Source of the DNA: Candidatus Omnitrophota bacterium | GTDB lineage: Bacteria; Omnitrophota; Gorgyraeia; Tantalellales; Tantalellaceae | Assembly: GCA_015231405.1 (NCBI GenBank) | Contig: JADGBR010000001.1 | Location: forward strand, 91,964 to 155,963 | Direction: 5' to 3' | Length of the DNA: 64,000 bases | Shown: piece by piece, positions 1-64,000 of the stretch | Layout of the letters: each line of letters starts with the position of its first letter | How positions within the stretch are numbered: the stretch's first letter is position 1 | Notes under the pieces: model-generated | Database searches by the model: none | What the model was told of the DNA's origin: nothing | What the model saw: the letters and a program-made list of their open reading frames with translations, nothing else | Made by a program: the position numbers and the translations under genes

Positions 1-1
1 G

Positions 2-430
2 AGGCCGGGCGTCGCTGCCCAGGCCCTCGGCATAGCTCAGAGAGCACTGGATGAGGCGGTCGCTTATACGCACGAAAGACGTCAGTTCGGACAGGCAATA
101 TCCTCTTTCCAGGGCGTCCAGTTCATGCTCGCGGATATGGCTACCAGCATTGAAGCGTCCAGAGGGCTTATTTATTCGGCTGCGCGGATGATCGATTCCG
201 GGGCGAAGAATATCGCGAAGGTCTCGGCAATGTGTAAACTTTATGCTTCCGATGTGGCGATGAGGGTGACGACTGATGCGGTACAGCTTTTCGGAGGTTA
301 CGGCTACATGAAAGAATATCCCGTCGAGAAGCTCATGAGGGACGCGAAAATAACTCAGATATACGAAGGAACGAACCAGATACAGCGCGGTGTTATCGCG
401 TCGGCCTTAATTAAGGAAGGATTAGCATAG
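2..430 (+). CDS. acyl-CoA dehydrogenase, C-terminal part (5-prime end cut by window edge)
   Basis: Open frame runs from position 2 with no upstream stop. Translation ...[23 protein letters not shown]...[34 protein letters not shown] is the typical ACAD C-terminal helical domain. Directly upstream of etfBA. Confidence 0.8.
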
Positions 431-432
431 AG

Positions 433-540
433 GTGATGGGTTAAGAGTGATGGGTGATGGGCTAAGGTTTTCGCAATACATAAACTCCTCACCCATCACT
501 AATAGTTGACTGAATTGTTATGTCACCCATCACCAATGAG
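433..540. repeat. heptamer-periodic array GTGATGG x3-5, then two reverse-complement CCATCAC copies 20-50 nt downstream
   Basis: 433-467 reads gtgatgg gttaaga gtgatgg gtgatgg gctaagg. CCATCAC occurs at 493-499 and 527-533. Intergenic between acd and etfB. Confidence 0.7.
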
Positions 541-550
541 TGAACTTAAA

Positions 551-1339
551 ATGAACATAATCGTACTTATCAAACAAGTTCCCGAGACTACGGACGTTAA
601 GATCGACCCTGTGACTAATACCCTGAAGCGCGAAGGGGTGCAGTCGATAATTAATCCTTTTGACGTGTATGCCATAGAAGAGGGTATACGGTTAAGGGAA
701 AGAGCCGGCGCGGGAAAGGTGACGGTCATAACTATGGGGCCGCCGCAGGCTTTGGAGGCCCTTAGAGAGGCCGTTTCAATGGGCTGCGATGATGCTATCC
801 TTCTCTCCGACAGGAAATTCGCGGGTAGCGATACATGGGCCACAAGTTACACTCTTTCGAAAGCCATTAAAAAGCTTGGCAAATTCGATGTCATTATTTG
901 CGGAAAACAGGCTTCCGACGGAGATACCGCTCAAGTAGGGCCGGGTGTTTCTACTCATCTGGACATCCCGCAGGTAACTTACGTAAAGAAGATCGAGGAG
1001 ATAACCATAGAAAAAGCCCGCGTCGAAAGGATGACGGAGGAAGGATACGATATAATGGAAACTCCTTTACCGGCGCTTTTTACGGTCGTTAAAGAAATTA
1101 ACGTCCCCAGGCTTCCGTCTTTGAAAGGCAAGATGCGCGCGAAAAAAATAGAGATACCGGTATGGACGGCCGAATCGCTCGAATGCGACGGGAAAAAAAT
1201 TGGGCTGGACGGGTCTCCTACCAGGGTCATGAAAGTATTCACGCCGGCGCCCAGGGAAGGCGGGGAAATGTTATCAGGCGAGCCGGAAGAAGTGGCGAAG
1301 AAACTTGTCGGTTTGCTGAGGGATGCCGTTTTAGGATAA
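551..1339 (+). CDS. etfB: electron transfer flavoprotein beta subunit
   Basis: Starts MNIIVLIKQVPET, typical of the EtfB N-terminus, and matches the family over its length. The 6-frame ORF begins at a TTG at 506; ATG 536 or 551 is more plausible. Confidence 0.85.
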   Translation: MNIIVLIKQVPETTDVKIDPVTNTLKREGVQSIINPFDVYAIEEGIRLRERAGAGKVTVITMGPPQALEALREAVSMGCDDAILLSDRKFAGSDTWATSYTLSKAIKKLGKFDVIICGKQASDGDTAQVGPGVSTHLDIPQVTYVKKIEEITIEKARVERMTEEGYDIMETPLPALFTVVKEINVPRLPSLKGKMRAKKIEIPVWTAESLECDGKKIGLDGSPTRVMKVFTPAPREGGEMLSGEPEEVAKKLVGLLRDAVLG

Positions 1340-1369
1340 CGGATCAAGAGGAAAGTGAAATGTCCGGGA

Positions 1370-2571
1370 AAGAGCCTATACAAGTAATATTGGAAAAATG
1401 CGTAGGGTGCACCCTTTGCGTTAAGGTATGTCCTTTCGCCGCGATAACGATGTCGGGGAAGAAAGCTGCCATAGATCTCAACAAATGCACTCTTTGTGGA
1501 GCATGCCGTGAAGCCTGTAAATTCACCGCCATCGTCATAGAGAAAAAAGAAGAGAAGAAGAACGACCTTTCGGTATATAGGGACGTATGGGTCTTCGCCG
1601 AGCAGAAACAAGGCGTTATTCAATCTATTTCTTTCGAACTTCTGGGGAAAGGAAGAGAATTGGCCGATAAGCTCGGTGTTAATCTTTCAGCGGTGCTTCT
1701 CGGCGACGGGACCGAAAAAGCTGCGCGTGATCTCGTCGAGCGAGGCGCCGATAAAGTTTATGTCGTTGACTCTCCGAAATTAGGCGCGTATCTGGATGAC
1801 CCTTATACGAAAATATTGACGGCGCTCGTGAATAAATATAAACCGGAGGTCGTGCTTTGCGGAGCGACTGTAATTGGCCGGAGCCTTATTTCCAGGGTAG
1901 CTGTCCTTACGAACGCCGGGCTTACGGCGGATTGTACAGGGCTCGATATCGACCAGAAAGAAAGGCTGCTTCTGCAGACCAGACCCGCTTTCGGCGGCAA
2001 TATCATGGCTACCATCATCACGCCGAACACCAGACCCCAGATGGCTACCGTGCGGCACAAGGTCATGACCGAGGCCGTGGCTGTACCCGCGAGGAAAGGG
2101 GAGATAATTAAAGAGACTTTTTCCGACGATATGTATCTCTCGCGGACGAAGCTCATAGACATGGTGCGCGAAATAGAAGAGACTGTGAACCTTGCCGAAG
2201 CGAATATAATCGTTTCAGGCGGACGCGGCCTGGGCGCGAAAGAAAATTTCGACATGATCAGGGAACTCGCATTAACCCTTAACGCGGCCGTAGGGGCCTC
2301 GAGATCTGCGGTTGACGCCGACTGGATACCGTATTCACATCAGGTAGGGCAGACGGGTAAGACAGTTTGTCCGAAACTATATATCGCCTGCGGCATCAGC
2401 GGGCAGATACAACATTTGATAGGTATGAAATCATCGGAAATAATCGTAGCGATAAATAAAGATCCGGAAGCGCCAATTTTTAAAGTGGCGACATACGGCA
2501 TCGTCGGTGATGTTTTCAAGATAGTTCCGAAGCTCACGCAGTATTTCAAAGAGACCCTGCATAAATCGTAG
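1370..2571 (+). CDS. etfA: electron transfer flavoprotein alpha subunit with N-terminal 2x[4Fe-4S] ferredoxin domain
   Basis: ATG at 1370 follows RBS GAGGAAAG, 30 nt after the etfB stop. Two CxxCxxCxxxCP motifs (CVGCTLCVKVCP, CTLCGACREACK) precede an EtfA/FixB fold with an FAD-binding C-terminus. The 6-frame ORF start at 1162 overlaps etfB and is rejected. Confidence 0.85.
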
Positions 2572-2591
2572 AGGCGGGGTTACCCCGCCTC
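2571..2591 (+). terminator. hairpin GAGGCGGGG-tta-CCCCGCCTC after the etfA stop; weak T tract
   Basis: Perfect 9-bp GC-rich stem with a 3-nt loop overlapping the etfA stop. The downstream sequence tacagctgcatttctcc is only modestly T-rich. Confidence 0.35.
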
Positions 2592-2696
2592 TACAGCTGC
2601 ATTTCTCCTAACTCTAGTGTTTTTGCCTTATACCCCATATATTGTATCCAGCTGAATAATTGGCACCAATCAGAGTATACCCACTTGTTGAAAAAC

Positions 2697-2725
2697 TTGA
2701 CAAAAGTGAGAAAATATTGGATAAT
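2697..2725 (+). promoter_or_regulatory. sigma70-like promoter upstream of smc (TTGACA-17-GATAAT)
   Basis: TTGACA at 2697-2702, 17-nt spacer, GATAAT at 2720-2725, about 70 nt upstream of the smc ATG in an AT-rich spacer. Confidence 0.5.
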
Positions 2726-2794
2726 GTTGCCTGTTCCGATAATAAAACGTTGTAATTATACTTTTAATGCATGCATTAACGAGGGAGATTATAG

Positions 2795-5700
2795 ATGTAT
2801 TTTAAGCAACTTCAGATCGTCGGGTTCAAATCTTTCCTGAACAAAACTACGTTAAAATTCGATAAGGGAATAACTGCAGTCGTAGGCCCGAATGGCTGCG
2901 GCAAAAGCAATATCGTTGACTCAATGAAATGGGTGCTTGGCGAGCAATCCACTAAATCGATGAGAAGTTCGTCGATGCAGGATGTCATATTCAACGGCAC
3001 CGATAAATTCGAACCCGTCAACGTGGCGGAAGTATCGGTTACATTGTCGAACGAGAATAATATTCTTCCCGTTGATTACAACGAAGTGACCATAACAAGA
3101 AGGCTTTTCCGTTCAGGCGAGAGCGAATACCTGATAAACAAAACGCCCGTAAGGCTCCTGGACGTGAGGAATATCCTTCTCGGCACAGGGATAGGAACAA
3201 GTTCTTATTCGGTGATAGAGCAGGGAAAAATTGACATGATCCTCAGCTCGAAGCCCGAGGAACGCAGACATGTATTCGAGGAGGCCAGCGGGATAACGAA
3301 ATATAAAACGAGAAAGCATGAAGCGATGCTTAAGCTCGAGAGGACCCATGAAAATCTTTTAAGGCTGAACGATATCATCCGTGAAGTTGAAAGACAGATA
3401 AGGTCCATAGAGCGCCAGGCCAGGAAAGCGGACCGTTTCAGGGCCGTGTTCGACGAATTGAAAACTCTGGAGCTGAAGATAGGGACCGTGAATATCAGGG
3501 AGCTTGACGAGACCGGGGCGAAGATCGGTACCGAGACGGATGAAAGCAATGTTATTCTGGAGAACCTCAAGGCCGAGATCAAAAGGGTAGGCGACGAAAT
3601 ATCTCATGACAGGAACGAATACAACGCGCTCATGGAGATCCTTCAGGAAGCCCAATCGGAGACTGTTCGTATCGGGTCCGCCATAGACAAGAACAAACAT
3701 ATCATCAAGATCAACGAGGAAAGGGCAGAGGAGCTGGCTAAGTATGTCCAGAGGCTTGAATGGGAAGTTGAGGAGTCTCAAGGTAGAAAGGACTCGTTGA
3801 AGAACAGGATAGACGCGTTGGAGATAAAGCTTAGCGAGGTAAGCGAGCGCAGGAAAAAGAAGGAAGAGGAAAGAAAAGCCGTAGATGAAAGCATCCAGGG
3901 TATAACGAGGAGCATGGAGGCGAAGGCTGTTGAGTTGAAAGCCCTTCGCGACAGGTCTTTGGACATCATGAGCCATGAGACGAACCTGAGGAACGAGCTG
4001 ATCAAAACGCGCGCCGATATACACAACGCCTCCTCAAGGGAGAAGAGGCTTGAGGCCGAGACGCGGTCGATAGAACTAGAGCTCGAGAAATATACCGACA
4101 GGATGAAGGTTTCTGACGACGAGCTTGGATACGCGCGGGAAGAACTCGAGAATACAAAGGCGCGGTCCGAGTCGATCCACAACGAATATGCCGTTAAGGA
4201 AAGCCAGCTTTCCGGGGCCAGAAATATGAAATTCCAGAAGGAAAGCGGTCTCCACCAGATAAGGCCTAAGATAGAGTTCCTGGAAAAATTGATAGCGGAA
4301 AGGGAAGGGATGTCCGATAGCATCAAGGATCTGATGAGGGCCGTCGAGGAACGAAAAGATATGTTCCCCGGGGTACACGGGATACTTTCAGAGCTTATCA
4401 ACGTAAAGGAAGGGTATGCCGAGACGGTCGAGTCCGTGCTGGGTGATTTTTCACAGGCAATAGTCGTAAATAATCGCGGAGATCTTGGACAGCTGGTTTC
4501 TTTGGCGTCAGAGAAGAACATGGGCAGCGTCAGTTTCGTTGTTCTCGACGAGGTACGGAACATGGAAAGTGACCAGTTGAACGTCGAGGGATGCGAGGGG
4601 ATAAGGCCGTGTAGGGGTGTCATAGGGACACATAACGAGTATTTCGAGCCTTTGACAATGCTTTTTAATAATATTCTCGTATCTTCAGGATCACATGAGG
4701 CTTGGACTTTCCTTGAGGAAAAAAAATTCGCGGGAAGGATACTCTGCGAAAAAGGAGAGATATTCGAGAAAGGAAGACACAGGACAAGGAACCATTCTTT
4801 CAAGGAAGTTTATTCCCTTTTCGGAAGGAGAGAGAAATTGGAAGAGCTTATTTTGATGGAAGGGAGCATAAGGTCCGAGATCTCCGAAATAGCGAGGAGT
4901 GTTGACGAGCTCACTGGGTGGATAGCCGAAACCCTCCCGGTGAAAGAATCGCTCGAGAAGGATATGAGGGAAAGGCAGATACAGTTCGCGGACCTTTCGT
5001 CAAAAAGGAATTCGATAAAAGAAAGGATCGATATCCTCAGGGAAGAGATCATGGTCGTGGATGTAGAGCGCGGTGAAGTCTCAAGGTCCATTAAAGACAT
5101 GGAGGAGAACGCCTTCAAAATGGATCTTCGGACAAAGGAAATAGAGGAGGAGTCACTCGCGATAGAGGATGCTGTCTCCGGCGCCAACAAGGTCATGCAC
5201 GAGCTCACCTTGGAGAGGGACGCTACCGTCCACCGCTCCAATGAGTGTAAGATAGAGCTTTCAGGCAACGTAAAGGAAGAGGAGCACATAAAGGAGAATC
5301 TGGAAAGGGAAAAACAGGCCTATGGGGGCCTCCTCGAGGATGTTGACAATAAAAAGGAGAATATAACTGAGAGCGGCGAAAGGGTTCTATCCTTAAGGAG
5401 TGAAGCCAGGGACCTTACGGTGAAGAACGAGGAGCTAGAGAAACTGAAGGAAGAGAAAATATTCGAAGGGGCCCAGCGGAAAGCGCAGAAAGACTCACTT
5501 GCCGGGATCCTTGCCGCTAAAGAAAGCGAACTCCGGGAGAAGGAGAACGCGCTGGAATCATTGAGGGACAGGTCAAGGGACCTCGATATAAAAAAGAAAG
5601 AGATAGAATACAAAAAAGAGAATATATGCAGGAAGATACTGGACAATTACAAAGTTGAGCTAGGCTCTTTGCCGGTCGAGATAGAGGAAGGGTTCAACCT

Positions 5701-6391
5701 CGAAGAATCCGAGAACAAGATGGTCGATCTTAAGGGAAAGATCGAGGATATGGGAGAGGTCAGCCTTGGAGCAGTAGAAGAGCACAAACAGCTTGAGGAA
5801 AGGTTCGCTTTCCTGACTAAACAGCGCGACGATCTTGTCCTCTCCAAGGACGACATCATGGAGGCCGTAAGGAAGATCAACGCGACCACAAAAAAGCTAT
5901 TCATGGAGTCGTTCGAGACCATAAAGACGGAGTTTAGCCATTATTTCAAGGTCCTTTTTAATGGAGGTAAGGCGGAGATCCTTCTCGAGGATGAGAACGA
6001 CGTGCTTGAATGCGGGATCGATATTGTCGTTCGTCCTCCAGGAAAAAAACTTCAGAACATCATGCTGCTTTCCGGAGGCGAGAAGGCGATGACGGCTATA
6101 GCTCTCATTTTCGCGCTTTTCAAGGTCAACCCGAGTCCGTTCTGTATTCTCGACGAGATCGACGCTCCGCTTGACGAATCTAATGTGGTGAGGTTCTCAA
6201 AGATACTCAAGGAATTCCTTGAAACGTCGCAGTTCATAATCGTTACGCATAACAGGATGACCATACAATTGGCGGACAGACTTTACGGTATCACGATGGA
6301 GGAAAAGGGCGTTTCGAAGGTCGTGACCGTGAAATTCGCAGACGACCAGAAATTAAATGAGCTCCAGGAAGTCGGGGTAGTCGCATCCTAG
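2795..6391 (+). CDS. smc: chromosome partition protein SMC
   Basis: 1198 aa with Walker A GPNGCGKSN and long coiled coils. Hinge and C-terminal signature LSGGEKAMTAIALIFALF...ILDEIDAPLD. Confidence 0.95.
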   Translation: MYFKQLQIVGFKSFLNKTTLKFDKGITAVVGPNGCGKSNIVDSMKWVLGEQSTKSMRSSSMQDVIFNGTDKFEPVNVAEVSVTLSNENNILPVDYNEVTITRRLFRSGESEYLINKTPVRLLDVRNILLGTGIGTSSYSVIEQGKIDMILSSKPEERRHVFEEASGITKYKTRKHEAMLKLERTHENLLRLNDIIREVERQIRSIERQARKADRFRAVFDELKTLELKIGTVNIRELDETGAKIGTETDESNVILENLKAEIKRVGDEISHDRNEYNALMEILQEAQSETVRIGSAIDKNKHIIKINEERAEELAKYVQRLEWEVEESQGRKDSLKNRIDALEIKLSEVSERRKKKEEERKAVDESIQGITRSMEAKAVELKALRDRSLDIMSHETNLRNELIKTRADIHNASSREKRLEAETRSIELELEKYTDRMKVSDDELGYAREELENTKARSESIHNEYAVKESQLSGARNMKFQKESGLHQIRPKIEFLEKLIAEREGMSDSIKDLMRAVEERKDMFPGVHGILSELINVKEGYAETVESVLGDFSQAIVVNNRGDLGQLVSLASEKNMGSVSFVVLDEVRNMESDQLNVEGCEGIRPCRGVIGTHNEYFEPLTMLFNNILVSSGSHEAWTFLEEKKFAGRILCEKGEIFEKGRHRTRNHSFKEVYSLFGRREKLEELILMEGSIRSEISEIARSVDELTGWIAETLPVKESLEKDMRERQIQFADLSSKRNSIKERIDILREEIMVVDVERGEVSRSIKDMEENAFKMDLRTKEIEEESLAIEDAVSGANKVMHELTLERDATVHRSNECKIELSGNVKEEEHIKENLEREKQAYGGLLEDVDNKKENITESGERVLSLRSEARDLTVKNEELEKLKEEKIFEGAQRKAQKDSLAGILAAKESELREKENALESLRDRSRDLDIKKKEIEYKKENICRKILDNYKVELGSLPVEIEEGFNLEESENKMVDLKGKIEDMGEVSLGAVEEHKQLEERFAFLTKQRDDLVLSKDDIMEAVRKINATTKKLFMESFETIKTEFSHYFKVLFNGGKAEILLEDENDVLECGIDIVVRPPGKKLQNIMLLSGGEKAMTAIALIFALFKVNPSPFCILDEIDAPLDESNVVRFSKILKEFLETSQFIIVTHNRMTIQLADRLYGITMEEKGVSKVVTVKFADDQKLNELQEVGVVAS

Positions 6392-6410
6392 GGGTATACA
6401 GGACCTCTCG

Positions 6411-6902
6411 ATGATAGGAACGTCAGGTCAGGAAAAGAAAGGAGTAATCCAGCTGGCTGATAAGCTATCCGCCGCTAAAATGACCCTTTCGCTCGCCGAA
6501 TCATGTACGGGCGGACTGGTCTCCAGCTTGATAACGAACATTCCCGGGAGCTCTTCCTTTTTTTATGGCGCCTTGATAGCTTATTCCAATATGATCAAAA
6601 CGGGAATGCTGGATGTTCCATCCGAGATCATTGCCTCGAAAGGCGCAGTAAGCGCGCAAACGGCCGAAGCAATGGCGGTCAATACCCGACTCAAATTCGC
6701 CACCGATATTTCCGGAGCGATAACGGGGATAGCCGGGCCCGGCGGAGGATCGGCTGATAAGCCAGTCGGGACCGCTTATATGGCCGTCGCTACCGCGAAA
6801 GGCGTGTTCTCGAAAAGGATAATGTCTTCTGGGACCAGGGAAGAGGTGAAGTGTTCTTTTGCTCAGGAACTGATCTGGTTCCTGAGTGAGAGTATTCGAT
6901 AA
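6411..6902 (+). CDS. CinA C-terminal domain protein (PncC-like nicotinamide-nucleotide amidohydrolase family)
   Basis: 163 aa with LSLAESCTGGL...GITGIAGPGG...GTAYMA, the stand-alone CinA_C domain. Confidence 0.8.
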   Translation: MIGTSGQEKKGVIQLADKLSAAKMTLSLAESCTGGLVSSLITNIPGSSSFFYGALIAYSNMIKTGMLDVPSEIIASKGAVSAQTAEAMAVNTRLKFATDISGAITGIAGPGGGSADKPVGTAYMAVATAKGVFSKRIMSSGTREEVKCSFAQELIWFLSESIR

Positions 6903-6957
6903 CGTAGAACTTGGGACAGAGGATGTGGAACGTGCTTGAAACGTTTCACGACGTAAA
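6901..6957. repeat. degenerate ACGT-containing heptamer-phased spacer (aacgtag...gaacgtg...gacgtaa) with palindrome GAAACGTTTC
   Basis: ACGT cores at 6902, 6930, 6941 and 6951 (atgt at 6923); 6902, 6923 and 6930 are spaced by multiples of 7. Unit gacgtaa is identical to the rpe-locus unit. Weak. Confidence 0.3.
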
Positions 6958-6986
6958 TTATATTGGAATTCGTTACTATCACGAAA

Positions 6987-7571
6987 ATGGCCGACCAGAC
7001 CATACGGGCATTCATAGCCGTTAACATATCCAATACCGCCAAAGATTGTCTGGAGAAAGTACTAACGTCGCTCAAGGCCGCAAATGCCGATGTCAAATGG
7101 TCACGGGCGTCTTCGATACATCTCACTTTGAAATTCCTGGGCGATATTTTTGAGGAGAACGTGGAGCCTGTATGTGACTCGATCAAAACGATAGCGGTTA
7201 AGTTCACGCCTATCGATATGGATATCGCGGATATAGGGGTTTTCCCTTCGTGGAAAGAACCTCGTGTGATATGGGCGGGCGTTTCTTCGCAGGGGAACAA
7301 GATAAAACAGATCGCCGATGCTCTTGAAAAGGCAATGTTCGACCTCGGTTTCGAAAAAGAAAAAAGGGAATTTTCGCCCCATCTCACGCTTGGGAGGGTA
7401 AAGACCGGAACGAACCTGAAAAGACTTGAGGAAATAGCTAAAGGCGTAAAAATCCCCGCCGCCAGGACAAGAGCCGAAAAGGTAATACTCTACAGATCTA
7501 TACTTTCCCCCCATGGTTCGGATCATTTACCCTTAAAAGAGATATTTTTAGGGAAAGAGACACTGGAATAG
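6987..7571 (+). CDS. thpR: RNA 2',3'-cyclic phosphodiesterase / 2'-5' RNA ligase (2H phosphoesterase, LigT/ThpR)
   Basis: Two H-x-T-x motifs (HLTLKFLG and PHLTLGRV) at the spacing expected for the 2H family. The start could be the ATG at 6963 or 6987. Confidence 0.8.
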   Translation: MADQTIRAFIAVNISNTAKDCLEKVLTSLKAANADVKWSRASSIHLTLKFLGDIFEENVEPVCDSIKTIAVKFTPIDMDIADIGVFPSWKEPRVIWAGVSSQGNKIKQIADALEKAMFDLGFEKEKREFSPHLTLGRVKTGTNLKRLEEIAKGVKIPAARTRAEKVILYRSILSPHGSDHLPLKEIFLGKETLE

Positions 7572-7650
7572 GTCCCGCCAAAAATAGATCAAAATAAATT
7601 GAAACATTTTTCCCAAAAACTGTGTCTCCAATATGTGGGGTTAATTTGCT

Positions 7651-7679
7651 TTACAAGGTGTCGTCGTAGTCGGTATAAT
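7651..7679 (+). promoter_or_regulatory. sigma70-like promoter upstream of recA (TTACAA-17-TATAAT)
   Basis: TTACAA at 7651-7656, 17-nt spacer, TATAAT at 7674-7679, 50 nt upstream of the recA ATG. RBS AAGGGAGGGG precedes the ATG. Confidence 0.55.
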
Positions 7680-7728
7680 GAGCCGGTATATAATAATATT
7701 AATTTCTATAAACAAGGGAGGGGTCAAA

Positions 7729-8823
7729 ATGGCCAGGAAAGAAGATATTCTAAAAAAAGACGAAACGGCCAGAAAGGAAGACGCCGTCATCAAAGATGAT
7801 AGCGGAAAGAAACCGGTTTCGGACGAAAAAAATGCCGCCAGGACCAAGGCGCTTGAAGTGGCTATCAGCCAGATAGAGAAAGATTTCGGAGAGGGATCTA
7901 TAATGAAAATGGGCAAAGATTATAAGGTGAATGTTGCCGTGATACCGACCGGTTCTCTTGCCCTCGACGTGGCTCTTGGGGTGTTCGGGGTTCCAAGAGG
8001 CAGGATCGTTGAGATCTTCGGGCCCGAATCCAGCGGAAAAACCACTTTAACTCTGAATATCCTGGCTAATGCCCAGAAAGAAGGGGGGGAAGTAGCTTTC
8101 ATCGACGCTGAACACGCTTTTGACCCGGGCTATGCCAGGAAAATAGGCATTAATCTCGATAATCTCCTGATATCCCAGCCTGATTGCGGAGAGCAGGCGC
8201 TGGAGATAGCGGAAACCCTGATCCGAAGTAACGCCGTGGATGTTGTGGTAGTGGACTCTGTCGCCGCATTAACGCCCAGGAAAGAAATTGAGGGCGATAT
8301 GGGTGACTCCCACGTAGGCCTCCAGGCCCGGCTCATGAGCCAGGCGCTCAGAAAACTTACGGCGGCGGTCGCTAGATCGAAGACCTGTCTTATTTTCATT
8401 AACCAGATAAGGATGAAGATAGGAGTAATGTTCGGGAACCCCGAAACAACTACGGGAGGGAACGCTCTTAAATTTTATTCATCGGTAAGGATAGATCTCC
8501 GTAAGGTGGCTTCTCTGAAAAAAGGCGAGGAAGTCGTAGGGAACAGGGTGAAAGCTAAAGTAGTTAAGAACAAGGTCGCGGCGCCTTTCAGACAGGCCGA
8601 ATTCGATATCATGTTCGACGAGGGTATATCAAGAGCCTCAAGCATCCTGGATGTCGCTGAGGTAAGCGGGGTTATCGGCAAGACCGGGACATGGTTCACT
8701 TTCGGCGAGGAAAAATTAGGCCAGGGAAAGGAAAAGGCCAGGATGTATCTTATAGAGAACCCCAAGGTCCTTAATAAGCTCGAGACTGAGGTCAAGAAAG
8801 CCATAGGGTATAACAGGGGATAG
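7729..8823 (+). CDS. recA: recombinase RecA with about 35-aa Lys/Glu-rich N-terminal extension
   Basis: Walker [10 protein letters not shown]. The canonical RecA N-terminal helix [22 protein letters not shown] begins only at residue ~38, preceded by [40 protein letters not shown]. Confidence 0.95.
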
Positions 8824-8830
8824 CGCTCAA

Positions 8831-11563
8831 ATGATGACCGGAAGCGAAATAAGAAAAAAATTCCTCGACTTCTTTAAGGAGAAAGGGCATAAGATCTACC
8901 AGAGCGATCTCCTTGTGCCGAAGAACGATCCCACATTGCTGTTCACGGGAGCCGGCATGAACCAGTTCAAGGAACAGTTCATGGGCAGGAACATCGAGAG
9001 CCGCCGTGCGGCTACCAGCCAGAAATGCCTTCGGACCGGAGATCTGGATAATGTGGGCAGGACGCCGCGCCACCATACGTTCTTTGAGATGCTCGGGAAT
9101 TTCTCCTTTGGGGATTATTTTAAGAAAGAGGCGATACGATGGGCGTGGGAATTCATGACTGAAGTGATGGAATTCCCGAAGGAAAAACTTTGGGTCTCGG
9201 TATATCATAACGACAGCGAGGCTTATTCCATCTGGCTTAACGAGGTGGGAGTACCGGCCGGAAGGATAGTAAAGCTGGGCGATAAAGATAATTTCTGGCC
9301 GGCCGAGGCCCCTGAGAAAGGCCCTAACGGCCCTTGCGGACCCTGTTCGGAAATATTTTACGACTGGGGTAAGGAGAGGGGATGCGACAGAGATGGCTGC
9401 GACCCCGCCTGCGATTGCGGGAGGTATGTAGAAGTCTGGAACCTGGTTTTTACCGAACTTGAGCGCAAACCTGACGGGACTCTTATCCCGCTCCCCAATA
9501 AAAATATTGATACGGGAATGGGGCTTGAGAGGATCACCTCTGTCGCTCAATCAGCCCGAACTAATTTCGGAACGGACCTCTTTATTCCGATAATTGATAA
9601 GATCAGGGCGAATTTCGACGCGGGCGAAAAAGTTATTGACCCGGAGATAAACCTTATAGCCGACCATATCCGCGCGGCCGTTTTTACTGTTTGCGACGGG
9701 GTGTCTCCTTCAAATGAGAAAAGGGGATATGTTGTAAGGAAGCTCATCCGAAGGGCTTTTCTAAAAGGCCCGTCCGGCCGTGAGCCTTTCCTGTACGCGC
9801 TTGTCCCCGTGGTGACAAAGCTTTACTCGGACGTTTACCCGGAACTTGAGGAAAAGAGGGAGCTTATATCCGCTATCATCATGGAAGAGGAAAAAAGGTT
9901 CAAAGCGACACTGGACGGCGCTATGCCGGTCCTTGAGAGCATGATCCGGGACAACGGGGAAAATATCCTTAAGGGCGCTCAGATATTCAAGTTGGTAGAC
10001 ACATACGGGATGCCCGCGGAAGTCATAATCATGATAGCGGAAAAAAGGGCTATAAAGACCGATATGACGGGTTTCGAGGACCTCATGGAAGCCAGGAGGG
10101 ACGAGTCAAGGAGAGGCAGCGACATCACAAGTGATTTCATCTTTCAGCCTGACTTTTTCAGGAATGCACCTAAGCCGATTTTGTCTAATGAGCTTCCGCT
10201 TAAGGCGGAGCTGGCTTTCATCCTTAAGCAGGGCAAAGAGGCCGCGACGCTGGACGAGGGGGATAAGGCCGAGGTCATTCTTAGCCCGCAAAGCTCTTTA
10301 TTCTATTCCGAGGGCGGGGGACAGGCGGGGGACAAGGGCGCAATAAGGAAAGAAGACGCGACCATGCTCGTCCTTAACACCTATAACGCCGACGGCCGTA
10401 AAGTGATGGAGGTTCTAGTTCAGAAAGGGAGTTTTAATTTAGAGGATAAGGTGACGCTTTATCCCGACGCGGATAACAAGAAAAGAACAGCCTGTAACCA
10501 TACGGCGACGCATCTGCTCCAGGCCGCGCTCAGGGATGTACTCGGAGATCATGTGAAACAGTCGGGTTCATATGTAGATTCGCAGCGTCTGAGGTTCGAT
10601 TTCACCCATATGAAAAAGATAGAGCCGAGAGATATGGCCAGTATCGAAGGGTTGGTTAACCGGTGGATAGAAGATGAAAGACAGGTCTCAATAGAGACTA
10701 AACCCCTTGACGAAGCCAAGAAAGAGGGGGTTCTCTCGTTTTTCGGGGAGAAATACGGTGAGATTGTAAGGGTGGTCAAAGTTGGCGATATTTCAAAAGA
10801 ACTGTGCGGCGGCGATCATGCCGATTCGTCAGGCGATATAGGGTTTTTTAAGATCGTTAGCGAGAGCTCGATCGCGAGCGGGATAAGAAGGATCGAGGCG
10901 TTAACCGACCAGTCGGCAAAGGACTGGCTTCGGAAAAAGGCCAAGCTTCTTATGGAGGGTTATTACGGCGCGGGTGACTCCGCTTTTCTTTCGGTCCTGG
11001 TCAATGACGTGGACGGCCTATCGGATGCGGTAAAGGCCGTTAAAGCGTTACTTGAGGGCAGAGAGGAAATAACAAGCAGGTACATGGCATTTTTCGAGAA
11101 GGATATCGAACCTGTCTTCGCTAAGATGAAAGAATACCTGTCTGAATTGAAAAAGAAGGAACGGAAGTCGAAAGAGGCTGACGGGTTCAATTCCGTAAGA
11201 GAGGAGCTGGATAAAGCGATATCACGCGCTCCGGCGCCGGGAGAGACCTGTTTTCTCTCAGGGGTTTTTTTCGACGTCGAGAGTTCCGTACTTAAAAAAG
11301 GGATCGTCTATGCGGAACAAAAGATAGGGTCGGGCGTTATCATGCTTGGGAATAATTCCGGAGGCACGGTGACGCTCCAATGTTCCGTGACCAAAGATCT
11401 TGCAGGATCGAAGTTCAGCGCCAGGGATATACTGGGAAAAGTCGTTGGTTTTATTGGAGGCGGCGGCGGAGGGAACGACGCGTTCGCCCAGGCCGGGGGT
11501 AAGAACGCGGACGGGCTTCTGGAGGCGATAAAAGAAGCTAAGCGTGTGGTCACGGGAAAGTGA
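8831..11563 (+). CDS. alaS: alanine--tRNA ligase
   Basis: 910 aa. N-terminus IRKKFLDFFKEKGH, WNLVFTELER...DTGMGLERI, C-terminal DHHA1 domain GGGGGN. Confidence 0.95.
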   Translation: MMTGSEIRKKFLDFFKEKGHKIYQSDLLVPKNDPTLLFTGAGMNQFKEQFMGRNIESRRAATSQKCLRTGDLDNVGRTPRHHTFFEMLGNFSFGDYFKKEAIRWAWEFMTEVMEFPKEKLWVSVYHNDSEAYSIWLNEVGVPAGRIVKLGDKDNFWPAEAPEKGPNGPCGPCSEIFYDWGKERGCDRDGCDPACDCGRYVEVWNLVFTELERKPDGTLIPLPNKNIDTGMGLERITSVAQSARTNFGTDLFIPIIDKIRANFDAGEKVIDPEINLIADHIRAAVFTVCDGVSPSNEKRGYVVRKLIRRAFLKGPSGREPFLYALVPVVTKLYSDVYPELEEKRELISAIIMEEEKRFKATLDGAMPVLESMIRDNGENILKGAQIFKLVDTYGMPAEVIIMIAEKRAIKTDMTGFEDLMEARRDESRRGSDITSDFIFQPDFFRNAPKPILSNELPLKAELAFILKQGKEAATLDEGDKAEVILSPQSSLFYSEGGGQAGDKGAIRKEDATMLVLNTYNADGRKVMEVLVQKGSFNLEDKVTLYPDADNKKRTACNHTATHLLQAALRDVLGDHVKQSGSYVDSQRLRFDFTHMKKIEPRDMASIEGLVNRWIEDERQVSIETKPLDEAKKEGVLSFFGEKYGEIVRVVKVGDISKELCGGDHADSSGDIGFFKIVSESSIASGIRRIEALTDQSAKDWLRKKAKLLMEGYYGAGDSAFLSVLVNDVDGLSDAVKAVKALLEGREEITSRYMAFFEKDIEPVFAKMKEYLSELKKKERKSKEADGFNSVREELDKAISRAPAPGETCFLSGVFFDVESSVLKKGIVYAEQKIGSGVIMLGNNSGGTVTLQCSVTKDLAGSKFSARDILGKVVGFIGGGGGGNDAFAQAGGKNADGLLEAIKEAKRVVTGK

Positions 11564-11585
11564 CAGAGCCGGCGAAGGGGACAAT

Positions 11586-12818
11586 ATGAGAAGCATAAAG
11601 ATAGGAAGCGCAAATTTCGAAAAACTTGTGAACAGGGACGACGCGAGGAAAAGGAGGCTGGTAGATAAGGTAGCCGGTATCATCGAGAACGTCCGTTCGC
11701 ACGGGGATAAGGCGGTCATAACTTACACTAAAAGGTTCGACAGGATAGAGCTTTCCAGAAAAGATCTACGGGTGAGCGAGGCCGAGATAAGCGGGGCGTA
11801 TCAGGATATAAAACCCGAATTGGTCAATACCCTCAAACGCATTATCAAGAACATGAACAAGTTCTACCGGAACCAGCTTCCCAAGTCATGGACCATCAAA
11901 CATGAGAGCGGGATCGAGGTGGGCGAAAAATTCGAACCTATCAGGAGAGTGGGTATATATGTGCCTGGCGGAACGGCACCGCTCGTTTCGAGCGTATACA
12001 TGACCGTGATACCTGCCGTCATAGCCGGGGTAAAGGAGATAGTGCTGATGTCACCCCCGAACCAGCATAAAAGCATAGATCCTCATATCCTTGTGATGGC
12101 TAATCTATTGAACGTTAAAGAGATCTATAAAATAGGAGGCGCCCAGGCCATCGCGGCTATGGCACTCGGGACAAAGACCATACCTAAAGTCGATAAGATA
12201 GTTGGTCCGGGTAACGAGTATGTTACGGAGGCCAAGCGGCAGGTGTTCGGGTACGTGGATATCGACATGCTGGCGGGACCCAGCGAGATACTGATCATAG
12301 CCAACCAGCATGCTAATATCGATTTCATTAAGAAAGATCTGTTATCACAGTCAGAACATCATAAGGGGCTGGCTCTCCTGGTGACGCCGTCCAAAAAAAT
12401 ATTTAACGCTTTCCATAAAGACGGGTCGATAAAAGGGTATTTGATAAAGGTCAAGAACCTCGACCAGGCGGTCGAGGTGGCGAACCTCGTCGCTCCGGAA
12501 CACCTTGAGATAATGGTAAAATCCCCGGGAAGGTTGATGAAGAACATCAAGAACGCCGGAGCGATATTCCTGGGTGATTACTCTCCGGTAACTCTCGGCG
12601 ATTATGTGGCCGGGCCCAGCCATGTGCTGCCTACCGGAGGGACAGCCAGGTTTTTTTCAGGGTTGAACCTGAGGAGTTTCGTTAAAAGCTCTCATATCAT
12701 TTCGTATTCGAAAAAAGCGCTCAGCCAGTCGGCGGAGCTCGTTAAAGACCTTACGGACCTGGAAAGACTTAAATGCCACTGGGAATCGGTAGCTGTAAGG
12801 AACGAGGATGAAAAGTGA
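11586..12818 (+). CDS. hisD: histidinol dehydrogenase
   Basis: About 410 aa of the HisD family. RBS GAAGGGGA precedes ATG 11586. The 6-frame ORF start at 11544 overlaps alaS. Confidence 0.9.
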   Translation: MRSIKIGSANFEKLVNRDDARKRRLVDKVAGIIENVRSHGDKAVITYTKRFDRIELSRKDLRVSEAEISGAYQDIKPELVNTLKRIIKNMNKFYRNQLPKSWTIKHESGIEVGEKFEPIRRVGIYVPGGTAPLVSSVYMTVIPAVIAGVKEIVLMSPPNQHKSIDPHILVMANLLNVKEIYKIGGAQAIAAMALGTKTIPKVDKIVGPGNEYVTEAKRQVFGYVDIDMLAGPSEILIIANQHANIDFIKKDLLSQSEHHKGLALLVTPSKKIFNAFHKDGSIKGYLIKVKNLDQAVEVANLVAPEHLEIMVKSPGRLMKNIKNAGAIFLGDYSPVTLGDYVAGPSHVLPTGGTARFFSGLNLRSFVKSSHIISYSKKALSQSAELVKDLTDLERLKCHWESVAVRNEDEK

Positions 12819-12873
12819 GACTGGGCAGGGCATATTCCGGGAATGAGCCTGTCTTACGCGCGAGGAGGACACG

Positions 12874-13515
12874 ATGGTTAAATCAGGGAAAAAGGAAAGC
12901 AAGGCTCAAAGAAGTACGTCTTATGAAAGAAAAACAAAAGAAACACAGATAGATATACCTCTTCTGAACATAGACGGCAAAGGTGAGTCCAGGATCAAGA
13001 CACGCATAGGTTTTCTTGATCATATGCTGACGCTTTTCGCGTATCACGGTTTTTTCGATATAGAGCTTAACGCGGAGGGGGACACCCATGTGGACAATCA
13101 CCACCTTAACGAGGATATAGGTCTGGCCATCGCCGATGCTTTTAAGAAAGCCCTGGCTGAGTCCAGAGGCATCGTAAGGATAGCGTCCGCCGAGGTTCCC
13201 ATGGACATGGTCAGCGCCAAGGTCCTTATCGATATCTCTAATAGGCCGGCATTCAGATTTATATCCAAAAGGGAAGGAGTCGAGATAAAGGACTCGGAAG
13301 GGTATTCGATGCATTACGCCGTGGATTTTCTTGAAAGTTTCGCTAAAAGGCTGGGGATGAACCTTCACATAGAGATAAACGGCGGGGCGAGCGACGTGGA
13401 TATGCACCATTATCTGGAAGCCGTTTTTAAGGCTTTCGGCATGGCGATGGATAAAGCGACTGCGTTAGACCCCAGGCGTGAAGGGGAAGTGCCGTCGAGT
13501 AAGGGGATATTGTAA
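12874..13515 (+). CDS. hisB: imidazoleglycerol-phosphate dehydratase
   Basis: Motifs TKETQIDI, GFLDHML, DNHHLNED, HYLEAVFKAFG of IGPD. Confidence 0.9.
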   Translation: MVKSGKKESKAQRSTSYERKTKETQIDIPLLNIDGKGESRIKTRIGFLDHMLTLFAYHGFFDIELNAEGDTHVDNHHLNEDIGLAIADAFKKALAESRGIVRIASAEVPMDMVSAKVLIDISNRPAFRFISKREGVEIKDSEGYSMHYAVDFLESFAKRLGMNLHIEINGGASDVDMHHYLEAVFKAFGMAMDKATALDPRREGEVPSSKGIL

Positions 13516-13517
13516 TA

Positions 13518-13594
13518 GACTATGGACCATGGACAATGGACTATGGACTTTTTTTGGTCAAATACCTTTTAAGGTCCATGGTCTATGGTCCAAT
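13518..13594. repeat. heptamer array GACNATG x4 (gactatg gaccatg gacaatg gactatg), 28-nt T-rich spacer, reverse-complement array gtccatg gtctatg gtccaat
   Basis: Read directly from the sequence. Lies between hisB and hisH. Predicted stem about 21 bp. Confidence 0.75.
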
Positions 13595-13607
13595 TAGGAT
13601 ATGCGAC

Positions 13608-14216
13608 ATGATTGGTATAATTGATTACGGTTCCGGCAATCTGATGAGCGTTTATAACGCTTTTAAGTATTTGGGCCAAGATGTCCGGGTATGCGGGAAA
13701 CCGTCGGAATTGGACATCGCGGATAAGATCGTTCTCCCCGGCGTAGGATCTTCCAGGGCTGCGATGGATTGTCTCAGTGAAAAAGGGCTCCTGGATGCGA
13801 TAATAGGCGCTATAAAAAAAGGGAAGAACTTCCTTGGTTTGTGCCTGGGGCTCCAGCTTTTACTCGAAACGAGCGAAGAGAGCGGAGGGTGTGATTGTTT
13901 AGGGCTCTTCAAGGGGACTGTAAGGCTTTTCCCCGGGAACATGGGCCTAAAAGTCCCGCATATGGGATGGAACACTGTAGGCTTCGGAAAAAGGGATTGC
14001 CCTATTTTTAAGGGGATACCTGACAATAGCTATTTTTATTTTGTTCATTCTTATTACTGCGATAACCGGGACGAAGCCATAACCGCCGGCGTAACGGGCT
14101 ATGGTCTGGATTTTACATCCGCTGTATGGGACGCGAACGTATTCGCGCTGCAATTCCACCCGGAAAGGTCTCAGGAGAACGGGTTACGAATACTAAGAAA
14201 CTTCATAGAGCTATGA
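13608..14216 (+). CDS. hisH: imidazole glycerol phosphate synthase, glutaminase subunit
   Basis: [15 protein letters not shown], catalytic [14 protein letters not shown]. Confidence 0.9.
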
Positions 14217-14953
14217 TAATTATACCGGCGATAGACATTATCGGGGGAAGGACGGTCAGGCTCGAAAAGGGTAGTTATGACCGCGAGCTTAAGTATGACA
14301 TGTCGCCGGTTGACGCCGCGCTTTTGTGGGAGAAAGCCGGAGCGGAACTTCTGCATGTGATCGATCTGGAAGGCGCCAGGGCCGGAAAGCCCATCAATAA
14401 GGTGATAGCCGGGGAAATAATCGGTAAAGTGAGGATACCGGTCCAGGTCGGCGGGGGTTACAGGGATATAGGATCGATAAGGGACGCTCTGGCTATTGGA
14501 GCCAGGAGAGTTATCGTAGGATCGAAAGCTATAGAGGACCTGGATTTCGCGGAACAAGCCGTAAAAATATTCGGTGACAAGGTCATTTTTAGCGTCGATG
14601 TGTCCAAAGGAAAGATAAGGATCAGCGGGTGGGAGCGTTCTGTCGGAGCGGACATCGGGGAGATATTTGGAAGGCTTAAGGGTATAGGCGTTACTGAGAT
14701 CATTTTTACCGATATATCCAGGGATGGGACGCTGGCCGGTCCGGATATTGAAGGGATCAGTGAGATTTTTCATGGCGCCGGGCTTAAATTTATCTATGCC
14801 GGAGGTATAAAGAACGTAGGGCATATATCTAAAATGAGGGATCTGTCCCGAATAGGATTGACCGGCATCATCACGGGCCGCGCCCTTTACGACGGTACGA
14901 TAGATCTCAGGGAGGCAATTAGTGCTTGCGAAAAGGGTAATACCCTGTCTTGA
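14213..14953 (+). CDS. hisA: ProFAR isomerase
   Basis: [17 protein letters not shown]. The ATG overlaps the hisH stop (ATGA). Confidence 0.9.
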
Positions 14954-15683
14954 TGTAAAGGACGGGAGGGTCGTTAAGGGTGTGAATTTTCTCTCTCTAC
15001 GGGATGCCGGCGATCCTGTCGAGAACGCTAAAATATATAACGACGAAGGCGCCGATGAACTTGTTTTCCTGGATATTACGGCAAGTTACGAAGCCAGAAA
15101 GACCATGGTAGATGTCGTAAGGAACGTAGCCAGGCAGGTGTTCATGCCCTTTACGGTCGGGGGGGGGATCTCTTCGATCGAGGATATAAGGGATATGCTC
15201 AACGCCGGGTGCGATAAGGTATCCATAAACACTTCGGCCGTCAAAAGGCCTCAGCTGGTGAAAGAAGCGAGCGATAAATTCGGTACACAATGCATAGTTG
15301 TGGCTATAGACGCCAAGAGCGGAACGAAAGGCGGCTGGGAAGTCTATATAAAAGGAGGACGCGAGTCGACCGGCATCGACGCGGTTGAGTGGGCTAAGAA
15401 AGCTGCGTCTTTGGGCGCAGGCGAGATACTTTTGACGAGCATGGACCGTGACGGAACAAAGAACGGTTTTGACATAGCGCTCACACGGGCGGTTTCTAGT
15501 GCCGTGAACATACCCGTTATCGCTTCAGGCGGATGCGGCGGACTCGACGATTTTGTAGATGTGTTCCGTCAAGCCGGAGCCGACGCCGCCCTGGCCGCGT
15601 CGATATTCCATTTTCGCGAATTTTCGATCAAAGAGGTGAAGGAAAAGCTGCGTAGTTCCGGGATAATTGTACGTAATCAGTAG
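14922..15683 (+). CDS. hisF: imidazole glycerol phosphate synthase, cyclase subunit
   Basis: [17 protein letters not shown]; the GTG start overlaps the hisA end. Classic HisF barrel. Confidence 0.9.
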
Positions 15684-15739
15684 GGGCGGCCCTTGTGGCC
15701 GCCCTAAAAAAGTCCATGGTCCATGGTCCATGGTCTAAA
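15684..15739. repeat. GC hairpin GGGCGGCC-cttgt-GGCCGCCC, A7, then perfect tandem GTCCATG x3
   Basis: Between hisF and hisI. Same CATGGAC/GTCCATG unit as the hisB-hisH array. Confidence 0.7.
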
Positions 15740-15754
15740 TCAAAGGGGGCGAAC

Positions 15755-16147
15755 ATGGACTTAACGCGATTCATTGAAGAGTTGATTTTTAATCATCATG
15801 GGCTCATCCCTGCCGTCATTCAGGATGACGCGAGCGGCAGGGTTTTGACTTTATGTTATATGGATAAAATGGCCATCCTCAAAACTATCGAAGAAAAGAA
15901 GATCTATGTGTTCAGGAGATCGTCGGGGCGTCTCATGCTTAAGGGGGAGGTTTCGGGTAATATCCAGGTCGTTAAGAGCGTTTACGTAGATTGCGCAGAT
16001 AACTCCCTTCTTTTTAAAGTCGATCCGGTAAAAGCCGCATGTCACGAAGGCTATTTCAGCTGTTTTTACCAGAAGATAGACGACAATGGTAACCGCATTG
16101 TGAGCGAGGAGCGGCTCTTCGATCCGAAGGAAGTGTACAGGGCATAG
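15755..16147 (+). CDS. hisI: phosphoribosyl-AMP cyclohydrolase (no fused HisE domain)
   Basis: 130 aa with LIPAVIQD...CHEGYFSCFY. RBS AAAGGGGG. Confidence 0.85.
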   Translation: MDLTRFIEELIFNHHGLIPAVIQDDASGRVLTLCYMDKMAILKTIEEKKIYVFRRSSGRLMLKGEVSGNIQVVKSVYVDCADNSLLFKVDPVKAACHEGYFSCFYQKIDDNGNRIVSEERLFDPKEVYRA

Positions 16148-16165
16148 CTGACAGGTGAAGTTGAT

Positions 16166-17641
16166 ATGTATTATCCCGACAAACAAAAGTTCATTGAATT
16201 GAGTCAGAACGGTAACCTTATCCCGGTTTGCCGTGAAATGCTGGCTGATTTTGATACCCCTCTATCGGTGTTCATCAAGGTCGACCGCGGGGAGCATTCG
16301 TTCCTTCTCGAGTCGGTCGTGGGTGGGGAGAGGCTAGGAAGGTATTCCATTATAGGGACCGAACCGGCCCTTGTTGTGGAGCTTAAAGCAAAACGGATCA
16401 AAATAACCGAAGACGGAAAAACCGACTCACGTGACATCGTCGGCGACCCTTTCAGCGAAATAAAAAAAATAATGGCGCGCTATAAACCGGTCGCGGTCCA
16501 GGGACTCCCGAGATTTTCAGGGGGGCTCATAGGCTATATCGGATACGACTCAGTCAGGTTCATCGAGGATATCCCCGACAAGAACCCGGAAGGGATAGAC
16601 ATGCCTGACATGAAGTTCGTGCTGGCTGACACTATCCTAATATTCGACCACATAGACAGGAAGATAAAAATAGTCGCCAACGCCTTATTGAACGGTGAGC
16701 CCGGGGAAATATATGACCGCGTCTTAAGGAAGATAGACGATATGGCATCAAGGCTTAGGGCGCCGGTTACGGTTCCCGTGAGCAGGGAGATATCCGGCAA
16801 GGCATCCCTTGTTGAGTCCAATTTCTCCAGAGAAGCTTTTATGAAAGTGGTCGAAAGGGCAAAGGAACATATACGGCGCGGGGATATAATACAGATGGTA
16901 CCGTCACAACGCCTGAAAAGGTCGACATCAGCCGATCCTTTTTCAATATACAGAGCACTCAGGTCGATAAATCCTTCGCCGTACATGTATTATCTCAAGT
17001 TTGGTGATGTCCGGGTGATAGGATCTTCCCCGGAGATACTTGTCCGGGCGGAGGAAGGTATAGTCGAGGTAAGGCCGATCGCCGGTACTAGAAAAAGAGG
17101 GAAGGATCCCGATGACGATATTGCTCTTGAGAAGGAGCTTCTCCAGGATCCCAAAGAAAGGGCCGAGCATATAATGCTCGTGGACCTGGGACGCAACGAT
17201 ATCGGAAGGGTATGCGAATACTCGAGCGTCCAGCCCCGGGAACTTATGAGGATAGAACGATACTCACATGTCATGCACATTGTCAGCGACGTTACGGGAA
17301 AGCTAAGGCCGGATAAGGATATATTCGATGTTATAAGGGCGACATTTCCCGCCGGGACCGTGACCGGTGCTCCCAAGGTAAGGGCTATGGAACTCATAGA
17401 CGAGTTCGAGAATATTAAACGCGGCCTTTACGCCGGCTCAGTGGGGTATATAGGGTTTTCGGGGAACATTGACCTATGCATCGCGATACGTACCATTATC
17501 ATAAAGGACGGCGTTTCGTATGTGCAGGCCGGGGCCGGTATAGTCCTTGATTCGGAACCGGAAAAAGAATATGAGGAAACCCTTAATAAAGCGAAAGGGA
17601 TGATGATGGCGATAGATTTCGCGGAGCGGGGGCTTGAATAG
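16166..17641 (+). CDS. trpE: anthranilate synthase component I
   Basis: 491 aa with LESV..GE..GRYS and a C-terminal chorismate-binding domain (GAGIVLDS). Only 18 nt after hisI. Confidence 0.9.
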   Translation: MYYPDKQKFIELSQNGNLIPVCREMLADFDTPLSVFIKVDRGEHSFLLESVVGGERLGRYSIIGTEPALVVELKAKRIKITEDGKTDSRDIVGDPFSEIKKIMARYKPVAVQGLPRFSGGLIGYIGYDSVRFIEDIPDKNPEGIDMPDMKFVLADTILIFDHIDRKIKIVANALLNGEPGEIYDRVLRKIDDMASRLRAPVTVPVSREISGKASLVESNFSREAFMKVVERAKEHIRRGDIIQMVPSQRLKRSTSADPFSIYRALRSINPSPYMYYLKFGDVRVIGSSPEILVRAEEGIVEVRPIAGTRKRGKDPDDDIALEKELLQDPKERAEHIMLVDLGRNDIGRVCEYSSVQPRELMRIERYSHVMHIVSDVTGKLRPDKDIFDVIRATFPAGTVTGAPKVRAMELIDEFENIKRGLYAGSVGYIGFSGNIDLCIAIRTIIIKDGVSYVQAGAGIVLDSEPEKEYEETLNKAKGMMMAIDFAERGLE

Positions 17642-17650
17642 TATGTATAG

Positions 17651-17758
17651 GCATAGCGCAGAGCGCATGGCGCATAGCTTGATGATTATAGTGTATAGAG
17701 CAACCGGACAGGGTTAATGAAGACATTTACGCCATGCGCTTTGCTCTATGCGCTATGC
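17651..17758. repeat. heptamer array GCANNGC x4 (gcatagc gcagagc gcatggc gcatagc), 52-nt loop, reverse-complement array gccatgc gctttgc tctatgc gctatgc
   Basis: Between trpE and trpG. Outer heptamers are perfectly complementary, inner ones have 1-2 mismatches, giving a roughly 28-bp imperfect stem. Confidence 0.75.
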
Positions 17759-17784
17759 AAAAAGGCGCACACGGAGAAAAAAAG

Positions 17785-18348
17785 ATGATCCTCGTCATAG
17801 ACAATTATGATTCGTTCACATATAACCTGGTTCAGTATATAGGGGAAACAGGAAGAGAAGTTGTTGTTTTTCGGAATGACAAGATCACGCTCGATGAGAT
17901 CAGAGGCATGAAACCCGAAAAGTTGATCATTTCGCCTGGCCCAGGCAGACCGGACGAGGCGGGGATCTCGAAGGAAGTTATCGCGCGATTTACCGGAACG
18001 ATTCCCATCCTTGGGGTTTGTCTCGGGCATCAGTCCATCGGCGAAGTGTTCGGAGCCAGCGTGGTCCGGGCGGCAAGGATAATGCACGGCAAGGTCAGCG
18101 ATATTTACCATAACAGCAAAGGAATATTCAAGGATATACCGTCGCCTTTTACCGCGACGAGATACCACTCGCTGCTCATAGAACCAAAAACCCTTAAGAA
18201 GCCGCTTGAGGTCACGGCGTGGACGGATCAAGGGGAGATAATGGGTATCAGCCATATGGATAAACCGTTATGGGGCGTCCAGTTCCACCCGGAATCGATC
18301 CTGACGGTAGAGGGAAAGAAGCTGTTGAGAAATTTTCTGGAGATGTGA
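17785..18348 (+). CDS. trpG: anthranilate synthase component II (glutamine amidotransferase)
   Basis: [18 protein letters not shown], catalytic GVCLGHQ, HPES. The 6-frame ORF start at 17734 lies inside the repeat hairpin and is rejected. Confidence 0.9.
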
Positions 18349-18372
18349 TAAAAAAGCTGAAGTATTAGTTAA

Positions 18373-19416
18373 ATGATCATAAAAGACGCGATAATTCAAG
18401 TTACCGGACGAAAGTCTCTGACCGAAGCAGAGGCGAATACGGTATTCAACGAGATCATGAGCGGGTTATGCACACCGGCGCAGATTGGGGCGCTGCTCGT
18501 CGCACTTAAGATGAAGGGTGAGACTGCCGGGGAGATAACAGGAGCCGCCCGGGCGATCCGTGAGAGAGCATTGAGGATATATCCTCTTGGAAAAGACTGG
18601 GAGATCGGAGGGGGTATTCTTCTGGATACTTGCGGGACGGGAGGGTCAGGGAAGAATATATTCAATGTATCGACCGTAACCGCGTTCGTCGTCGCCGGGG
18701 CCGGAGTGAAAGTGTCCAAGCATGGCAACAGAGCGTCTTCAGGTTCGTCGGGAAGCGCTGATGTGCTCGAAGCGCTGGGGGTTAAAGTTGATGTCGACCC
18801 TTTGATAACGGAAAAATGCGTAAGGGAAATAGGCATTGGATTCATGTTCGCCCCGGTTTACCATGCCGCGATGAAGCATGCCGCGCTCCCGCGTAAAGAG
18901 ATAGGGGTGAGGACGATATTTAACCTGCTGGGGCCGCTAGCTAACCCCGCGAACGCGAACTGCCATATTATGGGAGTATTTGACGGTGAGCTGGCCGAAA
19001 TAATGGCTGATGTCCTAGAGCGGCTGGGAGTTAAACACGCTTATGTTGTTCACGGGATGGAAGGTCTTGACGAAGTATCTATAACCGGTAAAACAATGAT
19101 ATTCGAGGTAATTAACTTAGAAGTGAAGAAGTTCTTCCTGGAACCGTCGGATTTCGGTATCGGGAACGCCACTCTCAACGATATTAAAGGCGGAACTCCG
19201 GCAGAGAACGCAAAAATAGCGAGGGATATATTATCGGCTAAAAAAGGCCCATGTATGGATATGGTTCTCTTGAACGCGAGCATCGCTCTTATGGCATCCG
19301 GGAAAGCCGCTAACCCTGTGGAAGGCGTTAAGATAGCCCGTTATTCCATAGAGTCAGGTGCCGCTTCCGCGAAGCTTGATATGCTTGTTAAAATAACCAG
19401 GGAAGGAGAGATATGA
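18373..19416 (+). CDS. trpD: anthranilate phosphoribosyltransferase
   Basis: DTCGTGGSGKNIFNVST; KHGNRA. Confidence 0.9.
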   Translation: MIIKDAIIQVTGRKSLTEAEANTVFNEIMSGLCTPAQIGALLVALKMKGETAGEITGAARAIRERALRIYPLGKDWEIGGGILLDTCGTGGSGKNIFNVSTVTAFVVAGAGVKVSKHGNRASSGSSGSADVLEALGVKVDVDPLITEKCVREIGIGFMFAPVYHAAMKHAALPRKEIGVRTIFNLLGPLANPANANCHIMGVFDGELAEIMADVLERLGVKHAYVVHGMEGLDEVSITGKTMIFEVINLEVKKFFLEPSDFGIGNATLNDIKGGTPAENAKIARDILSAKKGPCMDMVLLNASIALMASGKAANPVEGVKIARYSIESGAASAKLDMLVKITREGEI

Positions 19417-20195
19417 TCCTTGATAAAATAATTTCAAGTAAAAAAGATGAGGTAAGGTCCGCTAAAAAAGATATGCCTCTCGATTCGCTGAAAAAGAAAG
19501 CCATGTCACTGGGCGTAAAAAGCTCGTTCGCCGCCGGTATATCCAGGGAAGGCCATATTAACCTTATAGCGGAGATAAAGAAGAGCTCGCCGTCAAAAGG
19601 GATAATACGCGGCGATTTCGATCCGCTCATGATAGCCTGGGAATATCAGCAATCGGGCGCGAACGCGATAAGCGTTCTCACCGACGAAAGATATTTCGAC
19701 GGCAGGATCGAATACCTGAAAATGGTGAAAGAAAGGGTCGGCATACCTGTGCTCAGGAAGGATTTCATCGTGGACGAATATCAGATATATGAATCGGCCG
19801 TTTATGGGGCCGACGCGATACTCCTTATCTCGGGGATACTTGGTGACGCACAACTTAAAGAGTATCTCGCTATATCTTCGGCTGTCGGATTAGACGTGCT
19901 GGTAGAGACACATGACGATGAGGACCTTTCTAAGGCGATCAATTCGGGAGCCGGGATAATCGGGATCAATAACAGAGACCTCGAAACTTTCCATGTGGAT
20001 ATAAAGAACACGGAAAGGCTGATAGGTTCCATTCCCAAGGGGAAGATAATCGTTTCCGAGAGTGGGATCGAGAGCTACGAAGAGATACTGTTCCTGAAGA
20101 ATCTTGGGGTTAACGCCGTGCTCATAGGCGAGACATTCATGAGGGCCAATGATATAGAAAAAAAAGTGAAGGAAGTGATGAGCGGGGCGCGATAA
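19413..20195 (+). CDS. trpC: indole-3-glycerol phosphate synthase
   Basis: Overlaps the trpD stop. IAEIKKSSPSKG...VLRKDFI barrel. Confidence 0.9.
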   Translation: MILDKIISSKKDEVRSAKKDMPLDSLKKKAMSLGVKSSFAAGISREGHINLIAEIKKSSPSKGIIRGDFDPLMIAWEYQQSGANAISVLTDERYFDGRIEYLKMVKERVGIPVLRKDFIVDEYQIYESAVYGADAILLISGILGDAQLKEYLAISSAVGLDVLVETHDDEDLSKAINSGAGIIGINNRDLETFHVDIKNTERLIGSIPKGKIIVSESGIESYEEILFLKNLGVNAVLIGETFMRANDIEKKVKEVMSGAR

Positions 20196-20213
20196 AACCG
20201 GGGGTATATGAGT

Positions 20214-20335
20214 TTGTTGTCAGTGATCAGTTGCCGGTTTCCGGTTCAGGAAGATGGATCATTTGTAATTGGCTGGGGGAAAATAGCCAATATGAACAGA
20301 CAACGGGCAACGGACAACAGACAATAGGCAACTGA
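20214..20335. repeat. GTT-phased heptamers (tttgttg tcagtga tcagttg ccggttt ccggttc) and AAC-phased heptamers x6 (gaacaga caacggg caacgga caacaga caatagg caactga)
   Basis: Between trpC and trpF. Both arms show 7-nt phasing. The right arm ends 3 nt before the trpF ATG. Confidence 0.65.
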
Positions 20336-20338
20336 CAT

Positions 20339-20980
20339 ATGGTGAAGGTCAAGATCTGCGGGTTAACTAATGTGGAAGACGCGATCGCCGCGTGCGAGGC
20401 CGGAGCTGATTATATAGGATTTCTTTTCGCCGAGGAGTCGCCGAGATTCATCGTGCGGGATAAAGTGAGAGGAATTACCGGAAGCGTTAAGATGAATGTC
20501 GGGAAGGTAGGGCTTTTTAAGGACCATGACGCCGCTTATGTAGCGGAGTCTGTTCAGCTATGCGGTCTCGACCATGTGCAGTTACATGGGAGAGAAACAC
20601 CGGAATATTGTTCTCTCCTAAGAAAAATGATCGCAAAGCGGGATATTACTGTGAAGATACTCAAAACATTCAAAGTGAAAGATAAGATAATGGGAGAGGA
20701 TCCCGAGAACTATAGCGATGTGGACCATTATCTTTTTGACACCTATCATCCGAAAATGATGGGAGGGACGGGTATCAAGTTCGATTGGGACGTTTTAAAG
20801 GGCCGTAATTTCGGAAGGCCTGTTTTTCTCGCGGGAGGGCTGGATCCCGAGAATGTACGTGAAGCGGTGATAGCGTTACGCCCTTACGCCGTTGATGTAT
20901 CCAGCGGTATAGAATCTTCACAGGGAAAGAAAGACGTAAAGAAGGTCAAGGAGTTCATCTACAATGCGAAAAACGCTTAA
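20339..20980 (+). CDS. trpF: phosphoribosylanthranilate isomerase
   Basis: [11 protein letters not shown]...GADYIGF...LAGGL. Confidence 0.85.
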
Positions 20981-22157
20981 AGTTCCTGACAAGAACGGTT
21001 ATTTCGGCGATTTCGGCGGCAGGTTCGTCCCCGAGACTATTATGCCGGCGCTTTCGGAACTGGAGACCGCTTACAGGGATATATGCTCGAGCGCCGATTT
21101 TAGGAAAGAGTTTAATTATTATCTTAAAGATTATGCCGGAAGACCCACCCCTCTTTACTATGCGCATCAGCTCACAAAAGAACTTGGCGGGGCGAAGATC
21201 TACCTTAAAAGAGAGGACCTTCTGCATACGGGCGCGCACAAAATAAATAACACCGTAGGCCAGGGGCTGCTGGCCGTGAAAATGGGCAAAAAAAGGATAA
21301 TAGCAGAGACAGGAGCGGGTCAACACGGGGTAGCGACCGCTACTATTGCCGCGCTTTTTGGCCTTGAATGTGACGTGTATATGGGCTCGGAGGACATAAA
21401 GCGCCAGAGTCTCAATGTCTTCCGGATGAAACTTCTCGGAGCCCGGGTCATTCCCGTCGAAAGCGGATCTTGTACCCTCAAGGACGCCATGAGCGAGGCT
21501 ATGCGCGACTGGGTCACGAACATCAATGATACCTATTATGTAATTGGGTCGGTCGCGGGGCCGCATCCGTACCCGATGCTCGTCAGGGATTTTCAGTCGG
21601 TCATTGGTAAAGAAGCGCGCCAGGAAATACTGGAGAAAGAGCTGAAATTGCCCGCTTACCTTGTCGCATGTGTAGGGGGCGGGAGTAATTCCATGGGGCT
21701 TTTTTATCCGTTCCTCGGGGATAAGCGCGTTAAAATGATAGGTGTCGAGGCCGCTGGACTTGGGGTAGGGACCGCTCATCACGCCGCGGCTCTCGGGAAG
21801 GGGAAGGTAGGGATCCTTCACGGGAGTAAAAGCTATTTACTGGAAACCGACGATGGTCAGGTGAAGCTCGCTCATTCCGTTTCGGCCGGATTGGATTATC
21901 CGGGTGTCGGGCCGGAGCATTCCTATCTCAAGGATACCGGAAGAGTGAGTTATGTTTCTATAACCGATAAGGAAGCGATAAAGGCCGTAAAAGATCTTTC
22001 ATTAACGGAAGGGATAATTCCGGCGCTCGAATCGGCGCACGCTCTCGCATACCTTCCGAAACTGGTCCGTAAAGCCGGTAAAAAAGACGCTGTGATAGTT
22101 TGCCTCTCGGGAAGAGGGGATAAAGACCTTAACATAATCAGGGAATACACGTCATGA
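20964..22157 (+). CDS. trpB: tryptophan synthase beta chain
   Basis: [12 protein letters not shown] lysine, GGGSN. Confidence 0.95.
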
Positions 22158-22963
22158 ACAGGATAGATCTGACATTTGAACGATTAAGGAAAGAAGGTAA
22201 AAAGGCGTACATCCCCTATGTGACGGCGGGCGACCCGGATATGGCCGTCTCCGAGAAGATAATACGTTCGCTGGCGTTATCCGGGGCCGATATCATAGAG
22301 ATAGGCATACCTTTCTCCGACCCGATAGCTGACGGTCCGACAATACAACGGGCTGTTACGCGCTCTTTATCCGGCGGCTGTACGGTAAAAAAGGTCATGT
22401 TCATGGCCCGCCGTCTCCGGAAAAGTATTCTAGCGCCTTTCGTTTTCATGACATATTACAATATTATCTTTAACCACGGGGTCGAGAAGTTCGTGAAAGA
22501 TTCCATCGCGAACGGAGTTGACGGCGTTATCGTTCCTGACCTTCCGCTTGAGGAATCGAAGGAACTGGCCGATATTTCCAGGAAGGCGGGATTTTCTCTT
22601 GTCGCTCTCGCGGCGCCGACCACGTCCCCGGAAAGATTCAAAAAAATATCGTCCATGGCCGGAGGGTTCATCTATTATGTTTCTTTGACGGGTGTCACGG
22701 GTGCTAAAGCGGCGGAAGCCGCCGAGATAGGACGGAAGGTAAGAGGCCTTAAAAAGGTTACGGATAAACCTGTTTGCGTCGGGTTCGGTGTATCCGGCCC
22801 GGCACTCGCCCGCGAGATAGCCGCTTCGGCAGATGGGGTGATAGTCGGGAGCGCTTTGATAAAACTTATCGAGAAGGATCCCGATAATAAGGGAAGGATG
22901 CCGCGGGAAATAGAGATGTTTTCCCGTTCTATCGCAGAGGCAGTGCATTCCGTAAGAAAATGA
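22154..22963 (+). CDS. trpA: tryptophan synthase alpha chain
   Basis: Overlaps the trpB stop. IPYVTAGDP...[14 protein letters not shown]. Confidence 0.9.
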
Positions 22964-23391
22964 GAATACTCGGACTGGATATGGGGACTAAAAGGATAGG
23001 CGTGGCGCTTTCCGACGAAATGGGGATGCTTGCCCAGGGGAAGGGATTCATTATTAGAAAAGGAACAGGTCCTACGCTCAAAGAGATAAGGGATATCGTG
23101 CTGACTGAAGGAGTGATAAGGATAGTCATCGGACTGCCGCTTAATATGGACGGCTCCGAAGGAGAAAGAGCTAAGGACGCGAGATCCTTCGCTCTCATTG
23201 TGGAAAAGGATACGGGTAAAGAGGTGATACTCTGGGATGAAAGGCTCAGCACGAAGGAAGTGGAGGATATTATGATCGAAGCCGATCTCTCAAGGAGAAA
23301 GCGTAAAGGCCTGGTCGATAAAATGGCTGCGCAGGTGATACTGCAGGGGTATCTTGACTTTCAAAATGCGTCCCGTGAGTTAGCCAACTGA
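22960..23391 (+). CDS. ruvX: Holliday-junction resolvase-like nuclease YqgF/RuvX
   Basis: [19 protein letters not shown]; 143 aa. Confidence 0.85.
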   Translation: MRILGLDMGTKRIGVALSDEMGMLAQGKGFIIRKGTGPTLKEIRDIVLTEGVIRIVIGLPLNMDGSEGERAKDARSFALIVEKDTGKEVILWDERLSTKEVEDIMIEADLSRRKRKGLVDKMAAQVILQGYLDFQNASRELAN

Positions 23392-23462
23392 CACGCATTT
23401 TAAAAATATATAAATTTAGATCGTGCCCTCATTTTAGTTCAGCACGATCTAAAAGGAGGATA

Positions 23463-24731
23463 ATGTATTCTGAGAACAAGTTAGCTAATGGTTTGAAGGT
23501 GATAGTATCCCCCATGCCCCATATGAATTCCGTATCGATCGGAGTTTGGATAGGCGTTGGCGGGAGGCATGAAAACACTGCCCAGAGCGGTATCAGCCAT
23601 TTTATCGAGCACATGGTCTTTAAAGGAACCCTTCTGCGTTCGGCGAAAGAACTTAAGGAATCGGTTGAAGGCGTTGGCGGCGCGCTTAACGGGTTCACGT
23701 CCGATGAGGTGACCTGTTATATGGTCAAGGTCCCGGCTAGATATTTTGAGAGCGGCATGGATATACTCACGGATATGGTATATAACCCTAAATTCGACGA
23801 AGAAAGTATCGTGAACGAAAAATTCGTAATATGCGAAGAGATCAAGATGTATAAGGACCAGCCAGCGGAGCATGTCCACGAAATACTCGAGGGAGTGATG
23901 TGGCCGGGTAATCCAATGGGCCGGCCTCTTACCGGTACCATCTCCACGGTCAAGTCTTTTAAGAGGGATGACATAGTCAAGTTCAAGAAGAAGTATTATT
24001 CCCCTTCGAATATCGCGGTGGTCGTCGTAGGAAAGATAACGACGAAAGAGGTCATGAAATATGTTTCCCGCCTCTATAAGGGCGACGCTCAAAAGACGCC
24101 GGGCTACTATCCCGTAAAACTGTCCCAAAAAGACCTGAAGGTGGCTATTTCCCGCCGGAAGACAAAACAGATGCATCTCGCTATCGGGTTCCCTGTAAAG
24201 AACACATCGGAGAATGACAAGTTCGCGTCGCAGCTTACAAGTGTAATACTGGGCGGGAACATGTCCTCACGCCTGTTCGAGGAACTCAGGGAGAAGAAAG
24301 GCCTCTGTTACGACATTGCCTCCAGCTTTAAATATCATAAAGATATAGCCGAGTTCGTGATACACGGCGGGATCGACCGGGGCAAATTCCATATAGCCCT
24401 TTCGGGGATAATTGACGAGGTCATCAAACTGAAGGAGCAAGGCGTTAAAGAAGATGAGCTCATAAGGGCGAAAGAATTCGCTAAAGGCCAGTTCCAACTC
24501 GGGCTCGAAAGCACTTCCAACAGGATGATATGGCTGGGAGATAAGATAATGGTCGATGGGAAGATCCCGGATATAGAACATATCCTTAGTTCTCTTGATA
24601 AGGTCACCTGCCTAGACATTAAATCGGTCTCCCTGAGGATTTTCTCGCGTTCGATGGCTAATCTGGCGGTCATCGGGGATCTTGCCGAGAAGGATAAGAG
24701 CTGGATGATAAGAGACCTGGAAAGGTTATGA
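23463..24731 (+). CDS. M16-family zinc peptidase (insulinase-like)
   Basis: Inverted zinc motif HFIEHMVFKGT (HxxEH); 422 aa. Confidence 0.85.
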   Translation: MYSENKLANGLKVIVSPMPHMNSVSIGVWIGVGGRHENTAQSGISHFIEHMVFKGTLLRSAKELKESVEGVGGALNGFTSDEVTCYMVKVPARYFESGMDILTDMVYNPKFDEESIVNEKFVICEEIKMYKDQPAEHVHEILEGVMWPGNPMGRPLTGTISTVKSFKRDDIVKFKKKYYSPSNIAVVVVGKITTKEVMKYVSRLYKGDAQKTPGYYPVKLSQKDLKVAISRRKTKQMHLAIGFPVKNTSENDKFASQLTSVILGGNMSSRLFEELREKKGLCYDIASSFKYHKDIAEFVIHGGIDRGKFHIALSGIIDEVIKLKEQGVKEDELIRAKEFAKGQFQLGLESTSNRMIWLGDKIMVDGKIPDIEHILSSLDKVTCLDIKSVSLRIFSRSMANLAVIGDLAEKDKSWMIRDLERL

Positions 24732-25819
24732 AAAATTCCCTGAGGATAGCGCGGTTCTTTGGCATAGATATAGAGTTGCACCTGACATTTTTAGTTCTTC
24801 TGGTCTTTTTTTTATCCGTTATGGGGATAAAGGGGATATTGCTGGTAGCCGGCGTCTTTATTTGCGTAACGACGCATGAACTTTCGCATAGCCTGGCGGC
24901 GCGATATTTCGGTATGAGGGTGAGGAAAATAACCCTTTTACCCATCGGGGGAATAGCCTCGGTATCAGGATATCCCCGGACGCCCAGGGCGGAGATGCTG
25001 ATAAGTTTCGCCGGGCCTCTTTCAAATATCCTCATAATGGCGGTTTTCTATTTCCCTTTATATTTTTACCTGGGCGCGGACAAGTTCTTTTCCACGCTGA
25101 ATATAATTAGGGGCAGTTCGGAAATAGCCGGGATCAAAGATCTTATCATGTATGTGTACTGGCTGAACATGGTCATCGCTGTATTCAACCTTATGCCGGC
25201 GTTCCCGATGGACGGGGGAAGGATACTCAGAGCCTGGCTCTCTTACCGTTGCGGCCGTGAAAAAGCCACTAAAATAGCGGTAAGGACAGGCCATATATTC
25301 GCCCTTTGTTTCGCTTATCTGGGCATTGTGTACGGCCATATATTTCTTCTCATAATCGCCGTTTTTGTGTATACTTCGGCTACGGGGGAAGAAGAGAGCG
25401 TGAGCGTTGAGGAATATCTCGTCAGGTTCAGGGTGGGCGACGTGATATCCCGTAAGGCAGTGTGCCTATCGCCGGAAATGACTCTATCGGATCTTTACGG
25501 ACAGGTCCTTTCCAGCGATCAGGAGATCTATCCAGTATTGTCCGAAGGCGGGTTCAAGGGGATATTTATGAAGGACGATATTTTTAAGTCATACCGCGGG
25601 GATAAGGCGGCTATAAAGGTACGGGACATTATGACCTGTGATCCCATGACGGTAAAGGCTGAAGACCGTTTGGATACGGCGCGAAAATTGATGATCGAGA
25701 CGAAGAGCGGTGCGCTTACGGTGCTTAACGAAGGGTCTGTCACCGGGATAGTCACAATGAACGACATAATGAGGGCTTATCTAATGGCGAAAGAGCTGGG
25801 GGAGGGGAAAGGCTTATGA
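24728..25819 (+). CDS. M50 site-2 protease family membrane metalloprotease with CBS pair
   Basis: HELSHSLAARYFGM (HExxH), NLMPAFPMDGGRIL (LDG motif), multiple TM helices, two C-terminal CBS domains. Confidence 0.85.
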   Translation: MKNSLRIARFFGIDIELHLTFLVLLVFFLSVMGIKGILLVAGVFICVTTHELSHSLAARYFGMRVRKITLLPIGGIASVSGYPRTPRAEMLISFAGPLSNILIMAVFYFPLYFYLGADKFFSTLNIIRGSSEIAGIKDLIMYVYWLNMVIAVFNLMPAFPMDGGRILRAWLSYRCGREKATKIAVRTGHIFALCFAYLGIVYGHIFLLIIAVFVYTSATGEEESVSVEEYLVRFRVGDVISRKAVCLSPEMTLSDLYGQVLSSDQEIYPVLSEGGFKGIFMKDDIFKSYRGDKAAIKVRDIMTCDPMTVKAEDRLDTARKLMIETKSGALTVLNEGSVTGIVTMNDIMRAYLMAKELGEGKGL

Positions 25820-26460
25820 AAAGAGTGCTTATTGCTCCAAGCATTCTTTCCGCGGATTTCGGCCGATTGGCCGAAGAGATAGGGATGATAGAACGCGCCG
25901 GAGCGGATTGGGTCCATATAGACGTAATGGACGGGATGTTCGTCCCGAACATAACCATAGGGCCCGTGGTCGTCAGGTCCATCAGGAAAACAACTAAACT
26001 TGTTTTTGACGTTCATCTCATGATAGAAGACCCGGGGCGATATGTGGGTGATTTCGCCGACGCCGGATCAGATCTGATAACCTTCCACATAGAGGCATGC
26101 AAAGATCCTGTTTCGATCATCGGGAAGATACGTGATAAAAAGAAGAGGGCCGGTATCTCCATAAAACCAGGTACGGATATTTCCCGGTTAAAAGGACTTC
26201 TGGACAAGGTTGACATGGTGCTTATAATGACAGTAGAGCCTGGATTCGCCGGTCAGGCTTTTATGGAAGATATGATGGACAAAATAAGCACAGTGAGGAA
26301 AAATTATTCCGGGCTGATACAGGTCGACGGAGGTATAAACGCCGAAACGGCAAAGACCGCGATCTCTGCCGGCGCTGATGTTCTTGTGGCGGGATCGTAT
26401 GTTTTCGGAACAAAAGATTATGGGGCGGCTATTCGTAAAGTTAGGGGTGATTTTACGTAA
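25816..26460 (+). CDS. rpe: ribulose-phosphate 3-epimerase
   Basis: APSILSADFGRL...HIDVMDG...HLM. Confidence 0.9.
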   Translation: MKRVLIAPSILSADFGRLAEEIGMIERAGADWVHIDVMDGMFVPNITIGPVVVRSIRKTTKLVFDVHLMIEDPGRYVGDFADAGSDLITFHIEACKDPVSIIGKIRDKKKRAGISIKPGTDISRLKGLLDKVDMVLIMTVEPGFAGQAFMEDMMDKISTVRKNYSGLIQVDGGINAETAKTAISAGADVLVAGSYVFGTKDYGAAIRKVRGDFT

Positions 26461-26509
26461 GACGTAAGACGTAGGACGTGGGACGTCCTACGTCTTACGT
26501 CCTATGTTA
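26454..26509. repeat. eight tandem heptamers NACGTNN forming a perfect 19-bp inverted repeat with 3-nt centre (26461-26501)
   Basis: tacgtaa gacgtaa gacgtag gacgtgg gacgtcc tacgtct tacgtcc tatgtta. GACGTAAGACGTAGGACGT-ggg-ACGTCCTACGTCTTACGTC starts right at the rpe stop. Confidence 0.8.
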
Positions 26510-26546
26510 TTCAATCATTAGCGGTCTAACAAAACGGAGGGAAACA

Positions 26547-27971
26547 ATGGCGCGGATCAAGTTTGGCACTGACGGATGGAGGGCGATAATAGCCGAGGAT
26601 TTTACTTTCGAAAATGTCGGAATAGCGGCTCAGGCAATAGCGGATTTCATTTTATCGAGGGAGGAACCTCTCTATAAAAAGAGAACAGCGGTAGTGGGAT
26701 ACGACACGAGGTTCCTGTCCGATAAATTCGCCGAGACCGTTTCTTCCGTATTGGCGGCCAACGGCATAAAGGTCATACTTTCGCATGAGCCGTGTCCGAC
26801 CCCTGCCGTAAGTTTCTTCATAAAGGACAGGGAGCTAACGGGTGGAGTCATGATAACAGCCAGCCATAATCCCCCGCAGTATAACGGGGTGAAATATAAG
26901 GGCTATTTCGGCGGTTCCGCGGGTAGCGACATCATCGACGATATTGAAACCCGGCTGTACAAGACCCCTGTCAAACAAATTCCTTTCGATGACGCGGTTA
27001 AAAATAAAATGGTACTGGTCCAGGACATTATAAAAGACCAGCTGACCTTCATCAAGAAATACGCCGATATGAAACTTTTGAATAAGAAAAAGCTCAGAGT
27101 GCTTGTCGATTCGATGTTCGGTACCGGGGCCACATATCTTGGTGATCTCTTATCGAAAACAAAGATAGAAGTGGATTACATCCATACTGACATGAACCCC
27201 GGGTTCCTTGGGAACGCTCCGGAGCCCAACGGTAAACATCTTGTTGAGCTTATGGAAAAGGTCAAGAGAGGGAAGTACGACCTCGGGGTCGCGACCGACG
27301 GTGACGCGGACAGGGTCGGGATAGTGGATAACAAAGGGAATATTCTTACGGGCCATAAGGTCATGTCGCTCCTCCTTTTGCACCTTCTGGAGAACAGGAA
27401 GATGCGTGGAGGGGTCATCCAGACGATATGCGGGACAGGTCTCATAACGAAGATGTGCAAAGAGTACGGTGTAAAGGCTTATGAGACTCCAGTCGGGTTC
27501 AAGTATATTTGTGAGCTTATGGTAAAAGAGGATATTCTTCTCGGCGGCGAGGAAACAGGGGGCATAGGTTTTAAGAATTATATCCCCGAAAGGGACGGTT
27601 TCCTTTCGGCCCTTCTGATAATGGAACTTATAATAAGCATGAAAAAGCCACTTTCCGAGATCCTGAAATGGGTCGACAGGAAATACGGCAGCTATGTGTA
27701 CGAAAGGGAGGATATCCTCTTCCCGGAGGAAAAAAGGAAGGCTATCATGGACGGGCTCAAGGATAAGCCCATAAAGAGCGTTTTAGCGAGGCCCGTGGTC
27801 GAGATAAACGGCGCCGACGGGTATAAATTCATCTGCGATGACGGCAGCTGGCTTCTTATAAGGCTTTCCGGAACTGAGCCGAAATTGAGGATATACAGCG
27901 AGACTTCATCGTCAAAAAAGTCTCTCCAGTATATTAAGGCCGGAAAGGATTACGCGTTCTCTCTATTTTAA
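26547..27971 (+). CDS. phosphoglucomutase/phosphomannomutase family protein
   Basis: MARIKFGTDGWRA, active-site ITASHNP, GEETGG. RBS ACGGAGGGA. The 6-frame ORF start at 26478 is inside the palindrome and is rejected. Confidence 0.85.
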   Translation: MARIKFGTDGWRAIIAEDFTFENVGIAAQAIADFILSREEPLYKKRTAVVGYDTRFLSDKFAETVSSVLAANGIKVILSHEPCPTPAVSFFIKDRELTGGVMITASHNPPQYNGVKYKGYFGGSAGSDIIDDIETRLYKTPVKQIPFDDAVKNKMVLVQDIIKDQLTFIKKYADMKLLNKKKLRVLVDSMFGTGATYLGDLLSKTKIEVDYIHTDMNPGFLGNAPEPNGKHLVELMEKVKRGKYDLGVATDGDADRVGIVDNKGNILTGHKVMSLLLLHLLENRKMRGGVIQTICGTGLITKMCKEYGVKAYETPVGFKYICELMVKEDILLGGEETGGIGFKNYIPERDGFLSALLIMELIISMKKPLSEILKWVDRKYGSYVYEREDILFPEEKRKAIMDGLKDKPIKSVLARPVVEINGADGYKFICDDGSWLLIRLSGTEPKLRIYSETSSSKKSLQYIKAGKDYAFSLF

Positions 27972-27984
27972 CGCTGAAAAGATT

Positions 27985-29784
27985 ATGGAAAAACTGTCAA
28001 AGATACGTAACTTCTGCATAATCGCGCATATCGATCACGGGAAATCGACGCTGGCGGATAGGTTCATACAGATAACGAACACAGTCGAGAGCAGGGTTTT
28101 CCGCGACCAGTTCCTTGACAATATGGACCTCGAGAGGGAACGGGGCATTACGATAAAATCCAGCGCGGTAAAGATCAATTTCCGTTCAAAGGACGGGAAC
28201 CAGTACCATCTTAACCTCATAGACACTCCCGGGCACGTCGATTTCTCGTACGAGGTATCGAAAGCCATCGCGGCATGCGAAGGGGCCATAATCCTGGTTG
28301 ACGCGGTACAGGGGATCGAAGCTCAGACGCTCGCTAATCTCTATCTTGCCATGGAGCATGACCTTGTTATTATCCCTGTGATAAATAAGATAGATCTCAG
28401 GAACGCGCGAGTCGATGACGTAAAGCTCCAGATTATAGAACTGATGGGAGTCGAAGAGAATGAGATCCTTCTTGTTAGCGCTAAAGAGGGCATGGGGATC
28501 AGCGATGTGCTCGAAGCCATAGTCCAACGGGTGCCGGCTCCCAGAGGGATAATCGGGGAACCGCTCCGAGCGCTCATATTCGATTCTTCATATGATAAAT
28601 ACAGGGGTGTCATAGTATATGTGAGGATCATGGACGGTCTCATCCGCACGGGAGCCATGATAGAGATGATGAACAGGCGCTCAAAGTATGAGGTGAAGGA
28701 GGCCGGCATATTCACGCCGCTAGAGGTCCCCGTTGAAGAACTCGGCTGTGGAGAGGTTGGTTATATCATCTGCAATATCAAGGACGCCAGTGAAGTAGAA
28801 GTTGGCGACACCATAACCGACGTCACCAACCGGGCGAAAGAAGCTCTCCCGGGGTACAAGAAGGTGAAGCCGATGGTTTTCAGCGGCATTTACCCGGTTT
28901 CTAACGAGGATTATGAGGCGCTTAAGGACGCGGTTGACAAGCTGAGGTTATCGGACCCGTCGTTCATATATGAGCCTGAAACTTCGGCGGCTTTGGGATT
29001 CGGATTCAGGTGCGGGTTCCTCGGGCTTTTACACATGGAAATAATCCAGGAGCGCCTGGAAAGGGAATTCGATCTTAACCTTATCCTGACCAGCCCAAGC
29101 GTTAAATATAAGGTGAAGCTGGCCCACGGGGACCTAATAGATATCGATAACCCTACAAAATATCCCGATCCGGAAAAGATCGAATATGTCGAGGAACCTT
29201 TCGTGAAATGCCATATTTTCGCTCCCTGCGAGTCTTTAGGGGGGCTTATGAAATTATGCGAGGGAAAGAGAGGCGAATATATAAGCACCAAATATCTTGA
29301 CCCGACCAGGGTACACCTAACTTACGATATTCCACTCGCGGAGATAGTAGTGGATTTTCATGATAAGATCAAATCATCCACACAGGGGTACGGGTCGCTG
29401 GATTACGAGTTCATAGGGTACAGAAAAGCCGATATCGTTAAACTTGAGATCCTTATCAATTCCGAACCCTGCGATGCGCTTTCCAATATCGTACACCGGG
29501 ATAGAGCCAGGACAAAAGGCCTCGAACTTGTTTCTAGCCTAAAGGAAAGTATCCCTAAACATCTTTTTAAAATAGCCCTTCAAGCCGCCATCGGCGGGAA
29601 TGTGGTCGCGAGGGAGGACATTACCGCGCTAAAAAAACATGTCACGGGGAAATGTTACGGAGGGGATATAACAAGGAAGAGAAAACTGTGGGATAACCAA
29701 AAAGAGGGTAAGAAGAAAATGAGGCGGATCGGCAGTGTGGATGTGCCGAAGGAAGCTTTTCTTAAAGCGATGCGGGTAGCGTAG
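27985..29784 (+). CDS. lepA: elongation factor 4
   Basis: NFCIIAHIDHGKSTLADR; 599 aa with the LepA C-terminal domain. Confidence 0.95.
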   Translation: MEKLSKIRNFCIIAHIDHGKSTLADRFIQITNTVESRVFRDQFLDNMDLERERGITIKSSAVKINFRSKDGNQYHLNLIDTPGHVDFSYEVSKAIAACEGAIILVDAVQGIEAQTLANLYLAMEHDLVIIPVINKIDLRNARVDDVKLQIIELMGVEENEILLVSAKEGMGISDVLEAIVQRVPAPRGIIGEPLRALIFDSSYDKYRGVIVYVRIMDGLIRTGAMIEMMNRRSKYEVKEAGIFTPLEVPVEELGCGEVGYIICNIKDASEVEVGDTITDVTNRAKEALPGYKKVKPMVFSGIYPVSNEDYEALKDAVDKLRLSDPSFIYEPETSAALGFGFRCGFLGLLHMEIIQERLEREFDLNLILTSPSVKYKVKLAHGDLIDIDNPTKYPDPEKIEYVEEPFVKCHIFAPCESLGGLMKLCEGKRGEYISTKYLDPTRVHLTYDIPLAEIVVDFHDKIKSSTQGYGSLDYEFIGYRKADIVKLEILINSEPCDALSNIVHRDRARTKGLELVSSLKESIPKHLFKIALQAAIGGNVVAREDITALKKHVTGKCYGGDITRKRKLWDNQKEGKKKMRRIGSVDVPKEAFLKAMRVA

Positions 29785-29820
29785 AAAAAAACGATCAACA
29801 TCAAAGTTAAAGGGAGAGAC

Positions 29821-30417
29821 GTGAAATTCTTTGACGGAAGGAACTGGGAATACTGGTGGGAGGAATGGATAAAGCCTATAATAATAGCCGCTATACTGGC
29901 GCTTTTTATAAGGACGTTCATTATCCAGCCTTTCAAGATCCCTTCAAACTCGATGTTCCCGACGCTTAAGCCCGGCGACAGGATATTCGTGAGCAAGTTC
30001 ATCTATGGCGCTAAAATACCGTTCACTAAGTTCAGGCTTCCGGAAATGAGGGAACCCAAGACGGGCGATATAGTCGTTTTCTTATCGCCAGTCGAAAAAA
30101 AGAAATTCCTCGTGAAACGATATATAGCAGGCCCGGGGGATACCGTCCTCATAAACGACGGCCAGATCTATCTGGACGGTAATCCTGTGGATCAGCCTCC
30201 GATAGATAAATTCACCTATTATAACCGAGGCCAATACGCCATAAAGGACGAGTTGATAACGGTCCCTGAAGACAATTTCTTTGTTCTGGGCGACAATAGC
30301 GCTAATTCGCTCGATTCCAGGTACTGGGGGTTCGTGCCATTTGAAAAGTTGGTTGGCAAGGCTTTTGTGATACATTGGCCGCTAAACAGGATACGTCTTT
30401 TGCGCGACGGGGAGTGA
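29821..30417 (+). CDS. lepB: signal peptidase I
   Basis: N-terminal TM helix then SNSMFPTL (catalytic Ser box), GDNSANSLDSRYWG. Confidence 0.85.
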   Translation: MKFFDGRNWEYWWEEWIKPIIIAAILALFIRTFIIQPFKIPSNSMFPTLKPGDRIFVSKFIYGAKIPFTKFRLPEMREPKTGDIVVFLSPVEKKKFLVKRYIAGPGDTVLINDGQIYLDGNPVDQPPIDKFTYYNRGQYAIKDELITVPEDNFFVLGDNSANSLDSRYWGFVPFEKLVGKAFVIHWPLNRIRLLRDGE

Positions 30418-30421
30418 CCAT

Positions 30422-30955
30422 ATGAATCTGCCGAATTCGATAACAGTGATAAGGATAATACTGGTGCCGGTATTCGTTCTTTTTATCCTGTATCATAAGC
30501 TGGAGATATCCTTCGCGATATTCATCGCGGCAGCGTTCACGGACGCGCTTGACGGGTATCTCGCCAGGACCCTCAAACAGAAAACAAAACTTGGAGCTTT
30601 CCTGGACCCTATCGCGGATAAACTGCTTGTCGGAAGCGCTTATTTCTGCTTCAGCCTGGTAAATGACCTGCCCCAATATGTCCGTATGCCGATATATGTG
30701 CCGCTTGTCGTGATAAGCCGCGATGTTCTGATCTTAATAGGATTCATGATAATTAATCTTCTCAAGGGTGAGATAGAGGTCAGGCCGACTATCCTGGGGA
30801 AATTAACTACTTTTTTCCAGATGCTCACGATAGGGGCGCTTCTAACGCGTTATGTCCATTCGAACATTATTTGGAACACGATGGTCGCTTTGACCATAAT
30901 ATCGGGCCTTGATTATCTAAGGATCGGGGCTAAAAAGGTGAATATCAATGGATAA
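30422..30955 (+). CDS. pgsA: CDP-alcohol phosphatidyltransferase (phosphatidylglycerophosphate synthase-like)
   Basis: DALDGYLAR...G...DPIADK motif; 4-5 TM helices. Confidence 0.8.
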   Translation: MNLPNSITVIRIILVPVFVLFILYHKLEISFAIFIAAAFTDALDGYLARTLKQKTKLGAFLDPIADKLLVGSAYFCFSLVNDLPQYVRMPIYVPLVVISRDVLILIGFMIINLLKGEIEVRPTILGKLTTFFQMLTIGALLTRYVHSNIIWNTMVALTIISGLDYLRIGAKKVNING

Positions 30956-32294
30956 AGAATATCCCTCTGTTTGCATTGTCGGCAGGCCTAACGTAGGAAA
31001 ATCTTCTCTTTTTAACTGGTTCGCCGGAGAACGGAAAGCCGTTGTCCTTGAAGAGTCCGGCACGACCCGGGACAGGGTCGAGGCTGTCATTGAATTGTTC
31101 AGGAGAAAGGTGACGGTCTCGGACACAGGAGGGTATCTTCAGGAGGATACGGATAAAATGTCGGTAATGGTGAAGCAGCAGATCAGGAACGCTATCAAAG
31201 AGGCCGATGTCCTTATCATGGTGACCGACGCTCAGGCCGGCGTGGTCCCGGCGGATATTGAAATAGCGGCTATTATCAGGAAAGCGGATAAGCCGGTGAT
31301 CCTCGCCGTCAATAAGGCCGATAACCGGGCGCTGGATGCCGATTCGGTCGATTTCTTTCAATTGGGGCTTGGCGACCCTTTACCGGTATCATGCCTTCAC
31401 CGAAGGGGCATGGAGACGCTCAAGGAGGCGGTCCGGAAGGTCATGCCGGATGAGTTCGTGAGGTCGGATAACAACGATAAAAGTTCCATAAAAATAGCCG
31501 TAGTCGGCAGGCCCAATGTCGGGAAATCATCCTATATAAACTACATATTGAAAAGGGACAGGGTCATAGTCAGCGATATGCCTGGTACTACCAGGGATTC
31601 GGTCGATATTTTCTTCAATGACGGCAAGAACGACTATACGCTCATAGATACCGCGGGAATAAGGCATTCGAGGAAAATATTCCGGGCAGTCGACGTTTTC
31701 AGCATCATGAGGTCAAAGGGATCCATAAAAAGGGCCGATGTAGTGATATTTCTCCTGGACTCCGTTGACGGCGCGACGCATGACGATCTGGCTATATTAA
31801 GGTATATAATGGAGAACGGTAAAGCGTGTATCGTTATCATAAATAAATGGGACCTTGCCCGGGGGGTTGAGGATGTGGATCAGGAAGGATACCATGAAAG
31901 CCTGATCGCCGCGTCGCCCGTATTCAGGGTATTTCCCGTATTCTTTGTCTCTTCGGTATCAGGTAGGAACGTGATGAAAAGTTTCGCATCCGTAAAACAG
32001 CTGAACGATGCTCTTGACCGGGAATTCCAGACGTCTTCCCTGAACAAGATATTCGAAAAGAACGATCCCTCCAAAGTCCCAGTCCCCAGGAGCGATAAAA
32101 GGCCGAATTTCATGTATATTACGCAGACCGGAAAAAGACCTGTAGAGTTCACGTTCTTCGTGAATAGCGCCGGGGCAGTAACCCCCGGGCATCTTAGTTA
32201 TATCGAGAATGTTTTAAGGAAGAACGTTGAGCTTGAAGGGATACCAATATCCATTAAGATACGTGCGGCAAAAGAAAAAAAGGAGAGGAAGTGA
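30948..32294 (+). CDS. der: ribosome-biogenesis GTPase Der (EngA)
   Basis: Two GTPase domains (GRPNVGKSSLFN, GRPNVGKSSYIN) plus a KH-like C-terminus. Confidence 0.9.
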   Translation: MDKEYPSVCIVGRPNVGKSSLFNWFAGERKAVVLEESGTTRDRVEAVIELFRRKVTVSDTGGYLQEDTDKMSVMVKQQIRNAIKEADVLIMVTDAQAGVVPADIEIAAIIRKADKPVILAVNKADNRALDADSVDFFQLGLGDPLPVSCLHRRGMETLKEAVRKVMPDEFVRSDNNDKSSIKIAVVGRPNVGKSSYINYILKRDRVIVSDMPGTTRDSVDIFFNDGKNDYTLIDTAGIRHSRKIFRAVDVFSIMRSKGSIKRADVVIFLLDSVDGATHDDLAILRYIMENGKACIVIINKWDLARGVEDVDQEGYHESLIAASPVFRVFPVFFVSSVSGRNVMKSFASVKQLNDALDREFQTSSLNKIFEKNDPSKVPVPRSDKRPNFMYITQTGKRPVEFTFFVNSAGAVTPGHLSYIENVLRKNVELEGIPISIKIRAAKEKKERK

Positions 32295-32905
32295 TCATCT
32301 TAATTATTTTCGGCGTAGTACTGGCCTATTTGCTGGGGTCTTTGCCGACGGCGTATATATTCGGTAAAACACTGAAAAATATCGATATCAGGGAGCACGG
32401 GAGCGGCAATATGGGCGCGACCAATGTTTTCAGAACAGTCGGGAAAACTCCCGGGTTGATAGTTCTTGTCATCGATTTCCTGAAAGGGCTTTTAGCCGTC
32501 ACTATGATCCCGATCATCCTGAAAAGATTTATTCCTGCATACGCGGAAAATAGCGCGTGGATACTTATATTATTTGGGGTAGCCGTAATATGCGGCCACG
32601 TTTGGACTATATTCCTTAATTTCAAAGGGGGTAAAGGCGTCGCGACGACAGCCGGTGTCCTTGCCGGAATATCGCCGCTTATCCTGATCCTATGTCTGGC
32701 GGTTTTTTCGACGGTATTTTATATATGGAGATATGTTTCCCTTGGTTCGATAATTGCCGCGTTATTCCTCCCGATATTTGCAGTGATCTTCAATAACAAT
32801 ATCTACTATGTTTTATTTTGTTCGGGGTTAACGATACTCGCTATAATAAAGCATAGAGAGAATATCAGGCGGCTTATCAGGGGGGAGGAGAAGAGACTGA
32901 TATGA
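32291..32905 (+). CDS. plsY: glycerol-3-phosphate acyltransferase PlsY
   Basis: GSGNMGATNVFR, NFKGGKGVAT; multi-TM. Confidence 0.9.
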   Translation: MIILIIFGVVLAYLLGSLPTAYIFGKTLKNIDIREHGSGNMGATNVFRTVGKTPGLIVLVIDFLKGLLAVTMIPIILKRFIPAYAENSAWILILFGVAVICGHVWTIFLNFKGGKGVATTAGVLAGISPLILILCLAVFSTVFYIWRYVSLGSIIAALFLPIFAVIFNNNIYYVLFCSGLTILAIIKHRENIRRLIRGEEKRLI

Positions 32906-32987
32906 GAATGGTGTCTACGGGAATATAAAATACGATTTTAATCAGTTAACCCTGCCAAGTAAACAAAAAAAAAGCCAGTATTAATTC

Positions 32988-33016
32988 TTGATTTCACTTC
33001 CCTGGTGAAGTATAAT
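32988..33016 (+). promoter_or_regulatory. near-consensus sigma70 promoter TTGATT-17-TATAAT in AT-rich islet
   Basis: TTGATT at 32988-32993, 17-nt spacer, TATAAT at 33011-33016. Lies in a visibly AT-rich spacer 88 nt upstream of the orphan ORF at 33104. Confidence 0.6.
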
Positions 33017-33103
33017 TAGTCTTGTTAACCAACTTAAAAGGAAAATAATAAATAAAATACTTTTACAAATCTTTAAAAAAGAACTAAAAAAAAGCAGGTT
33101 AAA

Positions 33104-33469
33104 ATGAAGCAACTAGTATACAAAACACTTGAGGGGAACAATCCAAGAAAAAAAGAAGTTTCGATACAGGAGATCGAAGATTGCGCCATAACTCAAGTGA
33201 AAAAAGAATGGACCTGCAAATATTTTGTAAAATCAACTCATGTCTCAAGATCTGAAGAGGACCTTAATAAATGGGTCTCAAGAAATAAAAAAAGCGATAA
33301 GAACGTGAAGAGTTGCCATCTGTTCAAGGAGATCGATACTGAGCGGAATACCACAAAAGTCGTATGTAAAGTTCTTGGCGAATTCTTCGCCATTACCGGT
33401 CTTACGGTAATAAAGATCGTTTATATCAATTCATTAAAAATATTCATGTCAAACACAAAGGGGAATTGA
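33104..33469 (+). CDS. hypothetical Lys-rich protein (orphan, no recognisable domain)
   Basis: 121-aa ORF in a region much more AT-rich than its neighbours, driven by the strong promoter above. Four Cys residues, basic, hydrophobic C-terminal tail FFAITGLTVIKIVYI. No family recognised by eye. Confidence 0.45.
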   Translation: MKQLVYKTLEGNNPRKKEVSIQEIEDCAITQVKKEWTCKYFVKSTHVSRSEEDLNKWVSRNKKSDKNVKSCHLFKEIDTERNTTKVVCKVLGEFFAITGLTVIKIVYINSLKIFMSNTKGN

Positions 33470-33657
33470 AGTGAAGGAATTATTGCGTTCATTCATGGTA
33501 TTTATGGCATTCGTAAAGCTCAGCATGATCAAGCTGCAATTATCCGATTGCGAGAATAAAGTACGGGCCAGATAAGCAGATAATTTGACGGGTTCGCAAA
33601 TCCCAGTCAATTACCTCCTGGACCTGAATGGTGTGTCGCCTTTCACGGTCAGGACAA

Positions 33658-33690
33658 ACGGAGATGGCGTAAGCCGTCTCCGTTTTTTTT
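33658..33690 (+). terminator. rho-independent terminator (11-bp stem, GUAA loop, 7-8 U)
   Basis: ACGGAGATGGC-gtaa-GCCGTCTCCGT followed by TTTTTTT. Ends the transcript that starts at the 33011 promoter. ORF 33585-33803 spans it and is therefore rejected. Confidence 0.8.
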
Positions 33691-34008
33691 ACCCACTGAT
33701 GGATCTAGTCCAATTTCCCCTCTCCACTATCCACCAATTCTCCGAGCACTACCCATTATCAATTTTCAACCCAACCCGGTATCTCATCCACACACCTCAT
33801 TGATAGTGTAACAATTTATGCTGACTTTCATCATGCGCGCGGCGAGGTGTGGACTTCCTCTTCAAGCCTTCCCCTGGGAATTTAACAACGACTTTAACAT
33901 GCCGTTTTTAGACCTTGCGCATTCACCCCTCCTCCGCCTTCGGATTCGGAGGATGAGCCGCAAGCAAGGAGGTTGTCATAAAAACGTCATGTAAAAGGCT
34001 AAAATTTC

Positions 34009-34024
34009 CAAAGGGGCCCCTTTG
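34009..34024. repeat. perfect 16-bp palindrome CAAAGGGGCCCCTTTG
   Basis: Self-complementary with no loop, so it is a DNA-level dyad, a typical dimeric-regulator site. About 350 bp upstream of the XRE gene. Confidence 0.6.
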
Positions 34025-34104
34025 CTTAAAGAGGATATCCACACCTTGACCCTTCCCGTAATGAAAAATCCCAGGAATCTCCAGGTCTTTGCGAAAGGGG
34101 TGAG

Positions 34105-34258
34105 GGCGTGAAGGAGATGGGGTTCTTCGTAAGGCACTTTGCTGTCCCGATATCCAAAGTAGCCTTGTGCGTGGACCTTGCAAATGTTACAGCCGAGGAC
34201 ACAAACCCAACAAGAAGTTTGCAAAGTGCCTGTAGAAGGTTCCCATCTCCTTCACGCC
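34105..34258. repeat. 154-bp element bounded by imperfect 38-bp inverted repeats (MITE-like or long hairpin)
   Basis: Arm 34105-34142 vs arm 34221-34258. Perfect matches of 17 bp (GGCGTGAAGGAGATGGG / CCCATCTCCTTCACGCC) and 10 bp (GGCACTTTGC / GCAAAGTGCC) flank an 11-bp mismatched patch. 78-nt centre. Confidence 0.55.
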
Positions 34259-34338
34259 ATCGTCACGAGAAGCATGAAACTTTTGAAAGTCAGCAAGGTT
34301 CTTGACAGTATGGATCCCGATGGATCTCATTGATACTA

Positions 34339-34367
34339 TTGCGTAGCGGAATTGACGGTGATATACT
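34339..34367 (+). promoter_or_regulatory. putative promoter TTGCGT-17-TATACT placing the TSS at the XRE ATG (leaderless mRNA)
   Basis: The -10 TATACT ends 6 nt before ATG 34374. No Shine-Dalgarno precedes the ATG. Confidence 0.35.
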
Positions 34368-34373
34368 GACTCC

Positions 34374-34742
34374 ATGAGTTTTTCACGCAATCTTAGATCC
34401 GCCAGGATGAAGGCGGGAATGTCTCAGAAAGTTCTTGCGCTTGGATTGAAAGTGAAACAGTCCACGGTATCAAAATGGGAACAGGGGAAGAGGACTCCCG
34501 GAATGAAGAAGATATCCCTTATCGCCCAGTCGCTTAGAACTTCGATATCGAGCCTGGTAAAATATAAAAAGGAAAACGTTCTTTTATCCCATGACCTGGC
34601 AGTGAGACTCCTGGACCAGTTGAACGCGGCTTCGTTCATTGTCGAGCGCCTCATTAAGGGTGATACTCCTGACAGGGGTGTCCTGATCGCAGCTCAAAAA
34701 CAGATCAGGGACGCGGTAAAGATATTGAGGTCTTCAAGATGA
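34374..34742 (+). CDS. XRE-family (Cro/cI-type) helix-turn-helix transcriptional regulator
   Basis: LRSARMKAGMSQKVLALGLKVKQSTVSKWEQGKRTP is a canonical HTH_XRE. 122 aa. The stop overlaps the next gene start (ATGA). Confidence 0.8.
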   Translation: MSFSRNLRSARMKAGMSQKVLALGLKVKQSTVSKWEQGKRTPGMKKISLIAQSLRTSISSLVKYKKENVLLSHDLAVRLLDQLNAASFIVERLIKGDTPDRGVLIAAQKQIRDAVKILRSSR

Positions 34743-36124
34743 GATATACCCTTAAACTCTTCACGATCGTCATAGCGTTAATATCGTTACAGCACTGGCA
34801 GGCCAGGGCCGAGGAGAGCGACAGAGATCTGGTGATGAAAGGAGCCGATCTCGCGCGAAAAGGGAGGTACGACGAGGCGGTGAACGAGATCGATAAGGCG
34901 CTTAAGCTCAATTCAGGGAACCCTGCGGCCTATTACATCAGGGGGGTAGCCTGTTTTTATCAGGGTAACACAAAAAAGGCGCTGGGAGATTTCGATAAGG
35001 CAATAGACCTGAACCGTAAATACGCTGACGCGTACAATGGAAGAGGACTTGCCCTCGCCTCCGCCGGTCTGGCGGATCGCGCCTTAGAGGATTTTAATAC
35101 GACTTTAGAGCTTGACCCAAAGAACGCTTCGGCGTACATGAACCGGGCTGTTACTTATTTTAAGAAGAAACAATATGAGAAAAGTATGGCGGACGTCAAA
35201 AAAGCCGAATCGCTTGGAGCTAAAGTTAATTCAAGGTTCCTTTCCGATCTGAATATTTCCGTTGCGATCGATAATTTAAGGACGTGGGCCTTTGGTTTTA
35301 AAGGCGGGATACAGTTAAACCGAAAAGGAGGAGTTATGGGAATTCTGATAGGTATCGCGATAGTCGTTATCGCTTTCTCTTTGAGGATAATCCAACAATA
35401 TGAGACAGGAGTGGTTTTCCAGCTTGGGCGGTATTCAAGGACGCTTCATCCCGGTTTGAATTTCATAATACCGGTAATAGAGCACGCAAGGGTGGTCGAT
35501 ATGAGGATATCGACACATGACATACCCGAGCAGCAGGTTATAACCAAAGACAATGTTCCGGTAGCTATTAACGGGGTCGTGTATTTCAAGGTAGAGAACG
35601 CGCAAACGGCGGTCATAAAGGTGCAGAATTACACGTACGCCGTTTCACAGTACGCGCAAGCCGCGCTTAGGGATGTGGTAGGCGGGATGACACTCGACGA
35701 CCTTCTGACGGAAAGACAGAAGATCGGCGAAAAGATCGAGGAGAGCATACAGAAAGAGGCGGCATCCTGGGGCTTGCTGGTAACGGCGATTAAACTCCAG
35801 GATGTAAATATGCCCGAGGACCTTAAAAAGATCATGTCCAGACAAGCTTCCGCTGAAAGGGAAAAAAGGGCCACGATAACAAAAGCCGAAGGCGATAAAA
35901 TGGCCGCTTTGAATCTCGCGGAAGCGGCAAAAACTATGGCGGCGTCTCCCGGCGCCATGCAGCTAAGAACGCTTCAGACTATCGACGGCCTTGGGCCAAG
36001 CCCCTCAAATACCGTAGTTCTAGCGGTGCCGGTAGATATACTCGAACTAGCTCGGGGGCTTAATATCCAATTTTCGGAAAATGCTCAAAAACAGGTCAAC
36101 GTTGCGGTTGAAAAAAGGTCTTGA
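34739..36124 (+). CDS. signal peptide + TPR repeats + TM helix + SPFH/band-7 (stomatin/prohibitin-like) domain fusion protein
   Basis: N-terminal signal peptide (LFTIVIALISLQHWQARA); about 4 TPR units (AAYYIRGVACFYQGNTKKALGDFDKAIDLN...). TM helix GILIGIAIVVIAFSL, then SPFH core (VITKDNVPVAINGVVYFKVENAQ...AALRDVVGGMTLDDLL...) with a coiled-coil tail. Confidence 0.8.
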   Translation: MRYTLKLFTIVIALISLQHWQARAEESDRDLVMKGADLARKGRYDEAVNEIDKALKLNSGNPAAYYIRGVACFYQGNTKKALGDFDKAIDLNRKYADAYNGRGLALASAGLADRALEDFNTTLELDPKNASAYMNRAVTYFKKKQYEKSMADVKKAESLGAKVNSRFLSDLNISVAIDNLRTWAFGFKGGIQLNRKGGVMGILIGIAIVVIAFSLRIIQQYETGVVFQLGRYSRTLHPGLNFIIPVIEHARVVDMRISTHDIPEQQVITKDNVPVAINGVVYFKVENAQTAVIKVQNYTYAVSQYAQAALRDVVGGMTLDDLLTERQKIGEKIEESIQKEAASWGLLVTAIKLQDVNMPEDLKKIMSRQASAEREKRATITKAEGDKMAALNLAEAAKTMAASPGAMQLRTLQTIDGLGPSPSNTVVLAVPVDILELARGLNIQFSENAQKQVNVAVEKRS

Positions 36125-36195
36125 GTTTTACGAAGATCAGCATTATATTAATATAAGTTGTCATGTTTAATGATCTTATGTGGAAGGGGGGGGCG

Positions 36196-36822
36196 ATGAT
36201 GAGGAAAACAATATTTCTCGCGATTCAGATGCTGTTTATTTTTGGGAACGTCGCCTGTTTCGGTGCCGGACCTATCGAATTTGATTTTGAGCAGAGCGAG
36301 CAGACATGGTTCGTTCCGGATTGGGCGATCTCCCAGGATGATTGCGTCTGTAAGAACGCGATCCTCTCTGCAGTTCAGCCCTTTGAGGGTAAGCAATCCC
36401 TGGAGCTTCAATGCAAATTCCCGGGGAATAAATGGACCGGGGCCGTAGTGGAATTTGACGGTCAAATGGACCTGTCAGGATGCAAAGGGATAAGCGCCGA
36501 AGTGTATCTGCCCAAGGAAGTCAACAGTAATCTGCTTTTAGGACGGTTCTTTTTCACCGCCGGGGACAAATGGAGCTTTATAGAAAGCCGTAATACTACC
36601 CAGCTTAAACCCGGTGAATGGACCAAAATATCCGCGACATTTGATACCACCAACCCGAAAGGGACACCGAACTGGAAATTCAAGAGAGAACAGGGTAATC
36701 TTCAGGACAATATCAAGGATATACGCCGAGTTGGGGTTCGGATCGAATATAACGCGAATGAGTGGCAGGCCGGCGCTCCATATGAAGGTCCGGTGTATAT
36801 TGATAATGTCGTTATAGAATGA
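36196..36822 (+). CDS. secreted hypothetical protein, beta-sandwich / carbohydrate-binding-module-like
   Basis: Signal peptide MMRKTIFLAIQMLFIFGNVACFGA after RBS GGAAGGGGGGG. Trp/Asn-rich beta-strand pattern, C-terminal GPVYIDNVVIE. Family not identified. Confidence 0.6.
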   Translation: MMRKTIFLAIQMLFIFGNVACFGAGPIEFDFEQSEQTWFVPDWAISQDDCVCKNAILSAVQPFEGKQSLELQCKFPGNKWTGAVVEFDGQMDLSGCKGISAEVYLPKEVNSNLLLGRFFFTAGDKWSFIESRNTTQLKPGEWTKISATFDTTNPKGTPNWKFKREQGNLQDNIKDIRRVGVRIEYNANEWQAGAPYEGPVYIDNVVIE

Positions 36823-36905
36823 CCGATGAAGAAATCGTAGGGGCGGGGTTCCCTCGCCCCTATATATGTGGAAGTTTTGATTTCACACGCTTTTATACGC
36901 CGCCA

Positions 36906-36934
36906 TTGACTCGCTTTCCGCGATATGCTACAAT
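36906..36934 (+). promoter_or_regulatory. sigma70-like promoter upstream of gpsA (TTGACT-17-TACAAT)
   Basis: TTGACT at 36906-36911, 17-nt spacer, TACAAT at 36929-36934, 19 nt before the gpsA ATG. Confidence 0.5.
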
Positions 36935-36952
36935 TCACATCTGTTTTATCAT

Positions 36953-37927
36953 ATGAAGATACTTGTCATAGGCGACGGAGGGTGGGGAACCGCCCTGTCA
37001 ATTTTGTTAAATAATAAAGGTCATAATGTGACCTTGTGGAGCTATTCTCCCGAATATGCGGATGTTCTTAGGAAGAAAAGGGAGAATGTAAAATTCCTTA
37101 AGGGGATCAGTATCCCGGGTAAAATAAAGATAACTTCGGAGCTCAAAAGAAAAGATATTTTTGACCTGGTCCTATTCGCTGTGCCTTGCGGTTATTTAAG
37201 TTCCGTTGCGGAAAAGTTCAGGGATTTCCCGTTCGGGAAGATCGTAAGCGCTACCAAAGGGATAGAGAACGGTTCGTTGAGAAGGCCTTCGGAGATACTC
37301 AAAAGCTATTATAAAAGAGCTTCGATAGCCGTTCTTTCCGGACCAAGCATTTCCGGAGAGGTAGCCAAAGGGTTCCCAGCGGCGCTTGTTCTGGCCGGAA
37401 AAGGGTTATTTCGTGAAGAGGCGCAGAAAGCTCTTTCGACCGACAGGTTCAGGGTCTACACTTCTGGAGATATCACGGGTGTCGAACTTGGCGGAGCGGT
37501 GAAGAATGTCGTAGCTATTGCAGCTGGAATATCTGATGGCCTCGGGTTCGGGACTAACACCAAGGCCGCTATATTGACAAGAGGCCTGGCTGAGATAGTA
37601 AGGCTTGGCGACACACTCGGAGCGAAAGAAGACACGTTCAAGGGATTAAGCGGGATAGGGGATCTGGCCACTACATGTATGAGCTCGAACAGCAGGAACA
37701 GGTGGTTTGGGGAACAGCTCGGCCTAGGGCGTAAGATCCAGGATATACTTGGAGAGACAGAGATGGCCGTAGAGGGGGTGCTGACCTCAAGATCTGTTAA
37801 CGAGCTAGCGGTAAAGCATTCAGTGGATATGCCTATAACGCGGAAGATATACGAAATTATTTACGAAGGCAAAGATCCGAAACGTGCGGTCTTTGAGTTG
37901 ATGACGCGTGAACTTAAGAGCGAATAA
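36953..37927 (+). CDS. gpsA: NAD(P)H-dependent glycerol-3-phosphate dehydrogenase
   Basis: MKILVIGDGGWGTALS Rossmann motif; 324 aa. Confidence 0.9.
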   Translation: MKILVIGDGGWGTALSILLNNKGHNVTLWSYSPEYADVLRKKRENVKFLKGISIPGKIKITSELKRKDIFDLVLFAVPCGYLSSVAEKFRDFPFGKIVSATKGIENGSLRRPSEILKSYYKRASIAVLSGPSISGEVAKGFPAALVLAGKGLFREEAQKALSTDRFRVYTSGDITGVELGGAVKNVVAIAAGISDGLGFGTNTKAAILTRGLAEIVRLGDTLGAKEDTFKGLSGIGDLATTCMSSNSRNRWFGEQLGLGRKIQDILGETEMAVEGVLTSRSVNELAVKHSVDMPITRKIYEIIYEGKDPKRAVFELMTRELKSE

Positions 37928-37937
37928 TAGCTTGATG

Positions 37938-37989
37938 GTTGTTAGTTGTTAGGTGACAGGGCTTGGTATCAACACTAACAGCTATAACC
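37938..37989. repeat. GTTGTTA x2, 24-nt spacer, degenerate reverse-complement TAACANC x3
   Basis: ggttgttagttgttagg ... caacactaacagctataacc. Between gpsA and tRNA-Pro. Confidence 0.5.
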
Positions 37990-38030
37990 CAGAACCTAAA
38001 CCCTAACGGTTCTATTATTTGAAATAGCGT

Positions 38031-38108
38031 CGGGATGTAGCGCAGTTTGGCTAGCGCACTAGTCTGGGGGACTAGGGGTCGCCGGTTCAAATCCGGCCAT
38101 CCCGACCA
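38031..38108 (+). tRNA. tRNA-Pro (anticodon GGG), CCA encoded
   Basis: Acceptor CGGGATG/CATCCCG, D-arm GCGCAGTTTGGCTAGCGC, anticodon stem CTAGT/ACTAG with loop CTGGGGG, T-arm GCCGG-TTCAAAT-CCGGC, discriminator A, then CCA. Confidence 0.85.
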
Positions 38109-38124
38109 TTTTGTTCATCAAGGG

Positions 38125-38250
38125 AACAGAATACAGAATGGAGAATCCAGGATCCAGAATTTGGGATATTTTTAGGAGAGAGTGACCCTGATATAATCCC
38201 GAAAATTATTTTGGATTTTAGCTTCTGGCTTCAGTATTCCAGATTTAAGT
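38125..38250. repeat. NCCAGAA-family heptamers x6 (aacagaa tacagaa tggagaa tccagga tccagaa tttggga) and opposite-orientation TTCTGNN-phased heptamers x6 at 38209-38250
   Basis: Between tRNA-Pro and hom. Right array: ttttgga ttttagc ttctggc ttcagta ttccaga tttaagt. Confidence 0.7.
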
Positions 38251-38279
38251 ACATATATCTCTGTTCAAGGAGTGAGAAA

Positions 38280-39581
38280 ATGCGTTCAGTGAACATAGGG
38301 CTTATAGGCGCCGGTACCATAGGCGGCGGGGTCATAGACCTCATTGACCGTAACGGCAAGCTAATTTTCGACAGGACAGGAATTAAGCTCTTCTTGAAAA
38401 AGGTATGCGATAAAGATACGAAGAGGCTCGCTACTTTCAAGTCATTAAAAAAGTCCCAGTTTACCTCAGATCACAGGGAGATCCTTAACGATAAGGACAT
38501 AGATATCGTTATCGAGCTTATCGGAGGGATCAACCCGGCCAAGGAGATGGTCCTTAAAGCGCTCGGCGCGGGGAAACACGTTGTTACCGCCAATAAAGCC
38601 CTTCTCTCGGATTCATGGGACGAGATCTTCGATACGGCCCTTAAAAACAAGGTATTTGTGAATTTTGAGGCCAGCGTCGGCGGTGCCATTCCGATAATCC
38701 GTTGCCTAAAAGAGAGCTTCGTGACGAATAACCTGGAACTTGTTTACGGCATCCTCAACGGAACGACTAATTTCATACTGACTATGATGGACGAATGCGG
38801 ATATTCGTTCGACGAGGCCCTCAAGATCGCCCAGTCCAAGGGGATAGCCGAAAAGAACCCCGCGCTGGATATTAGCGGCGGAGATTCCGCGCAGAAACTC
38901 GCCATAATCCTTATACTCGGGTTCGGGGTCAAGGTATCGCCTAAAGATATCTTTACCGAAGGTATAGAGAACATAACTCCGCTGGACATTCAGTACGCGA
39001 AAAACTGGGGATATGTGATCAAGCTGTTGGCCATAGCTAAAAGGAAAGCGAAGGAGCTGCAGCTTAGGGTCCATCCTGCGCTTATCCCGGGGCATCATCT
39101 TCTTTCGGGGGTCAAGGGTGAGGATAACGCGGTATTCGTGAGGGGCGATTTTATAGGCGATTCGCTTCTTTACGGCAAAGGCGCCGGAAGCTGGCCGACG
39201 GCAAGTTCCGTTGTCAGCGACGTCGTAGACATAGCCAAACACGTCGTCTCCCATGGGGAAAGATCCCCCGCGACACACATATTGAGAACCCGGCGGGAAA
39301 GTTTCACTTTTCATGAGCACGATTCCTTCGATATCCCATACTATCTCAGGTTTTCCGTCATAGACAAACCGGGAGTTCTTGCGAAAATATCGACGATACT
39401 CGCGAGGAACAATATCAGCATAGAGAGGATGTACCAGGAGGTCAGGAAAGAGGGCCAATCCGTGCCGCTGGTAATGCTCACGCATAACGCCGTTGAAGGC
39501 AATATGAAAAAAGCCATCAGCGAGATCGATAAAATTGATGTCGTGACCGATAAGACAGTGGTCATACGGATAGAGGAGTGA
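38280..39581 (+). CDS. hom: homoserine dehydrogenase
   Basis: MRSVNIGLIGAGTIGGGV NAD-binding N-terminus, catalytic domain, C-terminal ACT domain. RBS AAGGAGTGAG. Confidence 0.9.
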   Translation: MRSVNIGLIGAGTIGGGVIDLIDRNGKLIFDRTGIKLFLKKVCDKDTKRLATFKSLKKSQFTSDHREILNDKDIDIVIELIGGINPAKEMVLKALGAGKHVVTANKALLSDSWDEIFDTALKNKVFVNFEASVGGAIPIIRCLKESFVTNNLELVYGILNGTTNFILTMMDECGYSFDEALKIAQSKGIAEKNPALDISGGDSAQKLAIILILGFGVKVSPKDIFTEGIENITPLDIQYAKNWGYVIKLLAIAKRKAKELQLRVHPALIPGHHLLSGVKGEDNAVFVRGDFIGDSLLYGKGAGSWPTASSVVSDVVDIAKHVVSHGERSPATHILRTRRESFTFHEHDSFDIPYYLRFSVIDKPGVLAKISTILARNNISIERMYQEVRKEGQSVPLVMLTHNAVEGNMKKAISEIDKIDVVTDKTVVIRIEE

Positions 39582-39603
39582 TCGAGAGGATAGAGAGAAG
39601 GGA

Positions 39604-39686
39604 TCCAGAAGCCTGAATATAGGATCCAGAACACGTAATAATTGAAAGGGCATGAACCGATCACTCCTGGATTCTGGCTTCTGAAT
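39604..39686. repeat. TCCAGAA heptamers at 39604 and 39625 (21 nt apart) plus inverted ttctggc ttctgaa at 39673-39686
   Basis: Between hom and thrC. Same unit family as the 38.1-kb, 47.6-kb and 61.6-kb loci. Confidence 0.65.
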
Positions 39687-39718
39687 TTTAACTGGGCTAT
39701 AGGGTCAGAGGGAAATAT

Positions 39719-40783
39719 ATGGGAATAATAGAGCGGTATAGGGAGTTCCTGCCGGTAACTGACAAAACTCCGGTGATCACGTTGGAGGAAGGTTCAACGC
39801 CGCTCATAAAGGCCGATCCTCTTTCGGATATCGTGGGGAAGGGTTATAGGGTTTGGCTGAAATTCGAGGGCCTTAACCCTACCGGGAGTTTTAAGGACAG
39901 GGGCATGACGGTAGCGGTCTCAAAAGCCGTCGAGGAAGGATCAAAGGCCGTAGTTTGCGCTTCTACCGGGAATACTTCGGCCTCCGCCGCAGCTTATTCG
40001 GCGCGGGCGGGAATAAAATGTGTCGTGATAATACCAGATGGCGCTATAGCCCTCGGAAAGCTCGCGCAGGCGCTCATCCATGGCGCTAAGGTCATAGCGG
40101 TAAGGGGTAATTTCGACCAGGCCCTTCTGATAGTCCGGGAAATGAGCGAAAAATATCCGATAACACTGGTTAATTCAGTGAATCCGTACAGGATAGATGG
40201 ACAAAAAACGGGATCTTTCGAGATCTGCGATATCCTCGGAAAAGCCCCCGAATACCATTCACTGCCGGTGGGTAACGCGGGAAATATTACGGCGTATTGG
40301 AAAGGGTACAAAGAATACCGCGAAAGAGGAAAGTCCCGGTCATTGCCCGTCATGATGGGCTTTCAGGCCGCTGGATCCGCACCTATCGTGGAGAAAAGGA
40401 TAATAAAAAAACCGGAGACAATAGCTACCGCGATAAAGATCGGTAACCCGGCCAGCTGGAAAACCGCCGAAGAGGCCAGGGATCAGTCAGGAGGGATCAT
40501 CGACAAGGTCACGGATGATGAGATACTTGAGGCTTATAAATTTCTGGCCGATAGGGTCGGGGTATTTGCCGAGCCGGCTTCGGCCGCAAGCGTAGCCGGT
40601 ATCATAAGAAAAGCCAGGGAAGGCTATTTTCCGGCAAATAGTGACCCTGACAATAAAAAAGATATAGTTTGCGTTTTGACAGGGCACGGGCTCAAAGACC
40701 CGGACAGGGCGATAAAATGCCTTGAGACCCCGGTAGCGGTTGACCCGGACCTGAAAGAGATAATTAAAAAGGCTGGGCTTTAG
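39719..40783 (+). CDS. thrC: threonine synthase
   Basis: PLP-lysine motif GSFKDRGMT; 354 aa short-form ThrC. Confidence 0.9.
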   Translation: MGIIERYREFLPVTDKTPVITLEEGSTPLIKADPLSDIVGKGYRVWLKFEGLNPTGSFKDRGMTVAVSKAVEEGSKAVVCASTGNTSASAAAYSARAGIKCVVIIPDGAIALGKLAQALIHGAKVIAVRGNFDQALLIVREMSEKYPITLVNSVNPYRIDGQKTGSFEICDILGKAPEYHSLPVGNAGNITAYWKGYKEYRERGKSRSLPVMMGFQAAGSAPIVEKRIIKKPETIATAIKIGNPASWKTAEEARDQSGGIIDKVTDDEILEAYKFLADRVGVFAEPASAASVAGIIRKAREGYFPANSDPDNKKDIVCVLTGHGLKDPDRAIKCLETPVAVDPDLKEIIKKAGL

Positions 40784-40786
40784 AAT

Positions 40787-41986
40787 ATGAAATACATTAT
40801 CCTGGTTCCGGACGGCATGGCCGGAGAACCGCTCGATGAGCTGGCAGGCCGTACATGTTTGGAGGCCGCCGATAAACCCAATATGGACCGGATCGCCAGG
40901 AGCGGCATCGTCGGCATGACATGGAATGTTCCCGAGAAAATGACGCCGGCGAGCGATGTGGCAACTCTTTCTATACTGGGTTACGACCCCGCAAAATATT
41001 ATTGCGGGAGAGGCCCGCTTGAAGCGGCGAATATGGGCATTGAGCTTGGGCCATCGAGTGTGGCTTTCAGGTTCAACTGGGTGACGTCGGATGGCGGAGT
41101 TATGGCCGATTACAGCGCCGGGCACATCTCTACAGGCGAGGGCATGGTTCTCGCCGAGCGGCTTTCAAAAGAGTTAGGGAGCGACAGGTTCAAATTCTAT
41201 CCCGGATTCAGTTATAGGAACATCATGGTCATGAATTGCAAGAATAAGGAAGAGGCGTCTAAGATATCGAAATTGAGGTGTTATCCTCCTCACGATATCA
41301 TGGACAGGCCGATAGATAAGCATTTCCCGGATAACCAGGAACTGTCAGGCCTGATAAAGCAGAGCGGGGAGGTACTGAAGAACCACGAAATAAATAAGGT
41401 AAGGATAGACCTGGGACAGAACCCGGCTAACATGATCTGGCTGTGGGGGCAGGGTAGAACACCTGATATGCCCAAATTCAAGGACGCTTATGGTTTGACA
41501 GGAGGGATCATATCCGCCGTGGATCTTATCAAGGGGATGGGGAAGATCCTTGGGCTTAGCGTCATTGATGTACCCGGAGCAACTGGTTATTACGATACCA
41601 ACTACGAAGGAAAAGCCGACGCGGCCCTGGAAGTGCTTAAGGATAAGGATTTCGTTTTTGTGCACGTTGAAGCGCCGGACGAGGCGGGCCATAACGGGGA
41701 CATACGTGCGAAGATCACGGCCATAGAGAATTTTGATTCAAGGCTTGTCGCGAGGATAATGAAAGGGGTCAGCGGACGTTATCCCTATAAGGTAATGGTA
41801 CTTCCCGACCATCCGACGCCGATCAAGAGGAGGACACATACCGCGGACCCTGTGCCTTTCGCGATAGCCGGCGAAGGTATCCAGCCCGACGGGGTAAGTG
41901 TTTTTACGGAAGCCGCGGCCAAGGCGGGTAGCATTGATGAGAAGAACGGCTATAAGCTCATGAAATTTTTTCTTAACACCAAATAA
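40787..41986 (+). CDS. apgM: cofactor-independent phosphoglycerate mutase, archaeal-type (ApgM) family protein; candidate non-orthologous homoserine kinase
   Basis: 399 aa of the metalloenzyme-superfamily ApgM/COG3635 type (MKYIILVPDGMA...). Sits between thrC and aspartate kinase in a cluster with no thrB. Confidence 0.7.
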   Translation: MKYIILVPDGMAGEPLDELAGRTCLEAADKPNMDRIARSGIVGMTWNVPEKMTPASDVATLSILGYDPAKYYCGRGPLEAANMGIELGPSSVAFRFNWVTSDGGVMADYSAGHISTGEGMVLAERLSKELGSDRFKFYPGFSYRNIMVMNCKNKEEASKISKLRCYPPHDIMDRPIDKHFPDNQELSGLIKQSGEVLKNHEINKVRIDLGQNPANMIWLWGQGRTPDMPKFKDAYGLTGGIISAVDLIKGMGKILGLSVIDVPGATGYYDTNYEGKADAALEVLKDKDFVFVHVEAPDEAGHNGDIRAKITAIENFDSRLVARIMKGVSGRYPYKVMVLPDHPTPIKRRTHTADPVPFAIAGEGIQPDGVSVFTEAAAKAGSIDEKNGYKLMKFFLNTK

Positions 41987-42001
41987 GAGGGGTGACGGCA
42001 G

Positions 42002-43231
42002 ATGAGTAAGAAAGATATAATTGTCCAGAAGTTCGGGGGAACAAGTGTGGCCACTCCGGAGAGGATAAAGAACGTGGCGAAAAAAGTTTCGGCATGTAAG
42101 AGGAAGGGATACGATGTAGTGGTGGTAGTGTCGGCCCTTGGCGAAACGACAGATGAGCTTATTAAGCTTGCGGATCAGATAGATACCGACCCGTCGGAAA
42201 GGGAGATGGACATGCTCCTTTCCACGGGTGAGCAGATATCGGTGGCTCTTTTGGCCATGGCGCTTCACAAAATAGGCGAGGAAGCCATTTCTTTTACGGG
42301 GGCTCAGGTCGGCATAATGACCGACACCAGCCATACTAAAGCGAGGATACTGGATATATCGACCGAACGCATTAAGAAAGAACTTGGAAAAGGAAAGATC
42401 GTAATAGTGGCGGGGTTCCAGGGGATAAGCCTCCATCATGAGATCACTACACTCGGCCGCGGCGGGTCGGATATGACAGCCGTCGCTTTGGCTAAAGTTC
42501 TTAAGGCTAAAATGTGCGAGATATACACTGACGTTAAAGGAATATATACCGCCGATCCCAGGATAGTCGGGAACGCGAGAAAACTCGACACTATATGCTA
42601 CGACGAGATGCTCGAGCTCGCGTCTTTGGGCGCTCAGGTCATGCAGGCGAGGAGCATGGAAGTCGCCTCGAAGTTCAATGTGCCTATACATGTGAGGTCA
42701 AGTTTTTCTGATGATAACGGAACTATTATCGGCAAGGAGGATAAGAAAATGGAAGAAGTACTGGTTAGAGGCGTTACCGTAAATAAAGGCGAGGCGAGGG
42801 TCATAGTTTCAGGCGTTCCCGATAAGCCGGGGGAAGCGAGCCGGTTGTTCGAGTATCTGGCCAAAGAGAACATCAACGTGGACATGATAATCCAGAATAA
42901 ATCCACTTCCGGGACGACCGATATCACTTTTACGGCACCGGAGTCATCGTTGGCCAGGACCCAGAAAGTTGTGGACAAGGCCTCTAAAGAGATGGGTTCC
43001 GCTGAAGTTAAATACGACAAAGATATCGCGAAACTTTCGGTTGTCGGCATCGGTATGCGCAGCCACGCGGGCGTCGCCGCGAAAATGTTCAAATGTCTCG
43101 CCTCGAAAAAGATAAATATCGAGATGATATCGACCAGCGAGATAAAGATATCCTGCGTAATAAAGAGGAAGGACGCCGATGAGGCTGTAAAGGCCCTTCA
43201 TAAAGCCTTTGGGCTGGACAAGGTCCGTTAA
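42002..43231 (+). CDS. lysC: aspartate kinase (monofunctional, with ACT domains)
   Basis: IVQKFGGTSVA N-terminus, kinase core, two C-terminal ACT domains. Confidence 0.9.
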   Translation: MSKKDIIVQKFGGTSVATPERIKNVAKKVSACKRKGYDVVVVVSALGETTDELIKLADQIDTDPSEREMDMLLSTGEQISVALLAMALHKIGEEAISFTGAQVGIMTDTSHTKARILDISTERIKKELGKGKIVIVAGFQGISLHHEITTLGRGGSDMTAVALAKVLKAKMCEIYTDVKGIYTADPRIVGNARKLDTICYDEMLELASLGAQVMQARSMEVASKFNVPIHVRSSFSDDNGTIIGKEDKKMEEVLVRGVTVNKGEARVIVSGVPDKPGEASRLFEYLAKENINVDMIIQNKSTSGTTDITFTAPESSLARTQKVVDKASKEMGSAEVKYDKDIAKLSVVGIGMRSHAGVAAKMFKCLASKKINIEMISTSEIKISCVIKRKDADEAVKALHKAFGLDKVR

Positions 43232-43245
43232 AAAAGGCGGTTCGC

Positions 43246-44868
43246 ATGAGGAAGATATTCATATACGACACGACTCTCCGTGACGGAGCGCAGTTCGAGG
43301 GGATATCTTTTACCGTCCAGGATAAACTTCGGATCTGCGAAAAACTCGACTCCCTGGGTATTGATTTCATAGAAGGCGGATGGCCGGGCGCCAATCCCAA
43401 GGAAAGCGAATTTTTCGAGGTAGCCTCAAAACAGCTAAAACTGAAAAGGTCAAAGCTTGTCGCCTTCGGGAGCACCCGGCGAGTTGACTCCAAGGTCGCA
43501 AAAGATGCCATAGTAAACGCTCTTTTGAAAGCTGGGACGGAATATGTCACTATTTTCGGTAAGACCTGGGACCTCCATGTGAAAGAGGTCCTCAGGACCT
43601 CTGAGAAAGAGAATCTCAAAATGATAAGCGATACCGTTTCTTTTCTCTCTGGGAAAGGAAGGAATGTCATTTATGACGCCGAGCATTTTTTTGACGGTTA
43701 CGAGAATAACCCCGTATATGCGGTGGAAACCCTCAAGGCGGCTTTCGACGCAGGGGCCGAAACCCTTGTGCTTTGCGATACTAACGGCGGGACTTTGACG
43801 GGAAGGGTATATGAGATAGTTGAGGAAGTTAAGGGAAAGATACACGCTCCGCTCGGGATACATACACATAACGACGCCGAGATGGCCGTCGCCAATTCGA
43901 TAGCGGCTGTCGAGGCCGGTTGCGTTCAGGTGCAGGGAACTTTTAACGGCTATGGCGAAAGGTGCGGTAACGCGAATCTTGTATCTATCGTTCCTGCGCT
44001 ACGCTTCAAGCTTGGATACGATTGCCTGTCGGATCTTGCCCTCATGGAGTTTACCGAGGCCTCCAAATATATAGCTGAGACCGCTAACATGAAACACCAT
44101 GACTCCCAGCCTTACGTCGGCTCTAGCGCTTTCGCCCACAAAGCCGGCGTTCACATAAACGCGATGATGAAGGATCCGAGGAGCTACGAACATATGGATC
44201 CGTCTAAGACCGGGAATAAAAGGCGTATACTCATTTCCGAACTTTCGGGCAGGTCAAGCATAGTCAAGAAAGCCGGTGAGATGGGGATCATGATGGACCA
44301 GGGTTCGCCTGAAGCGATGAAAATACTCAACCAGGTCCAGGATATGGAAAAGGAAGGATACCAGTTCGAGCTGGCGGAAGCTTCGCTTATGCTTCTTATG
44401 AAAAGGGCTTCGTCCTTCTCTCAAACATTTTTTTCGATAGATGACCTCAGGGTCATAGTCGAGAAAAGGTTCGGCGGGAATATCGTTTCCGAGGCTACGG
44501 TGAAGGTCAGGGTCGGAGATGTTGAAAGGCATACGGTTTCGATGGGTGACGGCCCGGTCCACGCGATGGACCAGGCGCTCAGGAAATCGCTGGTCGACTA
44601 TTACCCTCATCTCAAAAAAATGCATCTCTCTGATTTTAGGGTGAGGGTGCTCGATGAGAGATCGGGAACCGCAGCCAAGGTCCGGGTGCTAATACAGAGC
44701 CAGGATGAACAGGACTCGTGGTGGACGGTGGGCGTATCGGAAAATATAATCGAGGCCAGCTGGAAAGCCATTCTGGATTCCATTGAATACAAACTGCTTA
44801 AGGACATGCCCGCGGGAAAGGATAAAAAGGCCTCAAAACAAAAGAACACTTCCGGCCGGGCGAGATAA
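43246..44868 (+). CDS. cimA: (R)-citramalate synthase / 2-isopropylmalate synthase family (CimA-like long form)
   Basis: IYDTTLRDGAQ DRE-TIM barrel N-terminus, HTHND, C-terminal LeuA-dimer regulatory domain. 540 aa in a Thr/Ile-pathway neighbourhood. Confidence 0.6.
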   Translation: MRKIFIYDTTLRDGAQFEGISFTVQDKLRICEKLDSLGIDFIEGGWPGANPKESEFFEVASKQLKLKRSKLVAFGSTRRVDSKVAKDAIVNALLKAGTEYVTIFGKTWDLHVKEVLRTSEKENLKMISDTVSFLSGKGRNVIYDAEHFFDGYENNPVYAVETLKAAFDAGAETLVLCDTNGGTLTGRVYEIVEEVKGKIHAPLGIHTHNDAEMAVANSIAAVEAGCVQVQGTFNGYGERCGNANLVSIVPALRFKLGYDCLSDLALMEFTEASKYIAETANMKHHDSQPYVGSSAFAHKAGVHINAMMKDPRSYEHMDPSKTGNKRRILISELSGRSSIVKKAGEMGIMMDQGSPEAMKILNQVQDMEKEGYQFELAEASLMLLMKRASSFSQTFFSIDDLRVIVEKRFGGNIVSEATVKVRVGDVERHTVSMGDGPVHAMDQALRKSLVDYYPHLKKMHLSDFRVRVLDERSGTAAKVRVLIQSQDEQDSWWTVGVSENIIEASWKAILDSIEYKLLKDMPAGKDKKASKQKNTSGRAR

Positions 44869-44873
44869 CCACT

Positions 44874-47567
44874 ATGTCAAATATCATACCGACCAGGTAC
44901 GAGCCTAAAGAGATCGAGGAGAGGATCTACGCTGAGTGGGAGGAGAAAAAGCTCTTTCGCGCCGACGAGAGCTCCCAAAAAAGCGCGTATTCGATAGTCA
45001 TCCCGCCGCCTAATGTTACCGGCGTCCTCCATATGGGCCACGCGCTCAACAACACCATCCAGGACATTCTCGTCCGATGGAAGCGGATGCAGGGGTACGA
45101 TACTCTCTGGCTCCCAGGGACGGACCACGCCGGGATAGCTACGCAGAACGTGGTTGAAAGAGCTCTCGCCAAAGAGAAGAGAACCAGGGCGGACATGGGG
45201 CGGGATAAATTTCTTGAACGGGTGTGGCAGTGGAAGGAAGAATACGGCGGGACCATAATCCATCAGCTCAAACGCCTGGGATGTTCCTGTGACTGGACGA
45301 GGACCAGGTTCACGATGGATAAGGGTCTTTCCGAAGCGGTCATGGAAGTTTTTAAAAGGTTGTTCGAGGACAGGCTGCTTTACAAGGGAGATTATATCAT
45401 AAACTGGTGCCCGCGCTGCGGGACAGCGCTTTCCGATGAGGAAGCGGAACACAGGGACCTGTCCGGGAAATTATATTACATCAAGTACCAGGTCGAAGGC
45501 GCCTTGAAGCTCGAAATAGAGAACAAGGATTACATAGTGGTCGCGACAACGCGTCCGGAAACTCTTCTCGGGGACGTCGCCGTCGCCGTTAATCCGGACG
45601 ACGAAAGGTATTCATGGCTCGAAGGGAAGAAGGTCATCCTACCCATCCTCAAACGCAGACTCGACGTCATTTTTGATAAGGAGGTCGACCCATCTTTCGG
45701 GACTGGAGCGCTGAAAGTGACCCCCGCGCATGACCCCGTTGATTTCGCCCTCGCGGTGAAACATGATCTAAAGCCCATAAACGCGATGAATAACGACGGT
45801 ACGATCAACGAGAACGGCGGAGAATACCAGGGGTTAGACAGGTTCGAGGCCAGAGAAGCTATAGTCGAGGAGTTGAAGCAGCGGCATCAGTTCGTAAAAA
45901 TGGAAGATCACGATCATTCGGTCGGGCATTGCTACAGATGTCATACGGTTGTTGAACCGAGGCTCTCAAAGCAGTGGTTCGTGAGGATGAAACCACTTGC
46001 GGTCGAGGGCATACAGGTCGTTAACGAGGGGAAGATCAGGTTCCATCCCGAGAGATGGACGAAAGTATATCTTAACTGGATGGAGAATATCCGCGACTGG
46101 TGCGTTTCACGCCAGATCTGGTGGGGTCATAGGATCCCGGTATGGTACTGCGTTGATTGCCTCGGTGGAAAGTCTCCCAGGGATGTCGAGGTGGACGGGC
46201 CGGGCGTTACGGGCGTTTTTCTCGTGACCGGGGAAGAGAAAACGACGAAATGCCCGTTCTGCGGCGGTGGTAACACCGCACAGGACCCGGACGTTCTTGA
46301 CACATGGTTCAGCTCTTGGTTATGGCCGTTCTCAACGATGGGTTGGCCCAGGGAGACCGCGGAACTCACGAAATTCTATCCGACCGACGCGCTGGTCACA
46401 GCCCAGGAGATCATATTTTTCTGGGTAGCCAGGATGATAATGGCTGGGCTCAAATTCCGCGAAGATATTCCTTTCAGGGATGTATACATACACGGTACGG
46501 TGAGGGATTCAACCGGCACCAAAATGTCAAAATCGCTCGGGAACGTCATTGATCCGCTGGAAGTCATACAGGAAGTTGGGGCCGACGCGTTAAGGTACAG
46601 CATAATCTCGATCACCTCCCAGGGGCAGGACGTGTTCCTTTCGAAGGACAAATTTGAGTTCGGGCGTAACTTCGCGAATAAATTGTGGAACGCGTCGCGT
46701 TACGTGATGATGAATATGGAGGATCACGTTCCCGGTAAGGCATCCGCGGGGAACGATCTTGCGGGAAAATGGATAATGAGCGCTTATAATCAGGCTGTGG
46801 ACGATGTCCAGAAAAGTCTTGTCGCGTTCAGGTTCAACGACGCGGCGTCAGCTCTGTATGAGTTCGTCTGGCACAAATATTGCGACTGGTATCTCGAGCT
46901 TTCCAAGCTTTCTGAGGATAAGGTTGTTACGCGTGAAATACTAATAACCGTTCTGGACGGGATACTCCGACTTATGCATCCTTTCATGCCATTTATTACC
47001 GAGGAGATATGGCAGAAGTTGCCATCAAAGAACGGTGAGTTCCTCATGACCTCCGGTTGGCCGGTTTTTGACGAAACGTCCGTCGACCTCGTGGCTACTA
47101 ATAGCATGGAAGCTCTCATAGCTATGATCACGGCGGTACGCAATATAAGGTCTTTCTGGAATATAGAGCCTAAAGTATCGGTTGATGTCGTTTTTAAAGT
47201 AGAAAATAAGCGGGATGCGGCCCTTATCTCGGAAAATTCGGTGTATGTCGAAAAATTAGGGAGATGTTCGATCAAGGAAATCAGCGAAAAGGCCGCCCGT
47301 CCCGGCAAGTCGGTCTCTTCTCTGGTCAACAGGATAAAGGTCTTTGTCCTTCTCGGGGACGCCATTGATCTTGAAAAAGAGGGAAAACGCATATCCGACA
47401 GGATAGAAGAGCTCCAGAATTATCTTATCACTTTGGAAAAGAAACTTGATAACAAGGATTTCGTTTCGAGGGCGCCAGCCGAGATAGTCGAGAAGGAAAA
47501 ATCCAAAAAGGAAAAATTTACGCGCGAGGTCAGGACTCTTAAGGAGAACCTTGAGGCGATCAAATAA
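44874..47567 (+). CDS. valS: valine--tRNA ligase
   Basis: HIGH (PPPNVTGVLHMGHAL) and KMSKS (KMSKSLGN) motifs. 897 aa with a coiled-coil C-terminus. Confidence 0.95.
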   Translation: MSNIIPTRYEPKEIEERIYAEWEEKKLFRADESSQKSAYSIVIPPPNVTGVLHMGHALNNTIQDILVRWKRMQGYDTLWLPGTDHAGIATQNVVERALAKEKRTRADMGRDKFLERVWQWKEEYGGTIIHQLKRLGCSCDWTRTRFTMDKGLSEAVMEVFKRLFEDRLLYKGDYIINWCPRCGTALSDEEAEHRDLSGKLYYIKYQVEGALKLEIENKDYIVVATTRPETLLGDVAVAVNPDDERYSWLEGKKVILPILKRRLDVIFDKEVDPSFGTGALKVTPAHDPVDFALAVKHDLKPINAMNNDGTINENGGEYQGLDRFEAREAIVEELKQRHQFVKMEDHDHSVGHCYRCHTVVEPRLSKQWFVRMKPLAVEGIQVVNEGKIRFHPERWTKVYLNWMENIRDWCVSRQIWWGHRIPVWYCVDCLGGKSPRDVEVDGPGVTGVFLVTGEEKTTKCPFCGGGNTAQDPDVLDTWFSSWLWPFSTMGWPRETAELTKFYPTDALVTAQEIIFFWVARMIMAGLKFREDIPFRDVYIHGTVRDSTGTKMSKSLGNVIDPLEVIQEVGADALRYSIISITSQGQDVFLSKDKFEFGRNFANKLWNASRYVMMNMEDHVPGKASAGNDLAGKWIMSAYNQAVDDVQKSLVAFRFNDAASALYEFVWHKYCDWYLELSKLSEDKVVTREILITVLDGILRLMHPFMPFITEEIWQKLPSKNGEFLMTSGWPVFDETSVDLVATNSMEALIAMITAVRNIRSFWNIEPKVSVDVVFKVENKRDAALISENSVYVEKLGRCSIKEISEKAARPGKSVSSLVNRIKVFVLLGDAIDLEKEGKRISDRIEELQNYLITLEKKLDNKDFVSRAPAEIVEKEKSKKEKFTREVRTLKENLEAIK

Positions 47568-47571
47568 TAGA

Positions 47572-47627
47572 AAATAAGAAACGAAATAAAGAATCAAGCA
47601 TCCAGAATTAAGGATCCAGAATATGGA
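47572..47627. repeat. eight A-phased heptamers (aaataag aaacgaa ataaaga atcaagc atccaga attaagg atccaga atatgga)
   Basis: Between valS and the pseudouridine synthase. The last unit contains that gene's ATG. ATCCAGA x2. Confidence 0.65.
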
Positions 47628-48363
47628 TAACAAATCTGAGAAGAGGAGATTGCAGAGCGTTCTTTCACATGCCGGAGTTTGCAGCCGCAGGGCTGCCTCC
47701 GGTATCATAGAATCCGGCAGGGTAAAAGTGGACGGCAGTACGGTACGGGACAAGGGGGCGAGGGTCGATCCGTCGGTGAGCGAGATACTTCTGGATGATA
47801 AGCCTGTTTTTTCGGCCGAAAAAAAACATTACTACCTTTTTAATAAACCGCTGAACGTTATATCGACCGTTAGCGACACTCACGACAGGAGAAAAATAAC
47901 GGATTTTTTTTCGTCTGTGAAAGCGAGGCTTTACCCTGTAGGGAGACTGGATAAGGACACGACCGGTCTTATTATTGTGACCAATGACGGCGAGCTTTGT
48001 CACAGGTTATCCCATCCAAGTTTTGAGGTAGAGAAAGAATATATGGTCACCGTTTCGGGTAGCGTTCCAGGGGCGCGAGCGAAGGAGATGGAAGGCGGGG
48101 TGGTCATCGACGGCGAAAAGACTTATCCTTGTCGGATCGATATTACGGAAAAAGGCGATAAATATACCGTTTTAACGGTTAAATTGCATGAGGGCCGAAA
48201 AAGACAGATCAGGAAAATGTTCGCCGCTTCCGGCTTCAGGGTGAGGGATCTTGAGAGGATAAAATACGCGGGGCTTACCATAGACGGCCTTAAAAGCGGC
48301 GAATACAGAGCCCTCTCGCATGCGGAGGTCGAAAAGCTTTTCAAATTGACCGGAAGAAGATGA
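47623..48363 (+). CDS. pseudouridine synthase, RsuA/RluB family (S4 + catalytic domain)
   Basis: S4 domain (RLQSVLSHAGVCSRR), catalytic GRLDKDTTGLIIVTNDGEL. Confidence 0.85.
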   Translation: MDNKSEKRRLQSVLSHAGVCSRRAASGIIESGRVKVDGSTVRDKGARVDPSVSEILLDDKPVFSAEKKHYYLFNKPLNVISTVSDTHDRRKITDFFSSVKARLYPVGRLDKDTTGLIIVTNDGELCHRLSHPSFEVEKEYMVTVSGSVPGARAKEMEGGVVIDGEKTYPCRIDITEKGDKYTVLTVKLHEGRKRQIRKMFAASGFRVRDLERIKYAGLTIDGLKSGEYRALSHAEVEKLFKLTGRR

Positions 48364-48376
48364 AGGGGATAAAGTT

Positions 48377-49273
48377 ATGGATGTAAATATGACCAGGGTC
48401 GGCAAGGTGGTGCAGTTCGCGATAAAGGAAGATGTATGGACAAGAGATATTACCTCGGAATCGGTATTGGATCCCGCCCAAGAGATCACCGCGGCGATCA
48501 CGGCCAAACAGCCCGGGATAGTTTGCGGGATACAGGTCGTTGAAAAAGCTTTTAATCTAGTGGATCCTAATACACGTTTTAAATACATGGTCAAGGATGG
48601 CGACCGCGTCGAAGCCGGAAGGGAAATAGCTTTTATAGAAGGCAACGTTCTCTCTGTGATGAGGACGGAAAGGGTCGCTTTGAATTTCCTCTCCTATCTC
48701 AGCGGTGTATCCACAAGAACGCGGGAATTTGTCGACAAAGTACGCGGGACGAAAGCAAAGATATATGACACGCGCAAAACTATGCCGCTCCACAGATACA
48801 TGCAGAAATATGCCGTCCGCGTAGGCGGGGGAGAGAACCACCGCTGGGGGCTATGGGATATGGTCCTTATCAAGGATAACCACCTAAGGGCCTACGGCAT
48901 CAGGAAAAAGACCGTCAATAACGAAAGCGTGATAAGGGGTATAATAAAGGAAGCGAGGGAGAACGTACAACGGAATATTAAGATCGAAATAGAGGTTGAA
49001 AGCCTGAACGAAGCCAGATACGCGCTTCACGAGGCTCCGGACATCATTATGCTGGATAATATGCAGCCCGAAGAGGTAAGGAAAGCCGTGAAGGTACGTT
49101 CAGAAATGGGGCTGGAGGACAGGGTAAAACTTGAGGTTTCGGGCGGCATAACCGTCGCCAATGTCAGAGAATACGCCGAGACCGGGATAGATATGATATC
49201 TTCAGGGTCATTGACGGCGTCTATATCTTCAATGGATTACGGCATGGAGATCGTTATGAGGGATAACCAGTAG
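48377..49273 (+). CDS. nadC: nicotinate-nucleotide diphosphorylase (carboxylating)
   Basis: QPRTase family with a TIM-barrel C-terminus (LDNM...VSGG). Confidence 0.85.
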   Translation: MDVNMTRVGKVVQFAIKEDVWTRDITSESVLDPAQEITAAITAKQPGIVCGIQVVEKAFNLVDPNTRFKYMVKDGDRVEAGREIAFIEGNVLSVMRTERVALNFLSYLSGVSTRTREFVDKVRGTKAKIYDTRKTMPLHRYMQKYAVRVGGGENHRWGLWDMVLIKDNHLRAYGIRKKTVNNESVIRGIIKEARENVQRNIKIEIEVESLNEARYALHEAPDIIMLDNMQPEEVRKAVKVRSEMGLEDRVKLEVSGGITVANVREYAETGIDMISSGSLTASISSMDYGMEIVMRDNQ

Positions 49274-49274
49274 T

Positions 49275-49389
49275 GCCGGTTGTCCGTTGTCAGTTGCCGG
49301 TTGTAGGTTCTTTGTCTCCCCTCGGTCATAGCTTTGAATAATGATAATTGAATAAACAGGCAACGGGCAACAGGCACCCGACAACTAAC
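49275..49389. repeat. GCCGGTT-family heptamers x5 (gccggtt gtccgtt gtcagtt gccggtt gtaggtt), about 45-nt spacer, reverse-complement AACNGGC heptamers x3-5
   Basis: Between nadC and uvrB. The unit is related to the trpC-trpF array (ccggtt/caacgg). Confidence 0.75.
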
Positions 49390-49414
49390 CAGTTGTTCCT
49401 CTGGATATCCGACT

Positions 49415-51496
49415 ATGGACAAGTTTCAGCTGATCACTGATATGAAACCCGCCGGCGACCAGCCCGATGCTATTCTAGCTATGACGCGCTCCATTACGGC
49501 TGGCAACAAATATCAGACGCTCATAGGAGTTACCGGCAGCGGAAAAACCTTTACTATGGCCAATATCATCGAAAAGGTGAATAAGCCAGTCCTCGTGATA
49601 TCCCACAATAAAACCCTAGCCGCCCAGCTTTATTCTGAGTTCAAGGATTTTTTTCCGAACAACGCCGTAGAATACTTCGTTTCTTATTACGACTATTATC
49701 AGCCCGAAGCGTATGTCCCTCAGACCGACCTTTATATCGAAAAGGACGCATCTATTAACGAGGATATTGACAGGCTAAGACTATCGGCTACCAGCTCATT
49801 ATTCTCGAGGAGAGACGTGGTTATAGTCGCCAGCATTTCATGCATTTACGGCCTGGGTTCTCCCGAAGATTATTCTACAATGCTTGTCAAGGTCGCTAGA
49901 AACGAGAGGGTCGAGAGGGACGAAGTACTGAAAAAGCTGGTTGATATCCAATACACGCGGGATAATTACAGCCTTGAAAGGGGAAAGTTCCGTGTTAGGG
50001 GAGATACCGTGGAGATACTGCCGGCATACAAGCAGACCGCCGTGCGAATTGACCTATTGGGCGATGAGGTTTCCCGGATAGCGGAGATCGATCCCGTCTC
50101 CGGCGATATCCTGGCCGAGCTCGACAAAATATTTATCTATCCGGCGAAGCATTTTGTCACAACAGAGGAAAAGATAAAAAAAGCGGTGTGCGCGATCCAG
50201 GCGGAACTTGAGGAAAGGCTCTCTTTTCTTCGCTCTAGCGGCAAGCTGCTTGAAGCTCAAAGGATCGAAGGCCGGACTAAATACGATATAGAGATGCTGA
50301 GCGAGTTAGGGTACTGTAACGGCATAGAGAACTATTCAAGGCATCTATCCGGAAGGGCTCCGGGATCAAGGCCGTGGTGTCTGTTGGATTATTTCGGTGA
50401 TGATTACCTCGTGATAATAGACGAATCCCACGTGACGCTCCCGCAGGTTCACGCCATGTATAACGGCGACCAGGCGAGGAAGCGGACGCTTGTGGACTAC
50501 GGCTTCAGGCTGCCTTCGGCGCTCGATAACAGACCACTAAAATATGAGGAGTTCATGGAAATCGTCCGCCGCATCCTTTATGTTTCAGCAACTCCCGGGG
50601 AATTTGAGATAAGGACCAGCGCCGTTGTCGCTGAGCAGATCATAAGGCCTACTGGCCTTATCGACCCTTTGATCGAGGTGCGTCCGACCGAAAGGCAGAT
50701 ACACGATCTTGCCGGTGAGATAGTTAAGCGGGCGAAAAGAGGCGAAAGGACCCTGGTCACGACCCTCACTAAAAGGATGGCCGAGGAGCTCACAAGGTTC
50801 CTTAAGGAGATGAAGCTAAGGGTCAGCTACATACATTCGGAAGTTAATACCATGGACCGGGTGGAGATAGTGAGGGATCTGAGGCTTGGAGAATTCGATT
50901 GTCTTGTAGGGGTCAATCTTTTAAGGGAAGGGCTGGACATGCCGGAGGTTTCTCTTGTCGCGATACTGGACGCTGATAAAGAAGGTTTTTTAAGGAGCGG
51001 GACTAGCCTCCTTCAGACCGCTGGAAGGGCCGCCAGGCATATTAACGGTGAAGTGATATTTTACGCGGACAATATCACCGACTCCATGAAAAAGGTCATC
51101 GATATCACCAACACGAGGAGAACAAAGCAGGCGGGCTATAATAGAGATCATGGCATAACTCCCGTGACCATCGTAAAGGCCATAAAAGAAGGAGTAGAAT
51201 CTTACCGAAAGGCAAAGGAAGTTACGGCGGAAGCGATAGGCGGTAAGGAAGGCGAGTACGACATTGTAGAGCTGATAGGCGAGATAGAGCGAGAAATGGA
51301 ACAGGCCGCAAGGAACCTGGAGTTCGAAAAAGCTATTGTTCTTCGTGACGAGAGACAGAGACTTAGGGAAATGTTGGGCGACCGGGCAGGGGACAAGGGG
51401 CAAGGGTCAGGGAAAGGGGAAGGTTTGGGCGGGGTTGTCGGGGGTGAAAAGAAGAATGGGGCAAAAAAGCGGCGGAAGAAGTTCAGGCGAAGATGA
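49415..51496 (+). CDS. uvrB: excinuclease ABC subunit B with Gly/Lys-rich C-terminal tail
   Basis: [12 protein letters not shown], helicase motifs and UVR domain ([10 protein letters not shown]). Followed by about 40 extra aa: [39 protein letters not shown]. Confidence 0.95.
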
Positions 51497-52473
51497 AGAA
51501 CGATCTTGAGATCAAAGGGAAAATAATATGGCTTTTAAGGGATAGCAAAGAAGGGTATATTTCCGGAGAGAGCATATCGAAAAAATTGGGTTTTTCACGG
51601 GCATATCTTTGGAAATATATATCCGAACTGAGGGATGACGGGTATTCGATCGACGCGGAGCCGCATAAGGGTTACTCGTTAAGATCGTCGCCCGACAAAT
51701 TATTCGATTTTGAGGTGAAGCGCCTTTTACGGACCCAGACAATCGGTAAAAACGGGCTATATTATTACAGCAAGATCTCTTCAACTAACGACACGGCGTA
51801 CGCTCTTGCCGAAGAAGGGGTCAAAGACGGAGCGGTCGTCATCGCCGAGGTCCAGACCGGAGGGAAAGGAAGGCTCGGAAGAAAATGGGTTTCACCTCCA
51901 GGCGGGCTCTATTTTTCGTTAGTTCTCCGGCCCGGGCTGCCTCTAAAGGATGTCCAGTCAGTCACTCTCCTCGCCGCGAGCGCTGTTTCCCGTTCGATCC
52001 TGAACGTTACCGGCGTTCGGACGGGCATAAAATGGCCGAATGATGTCTTTTTTAAGGATAAGAAGATATGCGGTATACTGACGGAAGTGAAAGCTCATCC
52101 CGATAAGCTTGATTATCTGATTTTGGGGGTAGGGGTGAACGTTAATACCCCTGTCTCTAAGTTGCCCGCGATGTCGACGAGCATAAAGGATGTAGCGAAT
52201 TACTCAACTGACAGGCGAGCGCTTCTTTCGGACATTCTTTTCGAGTTCGAGGCGAGATACAACGAGCTTAAAGATAAGGGGTTCGGGCGCTTAAGGGAAG
52301 AATGCAAAAAGTATTCGATTTTGCTGGGCAATAAAGTTAAAATAACACTGCATGACAGAATTATTGAAGGGATAGCCGAGGACATCGACGAGATCGGCGC
52401 GCTCGTCGTTGCCGGCGCTAACGGAAAAAAGCAAAGGATCTTTTCAGGTGACGTTGAATTGTGCCGAATGTGA
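51493..52473 (+). CDS. birA: bifunctional biotin--[acetyl-CoA-carboxylase] ligase / biotin operon repressor
   Basis: N-terminal HTH ([24 protein letters not shown]), catalytic [11 protein letters not shown]-terminal SH3-like domain. Confidence 0.85.
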
Positions 52474-52641
52474 TCGGTAAGACTGTTTTTACACATTCGG
52501 CGGTGCAAAACCCCGCCGTTAACGGCGGGGTCGGGAAAGTCGCCTCAGTATGAACTTTTCCCTTGAAACCCAGGGCTTTAGCCCTGGGAGTATGAATGGG
52601 TTCATTAGAAATAGCGGGACACGGTCATAGGGAGGGATCGG

Positions 52642-53394
52642 ATGAAACTGCTTATAGATATCGGGAACACAAATACGGCTCTTCAGCTCCTCTCCGGCGA
52701 TAAATTCGTTAAGAGGTTCACCATCCATACTTCAAGAAAAGGGGTGTGTATAAAGTCGCTCAGCCGCCTTCTCAGGAGCTGCCTGGGAGATATTGACGAG
52801 ATCATAATCGTAAGCGTTGTCCCAAGATTCCTTTTAATGATCGCCGCGTCGCTTAGGAAGATCAGCGTGAAATGGCGGATAAAAGTCGTCGGTAAAGACC
52901 TTTTTGTGCCTATAGTCAACAAATACAAGTATCCTAAGCAGGTCGGGCAGGACAGGCTTCTAGCGGCGTTCGCTTCAATCCTCCATTTTCCTCCCCCGGC
53001 TGTGGCGATCGATTTCGGCACGGCCGTCACGTTCGATTATGTCAATTCCTCCCGTGAATATGAGGGAGGGTTAATATTTCCCGGAATGAGGCTGGCTGAG
53101 AGCTATCTCGAGGAAGATACCGCGCTTCTTCCAAGCATTCGTATAGAGCCGGCTAAAGGATTCATCGGAAAAGACACGAAAAGCAGCATGAACAACGGAT
53201 TGATCTATGGTTACACTTTTTTATGCGACGGCATGGTGCGTAAGTTCAGGGAGAAATACGGCAGCAAGATAAAAGTGATTGCCACGGGCGGAGACGCCGC
53301 TCTTATCGCGCGATATTCACGGGAGATCGACAAAGTCGTTCCGGACCTTATATTCGAAGGGATGAGGGAAATGATAGCGGTTAAAAAAGGATGA
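52642..53394 (+). CDS. coaX: type III pantothenate kinase
   Basis: MKLLIDIGNTNT, ...DFGTAVTFD...; 250 aa. Confidence 0.9.
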   Translation: MKLLIDIGNTNTALQLLSGDKFVKRFTIHTSRKGVCIKSLSRLLRSCLGDIDEIIIVSVVPRFLLMIAASLRKISVKWRIKVVGKDLFVPIVNKYKYPKQVGQDRLLAAFASILHFPPPAVAIDFGTAVTFDYVNSSREYEGGLIFPGMRLAESYLEEDTALLPSIRIEPAKGFIGKDTKSSMNNGLIYGYTFLCDGMVRKFREKYGSKIKVIATGGDAALIARYSREIDKVVPDLIFEGMREMIAVKKG

Positions 53395-54209
53395 ATAGCA
53401 TGAGAAAATATATTCTGTACGCTCTGTTCCCGGTTGTTTTAGCGGCAATAATTATGGGGTGCGGCAATAAGGAAGATCTTAAAGGGGATGTGATCGCAAC
53501 GGTGAACGGTGAGCCTGTTTACGCGAAAGATGTCGAGTGGTCCATTGAACTTAATAAGAAGCGCGACCCCATGTTCAAACTTACTCCTCTAACGTTCAAA
53601 GAACAGGTCGACATGATCATAGATAAAAAACTTCTAATACAGGAAGCCAGAAAGGAGAAGCTTGACAGGACGGAACGGTTCGTTTCCACCATACAGTCTT
53701 TCTGGGAGCAGACGCTTATACGCGACCTCATGGATCAAAGGTCGAGAAATATCGTCAGTTCGATCAAGGTGTCAGAGTCTGAAATTGAAGGATATTACAA
53801 GAACATATCGCATCAAAAGGTATTTCAGGTCCTTAGGACCGCCGACAAGGAGAAAGTGTCTCGCCTGGTCCTGAAAGATCCCAAAGATATAGAGTGGGAG
53901 GAGACCGTCGGCCCTATAACATATGATGATGCCTCGGCGGTCATGAAAAAGGCTTTCGCTTTTTCGGAAGGCAGGATGAAGGTCATCGAGGATGGTGGGA
54001 CATATTTCCTCTTTTTCGTGAAATCGGATAAGTCGATCCCTCTCGGGCCGCTCGCCGATATCAGGAATAAGATCGGGGAAAAGATAATGAACGACAGAAA
54101 GAACGAGATGTTCGACGGATGGCTTGGCTCTGTCAGGCGTAAAGCCACAATAGATATCAACAGTTCGGTCATGAAGGGGATGAGCTCGAAATATGAAGAT
54201 CAAGAATAG
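53391..54209 (+). CDS. putative periplasmic chaperone lipoprotein, SurA N-terminal-domain-like
   Basis: Lipobox LAAIIMGCG; SurA_N-like helical region (VNGEPVYAKDVEW...KKLLIQEARKEKL). No clear PPIase signature. Confidence 0.5.
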   Translation: MNSMRKYILYALFPVVLAAIIMGCGNKEDLKGDVIATVNGEPVYAKDVEWSIELNKKRDPMFKLTPLTFKEQVDMIIDKKLLIQEARKEKLDRTERFVSTIQSFWEQTLIRDLMDQRSRNIVSSIKVSESEIEGYYKNISHQKVFQVLRTADKEKVSRLVLKDPKDIEWEETVGPITYDDASAVMKKAFAFSEGRMKVIEDGGTYFLFFVKSDKSIPLGPLADIRNKIGEKIMNDRKNEMFDGWLGSVRRKATIDINSSVMKGMSSKYEDQE

Positions 54210-54783
54210 AAGAAAGAATTATTTTATTAAGAAGCAGTTCCAGACCGAATTTTTTATTAAATTTATCGCACTTTTGCTTTCTGAGGGCCTTCTCCTGACT
54301 TCGCTTTTTATGCTCATGGCAAGAGGGACTCTTGTAACGGCATATGGCTCAGACGGTCTTGTCATAAAAACGGCCGGGGGATATTTCTTTCTTAATTTCA
54401 TCATAGCGACCCTTCTTGTCGGAACGGCTATAGGTATTGCCGGAGTATTTGTTTTTATCTATCTGACTCACAGGTTGGGGGGACCGCTATACAAGATCGA
54501 AAAGACCATCGGCGAAGCAGCTGAAGGCGATATCTCTAAAAGGATCGAGCTTCGGAGCACCGACCAGCTCGGTGACCTTAAAGATGGCCTTAATTTTTTC
54601 TTGGATTCGGTCGACGGGTATATCTCTGAGATAAAAAAGGACCTCTCTGGTATCATAACGTGCTGTTCCGATAGCGATGGAATGGATCCCGAGAAGGTCC
54701 GAGAGCTCGGGGCCAGACTGGAAAAGATGAGGGCGTCCCTGACTTTTTTTAATACATCCAAGTATAATGAAAATAAACCTTAA
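54193..54783 (+). CDS. membrane protein with two TM helices and a HAMP domain, no output domain
   Basis: TM1/TM2 flank a periplasmic stub; HAMP-like RLGGPLYKIEKTIGEAAEGDISKRIELRSTDQLGDLKDGLNFFLDSV. 196 aa. Confidence 0.6.
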   Translation: MKIKNRRKNYFIKKQFQTEFFIKFIALLLSEGLLLTSLFMLMARGTLVTAYGSDGLVIKTAGGYFFLNFIIATLLVGTAIGIAGVFVFIYLTHRLGGPLYKIEKTIGEAAEGDISKRIELRSTDQLGDLKDGLNFFLDSVDGYISEIKKDLSGIITCCSDSDGMDPEKVRELGARLEKMRASLTFFNTSKYNENKP

Positions 54784-55261
54784 CCTTGTTTTTTATGCGG
54801 TATTGGCTGCCATGCCGGCGATATTCCCTTTCTCCAGTTCCGCGGGAGAAGAAAGAGATTTTGACACTTCCTACTGCTCGATAACATATCCCGATACAAA
54901 GACCCTCGGGGATTTCTTTTTCAGGATCGGCGGAAGGCGGTTCAATTTCGAGGACGATACAGCACTCGCCAGGTCGAGGGCCGACAGGATAATCGACAGG
55001 GTGATGGCTATCCTCGGGATGTATCCGAAAAATTTCAAGGTTCGTGTCCGACTCTATTCCGAGTATTCTCTGGGGTCGATCGCTTCTTACGATTCAAAAA
55101 CCGACGTTGTGACCGTATACGCCAATAAGGTCACTGACGGAGTATTCGCCCATGAGGTGGCTCATGCAGTCATCTGTAAGTATTTTCACCCAAACCCTCC
55201 CGGCAAGGCCCAGGAAATATTGACACAATATGTGGACAAGCATCTTTGGGATGATTACTAA
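54767..55261 (+). CDS. secreted small protein with HExxH motif (putative minimal zinc metallopeptidase)
   Basis: Signal peptide then HEVAHAV at residues ~130-136. 164 aa. Confidence 0.5.
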   Translation: MKINLNLVFYAVLAAMPAIFPFSSSAGEERDFDTSYCSITYPDTKTLGDFFFRIGGRRFNFEDDTALARSRADRIIDRVMAILGMYPKNFKVRVRLYSEYSLGSIASYDSKTDVVTVYANKVTDGVFAHEVAHAVICKYFHPNPPGKAQEILTQYVDKHLWDDY

Positions 55262-55320
55262 AACGAAAGCCTGTTCAGCGAGCAAGTCAGACTTCGTCAT
55301 CCCTTAGAAGTGAAAATTTC

Positions 55321-55350
55321 TTGCTGAATAAAATATTAGTATGCTATAAT
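55321..55350 (+). promoter_or_regulatory. sigma70-like promoter TTGCTG-18-TATAAT upstream of tRNA-Lys
   Basis: TTGCTG at 55321-55326, TATAAT at 55345-55350. The tRNA begins 28 nt downstream. Confidence 0.5.
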
Positions 55351-55378
55351 ACCCGCGCTTTTGATTAGAGTGCTTTAT

Positions 55379-55454
55379 GCCCGCATAGCTCAGTTGGTAG
55401 AGCAACTGACTCTTAATCAGTGGGTCCAAGGTTCGAGCCCTTGTGCGGGTACCA
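55379..55454 (+). tRNA. tRNA-Lys (anticodon CTT), CCA encoded
   Basis: Acceptor GCCCGCA/TGCGGGT (G1-U72), D-arm TAGCTCAGTTGGTAGAGCA, anticodon stem ACTGA/TCAGT with loop CTCTTAA, T-arm CAAGG-TTCGAGC-CCTTG, then ACCA. Confidence 0.85.
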
Positions 55455-55583
55455 TAAATTCGGCACATAGCTGGATTTGTGAGAATAGAGAACGGATATT
55501 GGAAAATAGATGTGGTGGATTTTGCATCCATCTTATATAATGGTGAACCGTTCTCTTCTCTCTAATTTCTATTGTTCTATGAC

Positions 55584-55659
55584 GCGGGTGTAGCTCAGTT
55601 GGTAGAGCATCACGTTGCCAACGTGATTGTCGTCGGTTCGAGCCCGATCACCCGCTCCA
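55584..55659 (+). tRNA. tRNA-Gly (anticodon GCC), CCA encoded
   Basis: Acceptor GCGGGTG/CACCCGC, anticodon stem TCACG/CGTGA with loop TTGCCAA, T-loop TTCGAGC, discriminator T, then CCA. Confidence 0.85.
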
Positions 55660-55766
55660 ATTTTTTAAGGAAAGCATGAATACTGTCCGGAGCTTTTTCT
55701 TCCCCGTTCGCATTATTATCGCTGGCGCGTTGACACTTTCGTTACAACAATCAGGGAGACACTAAT

Positions 55767-56240
55767 ATGAAGCTCATCGAACTGTTAGATCCGGAAGCGG
55801 TAACCGTCAGTATCCAGTCAAACAATAAAGAGGGCGTTCTTTCGGAGTTGGTAGATCTTCTGGTTAAATCCGGAAGCATAAAAAAAGCTGAGAAAGATAT
55901 GGTCTTGAAGAAGCTCAAAGAAAGAGAGGTCCTCGGGTCAACGGGCATAGGTAAAGGGGTCGGAATACCTCACGCAAAGTGTCCTTTCGTCAAGAAGATG
56001 GTAGCGGCTATCGGGATATCGAAAGAACCCGTGGATTTTAAATCATTGGACGGCGAGCCCACGCATATTTTCTTCCTTTTGATAGCGCCGGGAGACAACC
56101 CGGGACCGCACCTGAAATCACTCGCGAAGATCTCGCGTCTATTGGATGACAAATTCATCAGGGATCGGTTGCGGTCCGCGCAGGACAGCGCGCAGGTCCT
56201 CAAAATAATTAAGGATGAGGAACAGAAGAAGCTCGTGTAG
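55767..56240 (+). CDS. ptsN: PTS EIIA-Ntr (nitrogen regulatory IIA protein)
   Basis: GIGKGVGIPHAK active-site His; 157 aa of the PTS_EIIA_2 fold. Confidence 0.85.
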   Translation: MKLIELLDPEAVTVSIQSNNKEGVLSELVDLLVKSGSIKKAEKDMVLKKLKEREVLGSTGIGKGVGIPHAKCPFVKKMVAAIGISKEPVDFKSLDGEPTHIFFLLIAPGDNPGPHLKSLAKISRLLDDKFIRDRLRSAQDSAQVLKIIKDEEQKKLV

Positions 56241-56300
56241 AGTTCTTCTGACCTCTTTGCTCTAAGGGCCGCCGACCGGCGGCGGTACGCACCGGGGATC

Positions 56301-57548
56301 ATGAAAAGACTGAAATGGCTATATCCTGGAATGCTCATCAAACGGTGGATAAGTCTGTCCGTTATCGGGATAGTCATGGTCGCTATGGGTTTTGTGATCG
56401 TCATAGCCGAAAAAATACCGGAGAACAAGACGATCGCCGGGCTCATAATAATCCTCGGGATAATGATCATGGTCTACGCCGTGAAAAGGATATTTAAAAC
56501 ACTTGTCACAGCCCTCGTGCCCCAAAGTTATGACAGCCTCCTGGTCGATAAGGTATACGAGAAACACGTGCTTGTCAGGGGGCCGAAGATAGTAGTTATA
56601 GGCGGCGGCACGGGTCTTTCAACTCTTCTCACAGGTCTAAAGACCAGGACCAGCAATATTACCGCCATAGTTACCGTAGCGGACGATGGCGGGTCTTCAG
56701 GAAGGCTAAGGAAAGAATTCGACGTACTCCCACCGGGCGATATAAGGAACTGCCTGGTGGCTCTTTCAGATTCGGAGGATATACTGGGTCCTCTTTTCCA
56801 ATTCAGGTTCGAGGAGGGTAAAGAGCTCGAGGGGCATAATTTCGGGAATCTTTTCATTACGGCTCTTTCCAAGATCACCGGAGATTTTAACAGGGCCATA
56901 AGGGAGTCAAGCAAGGTCCTGAACATAAGGGGAAGCGTCTTCCCGGCGACGCTAGATAAAGTTCAGCTTATTGCCGAAAGGCAGGACGGAAGGAGGATAA
57001 CCGGGGAAAGCCGAATAAGGGAAGAGAGCGGCAGTCCCATAGTCAGGATGTACATTACTCCGGAAGATTGCGAAGCCTCTAGTGAGGCTCTCGAAGCTAT
57101 AAAAAAAGCGGATGTAATAGTGCTTGGTCCCGGGAGTCTTTATACGAGCGTTATGCCTAATCTCCTCATATCCGGCATTAAAGACACGATAACCGGTGCC
57201 AGGGGCATAAAGATCTATGTTTGCAACATTATGACCGAGTACGGCGAGACGGACGACTATTCCGTGAGTGAGCACGCAAAGGCGGTCATAAAACATACCG
57301 CCGGCAGGTTCATGGATTATTGCGTTTGTAATACAAGAAAAATACCCGAGAGGCTGTCCGAGAAGTATAAAATAAAAAAACAGTTTCCCGTAAAGACCAC
57401 TGCCAGGGACGAGGAGTGGTTCAGCGACGAAAAGATACTTCTTATAAAGGCGGATATCGCCAGCATGGAAGAGTTCGTCAGGCATGATCCGAGAAAGCTT
57501 TCGGACGTCATTATGAATATCTATAACGCGGCGAAGCACGGCGGGTAG
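56301..57548 (+). CDS. yvcK: YvcK/CofD-family gluconeogenesis-factor-like protein with N-terminal two-TM anchor
   Basis: About 70-aa hydrophobic N-terminus (two predicted TM helices). YvcK core PKIVVIGGGTGLSTLLTGLK...VADDGGSSGRLR...LGPGSLYTS. Confidence 0.85.
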   Translation: MKRLKWLYPGMLIKRWISLSVIGIVMVAMGFVIVIAEKIPENKTIAGLIIILGIMIMVYAVKRIFKTLVTALVPQSYDSLLVDKVYEKHVLVRGPKIVVIGGGTGLSTLLTGLKTRTSNITAIVTVADDGGSSGRLRKEFDVLPPGDIRNCLVALSDSEDILGPLFQFRFEEGKELEGHNFGNLFITALSKITGDFNRAIRESSKVLNIRGSVFPATLDKVQLIAERQDGRRITGESRIREESGSPIVRMYITPEDCEASSEALEAIKKADVIVLGPGSLYTSVMPNLLISGIKDTITGARGIKIYVCNIMTEYGETDDYSVSEHAKAVIKHTAGRFMDYCVCNTRKIPERLSEKYKIKKQFPVKTTARDEEWFSDEKILLIKADIASMEEFVRHDPRKLSDVIMNIYNAAKHGG

Positions 57549-57555
57549 CGAGAGG

Positions 57556-57828
57556 ATGATCATAAAAAAAGAGGTGATAGTCAGGAACGGTTCAGGTCTG
57601 CACGCGCGGCCAGCGGCGATGTTCGTTCAGATCGCAAATAAATACTCGAGCGTCATCAAAATAGTTAAGGACGGGCAGGAAGTCAACGGCAAGTCAATAA
57701 TGGGTATACTGATGCTTGCCGCGGAAAAAGGCGCAAGGGTCGTCCTGACAGTTGACGGCGTTGACGCGGAGGCGGCCGCCCAGGAGTTGGAGACTTTCCT
57801 CCTTAAGGAAAAAGATCCGGAGATGTAA
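57556..57828 (+). CDS. ptsH: phosphocarrier protein HPr/NPr
   Basis: GLHARPAAMF with His15; 90 aa. Confidence 0.9.
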   Translation: MIIKKEVIVRNGSGLHARPAAMFVQIANKYSSVIKIVKDGQEVNGKSIMGILMLAAEKGARVVLTVDGVDAEAAAQELETFLLKEKDPEM

Positions 57829-57846
57829 GGGATAGGTTCTAAGATC

Positions 57847-59634
57847 ATGCAAAAAGGCAAAAAAGATAAAGGCAAGGAAAAAAAGCAGCTCCAGCTCCGC
57901 GGGATACCGGCGGCGCCGGGGATAACGATCGGCAAGGTCTACATTGTGGGTGTTGAGGACCTTCTCCCGCCGGAAAGGAACATAACAGAACAGGAAGTGC
58001 CTTCCGAGATATCCAGGTTCAAAAAGGTCCTCGAATCCACGAGAAAAGAAATAATAAATATCGAGAAAAAGATATCCAAGGAGATGGGGGTTGAGCAAGG
58101 GAAGATATTCAGCGCTCATCTGCTCGTTCTCGACGACCCTGTTTTGAGCGAAGAGGTCGTGACAAGGATCAGGAAAAAAAAGAAAAATATCGAGACCATA
58201 TTCGCCGAAGTGCTCAATAAGTACGTCAGTGTTCTTTCCGAAGCCAGGGACGAATATCTCAGGGACAGGATCAGTGATATAACCGATGTTGGCAAAAGGA
58301 TATTGAGGAACCTGATCGGAGGTGATACCAGGGGTATTGAAGGGCTAATCGATAGATCGATCGTGATAGCGTACGACCTTGCCCCGTCCGATACGGCTAT
58401 GATGCATAAAGGGAGCGTCTTGGGGTTTGCGACCGATATCGGAGGGAGGACCTCTCATACGGCGATAATGGCCAAATCGTTGGAAATACCGGCGGTTGTC
58501 GGTTTGGAAAACATCACTGATATAGTTATGCCGGGGGACACAGTGATCCTTGACGGTTTTCACGGCATTGTGATCGTGAACCCGACCAAAAGGTTCATCG
58601 ATCAATACGAAAAAGAAAAAAAGAAGCATGAGCACCTTGAGAAGCAGCTTATCGATCTCAAGTTTCTTCCCAGCGAAACTCTCGACAAACGAAAGATCAT
58701 CCTTGCCGGCAATATCGAGCTCCCTGAAGACGTCGCCAGCGTCATTTCCCACGGAGCCGAAGGGGTGGGGCTATACAGGACCGAGTATTTTTTCATGAAC
58801 AGGAAAGATCTTCCTACCGAGGAGGAACAGTTCAACGCGTATAGGTCCGTGGCCGCCAGGATAAAGCCGCATCCTGTGACAATAAGGACGCTTGATGTGG
58901 GAGGGGATAAGTTCCTTTCCCAGCTAGACGTGCCGAAAGATATGAACCCTTTTCTTGGCTGGAGGGCGATCAGGTTCTGTCTCGCCAGGCCCGATGTTTT
59001 TAAAACTCAGCTAAAGGCGATACTTAGGGCGTCGGCTTTCGGTAAGCTCAGGCTTATGTACCCGATGATCTCCGGGATAGAAGAGTTCAGAAAAGCTAAC
59101 GTCGTTCTGGAAGAAGCTAAATCGGAGCTCAGGAAAAAGAACATAGAGTTCGATAAGGACATGCCGGTGGGGGCGATGATAGAGGTGCCGTCGGCCGCTC
59201 TGACCAGCGATGCGCTCGCCAAGGAGGCGGATTTCTTCTCAATAGGCACCAACGACCTTATACAGTACTCTCTGGCCGTCGACCGGGTCAATGAGAAGAT
59301 AGCTTATCTTTATGAACCGACTCATCCCGCGGTGCTTAACCTGATCAGGATGACCATTAATAACGGCCATAAGGAAAATATACCCGTAGGACTTTGCGGT
59401 GAGGTGAGCGGTGATATAGCGCTGGCCATCATTCTGATAGGGATGGGACTTGACGAGTTCAGCTCTTCCCCGATAGCGGTGCCGGAGTTGAAGAAGGTCA
59501 TAAGGTCAGTTTCTTTCCTGGATGCGCAAAAAGTCACGGAAGAGGCCCTTAAAATGACCACCGGAACCGAGATCCTCAATTACGCGAAAGCTAAGCTTAT
59601 GGAAATGGTCCCGGATATAGCTCTAATGAATTGA
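57847..59634 (+). CDS. ptsI: phosphoenolpyruvate-protein phosphotransferase (Enzyme I / PtsP-like)
   Basis: GGRTSHTAIMA active-site His; PEP-utilising C-terminal barrel. K-rich about 15-aa N-terminal extension MQKGKKDKGKEKKQ. Confidence 0.9.
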   Translation: MQKGKKDKGKEKKQLQLRGIPAAPGITIGKVYIVGVEDLLPPERNITEQEVPSEISRFKKVLESTRKEIINIEKKISKEMGVEQGKIFSAHLLVLDDPVLSEEVVTRIRKKKKNIETIFAEVLNKYVSVLSEARDEYLRDRISDITDVGKRILRNLIGGDTRGIEGLIDRSIVIAYDLAPSDTAMMHKGSVLGFATDIGGRTSHTAIMAKSLEIPAVVGLENITDIVMPGDTVILDGFHGIVIVNPTKRFIDQYEKEKKKHEHLEKQLIDLKFLPSETLDKRKIILAGNIELPEDVASVISHGAEGVGLYRTEYFFMNRKDLPTEEEQFNAYRSVAARIKPHPVTIRTLDVGGDKFLSQLDVPKDMNPFLGWRAIRFCLARPDVFKTQLKAILRASAFGKLRLMYPMISGIEEFRKANVVLEEAKSELRKKNIEFDKDMPVGAMIEVPSAALTSDALAKEADFFSIGTNDLIQYSLAVDRVNEKIAYLYEPTHPAVLNLIRMTINNGHKENIPVGLCGEVSGDIALAIILIGMGLDEFSSSPIAVPELKKVIRSVSFLDAQKVTEEALKMTTGTEILNYAKAKLMEMVPDIALMN

Positions 59635-59671
59635 TGTGTTCCTGGTCGATAAAGGACATACGGAGGTGAAT

Positions 59672-60415
59672 ATGAAAGGACTTATATTAGCCGCTGGATA
59701 CGGGACAAGGCTTTACCCTCTGACCCTGAACCTGCCTAAACCGTTATTGGAAGTCGGCGGTAAGACTATCATGGAAAGACATTTGACCAAGCTTGAAGCG
59801 GTTGGAACCTGCGACGGGGTTTACATCGTCACTAATTCCAAGTTCGCTCACGTCATCTCTTCATGGTCGGAAAAACATAAATTCCGGTTCCCTGTCGAAA
59901 TCGTCGACGATGGAACTATCACGAACGAAGACAGGCTCGGGGCGATAGGCGACATTAGGCTCGTTCTGGATAAGAAAGCCCCTTCATCGGACGTACTCAT
60001 AATGGCAGGGGACAACCTTTTCGAGTTCCCGCTTTCGGGCTTTGTGTCTTTTGCAGGGAAAAAAGGATGCCTTACGGTAGCTCTTTACGACGTCAAGGAA
60101 AGGGAGCTCGCTAAAAAATACGGTATAGTTTCACTGGGCGTTGGAGAGCAGGTCACAGATTTCCAGGAAAAACCTAAGGAACCGGGGTCAACTCTCGCGT
60201 CGACAGGTATTTACTATCTCCCGGAAGCCAAACTTGGCTTTTTAGGGAAATACTTGAGTACCGGGAACTCCAAGGACGCGCCCGGTAATTTTGTGAAATG
60301 GATGTCGGAGAACGATAAGGTTTACGGTTACGTTTTCAGGGAAGGGTGGTATGATATCGGCGATATAGATTCCCTTCATAAAGCCGATCGTGAATACAGG
60401 GAGAAGGGAATATAG
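59672..60415 (+). CDS. sugar-phosphate nucleotidyltransferase (NTP_transferase family)
   Basis: MKGLILAAGYGTRLYPLT...KPLL signature. 247 aa. RBS GGAGGTGA. Confidence 0.8.
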   Translation: MKGLILAAGYGTRLYPLTLNLPKPLLEVGGKTIMERHLTKLEAVGTCDGVYIVTNSKFAHVISSWSEKHKFRFPVEIVDDGTITNEDRLGAIGDIRLVLDKKAPSSDVLIMAGDNLFEFPLSGFVSFAGKKGCLTVALYDVKERELAKKYGIVSLGVGEQVTDFQEKPKEPGSTLASTGIYYLPEAKLGFLGKYLSTGNSKDAPGNFVKWMSENDKVYGYVFREGWYDIGDIDSLHKADREYREKGI

Positions 60416-60437
60416 AAAATAAGAAAAGGAGAGTTTA

Positions 60438-62862
<2,425 letters not shown>

Positions 62863-62865
62863 CCT

Positions 62866-63960
62866 ATGCGGATCATAAACCGGTATGTCTTGAAAGAACT
62901 TGCGGGGCCATTTTTCGGATCTCTTCTTGTATCGACACTGATCCTCGCGGCTGGTAATATCATCCAGACCGTTGACATGGTGATCAATAAGGGAGTGGAG
63001 TTAACTCAGGTAATTAAGGTATTCGTTTACTTTCTCCCTTATGTCCTGATCTTCACGATACCTATTTCCGTACTTGCGTCGGTTCTACTCGGCTTTGGGA
63101 GACTTTCCGGGGATAACGAGGTAACCGCGCTCAGGACGAGCGGGGTTGGCCTTTTCAGGATGATATTCCCGGCAGTGATATGCGGGTTCATAATAAGCCT
63201 CATGAATGTGCCGCTAAATGATAAGATCCTTCCACAGGCGGAGTATTCTGCCAGAAAGCTGGTAAAGCAGATAGGTATAAAACATCCGGCCGCGCTTCTG
63301 GAGCCTGGGGTTTTTATTAAAGGCTTCAAAAATTACATCGTGTTTATCCATCAGGCGAAGGGGAATATCCTCCAGGATATACGTATATATGAACCGAACG
63401 ATAAAGGGCCGACAAGGACCATAATAGCCGACAGGGGTGAGATAGTCTCAGTCCCTGATGAGAACAGCGTAAAGTTAAGGCTCGAGGACGGGAGCGCCGA
63501 CGAAATAGACCCGAATAAGCCGGACGAGTTTTACAAAATAACTTTTGAGGAATATCAGCTTACCCTTAACCTCGACAAAACGACCGATATCAATAAGATC
63601 GAGAAAAAAGCCAGGGAAAAAAGCATTAAGGAGCTATTGTCCGATCTGGCGGATCTCAGGGGGGCAAAAGGCGGGAATATACCCATATTGATCGAAATAA
63701 ACAAAAAGATCGCGCTGGCTTTTTCGAACCTGGTATTTGTTCTCGTTGGGATACCGCTTGCCATCACCGCTCACCGGAGGGAGAAATTCATAGGTTTCGG
63801 GATGGCGATGGGACTCTTCCTGTTGTATTGGGGGATCATGCTGGGCGGGATAGCATGCGCTATCAGGAATATCGTTCCGCCGTGGGTAGGGGTCTGGTCG
63901 GCGGACATTTTGCTTTTCATCCTGGCATCTGTCATGCTGGTAAGGATTTCCGCCAAATAA
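62866..63960 (+). CDS. lptF: LPS export ABC permease LptF/LptG family
   Basis: MRIINRYVLKELAGPFFGSLL, the YjgP/YjgQ N-terminus. Six TM segments with a periplasmic beta-jellyroll insert. Confidence 0.8.
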   Translation: MRIINRYVLKELAGPFFGSLLVSTLILAAGNIIQTVDMVINKGVELTQVIKVFVYFLPYVLIFTIPISVLASVLLGFGRLSGDNEVTALRTSGVGLFRMIFPAVICGFIISLMNVPLNDKILPQAEYSARKLVKQIGIKHPAALLEPGVFIKGFKNYIVFIHQAKGNILQDIRIYEPNDKGPTRTIIADRGEIVSVPDENSVKLRLEDGSADEIDPNKPDEFYKITFEEYQLTLNLDKTTDINKIEKKAREKSIKELLSDLADLRGAKGGNIPILIEINKKIALAFSNLVFVLVGIPLAITAHRREKFIGFGMAMGLFLLYWGIMLGGIACAIRNIVPPWVGVWSADILLFILASVMLVRISAK

Positions 63961-64000
63961 TGAAGATACTGGAAAAACATATATTAAAGAGCTATCTTAG
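63961..64000 (+). CDS. start of second LptF/LptG-family permease (3-prime end beyond window)
   Basis: ATG one nt after the lptF stop. MKILEKHILKSYL resembles the LptG N-terminus. Only 13 codons are visible. Confidence 0.35.

What the first reader, a model, noticed from the sequence alone, without database searches (positions are those of the whole stretch)
26454..26509. Perfect 19-bp/3-nt-loop palindrome built from eight ACGT-centred heptamers immediately after the rpe stop codon
GACGTAAGACGTAGGACGT-ggg-ACGTCCTACGTCTTACGTC is perfectly self-complementary and begins on the nucleotide after the rpe TAA. Each heptamer carries the palindromic core ACGT. It is therefore at once a tandem array and a hairpin (19 bp, about -35 kcal/mol range) or cruciform. 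It is followed by tatgttattc rather than a clean U tract, so it is not a textbook terminator. The downstream pgm gene has its own RBS 45 nt later. It could be a transcript 3-prime stabiliser or processing site, an intrinsic terminator with a weak U tract, or a binding array for an ACGT-recognising dimer.
Basis: seen in the sequence. Interest (0 to 1): 0.6.

Follow-up and report, generated by a model that had tools for sequence, protein, structure and literature searches.

The report
Heptamer-repeat hairpin after rpe gene
The perfect hairpin after the rpe gene is real, but it is one of about ten seven-base tandem-repeat palindromes filling gaps between genes in this 64-kb stretch of an Omnitrophota genome, a kind of repeat already known from cyanobacteria and Xanthomonas whose function is still unknown.

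Summary
A perfect 19-bp stem with a GGG loop (26461-26501) starts on the base after the rpe TAA. It extends to 26455-26507 with one mismatch. ACGT recurs every 7 nt seven times; the eighth unit is ATGT. It is far beyond chance (RNA -32.7 to -37.3 kcal/mol, z about -8).

It is not a one-off. Period-7 arrays are the dominant tandem repeat in the window (8 at one threshold, against 0-2 for other periods and in shuffles). About ten intergenic elements use different heptamers. Most are inverted pairs starting 0-10 nt after the upstream stop codon, between co-oriented genes, several inside the trp and his operons.

The rpe-pgm gene order is conserved in Omnitrophota, but this element is not. Thirteen related loci have a short or array-free spacer there, and two carry unrelated heptamer arrays.

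Best reading: a heptanucleotide simple-sequence-repeat palindrome, like cyanobacterial STRR and the Xanthomonas GGGAATC inverted pairs. It probably arose by slippage plus fold-back copying at the self-complementary ACGT core. Its transcript hairpin most plausibly acts like a REP or STRR element, as a 3'-exonuclease barrier or processing site. It is probably not an efficient terminator or an ACGT-protein binding array. New member of a known, poorly understood kind.

The parts
25816..26460 (+). rpe (ribulose-phosphate 3-epimerase) CDS. The last codon ACG and the stop TAA (26458-26460) lie inside the first heptamer.
   Evidence: C-terminus compared with relatives
26455..26510 (.). Period-7 array: ACGTAAG ACGTAAG ACGTAGG ACGTGGG ACGTCCT ACGTCTT ACGTCCT ATGTTAT. 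Seven exact ACGT cores and one degenerate core.
26461..26479 (+). 5' arm of the perfect 19-bp stem (purine-rich 3-nt spacers)
26480..26482 (+). GGG loop, which is the 3-nt spacer of the central heptamer
26483..26501 (+). 3' arm of the perfect stem (pyrimidine-rich spacers, exact complement of the 5' arm)
26502..26511 (+). Tail CTATGTTATT: weak, interrupted T tract. Bases 26503-26507 can also extend the stem.
26536..26549 (+). pgm Shine-Dalgarno GGAGG (26536-26540) and start ATG (26547-26549). Neither is sequestered by the hairpin.
432..500 (.). Sibling element A: GGTGATG-type array with an inverted arm, starting 1 nt after the stop of an acyl-CoA dehydrogenase gene and lying before the ETF genes
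13518..13592 (.). Sibling element B: ATGGACN arrays in inverted pair, between hisB and hisH
15712..15735 (.). Sibling element C: (GTCCATG)x3.4, between hisF and hisI
17644..17758 (.). Sibling element D: GCGCATA-type arrays, inverted pair with arms 17651-17678 / 17731-17758, between trpE and trpG
20217..20337 (.). Sibling element E: GTTGNCN / CAACNGN arrays, inverted pair, between trpC and trpF
37935..37985 (.). Sibling element G1: GTTGTTA-type hairpin between gpsA and tRNA-Pro
38126..38160 (.). Sibling element G2: ACAGAAT/CCAGAAT array just after tRNA-Pro and before hom
39601..39686 (.). Sibling element H: GGATCCAGAA-type inverted pair (arms 39603-39624 / 39665-39686), between hom and thrC
47590..47622 (.). 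Sibling element J: CCAGAAT-type array (scored as period 14) between valS and a pseudouridine synthase gene
49273..49385 (.). Sibling element I: GTTGTCN / CAACAGG arrays, inverted pair with arms 49273-49295 / 49355-49377, between nadC and uvrB

Best explanation
The element is a heptanucleotide simple-sequence-repeat palindrome. It belongs to a dense class (about one per 6 kb here) of intergenic 7-nt tandem arrays that usually occur as inverted pairs in this Omnitrophota genome and its relatives.

Origin (inferred): a 7-nt unit (ACGT plus a 3-nt purine spacer) expanded by slipped-strand replication right at the end of rpe, and now supplies its last codon and TAA. A nascent strand ending in the self-complementary ACGT then snapped back across one spacer (GGG, now the loop) and copied itself. 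This turned AAG-AAG-AGG into CCT-CTT-CCT and created a perfect, in-phase palindrome.

Action (inferred by analogy and context): rpe and pgm are probably co-transcribed. In that RNA the element folds into a -33 to -37 kcal/mol hairpin starting at the stop codon. It lets most transcription pass. It would act like REP or STRR hairpins, as a barrier to 3'-to-5' exonucleases and a possible RNase III substrate. That would stabilise the rpe segment and uncouple its decay from pgm. pgm translation starts independently from its own free RBS.

The effect is a by-product of a genome-wide repeat process, not a conserved rpe-specific regulator.

Shown: anatomy, significance, class membership, non-conservation, operon-internal siblings. 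Inferred: slippage and fold-back origin, RNA-level effect.
For: - **Perfect palindrome far beyond chance.**
- **Period 7 dominates tandem repeats.** The window has 8 period-7 arrays against 0-2 for periods 4-13 and 0-2 in shuffles. The closest relatives have 19 in 57 kb.
- **About ten intergenic siblings.** They use different heptamers, are mostly inverted pairs that fold into long hairpins, and their 5' arms start 0-10 nt after the upstream stop. All lie between co-oriented genes.
- **Siblings inside operons.** They lie between trpE|trpG, trpC|trpF, hisB|hisH, hisF|hisI and hom|thrC. Efficient termination there would split enzyme subunits or pathway steps, so read-through is the likely default.
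- **The genome has canonical terminators that look different.** One lies at 33656-33685 followed by T8.
- **Arms mirror each other more closely than neighbouring units match.** In this element, adjacent units within an arm differ in their spacers (AAG, AAG, AGG, GGG) but the arms are 19/19 complementary. This indicates a single inverted copying of an already diversified array. Element D shows the same mirrored order of unit variants.
- **Not conserved at the junction.** Thirteen related loci with the same rpe-pgm order lack it. L003 and L009 have unrelated heptamer arrays at the same junction.
- **ACGT-heptamer arrays are common in metagenomes.** At least 120 contigs carry them, and some are in-phase palindromes, for example L189 with 19 bp and a 3-nt loop.
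- **Literature.** Heptameric SSRs are over-represented in many bacteria, and polymerase slippage has been proposed (Mrazek 2007, as summarised in PMC4679880). Xanthomonas GGGAATC repeats form 70-75 convergent pairs, sit on average 28 nt from the 5' ORF between co-oriented genes, are transcribed, and have no known function (PMC4692102). STRR hairpins lie between the hydrogenase genes hupS and hupL, where increased transcript stability has been suggested as a role (PMC2670836).
Against: - No transcript data exist for this organism, so co-transcription, stabilisation and processing are all untested.
- Stem mismatches across 17 arm pairs show no clear excess of G:U over A:C (15 vs 9, plus 30 transversion-type). 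There is therefore no signature of selection on the RNA of the sense strand.
- The two strands fold equally well, so a DNA-level role (cruciform, replication or recombination) is not excluded.
- The tail has 5 T in the scan's 8-base window, and the consensus scan does flag the site as terminator-like. Partial termination is possible.
- The fold-back origin is a reconstruction from one sequence. Compensatory selection for pairing would give the same pattern.
- The source genome could not be retrieved. Copy number of the ACGT family and population variation are unknown.
Confidence: 0.55

Rival explanations
1. Neutral or selfish repeat with no meaningful effect. The array and its palindrome are pure by-products of slippage and template switching, tolerated only because they sit in dispensable spacer. 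They have no measurable consequence for rpe or pgm expression.
For: The element is absent from the same junction in 13 relatives, several of which have rpe and pgm almost abutting. Different arrays come and go at the same junctions in related genomes. There is no G:U over A:C bias in the stems. No function has been found for the analogous Xanthomonas and Nostoc repeats despite testing (PMC4692102).
Against: A -33 to -37 kcal/mol hairpin starting at the stop codon of a transcribed gene can hardly be inert for RNA decay or for the terminating ribosome (established knowledge of REP hairpins). Arm complementarity is high in most siblings, 77-100%. The class is dense and consistently placed right after stop codons.
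Confidence: 0.22
2. Intrinsic (Rho-independent) terminator or attenuator with a weak U tract. It would end a fraction of rpe transcripts and lower pgm expression.
For: The consensus scan lists it as the top terminator-like site in 20-34 kb: 19 pairs, 10 GC pairs, 3-nt loop, tail CTATGTTATT. It lies directly after a stop codon.
Against: The T tract is interrupted: 5 T in the scan's 8-base window, none in a run longer than two. A true terminator in the same window has T8. The stem is much longer than typical terminator stems. Sibling elements lack T tracts and sit inside the trp and his operons. There is no convincing promoter between the hairpin and pgm.
Confidence: 0.12
3. Non-autonomous mobile element (REP/BIME-like or MITE-like) whose inverted ends are heptamer arrays. 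It would be inserted after rpe by a transposase acting in trans.
For: Heptamer families recur at several loci in the window: CCAGAAT at 38126, 39601 and 47590; GTTGTCN at 20217, 37935 and 49273. In relative L082 a composite (CTGTAAA)n-(ATACGCA)n array recurs at three junctions. The element is an insertion relative to relatives.
Against: No second ACGT-type copy exists in 64 kb. No target-site duplication is visible at the flanks. Loops of same-family siblings (E, I) are unrelated. No transposase was seen among the 25 window proteins scanned, but the rest of the genome is unavailable.
Confidence: 0.07
4. DNA-level array of binding sites for a dimeric protein that recognises the palindromic ACGT core, or a cruciform-forming structural site.
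For: Seven ACGT cores lie at exact 7-bp spacing. A perfect palindrome with a 3-nt spacer is favourable for cruciform extrusion.
Against: Sibling arrays have the same architecture with unrelated, mostly non-palindromic cores, so ACGT itself is not the common denominator. The site is not conserved. ACGT is neither enriched nor avoided in the window, observed/expected 0.88. The location is inside a co-directional gene string, not a promoter.
Confidence: 0.03
5. Assembly artefact of a metagenome-assembled genome.
For: The source is a metagenome-assembled genome, and palindromes can arise from chimeric reads.
Against: About ten similar elements lie in the same window, and many more occur in independently assembled related genomes from ENA, JGI and NCBI. 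The flanking reading frames are intact.
Confidence: 0.01

Closest known systems
Heptameric intergenic simple sequence repeats: long SSRs of Mrazek et al. 2007, and the GGGAATC / GGGGAYT repeats of Xanthomonas and Nostoc (Rehm et al. 2015, PMC4692102)
   Same: 7-nt unit. Several imperfect tandem copies. Strong bias to intergenic DNA, close to the 3' end of the upstream ORF, and mostly between co-oriented genes. Frequent convergent pairs that form inverted repeats or stem-loops. Length and sequence turnover between related genomes. Function unknown.
   Different: The host phylum is Omnitrophota. One genome stretch here carries many different heptamer families rather than one dominant G-rich unit. 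There is no G-quadruplex potential. This copy is an in-phase palindrome, because its 4-nt core is self-complementary and the 3-nt spacer serves as the loop.
Cyanobacterial STRR (short tandemly repeated repetitive sequences, Mazel et al. 1990), for example the hairpin between hupS and hupL
   Same: Heptamer tandem arrays in intergenic spacers inside operons. They are able to form hairpins, and roles in transcript stability, translational coupling or termination have been proposed (PMC2670836).
   Different: The STRR consensus heptamers as I recall them (CCCCAGT, TTGGTCA, CAACAGT; own knowledge) do not match ACGTNNN. Only sibling elements E and I (CAACNGN) resemble STRR3. The host is not a cyanobacterium.
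REP/BIME elements of enterobacteria
   Same: Extragenic palindromes inside operons, just downstream of stop codons. They form stable RNA hairpins that block 3' exonucleases and stabilise upstream mRNA; REPs within about 15 nt of a stop codon can also affect the terminating ribosome (own knowledge: Newbury 1987; Liang, Rudd and Deutscher 2015). This is the best functional analogue.
   Different: REPs share one consensus per genome and are mobilised by RAYT transposases. Here each locus has its own heptamer, the arms are internally periodic, and no RAYT is known.
TAACTGA direct repeats of marine Beggiatoaceae (MacGregor 2015, PMC4679880) and the heptanucleotide elements of Geobacter metallireducens (PMC2700814)
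   Same: Abundant intergenic heptamer repeats, suspected to be post-transcriptional or global regulatory sites. Some Geobacter sites are drawn as strand-switching (palindromic) sets.
   Different: Those are single-sequence families, mostly direct repeats just upstream of start codons. The present class is multi-family, mostly inverted, and abuts stop codons.
Rho-independent terminators
   Same: A GC-containing stem-loop directly after a stop codon, followed by a T-containing tail.
   Different: The stem is 19-25 bp and the T tract is interrupted. Class members occur inside operons. The same window has a canonical hairpin followed by T8 at 33656-33693.

Membership tests
Heptanucleotide intergenic SSR (long SSR sensu Mrazek 2007; Rehm 2015) | Head-to-tail tandem copies of a 7-nt unit, at least 3-4 copies, imperfect copies allowed | tested here: met
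   Seven ACGT-phased units plus one degenerate unit. TRF reports period 7 with 4.6 and 3.1 copies for the two halves.
Heptanucleotide intergenic SSR (long SSR sensu Mrazek 2007; Rehm 2015) | Period 7 over-represented relative to other periods in the same genome | tested here: met
   Window: 8 arrays at period 7 against 0-2 at periods 4-13, and 0-2 in shuffles. Only 64 kb of the genome could be examined.
Heptanucleotide intergenic SSR (long SSR sensu Mrazek 2007; Rehm 2015) | Intergenic, nearer the upstream ORF's 3' end, mostly between co-oriented genes | tested here: met
   The element starts at the rpe stop and ends 46 nt before the pgm ATG. Most siblings start 0-10 nt after a stop codon (E and J about 20 nt). 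All flanking genes are on the + strand.
Heptanucleotide intergenic SSR (long SSR sensu Mrazek 2007; Rehm 2015) | Convergent array pairs that can form stem-loops | tested here: met
   This element is the tightest case (3-nt loop); siblings have loops of 31-59 nt.
Heptanucleotide intergenic SSR (long SSR sensu Mrazek 2007; Rehm 2015) | Copy-number change in 7-nt steps between strains (slippage) | not testable with these tools
   No same-species sequence was found. The nearest pgm is 75% identical, and the source genome is not retrievable.
Cyanobacterial STRR (Mazel 1990) | One of the STRR consensus heptamers (CCCCAGT, TTGGTCA, CAACAGT; recalled from memory) | tested here: not met
   The unit is ACGT plus 3 nt. 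Only siblings E and I (CAACNGN) resemble STRR3.
Cyanobacterial STRR (Mazel 1990) | Host is a (filamentous) cyanobacterium | tested here: not met
   The pgm is 100% identical to a protein named from a 'Candidatus Omnitrophica bacterium' metagenome-assembled genome. The nearest genomes are Omnitrophota.
REP/BIME | Extragenic imperfect palindrome of about 20-40 nt able to form a hairpin | tested here: met
REP/BIME | One conserved consensus repeated many times per genome | tested here: not met
   No second ACGT-type copy in 64 kb. Sibling elements use unrelated heptamers. The whole genome was not available.
REP/BIME | Associated RAYT (TnpA-REP) transposase | not tested
   Only 25 window proteins were scanned, and none was a transposase. 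The genome is not available.
Rho-independent terminator | Stable GC-containing stem-loop | tested here: met
   19 pairs, 10 of them GC, 3-nt loop. The stem is longer than usual.
Rho-independent terminator | Uninterrupted U-rich tract immediately 3' of the stem | tested here: inconclusive
   The tail CTATGTTATT passes the lax scan (5 T in an 8-base window) but has no run longer than two T. The canonical site at 33656-33685 has T8.
Rho-independent terminator | Located at the end of a transcription unit | not testable with these tools
   No RNA data. Sibling elements lie inside the trp and his operons, and rpe-pgm abut in relatives, which argues against it.
MITE | Terminal inverted repeats plus target-site duplication and multiple copies | tested here: not met
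   Inverted arms are present, but no flanking duplication and no second copy in the window.

The most novel reading that the evidence does not exclude
Heptamer-array palindromes may be a purpose-built 'operon punctuation' system in Omnitrophota, and perhaps in the Verrucomicrobiota, Acidobacteriota and Chloroflexota loci that also show them. On this reading, a dedicated factor that measures 7-nt register (an RNA- or ssDNA-binding protein or nuclease) generates the hairpins, or reads them at stop codons. That would set differential mRNA stability or ribosome release gene by gene. The rpe element would be the cleanest, most recently formed example.
Probability: 0.1. Interest if true: 0.7.

Novelty: new member of a known kind. 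Interest (0 to 1): 0.3.

Why it matters
On its own, this hairpin is an ordinary instance of a repeat class first described in 1990. It should not be annotated as an rpe terminator or a regulator binding site.

The wider pattern is more useful. It shows that a little-studied phylum carries heptamer-repeat palindromes at REP-like density, placed right at stop codons and even inside trp and his operons. Each genome has its own set of heptamers.

Why bacteria favour a 7-nt period, and what these arrays do, is still unanswered after 35 years.

The perfect, in-phase ACGT palindrome gives a concrete, testable model for how an array becomes a hairpin: fold-back copying at a self-complementary core. 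It also offers a clean substrate for RNA-decay and termination assays.

Tried and rejected
1. **Rfam.** Nothing at gathering thresholds except three tRNAs. With relaxed thresholds only generic hairpin (miRNA-precursor) hits appear, far below cut-off. This is not a known RNA family.
2. **Retrieving the source genome.** I tried to count ACGT-type copies and look for strain variation. Exact-protein look-ups for rpe, two edge genes and the 100%-identical pgm all returned nothing. Local BLAST of the window against all fetched loci found no same-species DNA.
3. **G:U versus A:C asymmetry in stems, as a test for RNA-level selection.** The counts were 15 vs 9, with 30 transversion-type mismatches. Not significant, so inconclusive.
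4. **ACGT as a restriction-type or specially selected word.** Observed/expected is 0.88, which is unremarkable.
5. **MITE reading.** No target-site duplication, and the loops of same-family siblings are unrelated.
6. **Internal promoter-like site in rpe.** TGGACA-16-TATAAT at 26201-26228 falls on the conserved rpe peptide motif (MVLIMTVEPGF), and the TATAAT is not kept in relatives. I treated it as chance.
7. **Literature search for Omnitrophota plus heptamer repeats.** Nothing relevant.
8. **A paper identifier for the REP-at-stop-codon work.** The search failed, so that point rests on my own knowledge.
Full report
**1. Observation**

The window reads ...GAT TTT ACG TAA | GACGTAAGACGTAGGACGT GGG ACGTCCTACGTCTTACGTC CTATGTTATTC....

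- **Flanking genes.** The ORF 25816-26460 is ribulose-phosphate 3-epimerase (Pfam E 1.9e-73), with its TAA at 26458-26460. The next gene is a phosphoglucomutase/phosphomannomutase family protein starting at ATG 26547, behind GGAGG at 26536-26540.
- **Stem.** 26461-26479 and 26483-26501 are complementary 19/19 around a GGG loop. The stem extends to 26455-26507 with one A/C mismatch and one G:U.
- **Repeat.** ACGT recurs every 7 nt at seven positions.
- **Stability.** RNA: -32.7 kcal/mol for the core and -37.3 for the extended form, z about -8, with 0 of 200 shuffles as stable. The opposite strand gives -37.2. As DNA the core is -22.1 kcal/mol.
- **Chance.** The phased ACGT pattern has an expectation of 0.00 in shuffles.

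**2. It is one member of a class**

Tandem Repeats Finder lists many period-7 arrays in the window, with different units. A simple autocorrelation detector finds 8 arrays at period 7, against 0-2 at every other period from 4 to 13. Block-shuffled copies of the window give 0-2.

Reading and folding each site shows about ten intergenic elements:

| Element | Coordinates | Heptamer type |
|---|---|---|
| A | 432-500 | GGTGATG |
| B | 13518-13592 | ATGGACN |
| C | 15712-15735 | GTCCATG |
| D | 17644-17758 | GCGCATA |
| E | 20217-20337 | GTTGNCN / CAACNGN |
| F (the finding) | 26455-26507 | ACGTNNN |
| G1 | 37935-37985 | GTTGTTA |
| G2 | 38126-38160 | CCAGAAT |
| H | 39601-39686 | GGATCCAGAA |
| J | 47590-47622 | CCAGAAT |
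| I | 49273-49385 | GTTGTCN |

- Most are two arrays in inverted orientation around a spacer of 31-59 nt, with arms 75-100% complementary. F is the compact extreme, with a 3-nt loop.
- All lie between co-oriented + strand genes.
- In most, the 5' arm begins 0-10 nt after the upstream stop codon.

F stays in 7-nt phase through its centre. This is because its 4-nt core is self-complementary and the 3-nt spacer acts as the loop.

**3. Context of the siblings**

Pfam scans place the siblings as follows:

- B between hisB and hisH
- C between hisF and hisI
- D between trpE and trpG
- E between trpC and trpF
- H between hom and thrC
- A between an acyl-CoA dehydrogenase gene and the ETF genes
- G1 and G2 on either side of tRNA-Pro

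Efficient termination between the two anthranilate synthase subunit genes, or inside the his operon, would be counter-productive. The class is therefore most likely transcribed through.

None of the siblings is followed by a T tract. The window does contain a canonical terminator, a 13-bp stem followed by T8 at 33656-33693.

**4. Relatives**

The pgm protein is 100% identical to a protein from a 'Candidatus Omnitrophica bacterium' metagenome-assembled genome on a 491-kb contig. The next best hit is 75% identical. The genome scan gives Omnitrophota as the nearest relatives, including Ca. Omnitrophus magneticus and Ca. Tantalella remota.

The gene string trp genes - ruvX - M16 - M50 - rpe - pgm - lepA - lepB is conserved.

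At the rpe|pgm junction the picture is as follows:

- **No array.** L001, L004-L008, L010, L011, L045 and L081-L084 have a short or array-free spacer. In several of them the genes nearly abut.
- **Unrelated arrays.** L003 has GGTAYCG, GGGAATA and AAGGAAA arrays. L009 has CTTTACA-type arrays.

So the element is not conserved, but the junction has been colonised independently at least three times.

The relatives nevertheless carry many period-7 arrays elsewhere. L081, L082 and L084 together have 19 in 57 kb. Again these are inverted pairs that start at stop codons, for example L084 11426-11501 at the pgm stop and L081 468-600 after ruvX.

Across 836 kb of pgm loci from many phyla, period 7 is the most common period (52 arrays). 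Examples occur in loci labelled Verrucomicrobiota, Terriglobia and Dehalococcoidia. Some of those arrays are also in-phase palindromes, for example L189 with 19 bp and a 3-nt loop.

**5. What is known**

- **General excess of heptamers.** Heptanucleotide repeats are the most abundant long SSR class in many bacterial genomes. Polymerase slippage over a 7-nt contact has been proposed (Mrazek 2007, as summarised in PMC4679880).
- **Xanthomonas.** GGGAATC arrays are about 90% intergenic. They lie on average 28 nt from the 5' ORF and 160 nt from the downstream ORF, mostly between co-oriented genes. In 70-75 cases they occur as convergent pairs able to form stem-loops. They are transcribed and vary in length between species. 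No function has been found (PMC4692102).
- **Cyanobacteria.** STRR heptamers form hairpins between hupS and hupL. [quoted passage not shown]
- **Other cases.** Beggiatoaceae TAACTGA repeats and Geobacter heptanucleotide elements.
- **Omnitrophota.** No paper linking this phylum with heptamer repeats was found.

**6. Mechanism**

*Origin (inferred).* The arms of F are perfectly complementary. Neighbouring units within an arm, however, differ in their spacers (AAG, AAG, AGG, GGG). Element D likewise mirrors the order of its unit variants between arms. This fits a single inverted copying of an already diversified array. A nascent 3' end ...ACGT-GGG-ACGT can pair with itself over the self-complementary ACGT and be extended on its own strand. 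That yields exactly CCT-ACGT-CTT-ACGT.

The first heptamer supplies the last rpe codon and the TAA. The rpe C-terminus here (RGDFT) is 2-3 residues longer than in relatives. This fits an array that grew into, or was inserted at, the end of the gene.

*Action (inferred).* In an rpe-pgm co-transcript the hairpin would form at the stop codon after the last ribosome has passed. By analogy with REP and STRR hairpins it would block 3' exonucleases and could be cut by RNase III. Either would uncouple the decay of rpe from that of pgm. The pgm RBS stays unpaired.

Partial termination cannot be excluded, because the tail has 5 T in the scan's 8-base window.

No RNA-strand-specific selection was detectable. 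Stem mismatches were G:T 15, A:C 9 and transversion-type 30. Both strands fold equally well. A purely neutral element, or a DNA-level role, therefore remains a serious alternative.

**7. Rejected or weak readings**

- **ACGT-specific binding array.** Unlikely. Siblings share the architecture but not the core. ACGT usage is ordinary, observed/expected 0.88. The site is not conserved.
- **MITE or REP-type mobility.** Unsupported for F: no second copy and no target duplication. Some heptamer families do recur at several loci, however, and L082 has a composite array at three junctions. Dispersal by copying cannot be dismissed for the class.
- **Known RNA family.** None.
- **Assembly artefact.** Very unlikely, given independent assemblies with the same kind of element.

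**8. Verdict**

The feature is real and statistically extreme, and it was correctly described. It is a new member, in a new phylum and with a neat in-phase geometry, of the known and functionally unexplained class of intergenic heptanucleotide repeats.

- Confidence in class membership is about 0.9.
- Confidence that it acts as a read-through RNA stabiliser or processing hairpin, rather than being inert or a terminator, is about 0.4-0.5.
- Interest is modest for the single locus. It is somewhat higher for the window-wide pattern.

Noticed in passing
window 1-64000: Every gene I identified lies on the + strand: the long + strand ORFs tile the window, and all 25 proteins scanned against Pfam are + strand. 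This is an unusually complete strand bias over 64 kb. The same co-directional string is seen in relatives L081, L082 and L084.
   Followed up: partly
window 33470-34373: An approximately 900-nt stretch has no ORF of 100 aa or more. It contains a canonical terminator (33656-33685 followed by T8), possibly ending a small RNA or small gene that starts near 33470. It also holds a 41-nt, 83%-complementary inverted repeat at 34102-34142 / 34221-34261. Rfam found nothing meaningful.
   Followed up: partly
window 37935-38230: tRNA-Pro(GGG) at 38031-38108 is bracketed by heptamer elements on both sides: a GTTGTTA-type hairpin upstream and an ACAGAAT/CCAGAAT array downstream. These elements therefore also flank a tRNA gene, not only protein-coding genes.
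   Followed up: partly
window 15683-15735: A GC-rich hairpin (GGGGCGGCC-CTTGT-GGCCGCCC) followed by A6 sits directly before the (GTCCATG)n array between hisF and hisI. On the minus strand the order reads array, then T6, then hairpin. Element B also has T7 right after its 5' array (13549-13555).
   Followed up: no
window 26449-26460: The rpe C-terminus here (...RGDFT) is 2-3 residues longer than in relatives (...RG plus 1-2 residues). The final codon and the TAA belong to the first heptamer. This suggests the array replaced the original stop region.
   Followed up: partly
window 26201-26228: A sigma-70-like match, TGGACA-16-TATAAT (11/12), lies inside rpe about 230 nt upstream of the hairpin. 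It overlaps the conserved MVLIMTVEPGF codons, and the TATAAT is not kept in relatives. Probably chance.
   Followed up: partly
L087 10560-11420: An unidentified 110-kb metagenome contig carries an approximately 850-bp one-directional (CACGTCN)n array, well over 100 heptamers. ACGT-type heptamers can evidently expand to satellite size.
   Followed up: no
L082 6238-6464, 13930-14144, 18710-19103: In a 73%-identical relative, a composite (CTGTAAA)n-(ATACGCA)n array with a conserved junction recurs at three intergenic junctions. This hints that heptamer arrays can be dispersed as units, not only grown in place.
   Followed up: partly
L003 5758-5878; L080 453-569; L079 783-808: Heptamers identical or close to published families turn up in unrelated phyla. 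GGGAATA appears in Ca. Tantalella (compare Xanthomonas GGGAATC). GGGGACT/CCCCAGT and CAACAGT appear in Terriglobia (compare cyanobacterial STRR1 and STRR3, recalled from memory). Some heptamer sequences may be recurrently favoured.
   Followed up: no

Follow-up and report, generated by a model that had tools for sequence, protein, structure and literature searches.

Two bacterial mRNAs are the closest described parallels to the 3'UTR reported here. The icaR mRNA of Staphylococcus aureus carries the anti-SD element UCCCCUG in its 3'UTR (PMC3868564), and in hbs of Bacillus subtilis the 5'- and 3'-UTRs interact (PMC5737220). The unit analyzed in this work shares with them a C-rich, anti-SD-like sequence that is conserved in the mRNA 3'UTR and displayed between hairpins shortly ahead of the terminator. 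It differs from them in its motif, UUACCUCC, in its covarying flanking hairpins and in its phylum, and we found no specific complementarity to its own 5'UTR other than generic SD pairing.

Other parallels concern the proteins encoded. CydX, at 37 aa, is a small membrane accessory subunit of cytochrome bd (PMC4325964), and like it the unit specifies a conserved hydrophobic peptide, of 33-39 aa, that adjoins and is translationally coupled to a partner gene in a membrane-related cluster. The two peptides share no sequence similarity. Unlike CydX, the peptide described here has a soluble basic protein and not a membrane enzyme as its partner, and its hydrophobic stretch, with conserved Lys and Gln, is only a borderline transmembrane helix. 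The arrangement is also like that of toxin-antitoxin or toxin-immunity pairs, in that two small coupled ORFs, one of them hydrophobic and cationic, have their own promoter and terminator. In contrast to toxin-antitoxin pairs, this locus is a single one, kept in place and passed on vertically, with no toxin or antitoxin domain, and the two-gene coupling is not family-wide, the small ORF being absent in distant members.

Omnitrophota are abundant, mostly uncultured, ultra-small bacteria, and their genomes are full of genes of unknown function. In this study, we examine a stretch of 64,000 nucleotides from one such genome, a Candidatus Omnitrophota MAG (hereafter the window), in which plsY (32291-32905; Pfam G3P_acyltransf, E=4e-58) lies immediately 5' of an AT-rich stretch. 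An earlier note on this DNA had interpreted the stretch as a self-contained expression unit. Comparison with related loci (designated L001 and so on) bears this out: a conserved promoter and a terminator belong to the unit itself, and its two ORFs are translationally coupled. It is a conserved operon for small proteins that, though undescribed, looks ordinary; its 3'UTR motif is of interest.

Results

Layout and composition of the unit

The unit consists of the following features, given 5' to 3'.

32988-33016, + strand: sigma-70-type promoter, with the -35 element TTGATT at 32988-32993, a 17-nt spacer and the -10 element TATAAT at 33011-33016 (10/12 match)
33023-33103, + strand: AU-rich 5' leader of ~80 nt, from alignments of related loci
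33104-33469, + strand: ORF121, encoding 121 aa with 15.6% Lys and pI 9.5, of an unannotated Omnitrophota family
33471-33575, + strand: mini-ORF with a GTG start, encoding a cationic hydrophobic peptide of 34 aa (34 codons plus stop); SD AAAGGGGAA
33586-33609, + strand: 3'UTR hairpin P1, TGACGGG / CCCAGTCA with one bulge, from the MFE fold
33611-33618, + strand: anti-SD-like linker TTACCTCC, with CTCC invariant in 13 loci and TTACCTCC nearly so
33627-33644, + strand: 3'UTR hairpin P2, GAATGGTG tgt CGCCTTTC, with a GUGU loop
33656-33693, + strand: intrinsic terminator, with a 13-bp stem (33656-33685; 7 GC), a 4-nt loop and T8

The TTGATT-17-TATAAT promoter that the earlier note had placed at 32988-33016 is present, and it is the best sigma-70-like match within 32000-35000. 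By itself such a pattern is within chance, since AT-rich DNA gives many (10 sites seen vs 5.5 +/- 2.7 expected). Across 16 related loci the -35 CTTG and the -10 GTATAMT are conserved and kept in register, and in most relatives the -35 begins ~10 nt past the plsY stop. Having its own promoter and terminator, the unit is not by design co-transcribed with plsY or gpsA.

The sharp drop to AT-rich DNA after plsY, reported earlier from the window, was also recovered. GC content is 0.27 at 32906-33103 and 0.36 in ORF121, vs 0.44-0.49 in plsY and der and a mean of 0.492 +/- 0.017 for the window's 58 long ORFs. Codon usage had been proposed for comparison with the genome; GC3 is 0.41 for ORF121 vs 0.565 +/- 0.034 for the window's long ORFs. 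The low GC recurs in relatives: the 120 nt 5' of ORF121 orthologues have a GC content of 0.24-0.33 in every genome, at a host GC of 0.41-0.54. GC3 of the orthologues follows that of plsY in most genomes, and in the window alone ORF121 GC3 is clearly under its neighbours (0.41 vs plsY 0.52), a gap larger than in the other genomes. Because the leader is AT-rich whatever the genome GC, the dip appears to be a conserved property of the leader and of a Lys-rich coding sequence, and not a foreign signature. We infer that the low GC reflects the Lys-rich protein together with a functionally AU-rich leader.

The leader contains a conserved GTTA(G/A) box near its start and a near-invariant box, CTTTAAAAAAG, at 33071-33081. 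The latter has the family consensus TTTAAAAAG (palindromic CTTTTAAAAG in relatives), stands 20-25 nt 5' of the start codon and is found also in the distant members L020 and L055. The SD of ORF121 in the window is weak (AGCAGGT). Most relatives have a short, attenuator-like leader hairpin with a U-run, which in the window is degenerate. In the leaders of L002, L007, L010 and L012-L014 a hairpin followed by 6-8 U lies ~40-90 nt 5' of the ORF121-like start, just past the promoter, which itself adjoins the plsY stop; possible roles of this hairpin are to end transcripts reading through from plsY and/or to attenuate those of the unit. As a separate observation, GAATGGTGT follows the plsY stop directly (32906-32916) and recurs, possibly by chance, at 33627-33638, where it forms the 5' arm and loop of P2.

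ORF121 lies directly after plsY in related loci

Related loci were gathered with a 6-sequence ORF121 alignment. The order lepB-pgsA-der-plsY-ORF121-miniORF-gpsA is fixed in 16 related loci, which come from genomes and metagenomes, and every related Omnitrophota locus examined has an ORF121 orthologue, at 37-70% identity, in the identical place after plsY. Identity between the window and its closest relative, L001, is 70% for ORF121, 65% for plsY, 71% for gpsA, 59% for der and 74% for lepB; since these values are similar, ORF121 has diverged in step with its housekeeping neighbours. Distant family members, which share 21-27% identity with the protein of the window, are again the next gene after plsY, in the following orders.

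L018: pgsA, plsY, ORF121 family gene, giant protease-like gene
L020: pgsA, plsY, ORF121 family gene, gpsA, with der missing
L054: lepB, pgsA, plsY, ORF121 family gene, adenosine-kinase-like gene

The family is thus found directly after plsY in 19/19 loci having upstream sequence, over a range of 21-70% identity. The plsY-ORF121 adjacency appears to be the most persistent one, because distant members keep plsY while their other neighbours differ.

Near the unit we found no signature of mobility, that is, no flanking repeats and no integrase, transposase or other mobility gene; the nearest tRNA is 4.3 kb off, past gpsA. The earlier note had taken the unit for a horizontally acquired module inserted between housekeeping genes, a claim that is largely refuted because the fixed plsY adjacency persists even in distant members, and the divergence is like that of the neighbours. 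Nor did its suggestion of a small toxin/immunity or phage-derived module hold, there being no match to a toxin, immunity, defence or phage family. It had also asked whether plsY adjoins an XRE gene in relatives; neither L001 nor L006, the closest relatives, has this gene. Against its own reading it had named orthologues conserved in relatives and bearing a housekeeping annotation. Conserved orthologues were found (37-70% identity), and none has a housekeeping annotation, all being labelled 'hypothetical'. Judged from the related loci, the unit appears to be vertically inherited and Omnitrophota-specific, and not an insertion.

The ORF121 protein and its predicted structure

In agreement with the earlier description of a Lys-rich, 121-aa ORF without recognisable domain (15.6% Lys), profile searches gave no match to ORF121 in Pfam, PHROG, PADLOC, NCBIfam or PDB sequences. 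An identical protein is on record for a Candidatus Omnitrophica MAG, annotated as hypothetical, and five close homologues share 48-70% identity with ORF121. Searching 1.8 billion representatives with a profile returned 57 proteins at E<1e-3, nearly all of ~120 aa and matched over their full length, and the named source organisms of the family are Omnitrophota. When 53 members were searched against Pfam, 0/53 matched a relevant family. Differences at codon positions 1:2:3 among six orthologue pairs (202:139:363) indicate purifying selection. By these searches, the ORF121 family appears to be previously unannotated.

A putative Zn-binding CCHC site (C38, C71, H72 and C88) is invariant in the six closest orthologues and not family-wide, and was rejected as a family feature. 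P0036 (294 aa) was rejected as a family member, its match being a tandem-repeat false positive. In L014 (4001-4400) the ORF121 orthologue is broken after 97 codons, with the rest in another frame and the mini-ORF and 3'UTR motif intact; this frameshift is either an assembly error or a pseudogene.

AlphaFold2, given a 53-sequence alignment, produced a model with a pLDDT of 92.6 and a pTM of 0.76. The predicted fold is β3-α-β3, with strands at residues 2-9, 16-26 and 30-47, a helix at 51-61 and strands at 68-78, 83-98 and 101-117. The structural check suggested in the earlier note was performed with this model and Foldseek, and no known fold was matched in the PDB or BFVD; the best TM among PDB hits was 0.41 (neurexophilin). 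The commonest type among the top Foldseek hits was the SRPBCC/Bet v 1-like (helix-grip) fold (PYL2, CoxG), which often binds lipids or other hydrophobic ligands. Like it, the ORF121 model has a long curved antiparallel β-sheet packed on a helix; unlike it, ORF121 is shorter, by 30-40 residues, and has no long helix at its C-terminus. Membership was rejected, as TM was only 0.13-0.28 (best PYL 0.28), rmsd was 12-18 Å (mostly 12-14 Å) and E was at least 0.02.

A micro-protein encoded downstream of ORF121

The mini-ORF starts 1 nt past the ORF121 stop. The hydrophobic, GTG-initiated peptide reported earlier is exact, and its placement needs correction: the ORF spans 33471-33575 with 34 codons, not 33472-33582 with 36. 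A homologous ORF of 33-39 codons is present in 14/14 close-clade loci, starting -3 to +21 nt from the stop of the ORF121 orthologue, and is preceded in each (14/14) by a purine-rich SD. The core A..KL..IK.Q....E aligns gap-free, and the codon-position differences (76:49:109) have the pattern of a coding sequence under purifying selection. A search of NCBIfam gave no match. The peptide carries a net charge of +4 to +6 in 13/14 loci (+1 in L009), has a low hydrophobic moment and reaches a Kyte-Doolittle 19-residue maximum of 1.2-2.1, a borderline value for a transmembrane helix. Such hydropathy and charge would be compatible with membrane association. The conservation argues that the mini-ORF is a real conserved micro-protein, overlooked by gene callers.

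The distant family members L018 and L020 lack the mini-ORF, and the ACCUCC motif is likewise absent from distant members. Because of these absences, neither the mini-ORF nor ACCUCC is essential to the core function of the family.

Structure and conservation of the 3'UTR

The strong terminator with which the unit had been said to close (13-bp stem at 33656-33685 plus T8) was confirmed, and most relatives have its equivalent. In most of them P2 itself is the terminator, and the window, L001 and L009 have a separate one after it; the U-run after P2 is weak or absent in a few loci (e.g., L012, L014 and L017). A hairpin at the P1 position occurs in 12/13 loci, with differing stem sequences. Between P1 and P2, the ACCUCC linker is unpaired in most MFE folds. 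Its fuller form, ACCTCC, is present in 10 of 13 loci, and the motif has the form (C)UUACCUCC(AG).

For P1 and P2 together, 92.5% of cells were paired and 12/17 pairs had changed on both sides, figures that lean toward structure, as the alignment was fitted to the model and 7/9 sequences were seeds. By helix, 6/8 pairs had changed on both sides in P1 (helix 1) and 6/9 in P2 (helix 2), the latter with 97.5% paired. As controls, 0/500 shuffles reached this level, and slid controls gave 40-63%. A covariance model, R1 (seven loci), recovers L006 (42 bits) and L008 (24 bits) and found no further copy of the motif in the window or the loci. A pattern scan of viral contigs did not find the motif, and a search of Rfam at E<=1 gave only a sub-threshold CsrC match (16 bits vs a gathering score of 61), which is the terminator hairpin. 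These results argue that the 3'UTR holds an undescribed structured RNA motif with compensatory base-pair changes.

RNAduplex energies of ACCUCC with the unit's own ribosome-binding sites were -4 to -12 kcal/mol, and those for control genes were -1 to -17, so that pairing in cis with its own sites was not distinguishable from that with controls. An antisense gene whose SD would be GGAGGTAA, the 3'UTR motif read on the other strand, was rejected, as the antisense open stretches (28-74 codons) are non-homologous and L006 has none. A hairpin with an unpaired ACCUCC may be seen as reminiscent of 16S rRNA helix 45 and the anti-SD.

DNA between the unit and gpsA

Compared with L001 and L006, in which the terminator is followed by a CBM-like gene or directly by gpsA, the window has ~2.4 kb of additional DNA, at 33690-36160. 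The features of this block, and the CBM-like gene after it, are as follows.

33690-33800, + strand: C-rich, G-poor tract with GC skew down to -0.26; rut-like if transcribed on the + strand
33819-34295: nested inverted-repeat element of ~480 nt, with 12-nt perfect outer arms, a 23-nt-arm hairpin and a 41-nt-arm hairpin
34374-34742: XRE-family HTH gene; best NCBIfam hit, an RstR-like phage repressor, at 47 bits and below cutoff
34739-36124: TPR-SPFH fusion gene, absent, like the XRE gene and the structured element, from L001 and L006
36163-36822 (6952-7575 in L001): CBM-like gene, 219 aa, between the unit and gpsA

The inverted-repeat element folds far better than shuffles on either strand (z = -10.05 on +, -8.8 on -), and G-U counts show no strand preference. 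It has no match in Rfam, no second copy in the window or 51 loci and no phage or plasmid match, viral contigs giving chance matches only. Candidate identities are a large ncRNA, a site of folded ssDNA and a palindromic mobile element in decay. In metagenomes the XRE protein has no close relatives, only distant ones sharing the HTH. The CBM-like protein has a weak match to a mannanase galactose-binding-like domain (E=1e-4, below cutoff), and it was found in the window and in L001, the window's closest relative, only. From this comparison, a lineage-specific insertion seems to have brought the structured element and the XRE and TPR-SPFH genes to their place behind the ORF121 terminator and ahead of the CBM-like gene. 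If anything near the unit was acquired recently, it is the block at 33690-36160 and not the ORF121 islet. Elsewhere, L002 (6569-7150) and L020 (5455-5545) have repeated palindromic motifs of the CCTGTCCC(GAAAAGC) type in intergenic DNA 3' of the unit, which look REP/MITE-like and unrelated to the element of the window.

Discussion

The promoter, ORF121, the mini-ORF, the terminator and the AT-rich drop are all real, and comparison with relatives shows them to be under selection. Comparative sequence analysis defines the transcription unit, its ORFs, its leader and its 3'UTR structure, and from these we infer role and control. We think it probable that this is a vertically inherited bicistronic unit with a conserved leader and 3'UTR, whose products have an accessory or regulatory role tied to PlsY and are controlled post-transcriptionally. 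Its own sigma-70 promoter would give a transcript with an AU-rich leader, encoding the 121-aa basic β-sheet protein and then the translationally coupled, 34-aa cationic hydrophobic micro-protein, and ending in a 3'UTR of hairpin P1, an unpaired ACCUCC and hairpin P2 or terminator. ORF121 and the micro-protein would most likely act at the membrane, because the ORF121 gene always lies directly after plsY within a pgsA-(der)-plsY-ORF121-(gpsA) phospholipid cluster, even where its other neighbours differ. The micro-protein may be the membrane partner of a soluble ORF121, and together they may assist or regulate PlsY or glycerophospholipid synthesis. A functional homologue was not found in the searches; the plsY adjacency and the hydrophobic micro-protein suggest the functional tie to PlsY or phospholipid synthesis. 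Control may be exerted in the leader, by the TTTAAAAAG box and, in relatives, the attenuator-like hairpin with its U-run, and the anti-SD-like motif of the 3'UTR might act in cis or in trans by covering a ribosome-binding site. We propose such post-transcriptional control, by leader and 3'UTR, on the analogy of icaR and hbs.

Other explanations differ in how much of this they dispute. That the conserved 3'UTR is a terminator and stability element only, its ACCUCC having no anti-SD or regulatory role, is a substantial possibility, though not the one we favor: P2 itself serves as terminator at most loci, the predicted pairing of the linker is no stronger with the unit's own ribosome-binding sites than with controls, and distant family members lack the motif. 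Termination, however, needs neither a conserved unpaired C-rich linker nor an upstream P1, and CTCC is invariant in 13 loci (ACCTCC in 10) while the flanking stems vary by compensatory substitutions. A serious rival of a different kind, which we nevertheless regard as somewhat unlikely, is that ORF121 is a small basic protein that binds nucleic acid, in association with the nucleoid, RNA or the ribosome, and controls its own expression via the TTTAAAAAG box, the 3'UTR motif or both, its position by plsY and der being historical and not functional. Its pI of 9.5, its Lys content (15.6%) and the long twisted β-hairpins of the predicted fold would fit such a protein, a palindrome-like leader box and a structured 3'UTR would suit an autoregulatory site, and the neighbouring der encodes a ribosome-assembly GTPase. 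On the other hand, we found no likeness to any DNA- or RNA-binding family or fold, distant members lose der nearby and keep plsY, and the hydrophobic micro-protein would be left unaccounted for.

Horizontal acquisition of the unit, as a small toxin/immunity module, a type I/II toxin-antitoxin system or a phage remnant, could draw on its low GC (0.36 in the ORF and 0.27 upstream vs 0.49 in the window), its two small, tightly coupled ORFs, the second of them hydrophobic, and its own promoter and terminator. We consider it very improbable. The unit follows plsY in 19/19 loci with upstream sequence and diverges much as the flanking housekeeping genes do, it has no Pfam, PADLOC, PHROG or NCBIfam match and neither flanking repeats, an integrase nor an adjacent tRNA, and its leader stays AT-rich regardless of genome GC, with a 3'UTR motif unmatched in viral contigs. 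We also think it unlikely that the more ambitious form of our proposal holds in full, namely that a new fold or family and its micro-protein form a phylum-specific component of the PlsY step and that their mRNA carries a new class of 3'UTR element acting as an anti-SD decoy or as a 3'UTR-derived small RNA. The vertically inherited unit with an accessory or regulatory tie to PlsY is the reading that we favor.

For genome scanning, the locus is a caution that a sharp fall to AT-rich DNA around an orphan ORF need not be foreign and can stem from an ancient, conserved regulatory leader next to a Lys-rich gene. For the biology of Omnitrophota, the unit is a compact target that combines an unannotated family with a confident model, a micro-protein and an undescribed 3'UTR motif, all locked to plsY. 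If what its neighbourhood suggests is true, it would be a lineage-specific component of bacterial phospholipid synthesis.

Follow-up and report, generated by a model that had tools for sequence, protein, structure and literature searches.

Among the three genes that lie between plsY and gpsA in the window (the whole 64-kb stretch of DNA from an Omnitrophota bacterium that was analysed), only the middle one is unusual. It encodes a protein in which a signal peptide, a TPR array, a single transmembrane (TM) helix and a stomatin-type SPFH domain follow one another (Table 1). This architecture is genuine and very rare, and we found no earlier description of it. We consider the gene best explained, with a probability of about 0.7, as the outcome of an old stop-loss event that joined a secreted TPR gene to a housekeeping stomatin gene, and the XRE-type regulator gene before it and the CBM-like gene behind it as chance neighbours.

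Table 1. Features of the three-gene segment; positions are those of the window.
Feature	Position	Strand	Details
Candidate extended -10 element TGaTATACT	34362..34367	+	6 nt before the XRE ATG; read from the sequence
XRE/Cro-CI-type HTH regulator gene (ORF1)	34374..34742	+	122 aa; HTH_3 match
TPR-stomatin fusion gene (ORF2)	34739..36124	+	461 aa; Pfam, alignment, AF2, hydropathy
Sec-type signal peptide	34739..34810	+	residues 1-24, predicted cleavage between ARA and EE; n/h/c layout
Four TPR repeats and C-terminal capping helix	34820..35293	+	residues 28-185, predicted periplasmic
Linker	35294..35335	+	residues 186-199, conserved GGI.LN.KGGV
Candidate internal Shine-Dalgarno AAAGGAGGA, 4-nt spacer, ATG (Met200)	35324..35338	+	alignment, two-gene identity
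Single transmembrane helix	35336..35392	+	residues 200-218; homologous to the N-terminal anchor of standalone stomatins
SPFH/Band_7 domain, stomatin type	35387..35899	+	residues 217-387, predicted cytoplasmic
Secreted CBM-like beta-sandwich protein gene (ORF3), predicted	36196..36822	+	208 aa; AF2, Foldseek

Domain layout of the fusion protein

An earlier note on this DNA had described an XRE regulator, a TPR-SPFH protein and a CBM-like protein, and these sequence features were all found again with ORF calls, Pfam, AF2 and Foldseek. The layout proposed there for the middle protein, with a signal peptide, about four TPRs, one TM helix and an SPFH domain, was borne out by Pfam, hydropathy, AF2 and the arrangement of the N-terminus. 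The latter reads MRYTLK-LFTIVIALISL-QHWQARA, with EE after the predicted cleavage site, and has an n/h/c layout with an 11-residue h-region. TPR matches in Pfam (TPR_1, 8e-24; TPR_2, 1.3e-20) covered residues ~30-160, and in the AF2 model residues 30-180 formed four helix pairs and a capping helix at a pLDDT of 95-98. Residues 193-221 are the only place in the protein where the 19-residue Kyte-Doolittle mean exceeds 1.6, and AF2 placed a helix at residues 198-219; this anchor sits directly N-terminal of the SPFH domain and aligns with the anchors of standalone stomatins. Band_7 (PF01145) matched with 144.6 bits against a cut-off of 23.6 (E=4.3e-42), and after it C-terminal helices end the protein. 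AF2 confidence was low for the SPFH half, which was modelled as a monomer.

The array resembles periplasmic TPR scaffolds of the NlpI, PilW, Tgl and MamA-like kinds in being a short array of 3-5 canonical TPRs that is predicted to be exported and presumably binds partners. Those scaffolds are free or lipid-anchored, whereas the array of the fusion is tethered to a stomatin anchor, and its matches to the corresponding NCBIfam models were sub-threshold, no family cut-off being reached.

The SPFH half is a stomatin orthologue

Searched with phmmer against the PDB, the fusion matched human stomatin (7e-48), PH1511 (3e-46) and QmcA (3e-35), and HflK only at 5e-12. The NCBIfam models of HflK, HflC and FloT stayed far under their cut-offs (TIGR01933, 92.6 bits against 159.4). 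Hundreds of standalone Omnitrophota stomatins are 75-92% identical to the SPFH half, and 118 of the best 120 of 4907 matches were TM+Band_7 proteins of ~255 aa with 74-92% identity to it. By these sequence comparisons the SPFH half is an Omnitrophota orthologue of the stomatin/QmcA-type scaffold, a vertically conserved housekeeping protein.

The standalone genes occupy varied housekeeping contexts, with a small secreted coiled-coil protein (locus L100), kdsC-like hydrolases (L003 and L101), nitroreductases (L004 and L104) or other genes upstream; among the matches listed, no TPR gene precedes the closest of them. The lack of an NfeD partner, to which the earlier note had drawn attention, was confirmed in that ORF calls and Pfam revealed no NfeD domain among the neighbours of the fusion gene. 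It is nothing special, however: none of nine standalone orthologue contexts contained NfeD either, nor did Pfam reveal a disguised one downstream of the standalone genes, and in the survey of Hinderhofer et al. (2009) NfeD was an operon partner of 229 of 353 SPFH1 genes, that is, a frequent partner and not an obligatory one.

With stomatin, PH1511 and QmcA (SPFH1 in Hinderhofer et al. 2009) the fusion shares the layout of its residues 200-461, namely anchor, Band_7 and C-terminal helices, and by analogy it should assemble into a large homo-oligomeric ring or dome at the cytoplasmic side of the membrane (stomatin has 16 chains in its PDB entry, QmcA 26). It differs from these proteins by ~199 extra N-terminal residues comprising signal peptide, four TPRs and linker, by a gene that probably has two translation starts, and by the missing NfeD neighbour, a feature common to its standalone Omnitrophota orthologues.

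Predicted topology

The domain order suggests a topology with the TPR array outside and the SPFH domain inside. The signal peptide would send the TPR domain out across the inner membrane, and the old N-terminal anchor would halt the transfer, which would leave the SPFH domain at the cytoplasmic side, where QmcA has it. In the standalone orthologues the anchor is preceded by no charge and followed directly by an Arg, which points to an N-out/C-in orientation. For an N-out anchor to carry a 175-residue N-terminal domain, that domain must bring a signal peptide of its own. Both known fusions have one: in the other fusion protein, P0002 (described below), the N-terminus MLKRKNLTK-IGILALMALVVVIAAG-YAQ, with G after the cleavage site, keeps the n/h/c layout with different residues. 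The presence of the required signal peptide in both proteins supports the TPR-out topology, which as a prediction is coherent.

Alternatively, the N-terminal segment might stay unexported, leaving the TPR array in the cytoplasm and the SPFH domain in the periplasm, as in HflK/C-type proteins, which are described as periplasm-facing where QmcA-type proteins are described as cytoplasm-facing. Just before the TM helix of the fusion there are three positive charges, against a single one in the 15 residues that follow it, a pattern that, taken alone, would argue for this orientation. We regard it as improbable, because the canonical signal peptide with an AXA-like site recurs in both fusions, the SPFH half is of the stomatin/QmcA and not the HflK type, the standalone charge pattern points to N-out/C-in, and P0002 has a net charge of only +1 before the helix. 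HflK and HflC (SPFH3, FtsH modulators) have an SPFH domain, a single anchor and cage formation in common with the fusion, from which they are set apart by much weaker similarity, by the opposite predicted orientation and by a paired second subunit gene; the 64-kb window contains no second SPFH gene.

Rarity and origin of the fusion

Fusions with TPR domains are common in general. This one occurred in only two of the best 120 of 4907 matches, and we found no description of it in the literature (the term 'TPR' is absent from the 2009 survey of prokaryotic SPFH proteins), so that the earlier note's view of the architecture as undescribed is upheld. The second fusion, P0002, has 63% protein identity to the first and is encoded at locus L001 of a metagenome-assembled genome from another study (GCA_041643025.1), with an in-frame junction like that of the window. 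No further fusion came from two pattern scans: the one of 185,579 species genomes, with the N-terminal half, gave 80 generic TPR loci with at most 47% identity and no SPFH gene within 6 kb, and the one of JGI metagenomes, with the cap-plus-linker alignment, gave eight loci, all encoding free TPR proteins without SPFH. A full-length 461-aa phmmer search, dominated by long TPR-repeat proteins, revealed no more fusions. Because TPR noise limited these searches, the count of at least two genomes is a lower bound.

The linker is probably a former intergenic spacer. The C-terminal ends of free TPR proteins show a match to the cap motif YF.KK.Y.K..ADV.KAE.LG..V...FL..L, and these proteins end ~10 residues further on; Met200 of the fusion aligns with Met1 of the standalone orthologues. 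An upstream secreted-TPR gene would thus have joined a stomatin gene in frame by stop loss, and the former stop codon and intergenic spacer would now be translated as the linker. In the linker the two fusion genes differ mostly at third codon positions, with a single in-frame indel of one codon and no stop; over the whole of the two genes, indels comprise whole codons or one whole 34-residue TPR, and 45 of 141 four-fold sites are identical, which is saturation. The shared junction, the saturated four-fold sites and the intact frame together indicate that the fusion is translated and old.

This evidence also bears on the idea that a secreted TPR gene and a stomatin gene were merely joined by a sequencing or assembly error, through a lost stop or a shifted frame. 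Such an error would account for an intact Shine-Dalgarno (SD) sequence and ATG exactly at the expected start of a separate stomatin gene. We consider it extremely unlikely, since the in-frame junction recurs at 63% protein identity in an independent assembly from another study and the linker evolves like coding sequence.

In the SPFH tree the two fusions are not sisters, and many standalone stomatins are nested around both. If the fusion arose only once, the extension must have been lost several times afterwards or been transferred. If the short form of the protein stayed functional, the extension could be lost without harm, which would account for fusions in different branches of the stomatin tree.

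A candidate internal start at Met200

Met200 is preceded by AAAGGAGGAGTT, which is identical in both fusion genes, and an 18-nt segment, AAAAGGAGGAGTTATGGG, is shared between the window and L001. The codons AAA GGA GGA GTT ATG for Lys-Gly-Gly-Val-Met200 are thus the same in both genes. Identical codons are used at 124 of the 293 conserved residues of the two fusions, which makes the chance of AAA-GGA-GGA-GTT identity ~0.03, modest support, from two genes, for nucleotide constraint on the SD sequence. The standalone stomatin genes start in a comparable SD-ATGGG context. The pattern GGAGG-N3-9-ATG, which marks real starts elsewhere in the window, precedes 10 ATGs on its + strand, of which seven are at or near gene starts and one is out of frame; the remaining two lie deep in frame, at Met200 and at residue 250 of aspartokinase, the latter being the known internal start of the lysC beta subunit. 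A synonymous recoding of AAAGGAGGA would read AAGGGTGGC.

These observations suggest that the segment is the start signal which the ancestral standalone stomatin gene has left behind, that it is a probable site of internal initiation, and that two isoforms, a long and a short one, are probably made from the fusion gene. The long product would consist of signal peptide, TPR array, TM helix and SPFH domain, and the short one, begun at the internal start, would be an ordinary TM-SPFH protein. Aspartokinase offers a parallel: in lysC a strong internal SD sequence with an in-frame ATG gives long (alpha) and short (beta) products that have their C-terminal part in common and co-assemble. The fusion belongs to an unrelated protein family, and its internal start is one that we infer.

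Could the AAAGGAGG-ATG be a functionless relic, kept for the sake of the protein sequence Lys-Gly-Gly-Val-Met, with only the long product mattering? KGGVM is also conserved as amino acids, the 4-nt spacer is on the short side, and codon identity in two sequences may be due to chance (p ~0.03). We nevertheless think this rather unlikely. All four degenerate codons are identical while neighbouring conserved residues use different codons, strong in-frame SD-ATG signals inside genes are otherwise absent from the window except for the lysC internal start, and the standalones nested around both fusions are easiest explained if the short form stayed functional.

Going one step beyond a retained start, we tentatively propose, at somewhat less than even odds, that the two stomatin forms co-assemble into one cage coupled to a periplasmic or outer-membrane partner, with their ratio set by translation. 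Long and short forms would enter one stomatin-type ring, so that the number of periplasmic, protein-binding TPR arms on the inner-membrane cage would vary, and these arms would tie the microdomain to the partner. The role of bacterial stomatin-type SPFH cages is still poorly understood, and a variant with a TPR array across the membrane could point to their partners and could show that cages can have a connection to the periplasm. An internal start kept in this way would be a clean example of a gene fusion that can stay evolutionarily reversible. The case for the fusion rests on two uncultured genomes.

The neighbouring genes

The TGA stop of the XRE gene overlaps the ATG of the fusion gene as ATGA (…tcaagATGAgat…), as the earlier note had stated, which suggests that the two genes are co-expressed in this genome. 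The note had gone further and proposed that the XRE, TPR-SPFH and CBM-like genes could be one module, XRE-controlled and next to an acquired islet, for sensing envelope stress or conceivably for defence or abortive infection. Besides the overlap, such an acquired module has in its favour that the XRE protein weakly resembles phage repressors (47 bits to RstR), that an orphan ORF rich in A+T and a long stretch without genes lie just upstream of the XRE gene, and that the segment is placed between plsY and gpsA; we nonetheless find it very unlikely. The three genes do not travel together: the L001 fusion has neither an XRE nor a CBM-like gene beside it, the XRE protein was its own sole match among 5.8 billion proteins, and the three homologues of ORF3 (37-39% identity) lie in polysaccharide-synthesis contexts, beside glycosyltransferase clusters and a response regulator, and never beside SPFH or XRE genes. 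A defence role found no support, as in PADLOC-DB 2.0 the fusion, ORF3 and the upstream orphan ORF had no match and the XRE protein matched only generic HTH/control-protein models; nor did the stress-module idea.

The G+C of the three genes equals that of their flanks, the upstream islet, which the note had called acquired, has no similarity to phage or plasmid DNA that we could find, and a search for integration signatures around 32906-36950 gave only chance-level short repeats. In the non-coding stretch (33690-34373), small ORFs had no credible Pfam match that would indicate a decayed gene, and no Rfam family appeared at E<=1, a terminator-like hairpin excepted. Vertical conservation of the SPFH half as a housekeeping protein also speaks against the module. 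The note had named wide occurrence of the same fusion as a housekeeping gene, outside any XRE or accessory context, as an observation that would count against its idea; this holds for the SPFH part but not for the fusion itself, which is not widespread.

As part of the preferred reading, the XRE protein is likely a lineage-specific regulator that is by chance co-translated with the fusion in this genome. Its HTH_3 match (PF01381) reached 50.9 bits against a cut-off of 23 (E=1.6e-13, residues 7-59), and the best NCBIfam match, phage_RstR, stayed under its cut-off of 80, no specific subfamily being reached. The NCBI start at Met16 would remove helix 1 of the HTH. No known-family small toxin gene that could form a type II toxin-antitoxin pair with an XRE antitoxin is adjacent; the gene downstream encodes the membrane scaffold, and Pfam matched none of the small ORFs that lie upstream. 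No SD sequence precedes the XRE ATG. A TTGCGT lies 17 nt upstream of the candidate extended -10, which scored under the promoter-scan threshold, and the two elements might yield a leaderless XRE transcript.

ORF3 is predicted from its AF2 model (pLDDT 79) to be a beta-sandwich protein of the galactose-binding-like CBM fold, and it is merely adjacent to the fusion gene, with no demonstrated partnership. With Foldseek against the PDB the model matched CBM27, CBM11, CBM22, CBM4 and CBM28 beta-sandwiches (E down to 5.6e-7, for 1wky; 2.6e-6 for the CBM27 entry 1oh4), at TM-scores of only 0.4-0.6. In Pfam, Mann_GBD_bact reached 22.7 bits, under its cut-off of 27, and CBM27 E=0.07. The N-terminus is a hydrophobic leader. 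ORF3 most likely starts at 36196, with GGAAGGGGGG upstream, a start that we favoured over one at 36163. Beyond gpsA, a tRNA-Pro lies at 38031.

Rarity, age and reality of the fusion

The product of ORF2 carries a signal-peptide-like N-terminus, four TPRs, one hydrophobic segment and a Band_7 domain, which bears out the layout proposed in the earlier note. Among the best 120 of 4907 matches, one other protein had the same layout: P0002 (GCA_041643025.1), which is 490 aa long, 63% identical to ORF2 and longer by one TPR. Searches with TPR and linker peptide patterns revealed no further TPR+SPFH gene in 185,579 species (one genome per species) and none in the JGI metagenomes; an exhaustive phmmer search returned so many long TPR proteins that it was uninformative either way on further fusions.

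Between the two fusion genes, four-fold degenerate sites have reached saturation (45/141 identical). Their frame is unbroken, with indels of one whole 34-residue repeat and one codon, and most changes in the linker are silent (GGC/GGA, GGG/GGA, ATA/ATC, TTA/CTT, AAC/AAT). The intact frame, whole-codon indels and synonymous linker changes despite saturation indicate that the junction is translated under selection in both lineages, which rules out an assembly artefact as its source. By these comparisons the fusion is genuine and old, and it is rare.

Features of the locus and of the ORF2 protein
Feature	Position	Strand	Remark
lepB, pgsA	upstream of der	+	
der	30948-32294	+	
plsY	32291-32905	+	
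1.47-kb stretch	between plsY and ORF1		one AT-rich orphan ORF
Promoter-like site	32988-33016		10/12 match
Orphan Lys-rich ORF	33104-33469		121 aa; no Pfam, NCBIfam or PADLOC match
Possible 34-codon ORF	starts GTG 33471		
Strong terminator hairpin	33656-33685		13-bp stem, T-run
Long imperfect hairpin 1	arms 33845-33910/33979-34046		within outer stem
Long imperfect hairpin 2	arms 34102-34142/34221-34261		within outer stem
ORF1 (XRE/HTH)	34374-34742	+	HTH_3, E=1.6e-13
ORF2 (fusion)	34739-36124	+	461 aa
ORF2 signal-peptide-like N-terminus			MRYTLK / LFTIVIALISL / QHWQARA|EE (bar: predicted cleavage)
ORF2 four TPRs, capping helix	residues 30-180		TPR_1 (Pfam) 8e-24; AF2 pLDDT 95-98
ORF2 hydrophobic segment	residues 200-218		single strong one
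ORF2 Band_7 domain	residues 217-387		E=4.3e-42
ORF3 (CBM-like)	36196-36822	+	best start; hydrophobic leader
gpsA	36953-37927	+	
tRNA-Pro	38031	+	
hom, thrC, apgM	in order after tRNA-Pro	+	
lysC	42002-43231		internal ATG 42749

The SPFH half is a stomatin of the phylum

Proteins of about 255 aa with an N-terminal anchor and Band_7 make up 118 of the best 120 of the 4907 matches. They are 74-92% identical to ORF2 residues ~200-450, and many are labelled Omnitrophica. The SPFH half is the housekeeping stomatin of the phylum. PDB sequence matches (stomatin 7e-48, PH1511 3e-46, QmcA 3e-35, HflK 5e-12) and scores far under the cut-offs of the HflK/HflC NCBIfam models place the domain in the stomatin/QmcA type.

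We compared nine gene contexts of these standalone orthologues, all unlike each other. On two other Omnitrophota contigs, at L003 (4608-10141) and L101 (566-4316), the stomatin gene sits inside a tight row of kdsA, kdsD, a kdsC-like hydrolase, SPFH, lipid A acyltransferase, LptC/LptA-like and LptB genes, which hints at a link to LPS synthesis or export. At two further loci (L004 and L104) it adjoins a nitroreductase; elsewhere it lies beside a Zip transporter, beside a second Band_7 gene, behind HTH_17 genes or behind a small secreted coiled-coil protein. On a contig of JGI 3300050821, from one Omnitrophota genome, the second Band_7 gene (4126-4983, 285 aa) is directly upstream of the standalone stomatin (5001-5771), a tandem pair that recalls HflK/C-type hetero-oligomers.

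The earlier note had pointed out that an NfeD partner was missing. We found no NfeD domain in the neighbours of ORF2 and none in the nine standalone contexts, so its absence is a trait of the whole clade and is not special to the fusion. NfeD lay beside only 229 of 353 SPFH1 genes in a previous survey (Hinderhofer et al. 2009).

Origin of the fusion and a probable internal start

In neighbour-joining analysis of the SPFH parts, the window protein fell with the standalone proteins P0003 and P0004, and P0002 with other standalones. The clade of the window protein and P0003 without P0002 appeared in 100/100 bootstraps, and each fusion has about 30 standalones nearer to it than the other fusion is. 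The linker is homologous and coding in both, which makes two separate fusion events unlikely; repeated loss of the extension is the better explanation, and it would be harmless if the internal start works. An alternative to repeated loss is transfer of the N-terminal module. The TPR part ends in a common cap motif, beyond which free TPR proteins continue for at most about 10 residues. In the simplest history, a secreted TPR gene directly upstream of a stomatin gene would have lost its stop, and the spacer would have been read through.

Met200 of ORF2 aligns exactly with Met1 of the standalones (MGIL...). The preceding Lys-Gly-Gly-Val is encoded by AAA GGA GGA GTT, a strong Shine-Dalgarno (SD) sequence with a 4-nt spacer to the ATG. 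Both fusion genes share all 18 nt of AAAAGGAGGAGTTATGGG; gene-wide, only 124 of 293 conserved residues have identical codons. Similar purine-rich SD-ATGGG contexts occur in the standalone genes. In the window, GGAGG-N3-9-ATG occurs at ten + strand ATGs. Seven of these are gene starts or lie close to one, one is out of frame, and the other two, deep in frame, are ORF2 Met200 and residue 250 of aspartokinase, the textbook internal in-frame start giving a second subunit. The kept SD, the alignment of Met200 with Met1 and a motif that marks starts, the internal lysC site included, tip the balance towards two products, and we consider it more probable than not that the long protein and an ordinary short stomatin both come from this gene. 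What is new here would be a scaffold of stomatin type that bears an exported TPR extension and, probably, a dual start.

In lysC itself, the strong in-frame AAGGAGG-N7-ATG lies just ahead of the ACT regulatory half. This site fits the known alpha/beta two-subunit, one-gene arrangement and would extend it to Omnitrophota.

Predicted topology

QmcA-type proteins are described as cytoplasm-facing and HflK/C as periplasm-facing. In the standalone orthologues no charge precedes the anchor and an Arg directly follows it, which fits an N-out/C-in orientation. A large N-terminal domain is possible on an N-out anchor only if that domain is exported, and each of the two fusions starts with a canonical signal peptide, with different residues. 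For ORF2 we therefore predict a periplasmic TPR part, one membrane pass and a cytoplasmic SPFH domain. The main counter-indication to this topology is the three positive charges ahead of the helix, two of which are encoded by the SD codons.

ORF1 and ORF3 as neighbours

In this Candidatus Omnitrophica (Omnitrophota) MAG, all genes around ORF1-ORF3 lie on the + strand. The G+C content of the three ORFs and their flanks is 0.46-0.52 and falls to 0.33 only at 33000-33499. The three genes are as the earlier note described them: the TGA stop of the HTH_3 gene ORF1 overlaps the ATG of ORF2, and ORF3 has a leader and an AF2 model (pLDDT 79) resembling CBM27, CBM11, CBM22, CBM4 and CBM28 beta-sandwiches. 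The evidence does not support reading them as an envelope-stress or defence module. Next to the P0002 gene lie those of an unrelated 124-aa protein, a small acidic secreted protein and a zinc-finger peptide; the XRE protein has no homologue besides itself among 5.8 billion proteins, its best family match being phage RstR (sub-threshold); and the three ORF3 homologues (37-39% identity) all have glycosyltransferase clusters on one side and a response regulator on the other. With regard to defence, no PADLOC model matched the fusion or ORF3, phage and plasmid collections gave no match to the upstream 1.47 kb, and no integration repeats were seen around the locus. By these comparisons ORF1 and ORF3 appear to be neighbours, not partners, of the fusion.

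In the public annotation the XRE protein begins at Met16 (107 aa) and so loses HTH_3 helix 1; the Pfam match starts at residue 7. The longer, 122-aa form starts at 34374, without a Shine-Dalgarno and with TGaTATACT 6 nt ahead, which suggests a leaderless mRNA, like those of some phage repressors.

Structured region and AT-rich cassette upstream

Directly upstream of the XRE gene, within non-coding 33690-34373, about 500 nt (33790-34300) fold exceptionally well (MFE -206 kcal/mol vs -143±5.7 shuffled; z=-11.1 on the + strand, -8.7 on the - strand) and form the strongest outlier of the whole window in an MFE-versus-GC scan. The region has no ORF >86 aa and no Rfam match; it is single-copy in the window and has no match in the compared loci, phages or plasmids. 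In hairpin 2, the peptide VKEMG.F.RHFA is encoded twice, once per arm and on opposite strands. Possible identities of the region are a structured RNA, a foldback/MITE-like element and a gene fragment duplicated in inverted orientation.

Between plsY and this region lies a self-contained AT-rich cassette (32988-33685, 33% G+C), running from the promoter-like site to the terminator. In the 500-nt scan, 13126-14000 and 23126-23750 also had unusually low folding energy for their G+C (residual z ~-2.4 to -2.7).

What the first reader, a model, noticed from the sequence alone, without database searches (positions are those of the whole stretch)
38280..43231. Threonine cluster hom-thrC-apgM-lysC lacks thrB; ApgM-family metalloenzyme sits where homoserine kinase is expected
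Homoserine dehydrogenase, threonine synthase and aspartate kinase are present, but there is no GHMP-type homoserine kinase. A 399-aa archaeal-type cofactor-independent phosphoglycerate-mutase-family protein starts 3 nt after thrC. Comparative-genomics work has predicted members of this family found in thr operons to be non-orthologous replacements of ThrB (a phosphotransfer onto a hydroxyl is chemically compatible with the phosphopentomutase/iPGM superfamily).
Basis: partly seen in the sequence, partly recalled or inferred. Interest (0 to 1): 0.6.

Follow-up and report, generated by a model that had tools for sequence, protein, structure and literature searches.

The report
Known alternative homoserine kinase (HomK)

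Summary
The ApgM-like gene starts 3 nt after thrC. No GHMP kinase is present in the cluster or anywhere in the 64-kb window.

- The protein passes NCBIfam TIGR02535 'proposed homoserine kinase' (526.7 bits, cut-off 446.3).
- It fails the model that genuine archaeal phosphoglycerate mutases pass (NF003104: 317 bits, cut-off 489).
- It keeps the nucleophile Ser56 and all metal ligands.
- It has Glu295 where 60 of 60 archaeal mutases have Lys. This is the published HomK specificity residue.
- It also lacks four conserved mutase arginines.

Linkage to hom, thrC and lysC recurs across Omnitrophota and several other phyla. The family (HomK/ThrB2) was shown to be needed for threonine synthesis in Bacteroides. 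BT2402 and a Dehalococcoides homologue complement E. coli thrB::kan (GapMind 2026 preprint).

The phosphate donor is unknown and is probably not ATP. Absence of thrB from the whole genome could not be checked. The source is a Candidatus Omnitrophica MAG, and NCBI names the protein a phosphoglycerate mutase, which is probably wrong.

The parts
38031..38108 (+). tRNA-Pro (anticodon GGG), between gpsA and hom. It marks the upstream edge of the cluster.
   Evidence: ARAGORN. Rfam RF00005, 64.1 bits. A tRNA sits at the same place in relatives.
38280..39581 (+). hom, homoserine dehydrogenase with a C-terminal ACT domain. It makes the substrate, L-homoserine.
   Evidence: NF004976, 489.8 bits (cut-off 205). 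Pfam NAD_binding_3, Homoserine_dh and ACT.
39719..40783 (+). thrC, threonine synthase. It consumes O-phosphohomoserine.
   Evidence: TIGR00260, 331.7 bits (cut-off 167.1). Pfam PALP.
40787..41986 (+). homK (thrB2), a 399-aa homoserine phosphotransferase of the cofactor-independent phosphoglycerate-mutase fold. Its key residues are the nucleophile Ser56, the metal ligands D9, D298, H302, D341, H342 and H351, and the specificity residue Glu295.
   Evidence: TIGR02535, 526.7 bits (cut-off 446.3). NF003104 (genuine PGM model), 317.3 bits, below its cut-off of 489. Alignment to PDB 3kd8 and 2zkt. Residue statistics. Control scores on genuine mutases.
42002..43231 (+). lysC, a monofunctional aspartate kinase with two ACT domains. 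It catalyses the first step of the aspartate pathway.
   Evidence: NF005155, 597.4 bits (cut-off 346). Pfam AA_kinase plus ACT domains.
43246..44868 (+). cimA, citramalate synthase (threonine-independent route to isoleucine). It lies 14 nt after lysC and is conserved in this position in relatives.
   Evidence: TIGR00977, 737.7 bits (cut-off 450). Synteny.

Best explanation
The 399-aa gene encodes HomK (also called ThrB2 or TIGR02535). HomK is a metal-dependent phosphotransferase that evolved from archaeal-type cofactor-independent phosphoglycerate mutase. It replaces the GHMP homoserine kinase ThrB.

Proposed mechanism:
1. A phosphate donor phosphorylates Ser56 at a two-metal centre (ligands D9, D341, H342 and D298, H302, H351).
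2. L-homoserine, made by the upstream Hom, binds with its amino group against Glu295.
3. The phosphate passes from Ser56 to the gamma-hydroxyl of homoserine, giving O-phosphohomoserine.
4. The ThrC encoded 3 nt upstream converts O-phosphohomoserine to threonine.

What is shown here: family membership, the residue pattern and the gene linkage.
What is shown in the literature for orthologues: a requirement for threonine synthesis, and complementation of E. coli thrB.
What is inferred: the ping-pong mechanism through phospho-Ser56, and the identity of the donor. The donor is probably not ATP and probably not phosphoglycerate. Phosphoserine is the published guess.
For: 1. TIGR02535 'proposed homoserine kinase' scores 526.7 bits (cut-off 446.3).
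2; genuine mutases (T. acidophilum P0121, Thermococcus P0122) score only 280-330 on TIGR02535. They pass NF003104 (558-628 bits, cut-off 489), on which the window protein scores 317.
3; window Glu295 aligns with Lys in PDB 3kd8 and 2zkt and in 60 of 60 archaeal mutase-type proteins. Arg109, Arg110, Arg113 and Arg220 of the mutases are Tyr, Ser, His and Trp here. D9, S56, D298, H302, D341, H342 and H351 are invariant in both groups.
4. Glu295 and the catalytic residues are invariant in 50 close homologues. Glu295 is present in all 85 sequences from 84 loci plus the window.
5; hom-thrC-homK-lysC-cimA is conserved through Omnitrophota. homK is also next to hom, thrC or lysC in Goldiibacteriota, FCPU426, Ratteibacteria, Phycisphaerae, a deltaproteobacterium and a Methanobacteriaceae MAG.
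6. (literature): BT2402 mutants need threonine. BT2402 and DET_RS08350 rescue E. coli thrB::kan. E299 of BT2402 is the proposed specificity residue, against Lys in mutases. thrB and thrB2 show complementary occurrence.
7; there is no GHMP kinase in the window.
Against: - No experiment exists on this protein or on any Omnitrophota member.
- Its identity to the validated BT2402 and DET_RS08350 could not be measured, because their sequences were not obtainable with these tools.
- A canonical thrB, and a separate phosphoglycerate mutase, elsewhere in the genome could not be looked for.
- The margin between TIGR02535 (526.7) and the broad TIGR00306 subfamily model (514.6) is small.
- An earlier BT2402 complementation attempt failed (PMC7311316). 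The later rescue was weak (OD600 increase of 0.14 in 47 h).
- The window is almost entirely on the + strand, and the neighbourhood is syntenic over more than 15 kb in close relatives. Part of the linkage is therefore inherited gene order, not independent evidence.
Confidence: 0.85

Rival explanations
1. It is a genuine glycolytic cofactor-independent phosphoglycerate mutase, as NCBI and JGI name it, and it merely sits in a biosynthetic gene array.
For: Pfam PhosphMutase plus Metalloenzyme domains. It passes TIGR00306 (514.6 bits, cut-off 320) and NF003242 'cofactor-independent phosphoglycerate mutase' (548.7 bits, cut-off 426). It matches solved mutases at E = 1e-64. No other phosphoglycerate mutase is seen in the window.
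Against: It fails NF003104, the model that real archaeal mutases pass. Those mutases in turn fail NF003242 and TIGR02535, so NF003242 describes the HomK clade under a mutase name. Lys295 and four arginines that are invariant in 60 mutases are replaced here. Identity to the mutase group is only 31-37%. The thr linkage recurs across phyla.
Confidence: 0.04
2. It is a phosphotransferase of the same clade acting on a different hydroxy-amino acid. One example is L-threonine to threonine-O-3-phosphate for cobalamin synthesis, as proposed for CbiU (Dehre_1608) and for the cobD-linked homologues.
For: Family members next to cobalamin genes have been proposed to have this role (PMC4285132; GapMind 2026 Appendix 3). 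Those also carry the Glu residue.
Against: No cob or cbi genes are near it. It lies between thrC and lysC, directly after hom and thrC, and this holds across lineages. It passes TIGR02535.
Confidence: 0.05
3. It is a conventional ATP-dependent homoserine kinase on a new fold, which is what the first reader's proposed assay assumes.
For: It functionally replaces an ATP-dependent enzyme. E. coli complementation shows only that the needed donor is present in E. coli.
Against: The alkaline-phosphatase/iPGM fold has no known nucleotide-binding site and works through a phospho-serine intermediate (established knowledge of the superfamily). The catalytic Ser and the metal ligands are fully retained. 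The authors of the family description also expect a non-ATP donor.
Confidence: 0.06

Closest known systems
HomK / ThrB2 / TIGR02535 (BT2402 of Bacteroides thetaiotaomicron; DET_RS08350 of Dehalococcoides mccartyi)
   Same: Same HMM family, scoring above the trusted cut-off. D9 and S56 carry the same residue numbers as in BT2402. Glu is at the specificity position. The gene lies next to hom and thrC on the same strand.
   Different: The phylum is different (Candidatus Omnitrophota). The operon contains separate hom and lysC genes plus cimA, not the fused aspartate kinase-homoserine dehydrogenase of the Bacteroides operon. Identity to BT2402 was not measured. This member is untested experimentally.
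Archaeal cofactor-independent phosphoglycerate mutase ApgM (PDB 2zkt from P. horikoshii; 3kd8 and 3idd from T. acidophilum)
   Same: Same two-domain fold family (E about 1e-64), same nucleophilic Ser and same six metal ligands.
   Different: Only 31-37% identity. The substitutions relative to the mutases are K295E, R109Y, R110S, R113H, R220W and H143Y. It fails NF003104. It is linked to threonine genes, not to glycolysis genes.
ThrB, GHMP-family homoserine kinase (E. coli type)
   Same: Same pathway step and same product, O-phosphohomoserine. It occupies the operon position that thrB often holds.
   Different: Unrelated fold, no ATP-binding GHMP motif, and probably a different phosphate donor.
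ThrH, phosphoserine:homoserine phosphotransferase of Pseudomonas aeruginosa (HAD family)
   Same: It is a precedent for making O-phosphohomoserine without ATP, by transfer from another phospho-ester (cited).
   Different: It is not homologous: it has a HAD fold with an Asp nucleophile. Whether HomK uses phosphoserine is speculation.

Membership tests
HomK / ThrB2 (TIGR02535) | Scores above the curated cut-off of TIGR02535, while genuine mutases fall below it | tested here: met
   The window protein scores 526.7 bits against a cut-off of 446.3. T. acidophilum and Thermococcus mutases score 279.9 and 330.5.
HomK / ThrB2 (TIGR02535) | Glu at the specificity position (E299 of BT2402), where mutases have Lys | tested here: met
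   Glu295 aligns with Lys of 3kd8 and 2zkt. It is the only Glu-versus-Lys column: 18 of 18 Glu against 60 of 60 Lys. Glu is present in 85 of 85 homologues.
HomK / ThrB2 (TIGR02535) | Catalytic serine and metal-coordinating residues retained | tested here: met
   D9, S56, D298, H302, D341, H342 and H351 are invariant in both the HomK-type and the mutase-type sets.
HomK / ThrB2 (TIGR02535) | Encoded near hom and thrC and on the same strand | tested here: met
   It starts 3 nt after thrC, with hom upstream. The arrangement recurs in relatives of several phyla.
HomK / ThrB2 (TIGR02535) | Genome lacks a canonical thrB (complementary occurrence) | not testable with these tools
   No GHMP kinase is present in the 64-kb window. 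The rest of the MAG could not be retrieved.
HomK / ThrB2 (TIGR02535) | Forms O-phosphohomoserine, or rescues a thrB mutant | not testable with these tools
   This has been shown only for BT2402 and DET_RS08350, in the literature.
Cofactor-independent phosphoglycerate mutase (ApgM proper, NF003104) | Scores above the cut-off of the equivalog model that characterised archaeal mutases pass | tested here: not met
   NF003104 gives 317.3 bits against a cut-off of 489. Genuine mutases score 558-628.
Cofactor-independent phosphoglycerate mutase (ApgM proper, NF003104) | Conserved cationic residues of the mutase clade (window positions R109, R110, R113, R220, K295) | tested here: not met
   All five are invariant in 60 mutase-type sequences. 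Here they are Y, S, H, W and E. That they bind substrate is inferred, not shown.
Cofactor-independent phosphoglycerate mutase (broad subfamily, TIGR00306 / Pfam PF10143 + PF01676) | Domain architecture and subfamily HMM | tested here: met
   TIGR00306 gives 514.6 bits (cut-off 320). PF10143 and PF01676 are both present. This is superfamily-level membership only.
ThrB (GHMP homoserine kinase) | GHMP ATP-binding motif and fold | tested here: not met
   No ORF in the window carries the motif. There is no tblastn hit.
PhpG-type phosphonoformyl transferase (NF038358) | Score above the curated cut-off | tested here: not met
   241.2 bits against a cut-off of 545.
CbiU-type L-threonine phosphotransferase (proposed) | Located in a cobalamin operon or next to cobD | tested here: not met
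   The neighbours are hom, thrC, lysC and cimA. No cob genes were seen in the window.

The most novel reading that the evidence does not exclude
The enzyme may be a phospho-amino-acid:homoserine phosphotransferase, for example phosphoserine + homoserine giving serine + O-phosphohomoserine. It would act through phospho-Ser56, and a single amino-acid pocket (Glu295) would serve both donor and acceptor. Threonine synthesis in Omnitrophota and the many other HomK-bearing lineages would then spend no ATP at this step and would be coupled to the serine pathway. The loss of all five mutase-specific cationic residues seen here argues against phosphoglycerate as the donor and fits this idea. The idea is a published speculation, not an original one.
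Probability: 0.3. Interest if true: 0.45.

Novelty: already known. Interest (0 to 1): 0.15.

Why it matters
The practical value is in annotation. This protein, and essentially all of its roughly 120 nearest relatives in public databases, are named 'cofactor-independent phosphoglycerate mutase'. NCBIfam NF003242 carries that name yet describes the HomK clade. As a result, pathway reconstructions for Omnitrophota and other uncultured phyla will wrongly report a threonine gap, an apparent auxotrophy, and a spurious glycolytic enzyme. The one scientifically open point is the phosphate donor of HomK. This locus adds another member to test but no new handle on that question.

Tried and rejected
- Retrieving the source contig. 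Exact-sequence look-ups with the window protein and its 100%-identical database entry P0001 found nothing on record. The genome-contig scan did not contain the source genome, with a best hit of 66% identity. A genome-wide search for thrB or gpm was therefore impossible.
- Regulatory RNA upstream of hom or thrC. Rfam found only tRNAs at gathering score. At E up to 1 the only extra hit was a chance ROSE_2 match inside hom.
- Promoter and terminator scans gave no more than shuffled sequence does.
- Folding of the hom-thrC spacer and of the hom leader gave z-scores of -0.22 and -1.2, not distinguishable from shuffles.
- Genes inserted inside the cluster in relatives were examined as possible clues to the donor. 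They are CstA between homK and lysC, and a DFP/CoaB-like protein, a TPM-domain protein and LemA between thrC and homK. None suggests a donor-generating partner.
- BT2402 residue numbers D274, H278 and H325, as quoted in the preprint, do not map onto this protein by simple offset. I relied on alignment to solved mutases and on group-specific conservation instead.
- No structure prediction was run. The match to solved structures is already E = 1e-64, and the tool returns no coordinates for measuring distances.
Full report
**What is in the sequence**

Four ORFs lie head to tail on the + strand:
- hom, 38280-39581. The longer TTG-initiated ORF from 38211 is not needed, because the NF004976 alignment begins at residue 1 of the ATG form.
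- thrC, 39719-40783.
- a 399-aa ORF, 40787-41986.
- lysC, 42002-43231.

The thrC stop and the next ATG are separated by three bases, TAG-AAT-ATG. The remaining spacers are 137, 15, 14 and 5 nt, and the array continues into cimA (43246-44868) and valS. A tRNA-Pro(GGG) at 38031-38108 separates gpsA from hom.

All four enzymes pass curated NCBIfam cut-offs and have the expected Pfam domains. The 399-aa protein carries PF10143 (PhosphMutase) and PF01676 (Metalloenzyme).

No ORF of at least 70 aa in any frame of the window has the GHMP motif. A recalled E. coli ThrB sequence finds nothing by tblastn. Ten otherwise unassigned ORFs carry unrelated domains.

**Source organism**

A 100%-identical database protein (P0001) comes from a Candidatus Omnitrophica MAG, on a contig of 490,973 bp. 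It is named 'cofactor-independent phosphoglycerate mutase'. The contig could not be retrieved, and the genome is not among the species representatives scanned.

**Which clade the protein belongs to**

On NCBIfam it scores as follows:

| Model | Name and type | Bits | Cut-off |
|---|---|---|---|
| NF003242 | 'cofactor-independent phosphoglycerate mutase', equivalog | 548.7 | 426 |
| TIGR02535 | 'proposed homoserine kinase' | 526.7 | 446.3 |
| TIGR00306 | apgM, broad subfamily | 514.6 | 320 |
| NF003104 | equivalog for 2,3-BPG-independent mutase | 317.3 | 489 |

As a control I scored two genuine archaeal mutases, the T. acidophilum protein solved as 3kd8 and a Thermococcus orthologue of 2zkt. 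They behave in the opposite way. NF003104 gives 558-628 bits (pass), TIGR02535 gives 280-330 (fail) and NF003242 gives 286-332 (fail).

Four distant thr-linked or unlinked relatives score like the window protein. They come from Methanobacteriaceae, Methanotrichaceae, a deltaproteobacterium and Goldiibacteriota. NF003242 and TIGR02535 therefore describe one and the same clade, and the mutase name attached to NF003242 is what propagates into public annotation.

**Residues**

Alignment to the solved mutases places window Glu295 (hvEapDeaGH) opposite Lys (niKatDvaGH, hfKptDaaGH).

I collected 60 mutase-type proteins from Thermococcales and Thermoplasmatales with a profile of the two PDB sequences. 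I aligned them with the window protein and 17 of its homologues.

The nucleophile and all metal ligands (D9, S56, D298, H302, D341, H342, H351) are invariant in both groups. Position 295 is Glu in 18 of 18 and Lys in 60 of 60. Four arginines invariant in the mutases (window positions 109, 110, 113, 220) are Tyr, Ser, His and Trp, and His143 is Tyr.

Glu295 and the catalytic set are also invariant in 50 close homologues. Glu295 is present in all 85 sequences drawn from 84 loci plus the window. Identity to the mutase group is 31-37%, against 48-68% within the thr-linked group.

That the lost cationic residues bind phosphoglycerate in the mutases is my inference from their charge and conservation. 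It was not tested.

**Gene context elsewhere**

Three look-ups of homologues with annotated neighbours show gpsA-hom-thrC-X-lysC-cimA-valS in two of the three homologues looked up (L001; L003 and L004). They show hom-thrC-X with a different upstream region in Candidatus Omnitrophus magneticus.

I ran tblastn of the window's proteins against all 84 fetched loci, of which 80 came from a scan of one genome per species. The order is conserved through Omnitrophota. X also lies next to hom, thrC or lysC in:
- Ratteibacteria (L016)
- Goldiibacteriota (L068)
- FCPU426 (L073)
- Phycisphaerae (L080)
- a deltaproteobacterium (L084)
- a Methanobacteriaceae MAG (L070)

In Methanosarcinales, Methanothrix and Desulfuromonadales loci no thr gene lies within 6 kb, yet the Glu is kept.

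Among close relatives the whole 15-kb neighbourhood is syntenic. That part of the linkage is inherited order, and the cross-phylum cases are the informative ones. No locus contained a ThrB hit.

**What is already known**

- TIGRFAMs curators proposed TIGR02535 as a homoserine kinase replacement (reported in PMC7311316).
- Ashniev et al. 2022 named it ThrB2. They showed complementary occurrence with thrB in gut genomes and operon linkage (PMC9026213).
- BT2402 mutants of B. thetaiotaomicron need threonine, but a first complementation attempt failed (PMC7311316).
- The GapMind 2026 preprint reports that BT2402 and the diverged DET_RS08350 rescue E. coli thrB::kan. It names the family HomK and identifies S56 as nucleophile and E299 (Lys in mutases) as the specificity residue. 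It argues from glycerate kinase co-occurrence that phosphoglycerate is not the donor, and it speculates on phosphoserine (10.1101/2024.10.14.618325).
- A paralogous role, L-threonine phosphorylation for cobalamin, was proposed for cob-linked members (PMC4285132).

**Mechanism**

My best-supported account is a ping-pong phosphotransfer. A donor phosphorylates Ser56 at the two-metal site. Homoserine binds with its ammonium group on Glu295. The phosphate then moves to the gamma-hydroxyl, and ThrC takes the product.

Membership and residues are shown here. Function is shown for orthologues in the literature. The intermediate and the donor are inferred.

All five mutase-specific cationic residues are gone. 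This independently fits the published view that phosphoglycerate is not the donor.

**Rivals**

- A genuine mutase is contradicted by the failed NF003104 score and by the residue replacements.
- A threonine-phosphate-forming paralogue is contradicted by the context.
- An ATP-dependent kinase on this fold is unlikely on general knowledge of the superfamily, but it is not excluded by any test here.

**Verdict**

The finding is real and its interpretation is right, but it is a member of a described, HMM-defined and genetically validated family. What remains is an annotation correction and the open donor question. Neither is specific to this locus.

Noticed in passing
window 38128-38165, 39598-39633 (inverted copy 39664-39690), 47590-47621: The exact 10-mer GGATCCAGAA occurs four times (38150, 39601, 39622, 47612). 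About 0.1 exact occurrences would be expected by chance. All four are intergenic and on the + strand. They sit within runs of 7-nt periodic units (xCAGAAT / CCAGGAT) upstream of hom, in the hom-thrC spacer and just before the gene after valS. The same spacers in relatives lack the motif. It may be a genome-specific intergenic repeat or an operator-like site. Allowing one mismatch, the count is not above shuffles.
   Followed up: partly
window 40787-41986 and database relatives P0001-P0120: NCBIfam NF003242 (PRK04200) is typed 'equivalog' and named 'cofactor-independent phosphoglycerate mutase'. It outscores TIGR02535 on HomK-type proteins, and genuine archaeal mutases fail it. It therefore appears to mislabel the whole HomK clade in PGAP annotations. 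Only the Candidatus Omnitrophus magneticus entry is named 'putative homoserine kinase'.
   Followed up: yes
window 32900-36900: There is a stretch of about 4 kb between plsY and gpsA, with GC down to 0.42 at 32-34 kb. It holds a 121-aa ORF without Pfam hits, an XRE-type HTH protein (34374-34742), a TPR + SPFH/Band-7 fusion (34739-36124) and a 219-aa protein with a signal-like N-terminus (36163-36822). Relatives L001 and L003 have only one ORF of about 123 aa there, so this may be an insertion.
   Followed up: partly
window 38031-38108: A tRNA-Pro(GGG) lies between gpsA and hom. A tRNA occupies the same position in several Omnitrophota relatives.
   Followed up: partly
L010 7216-8853, L011, L019, L022, L031, L049, L058, L064; L012 5339-5974, L034 3150-5414, L043, L045, L051: In many Omnitrophota relatives the cluster is interrupted. 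A CstA-family membrane protein lies between homK and lysC. A DFP/CoaB-like protein, sometimes with a TPM-domain protein and LemA, lies between thrC and homK. The tight thrC-homK-lysC spacing of the window is therefore not universal.
   Followed up: partly
window 1-64000: Almost every gene is on the + strand and the GC skew is positive in every 2-kb bin, so the whole window lies on one leading-strand replichore arm. Shared orientation is therefore weak evidence for operons here.
   Followed up: no
window about 11500-23000 and 43246-44868: By N-terminal sequence, read by eye, his genes (11.5-16.1 kb) and trp genes (16.2-23 kb) lie upstream. Citramalate synthase follows lysC. The organism appears to make several amino acids itself, including isoleucine by the threonine-independent citramalate route.
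   Followed up: no
window 55767-59634: A nitrogen-type PTS set is present: an EIIA-2 domain protein, a CofD/YvcK-family protein, HPr and Enzyme I (PEP-utilising). It is noted because PEP was once suggested as a HomK donor. No linkage to the thr cluster is evident.
   Followed up: no
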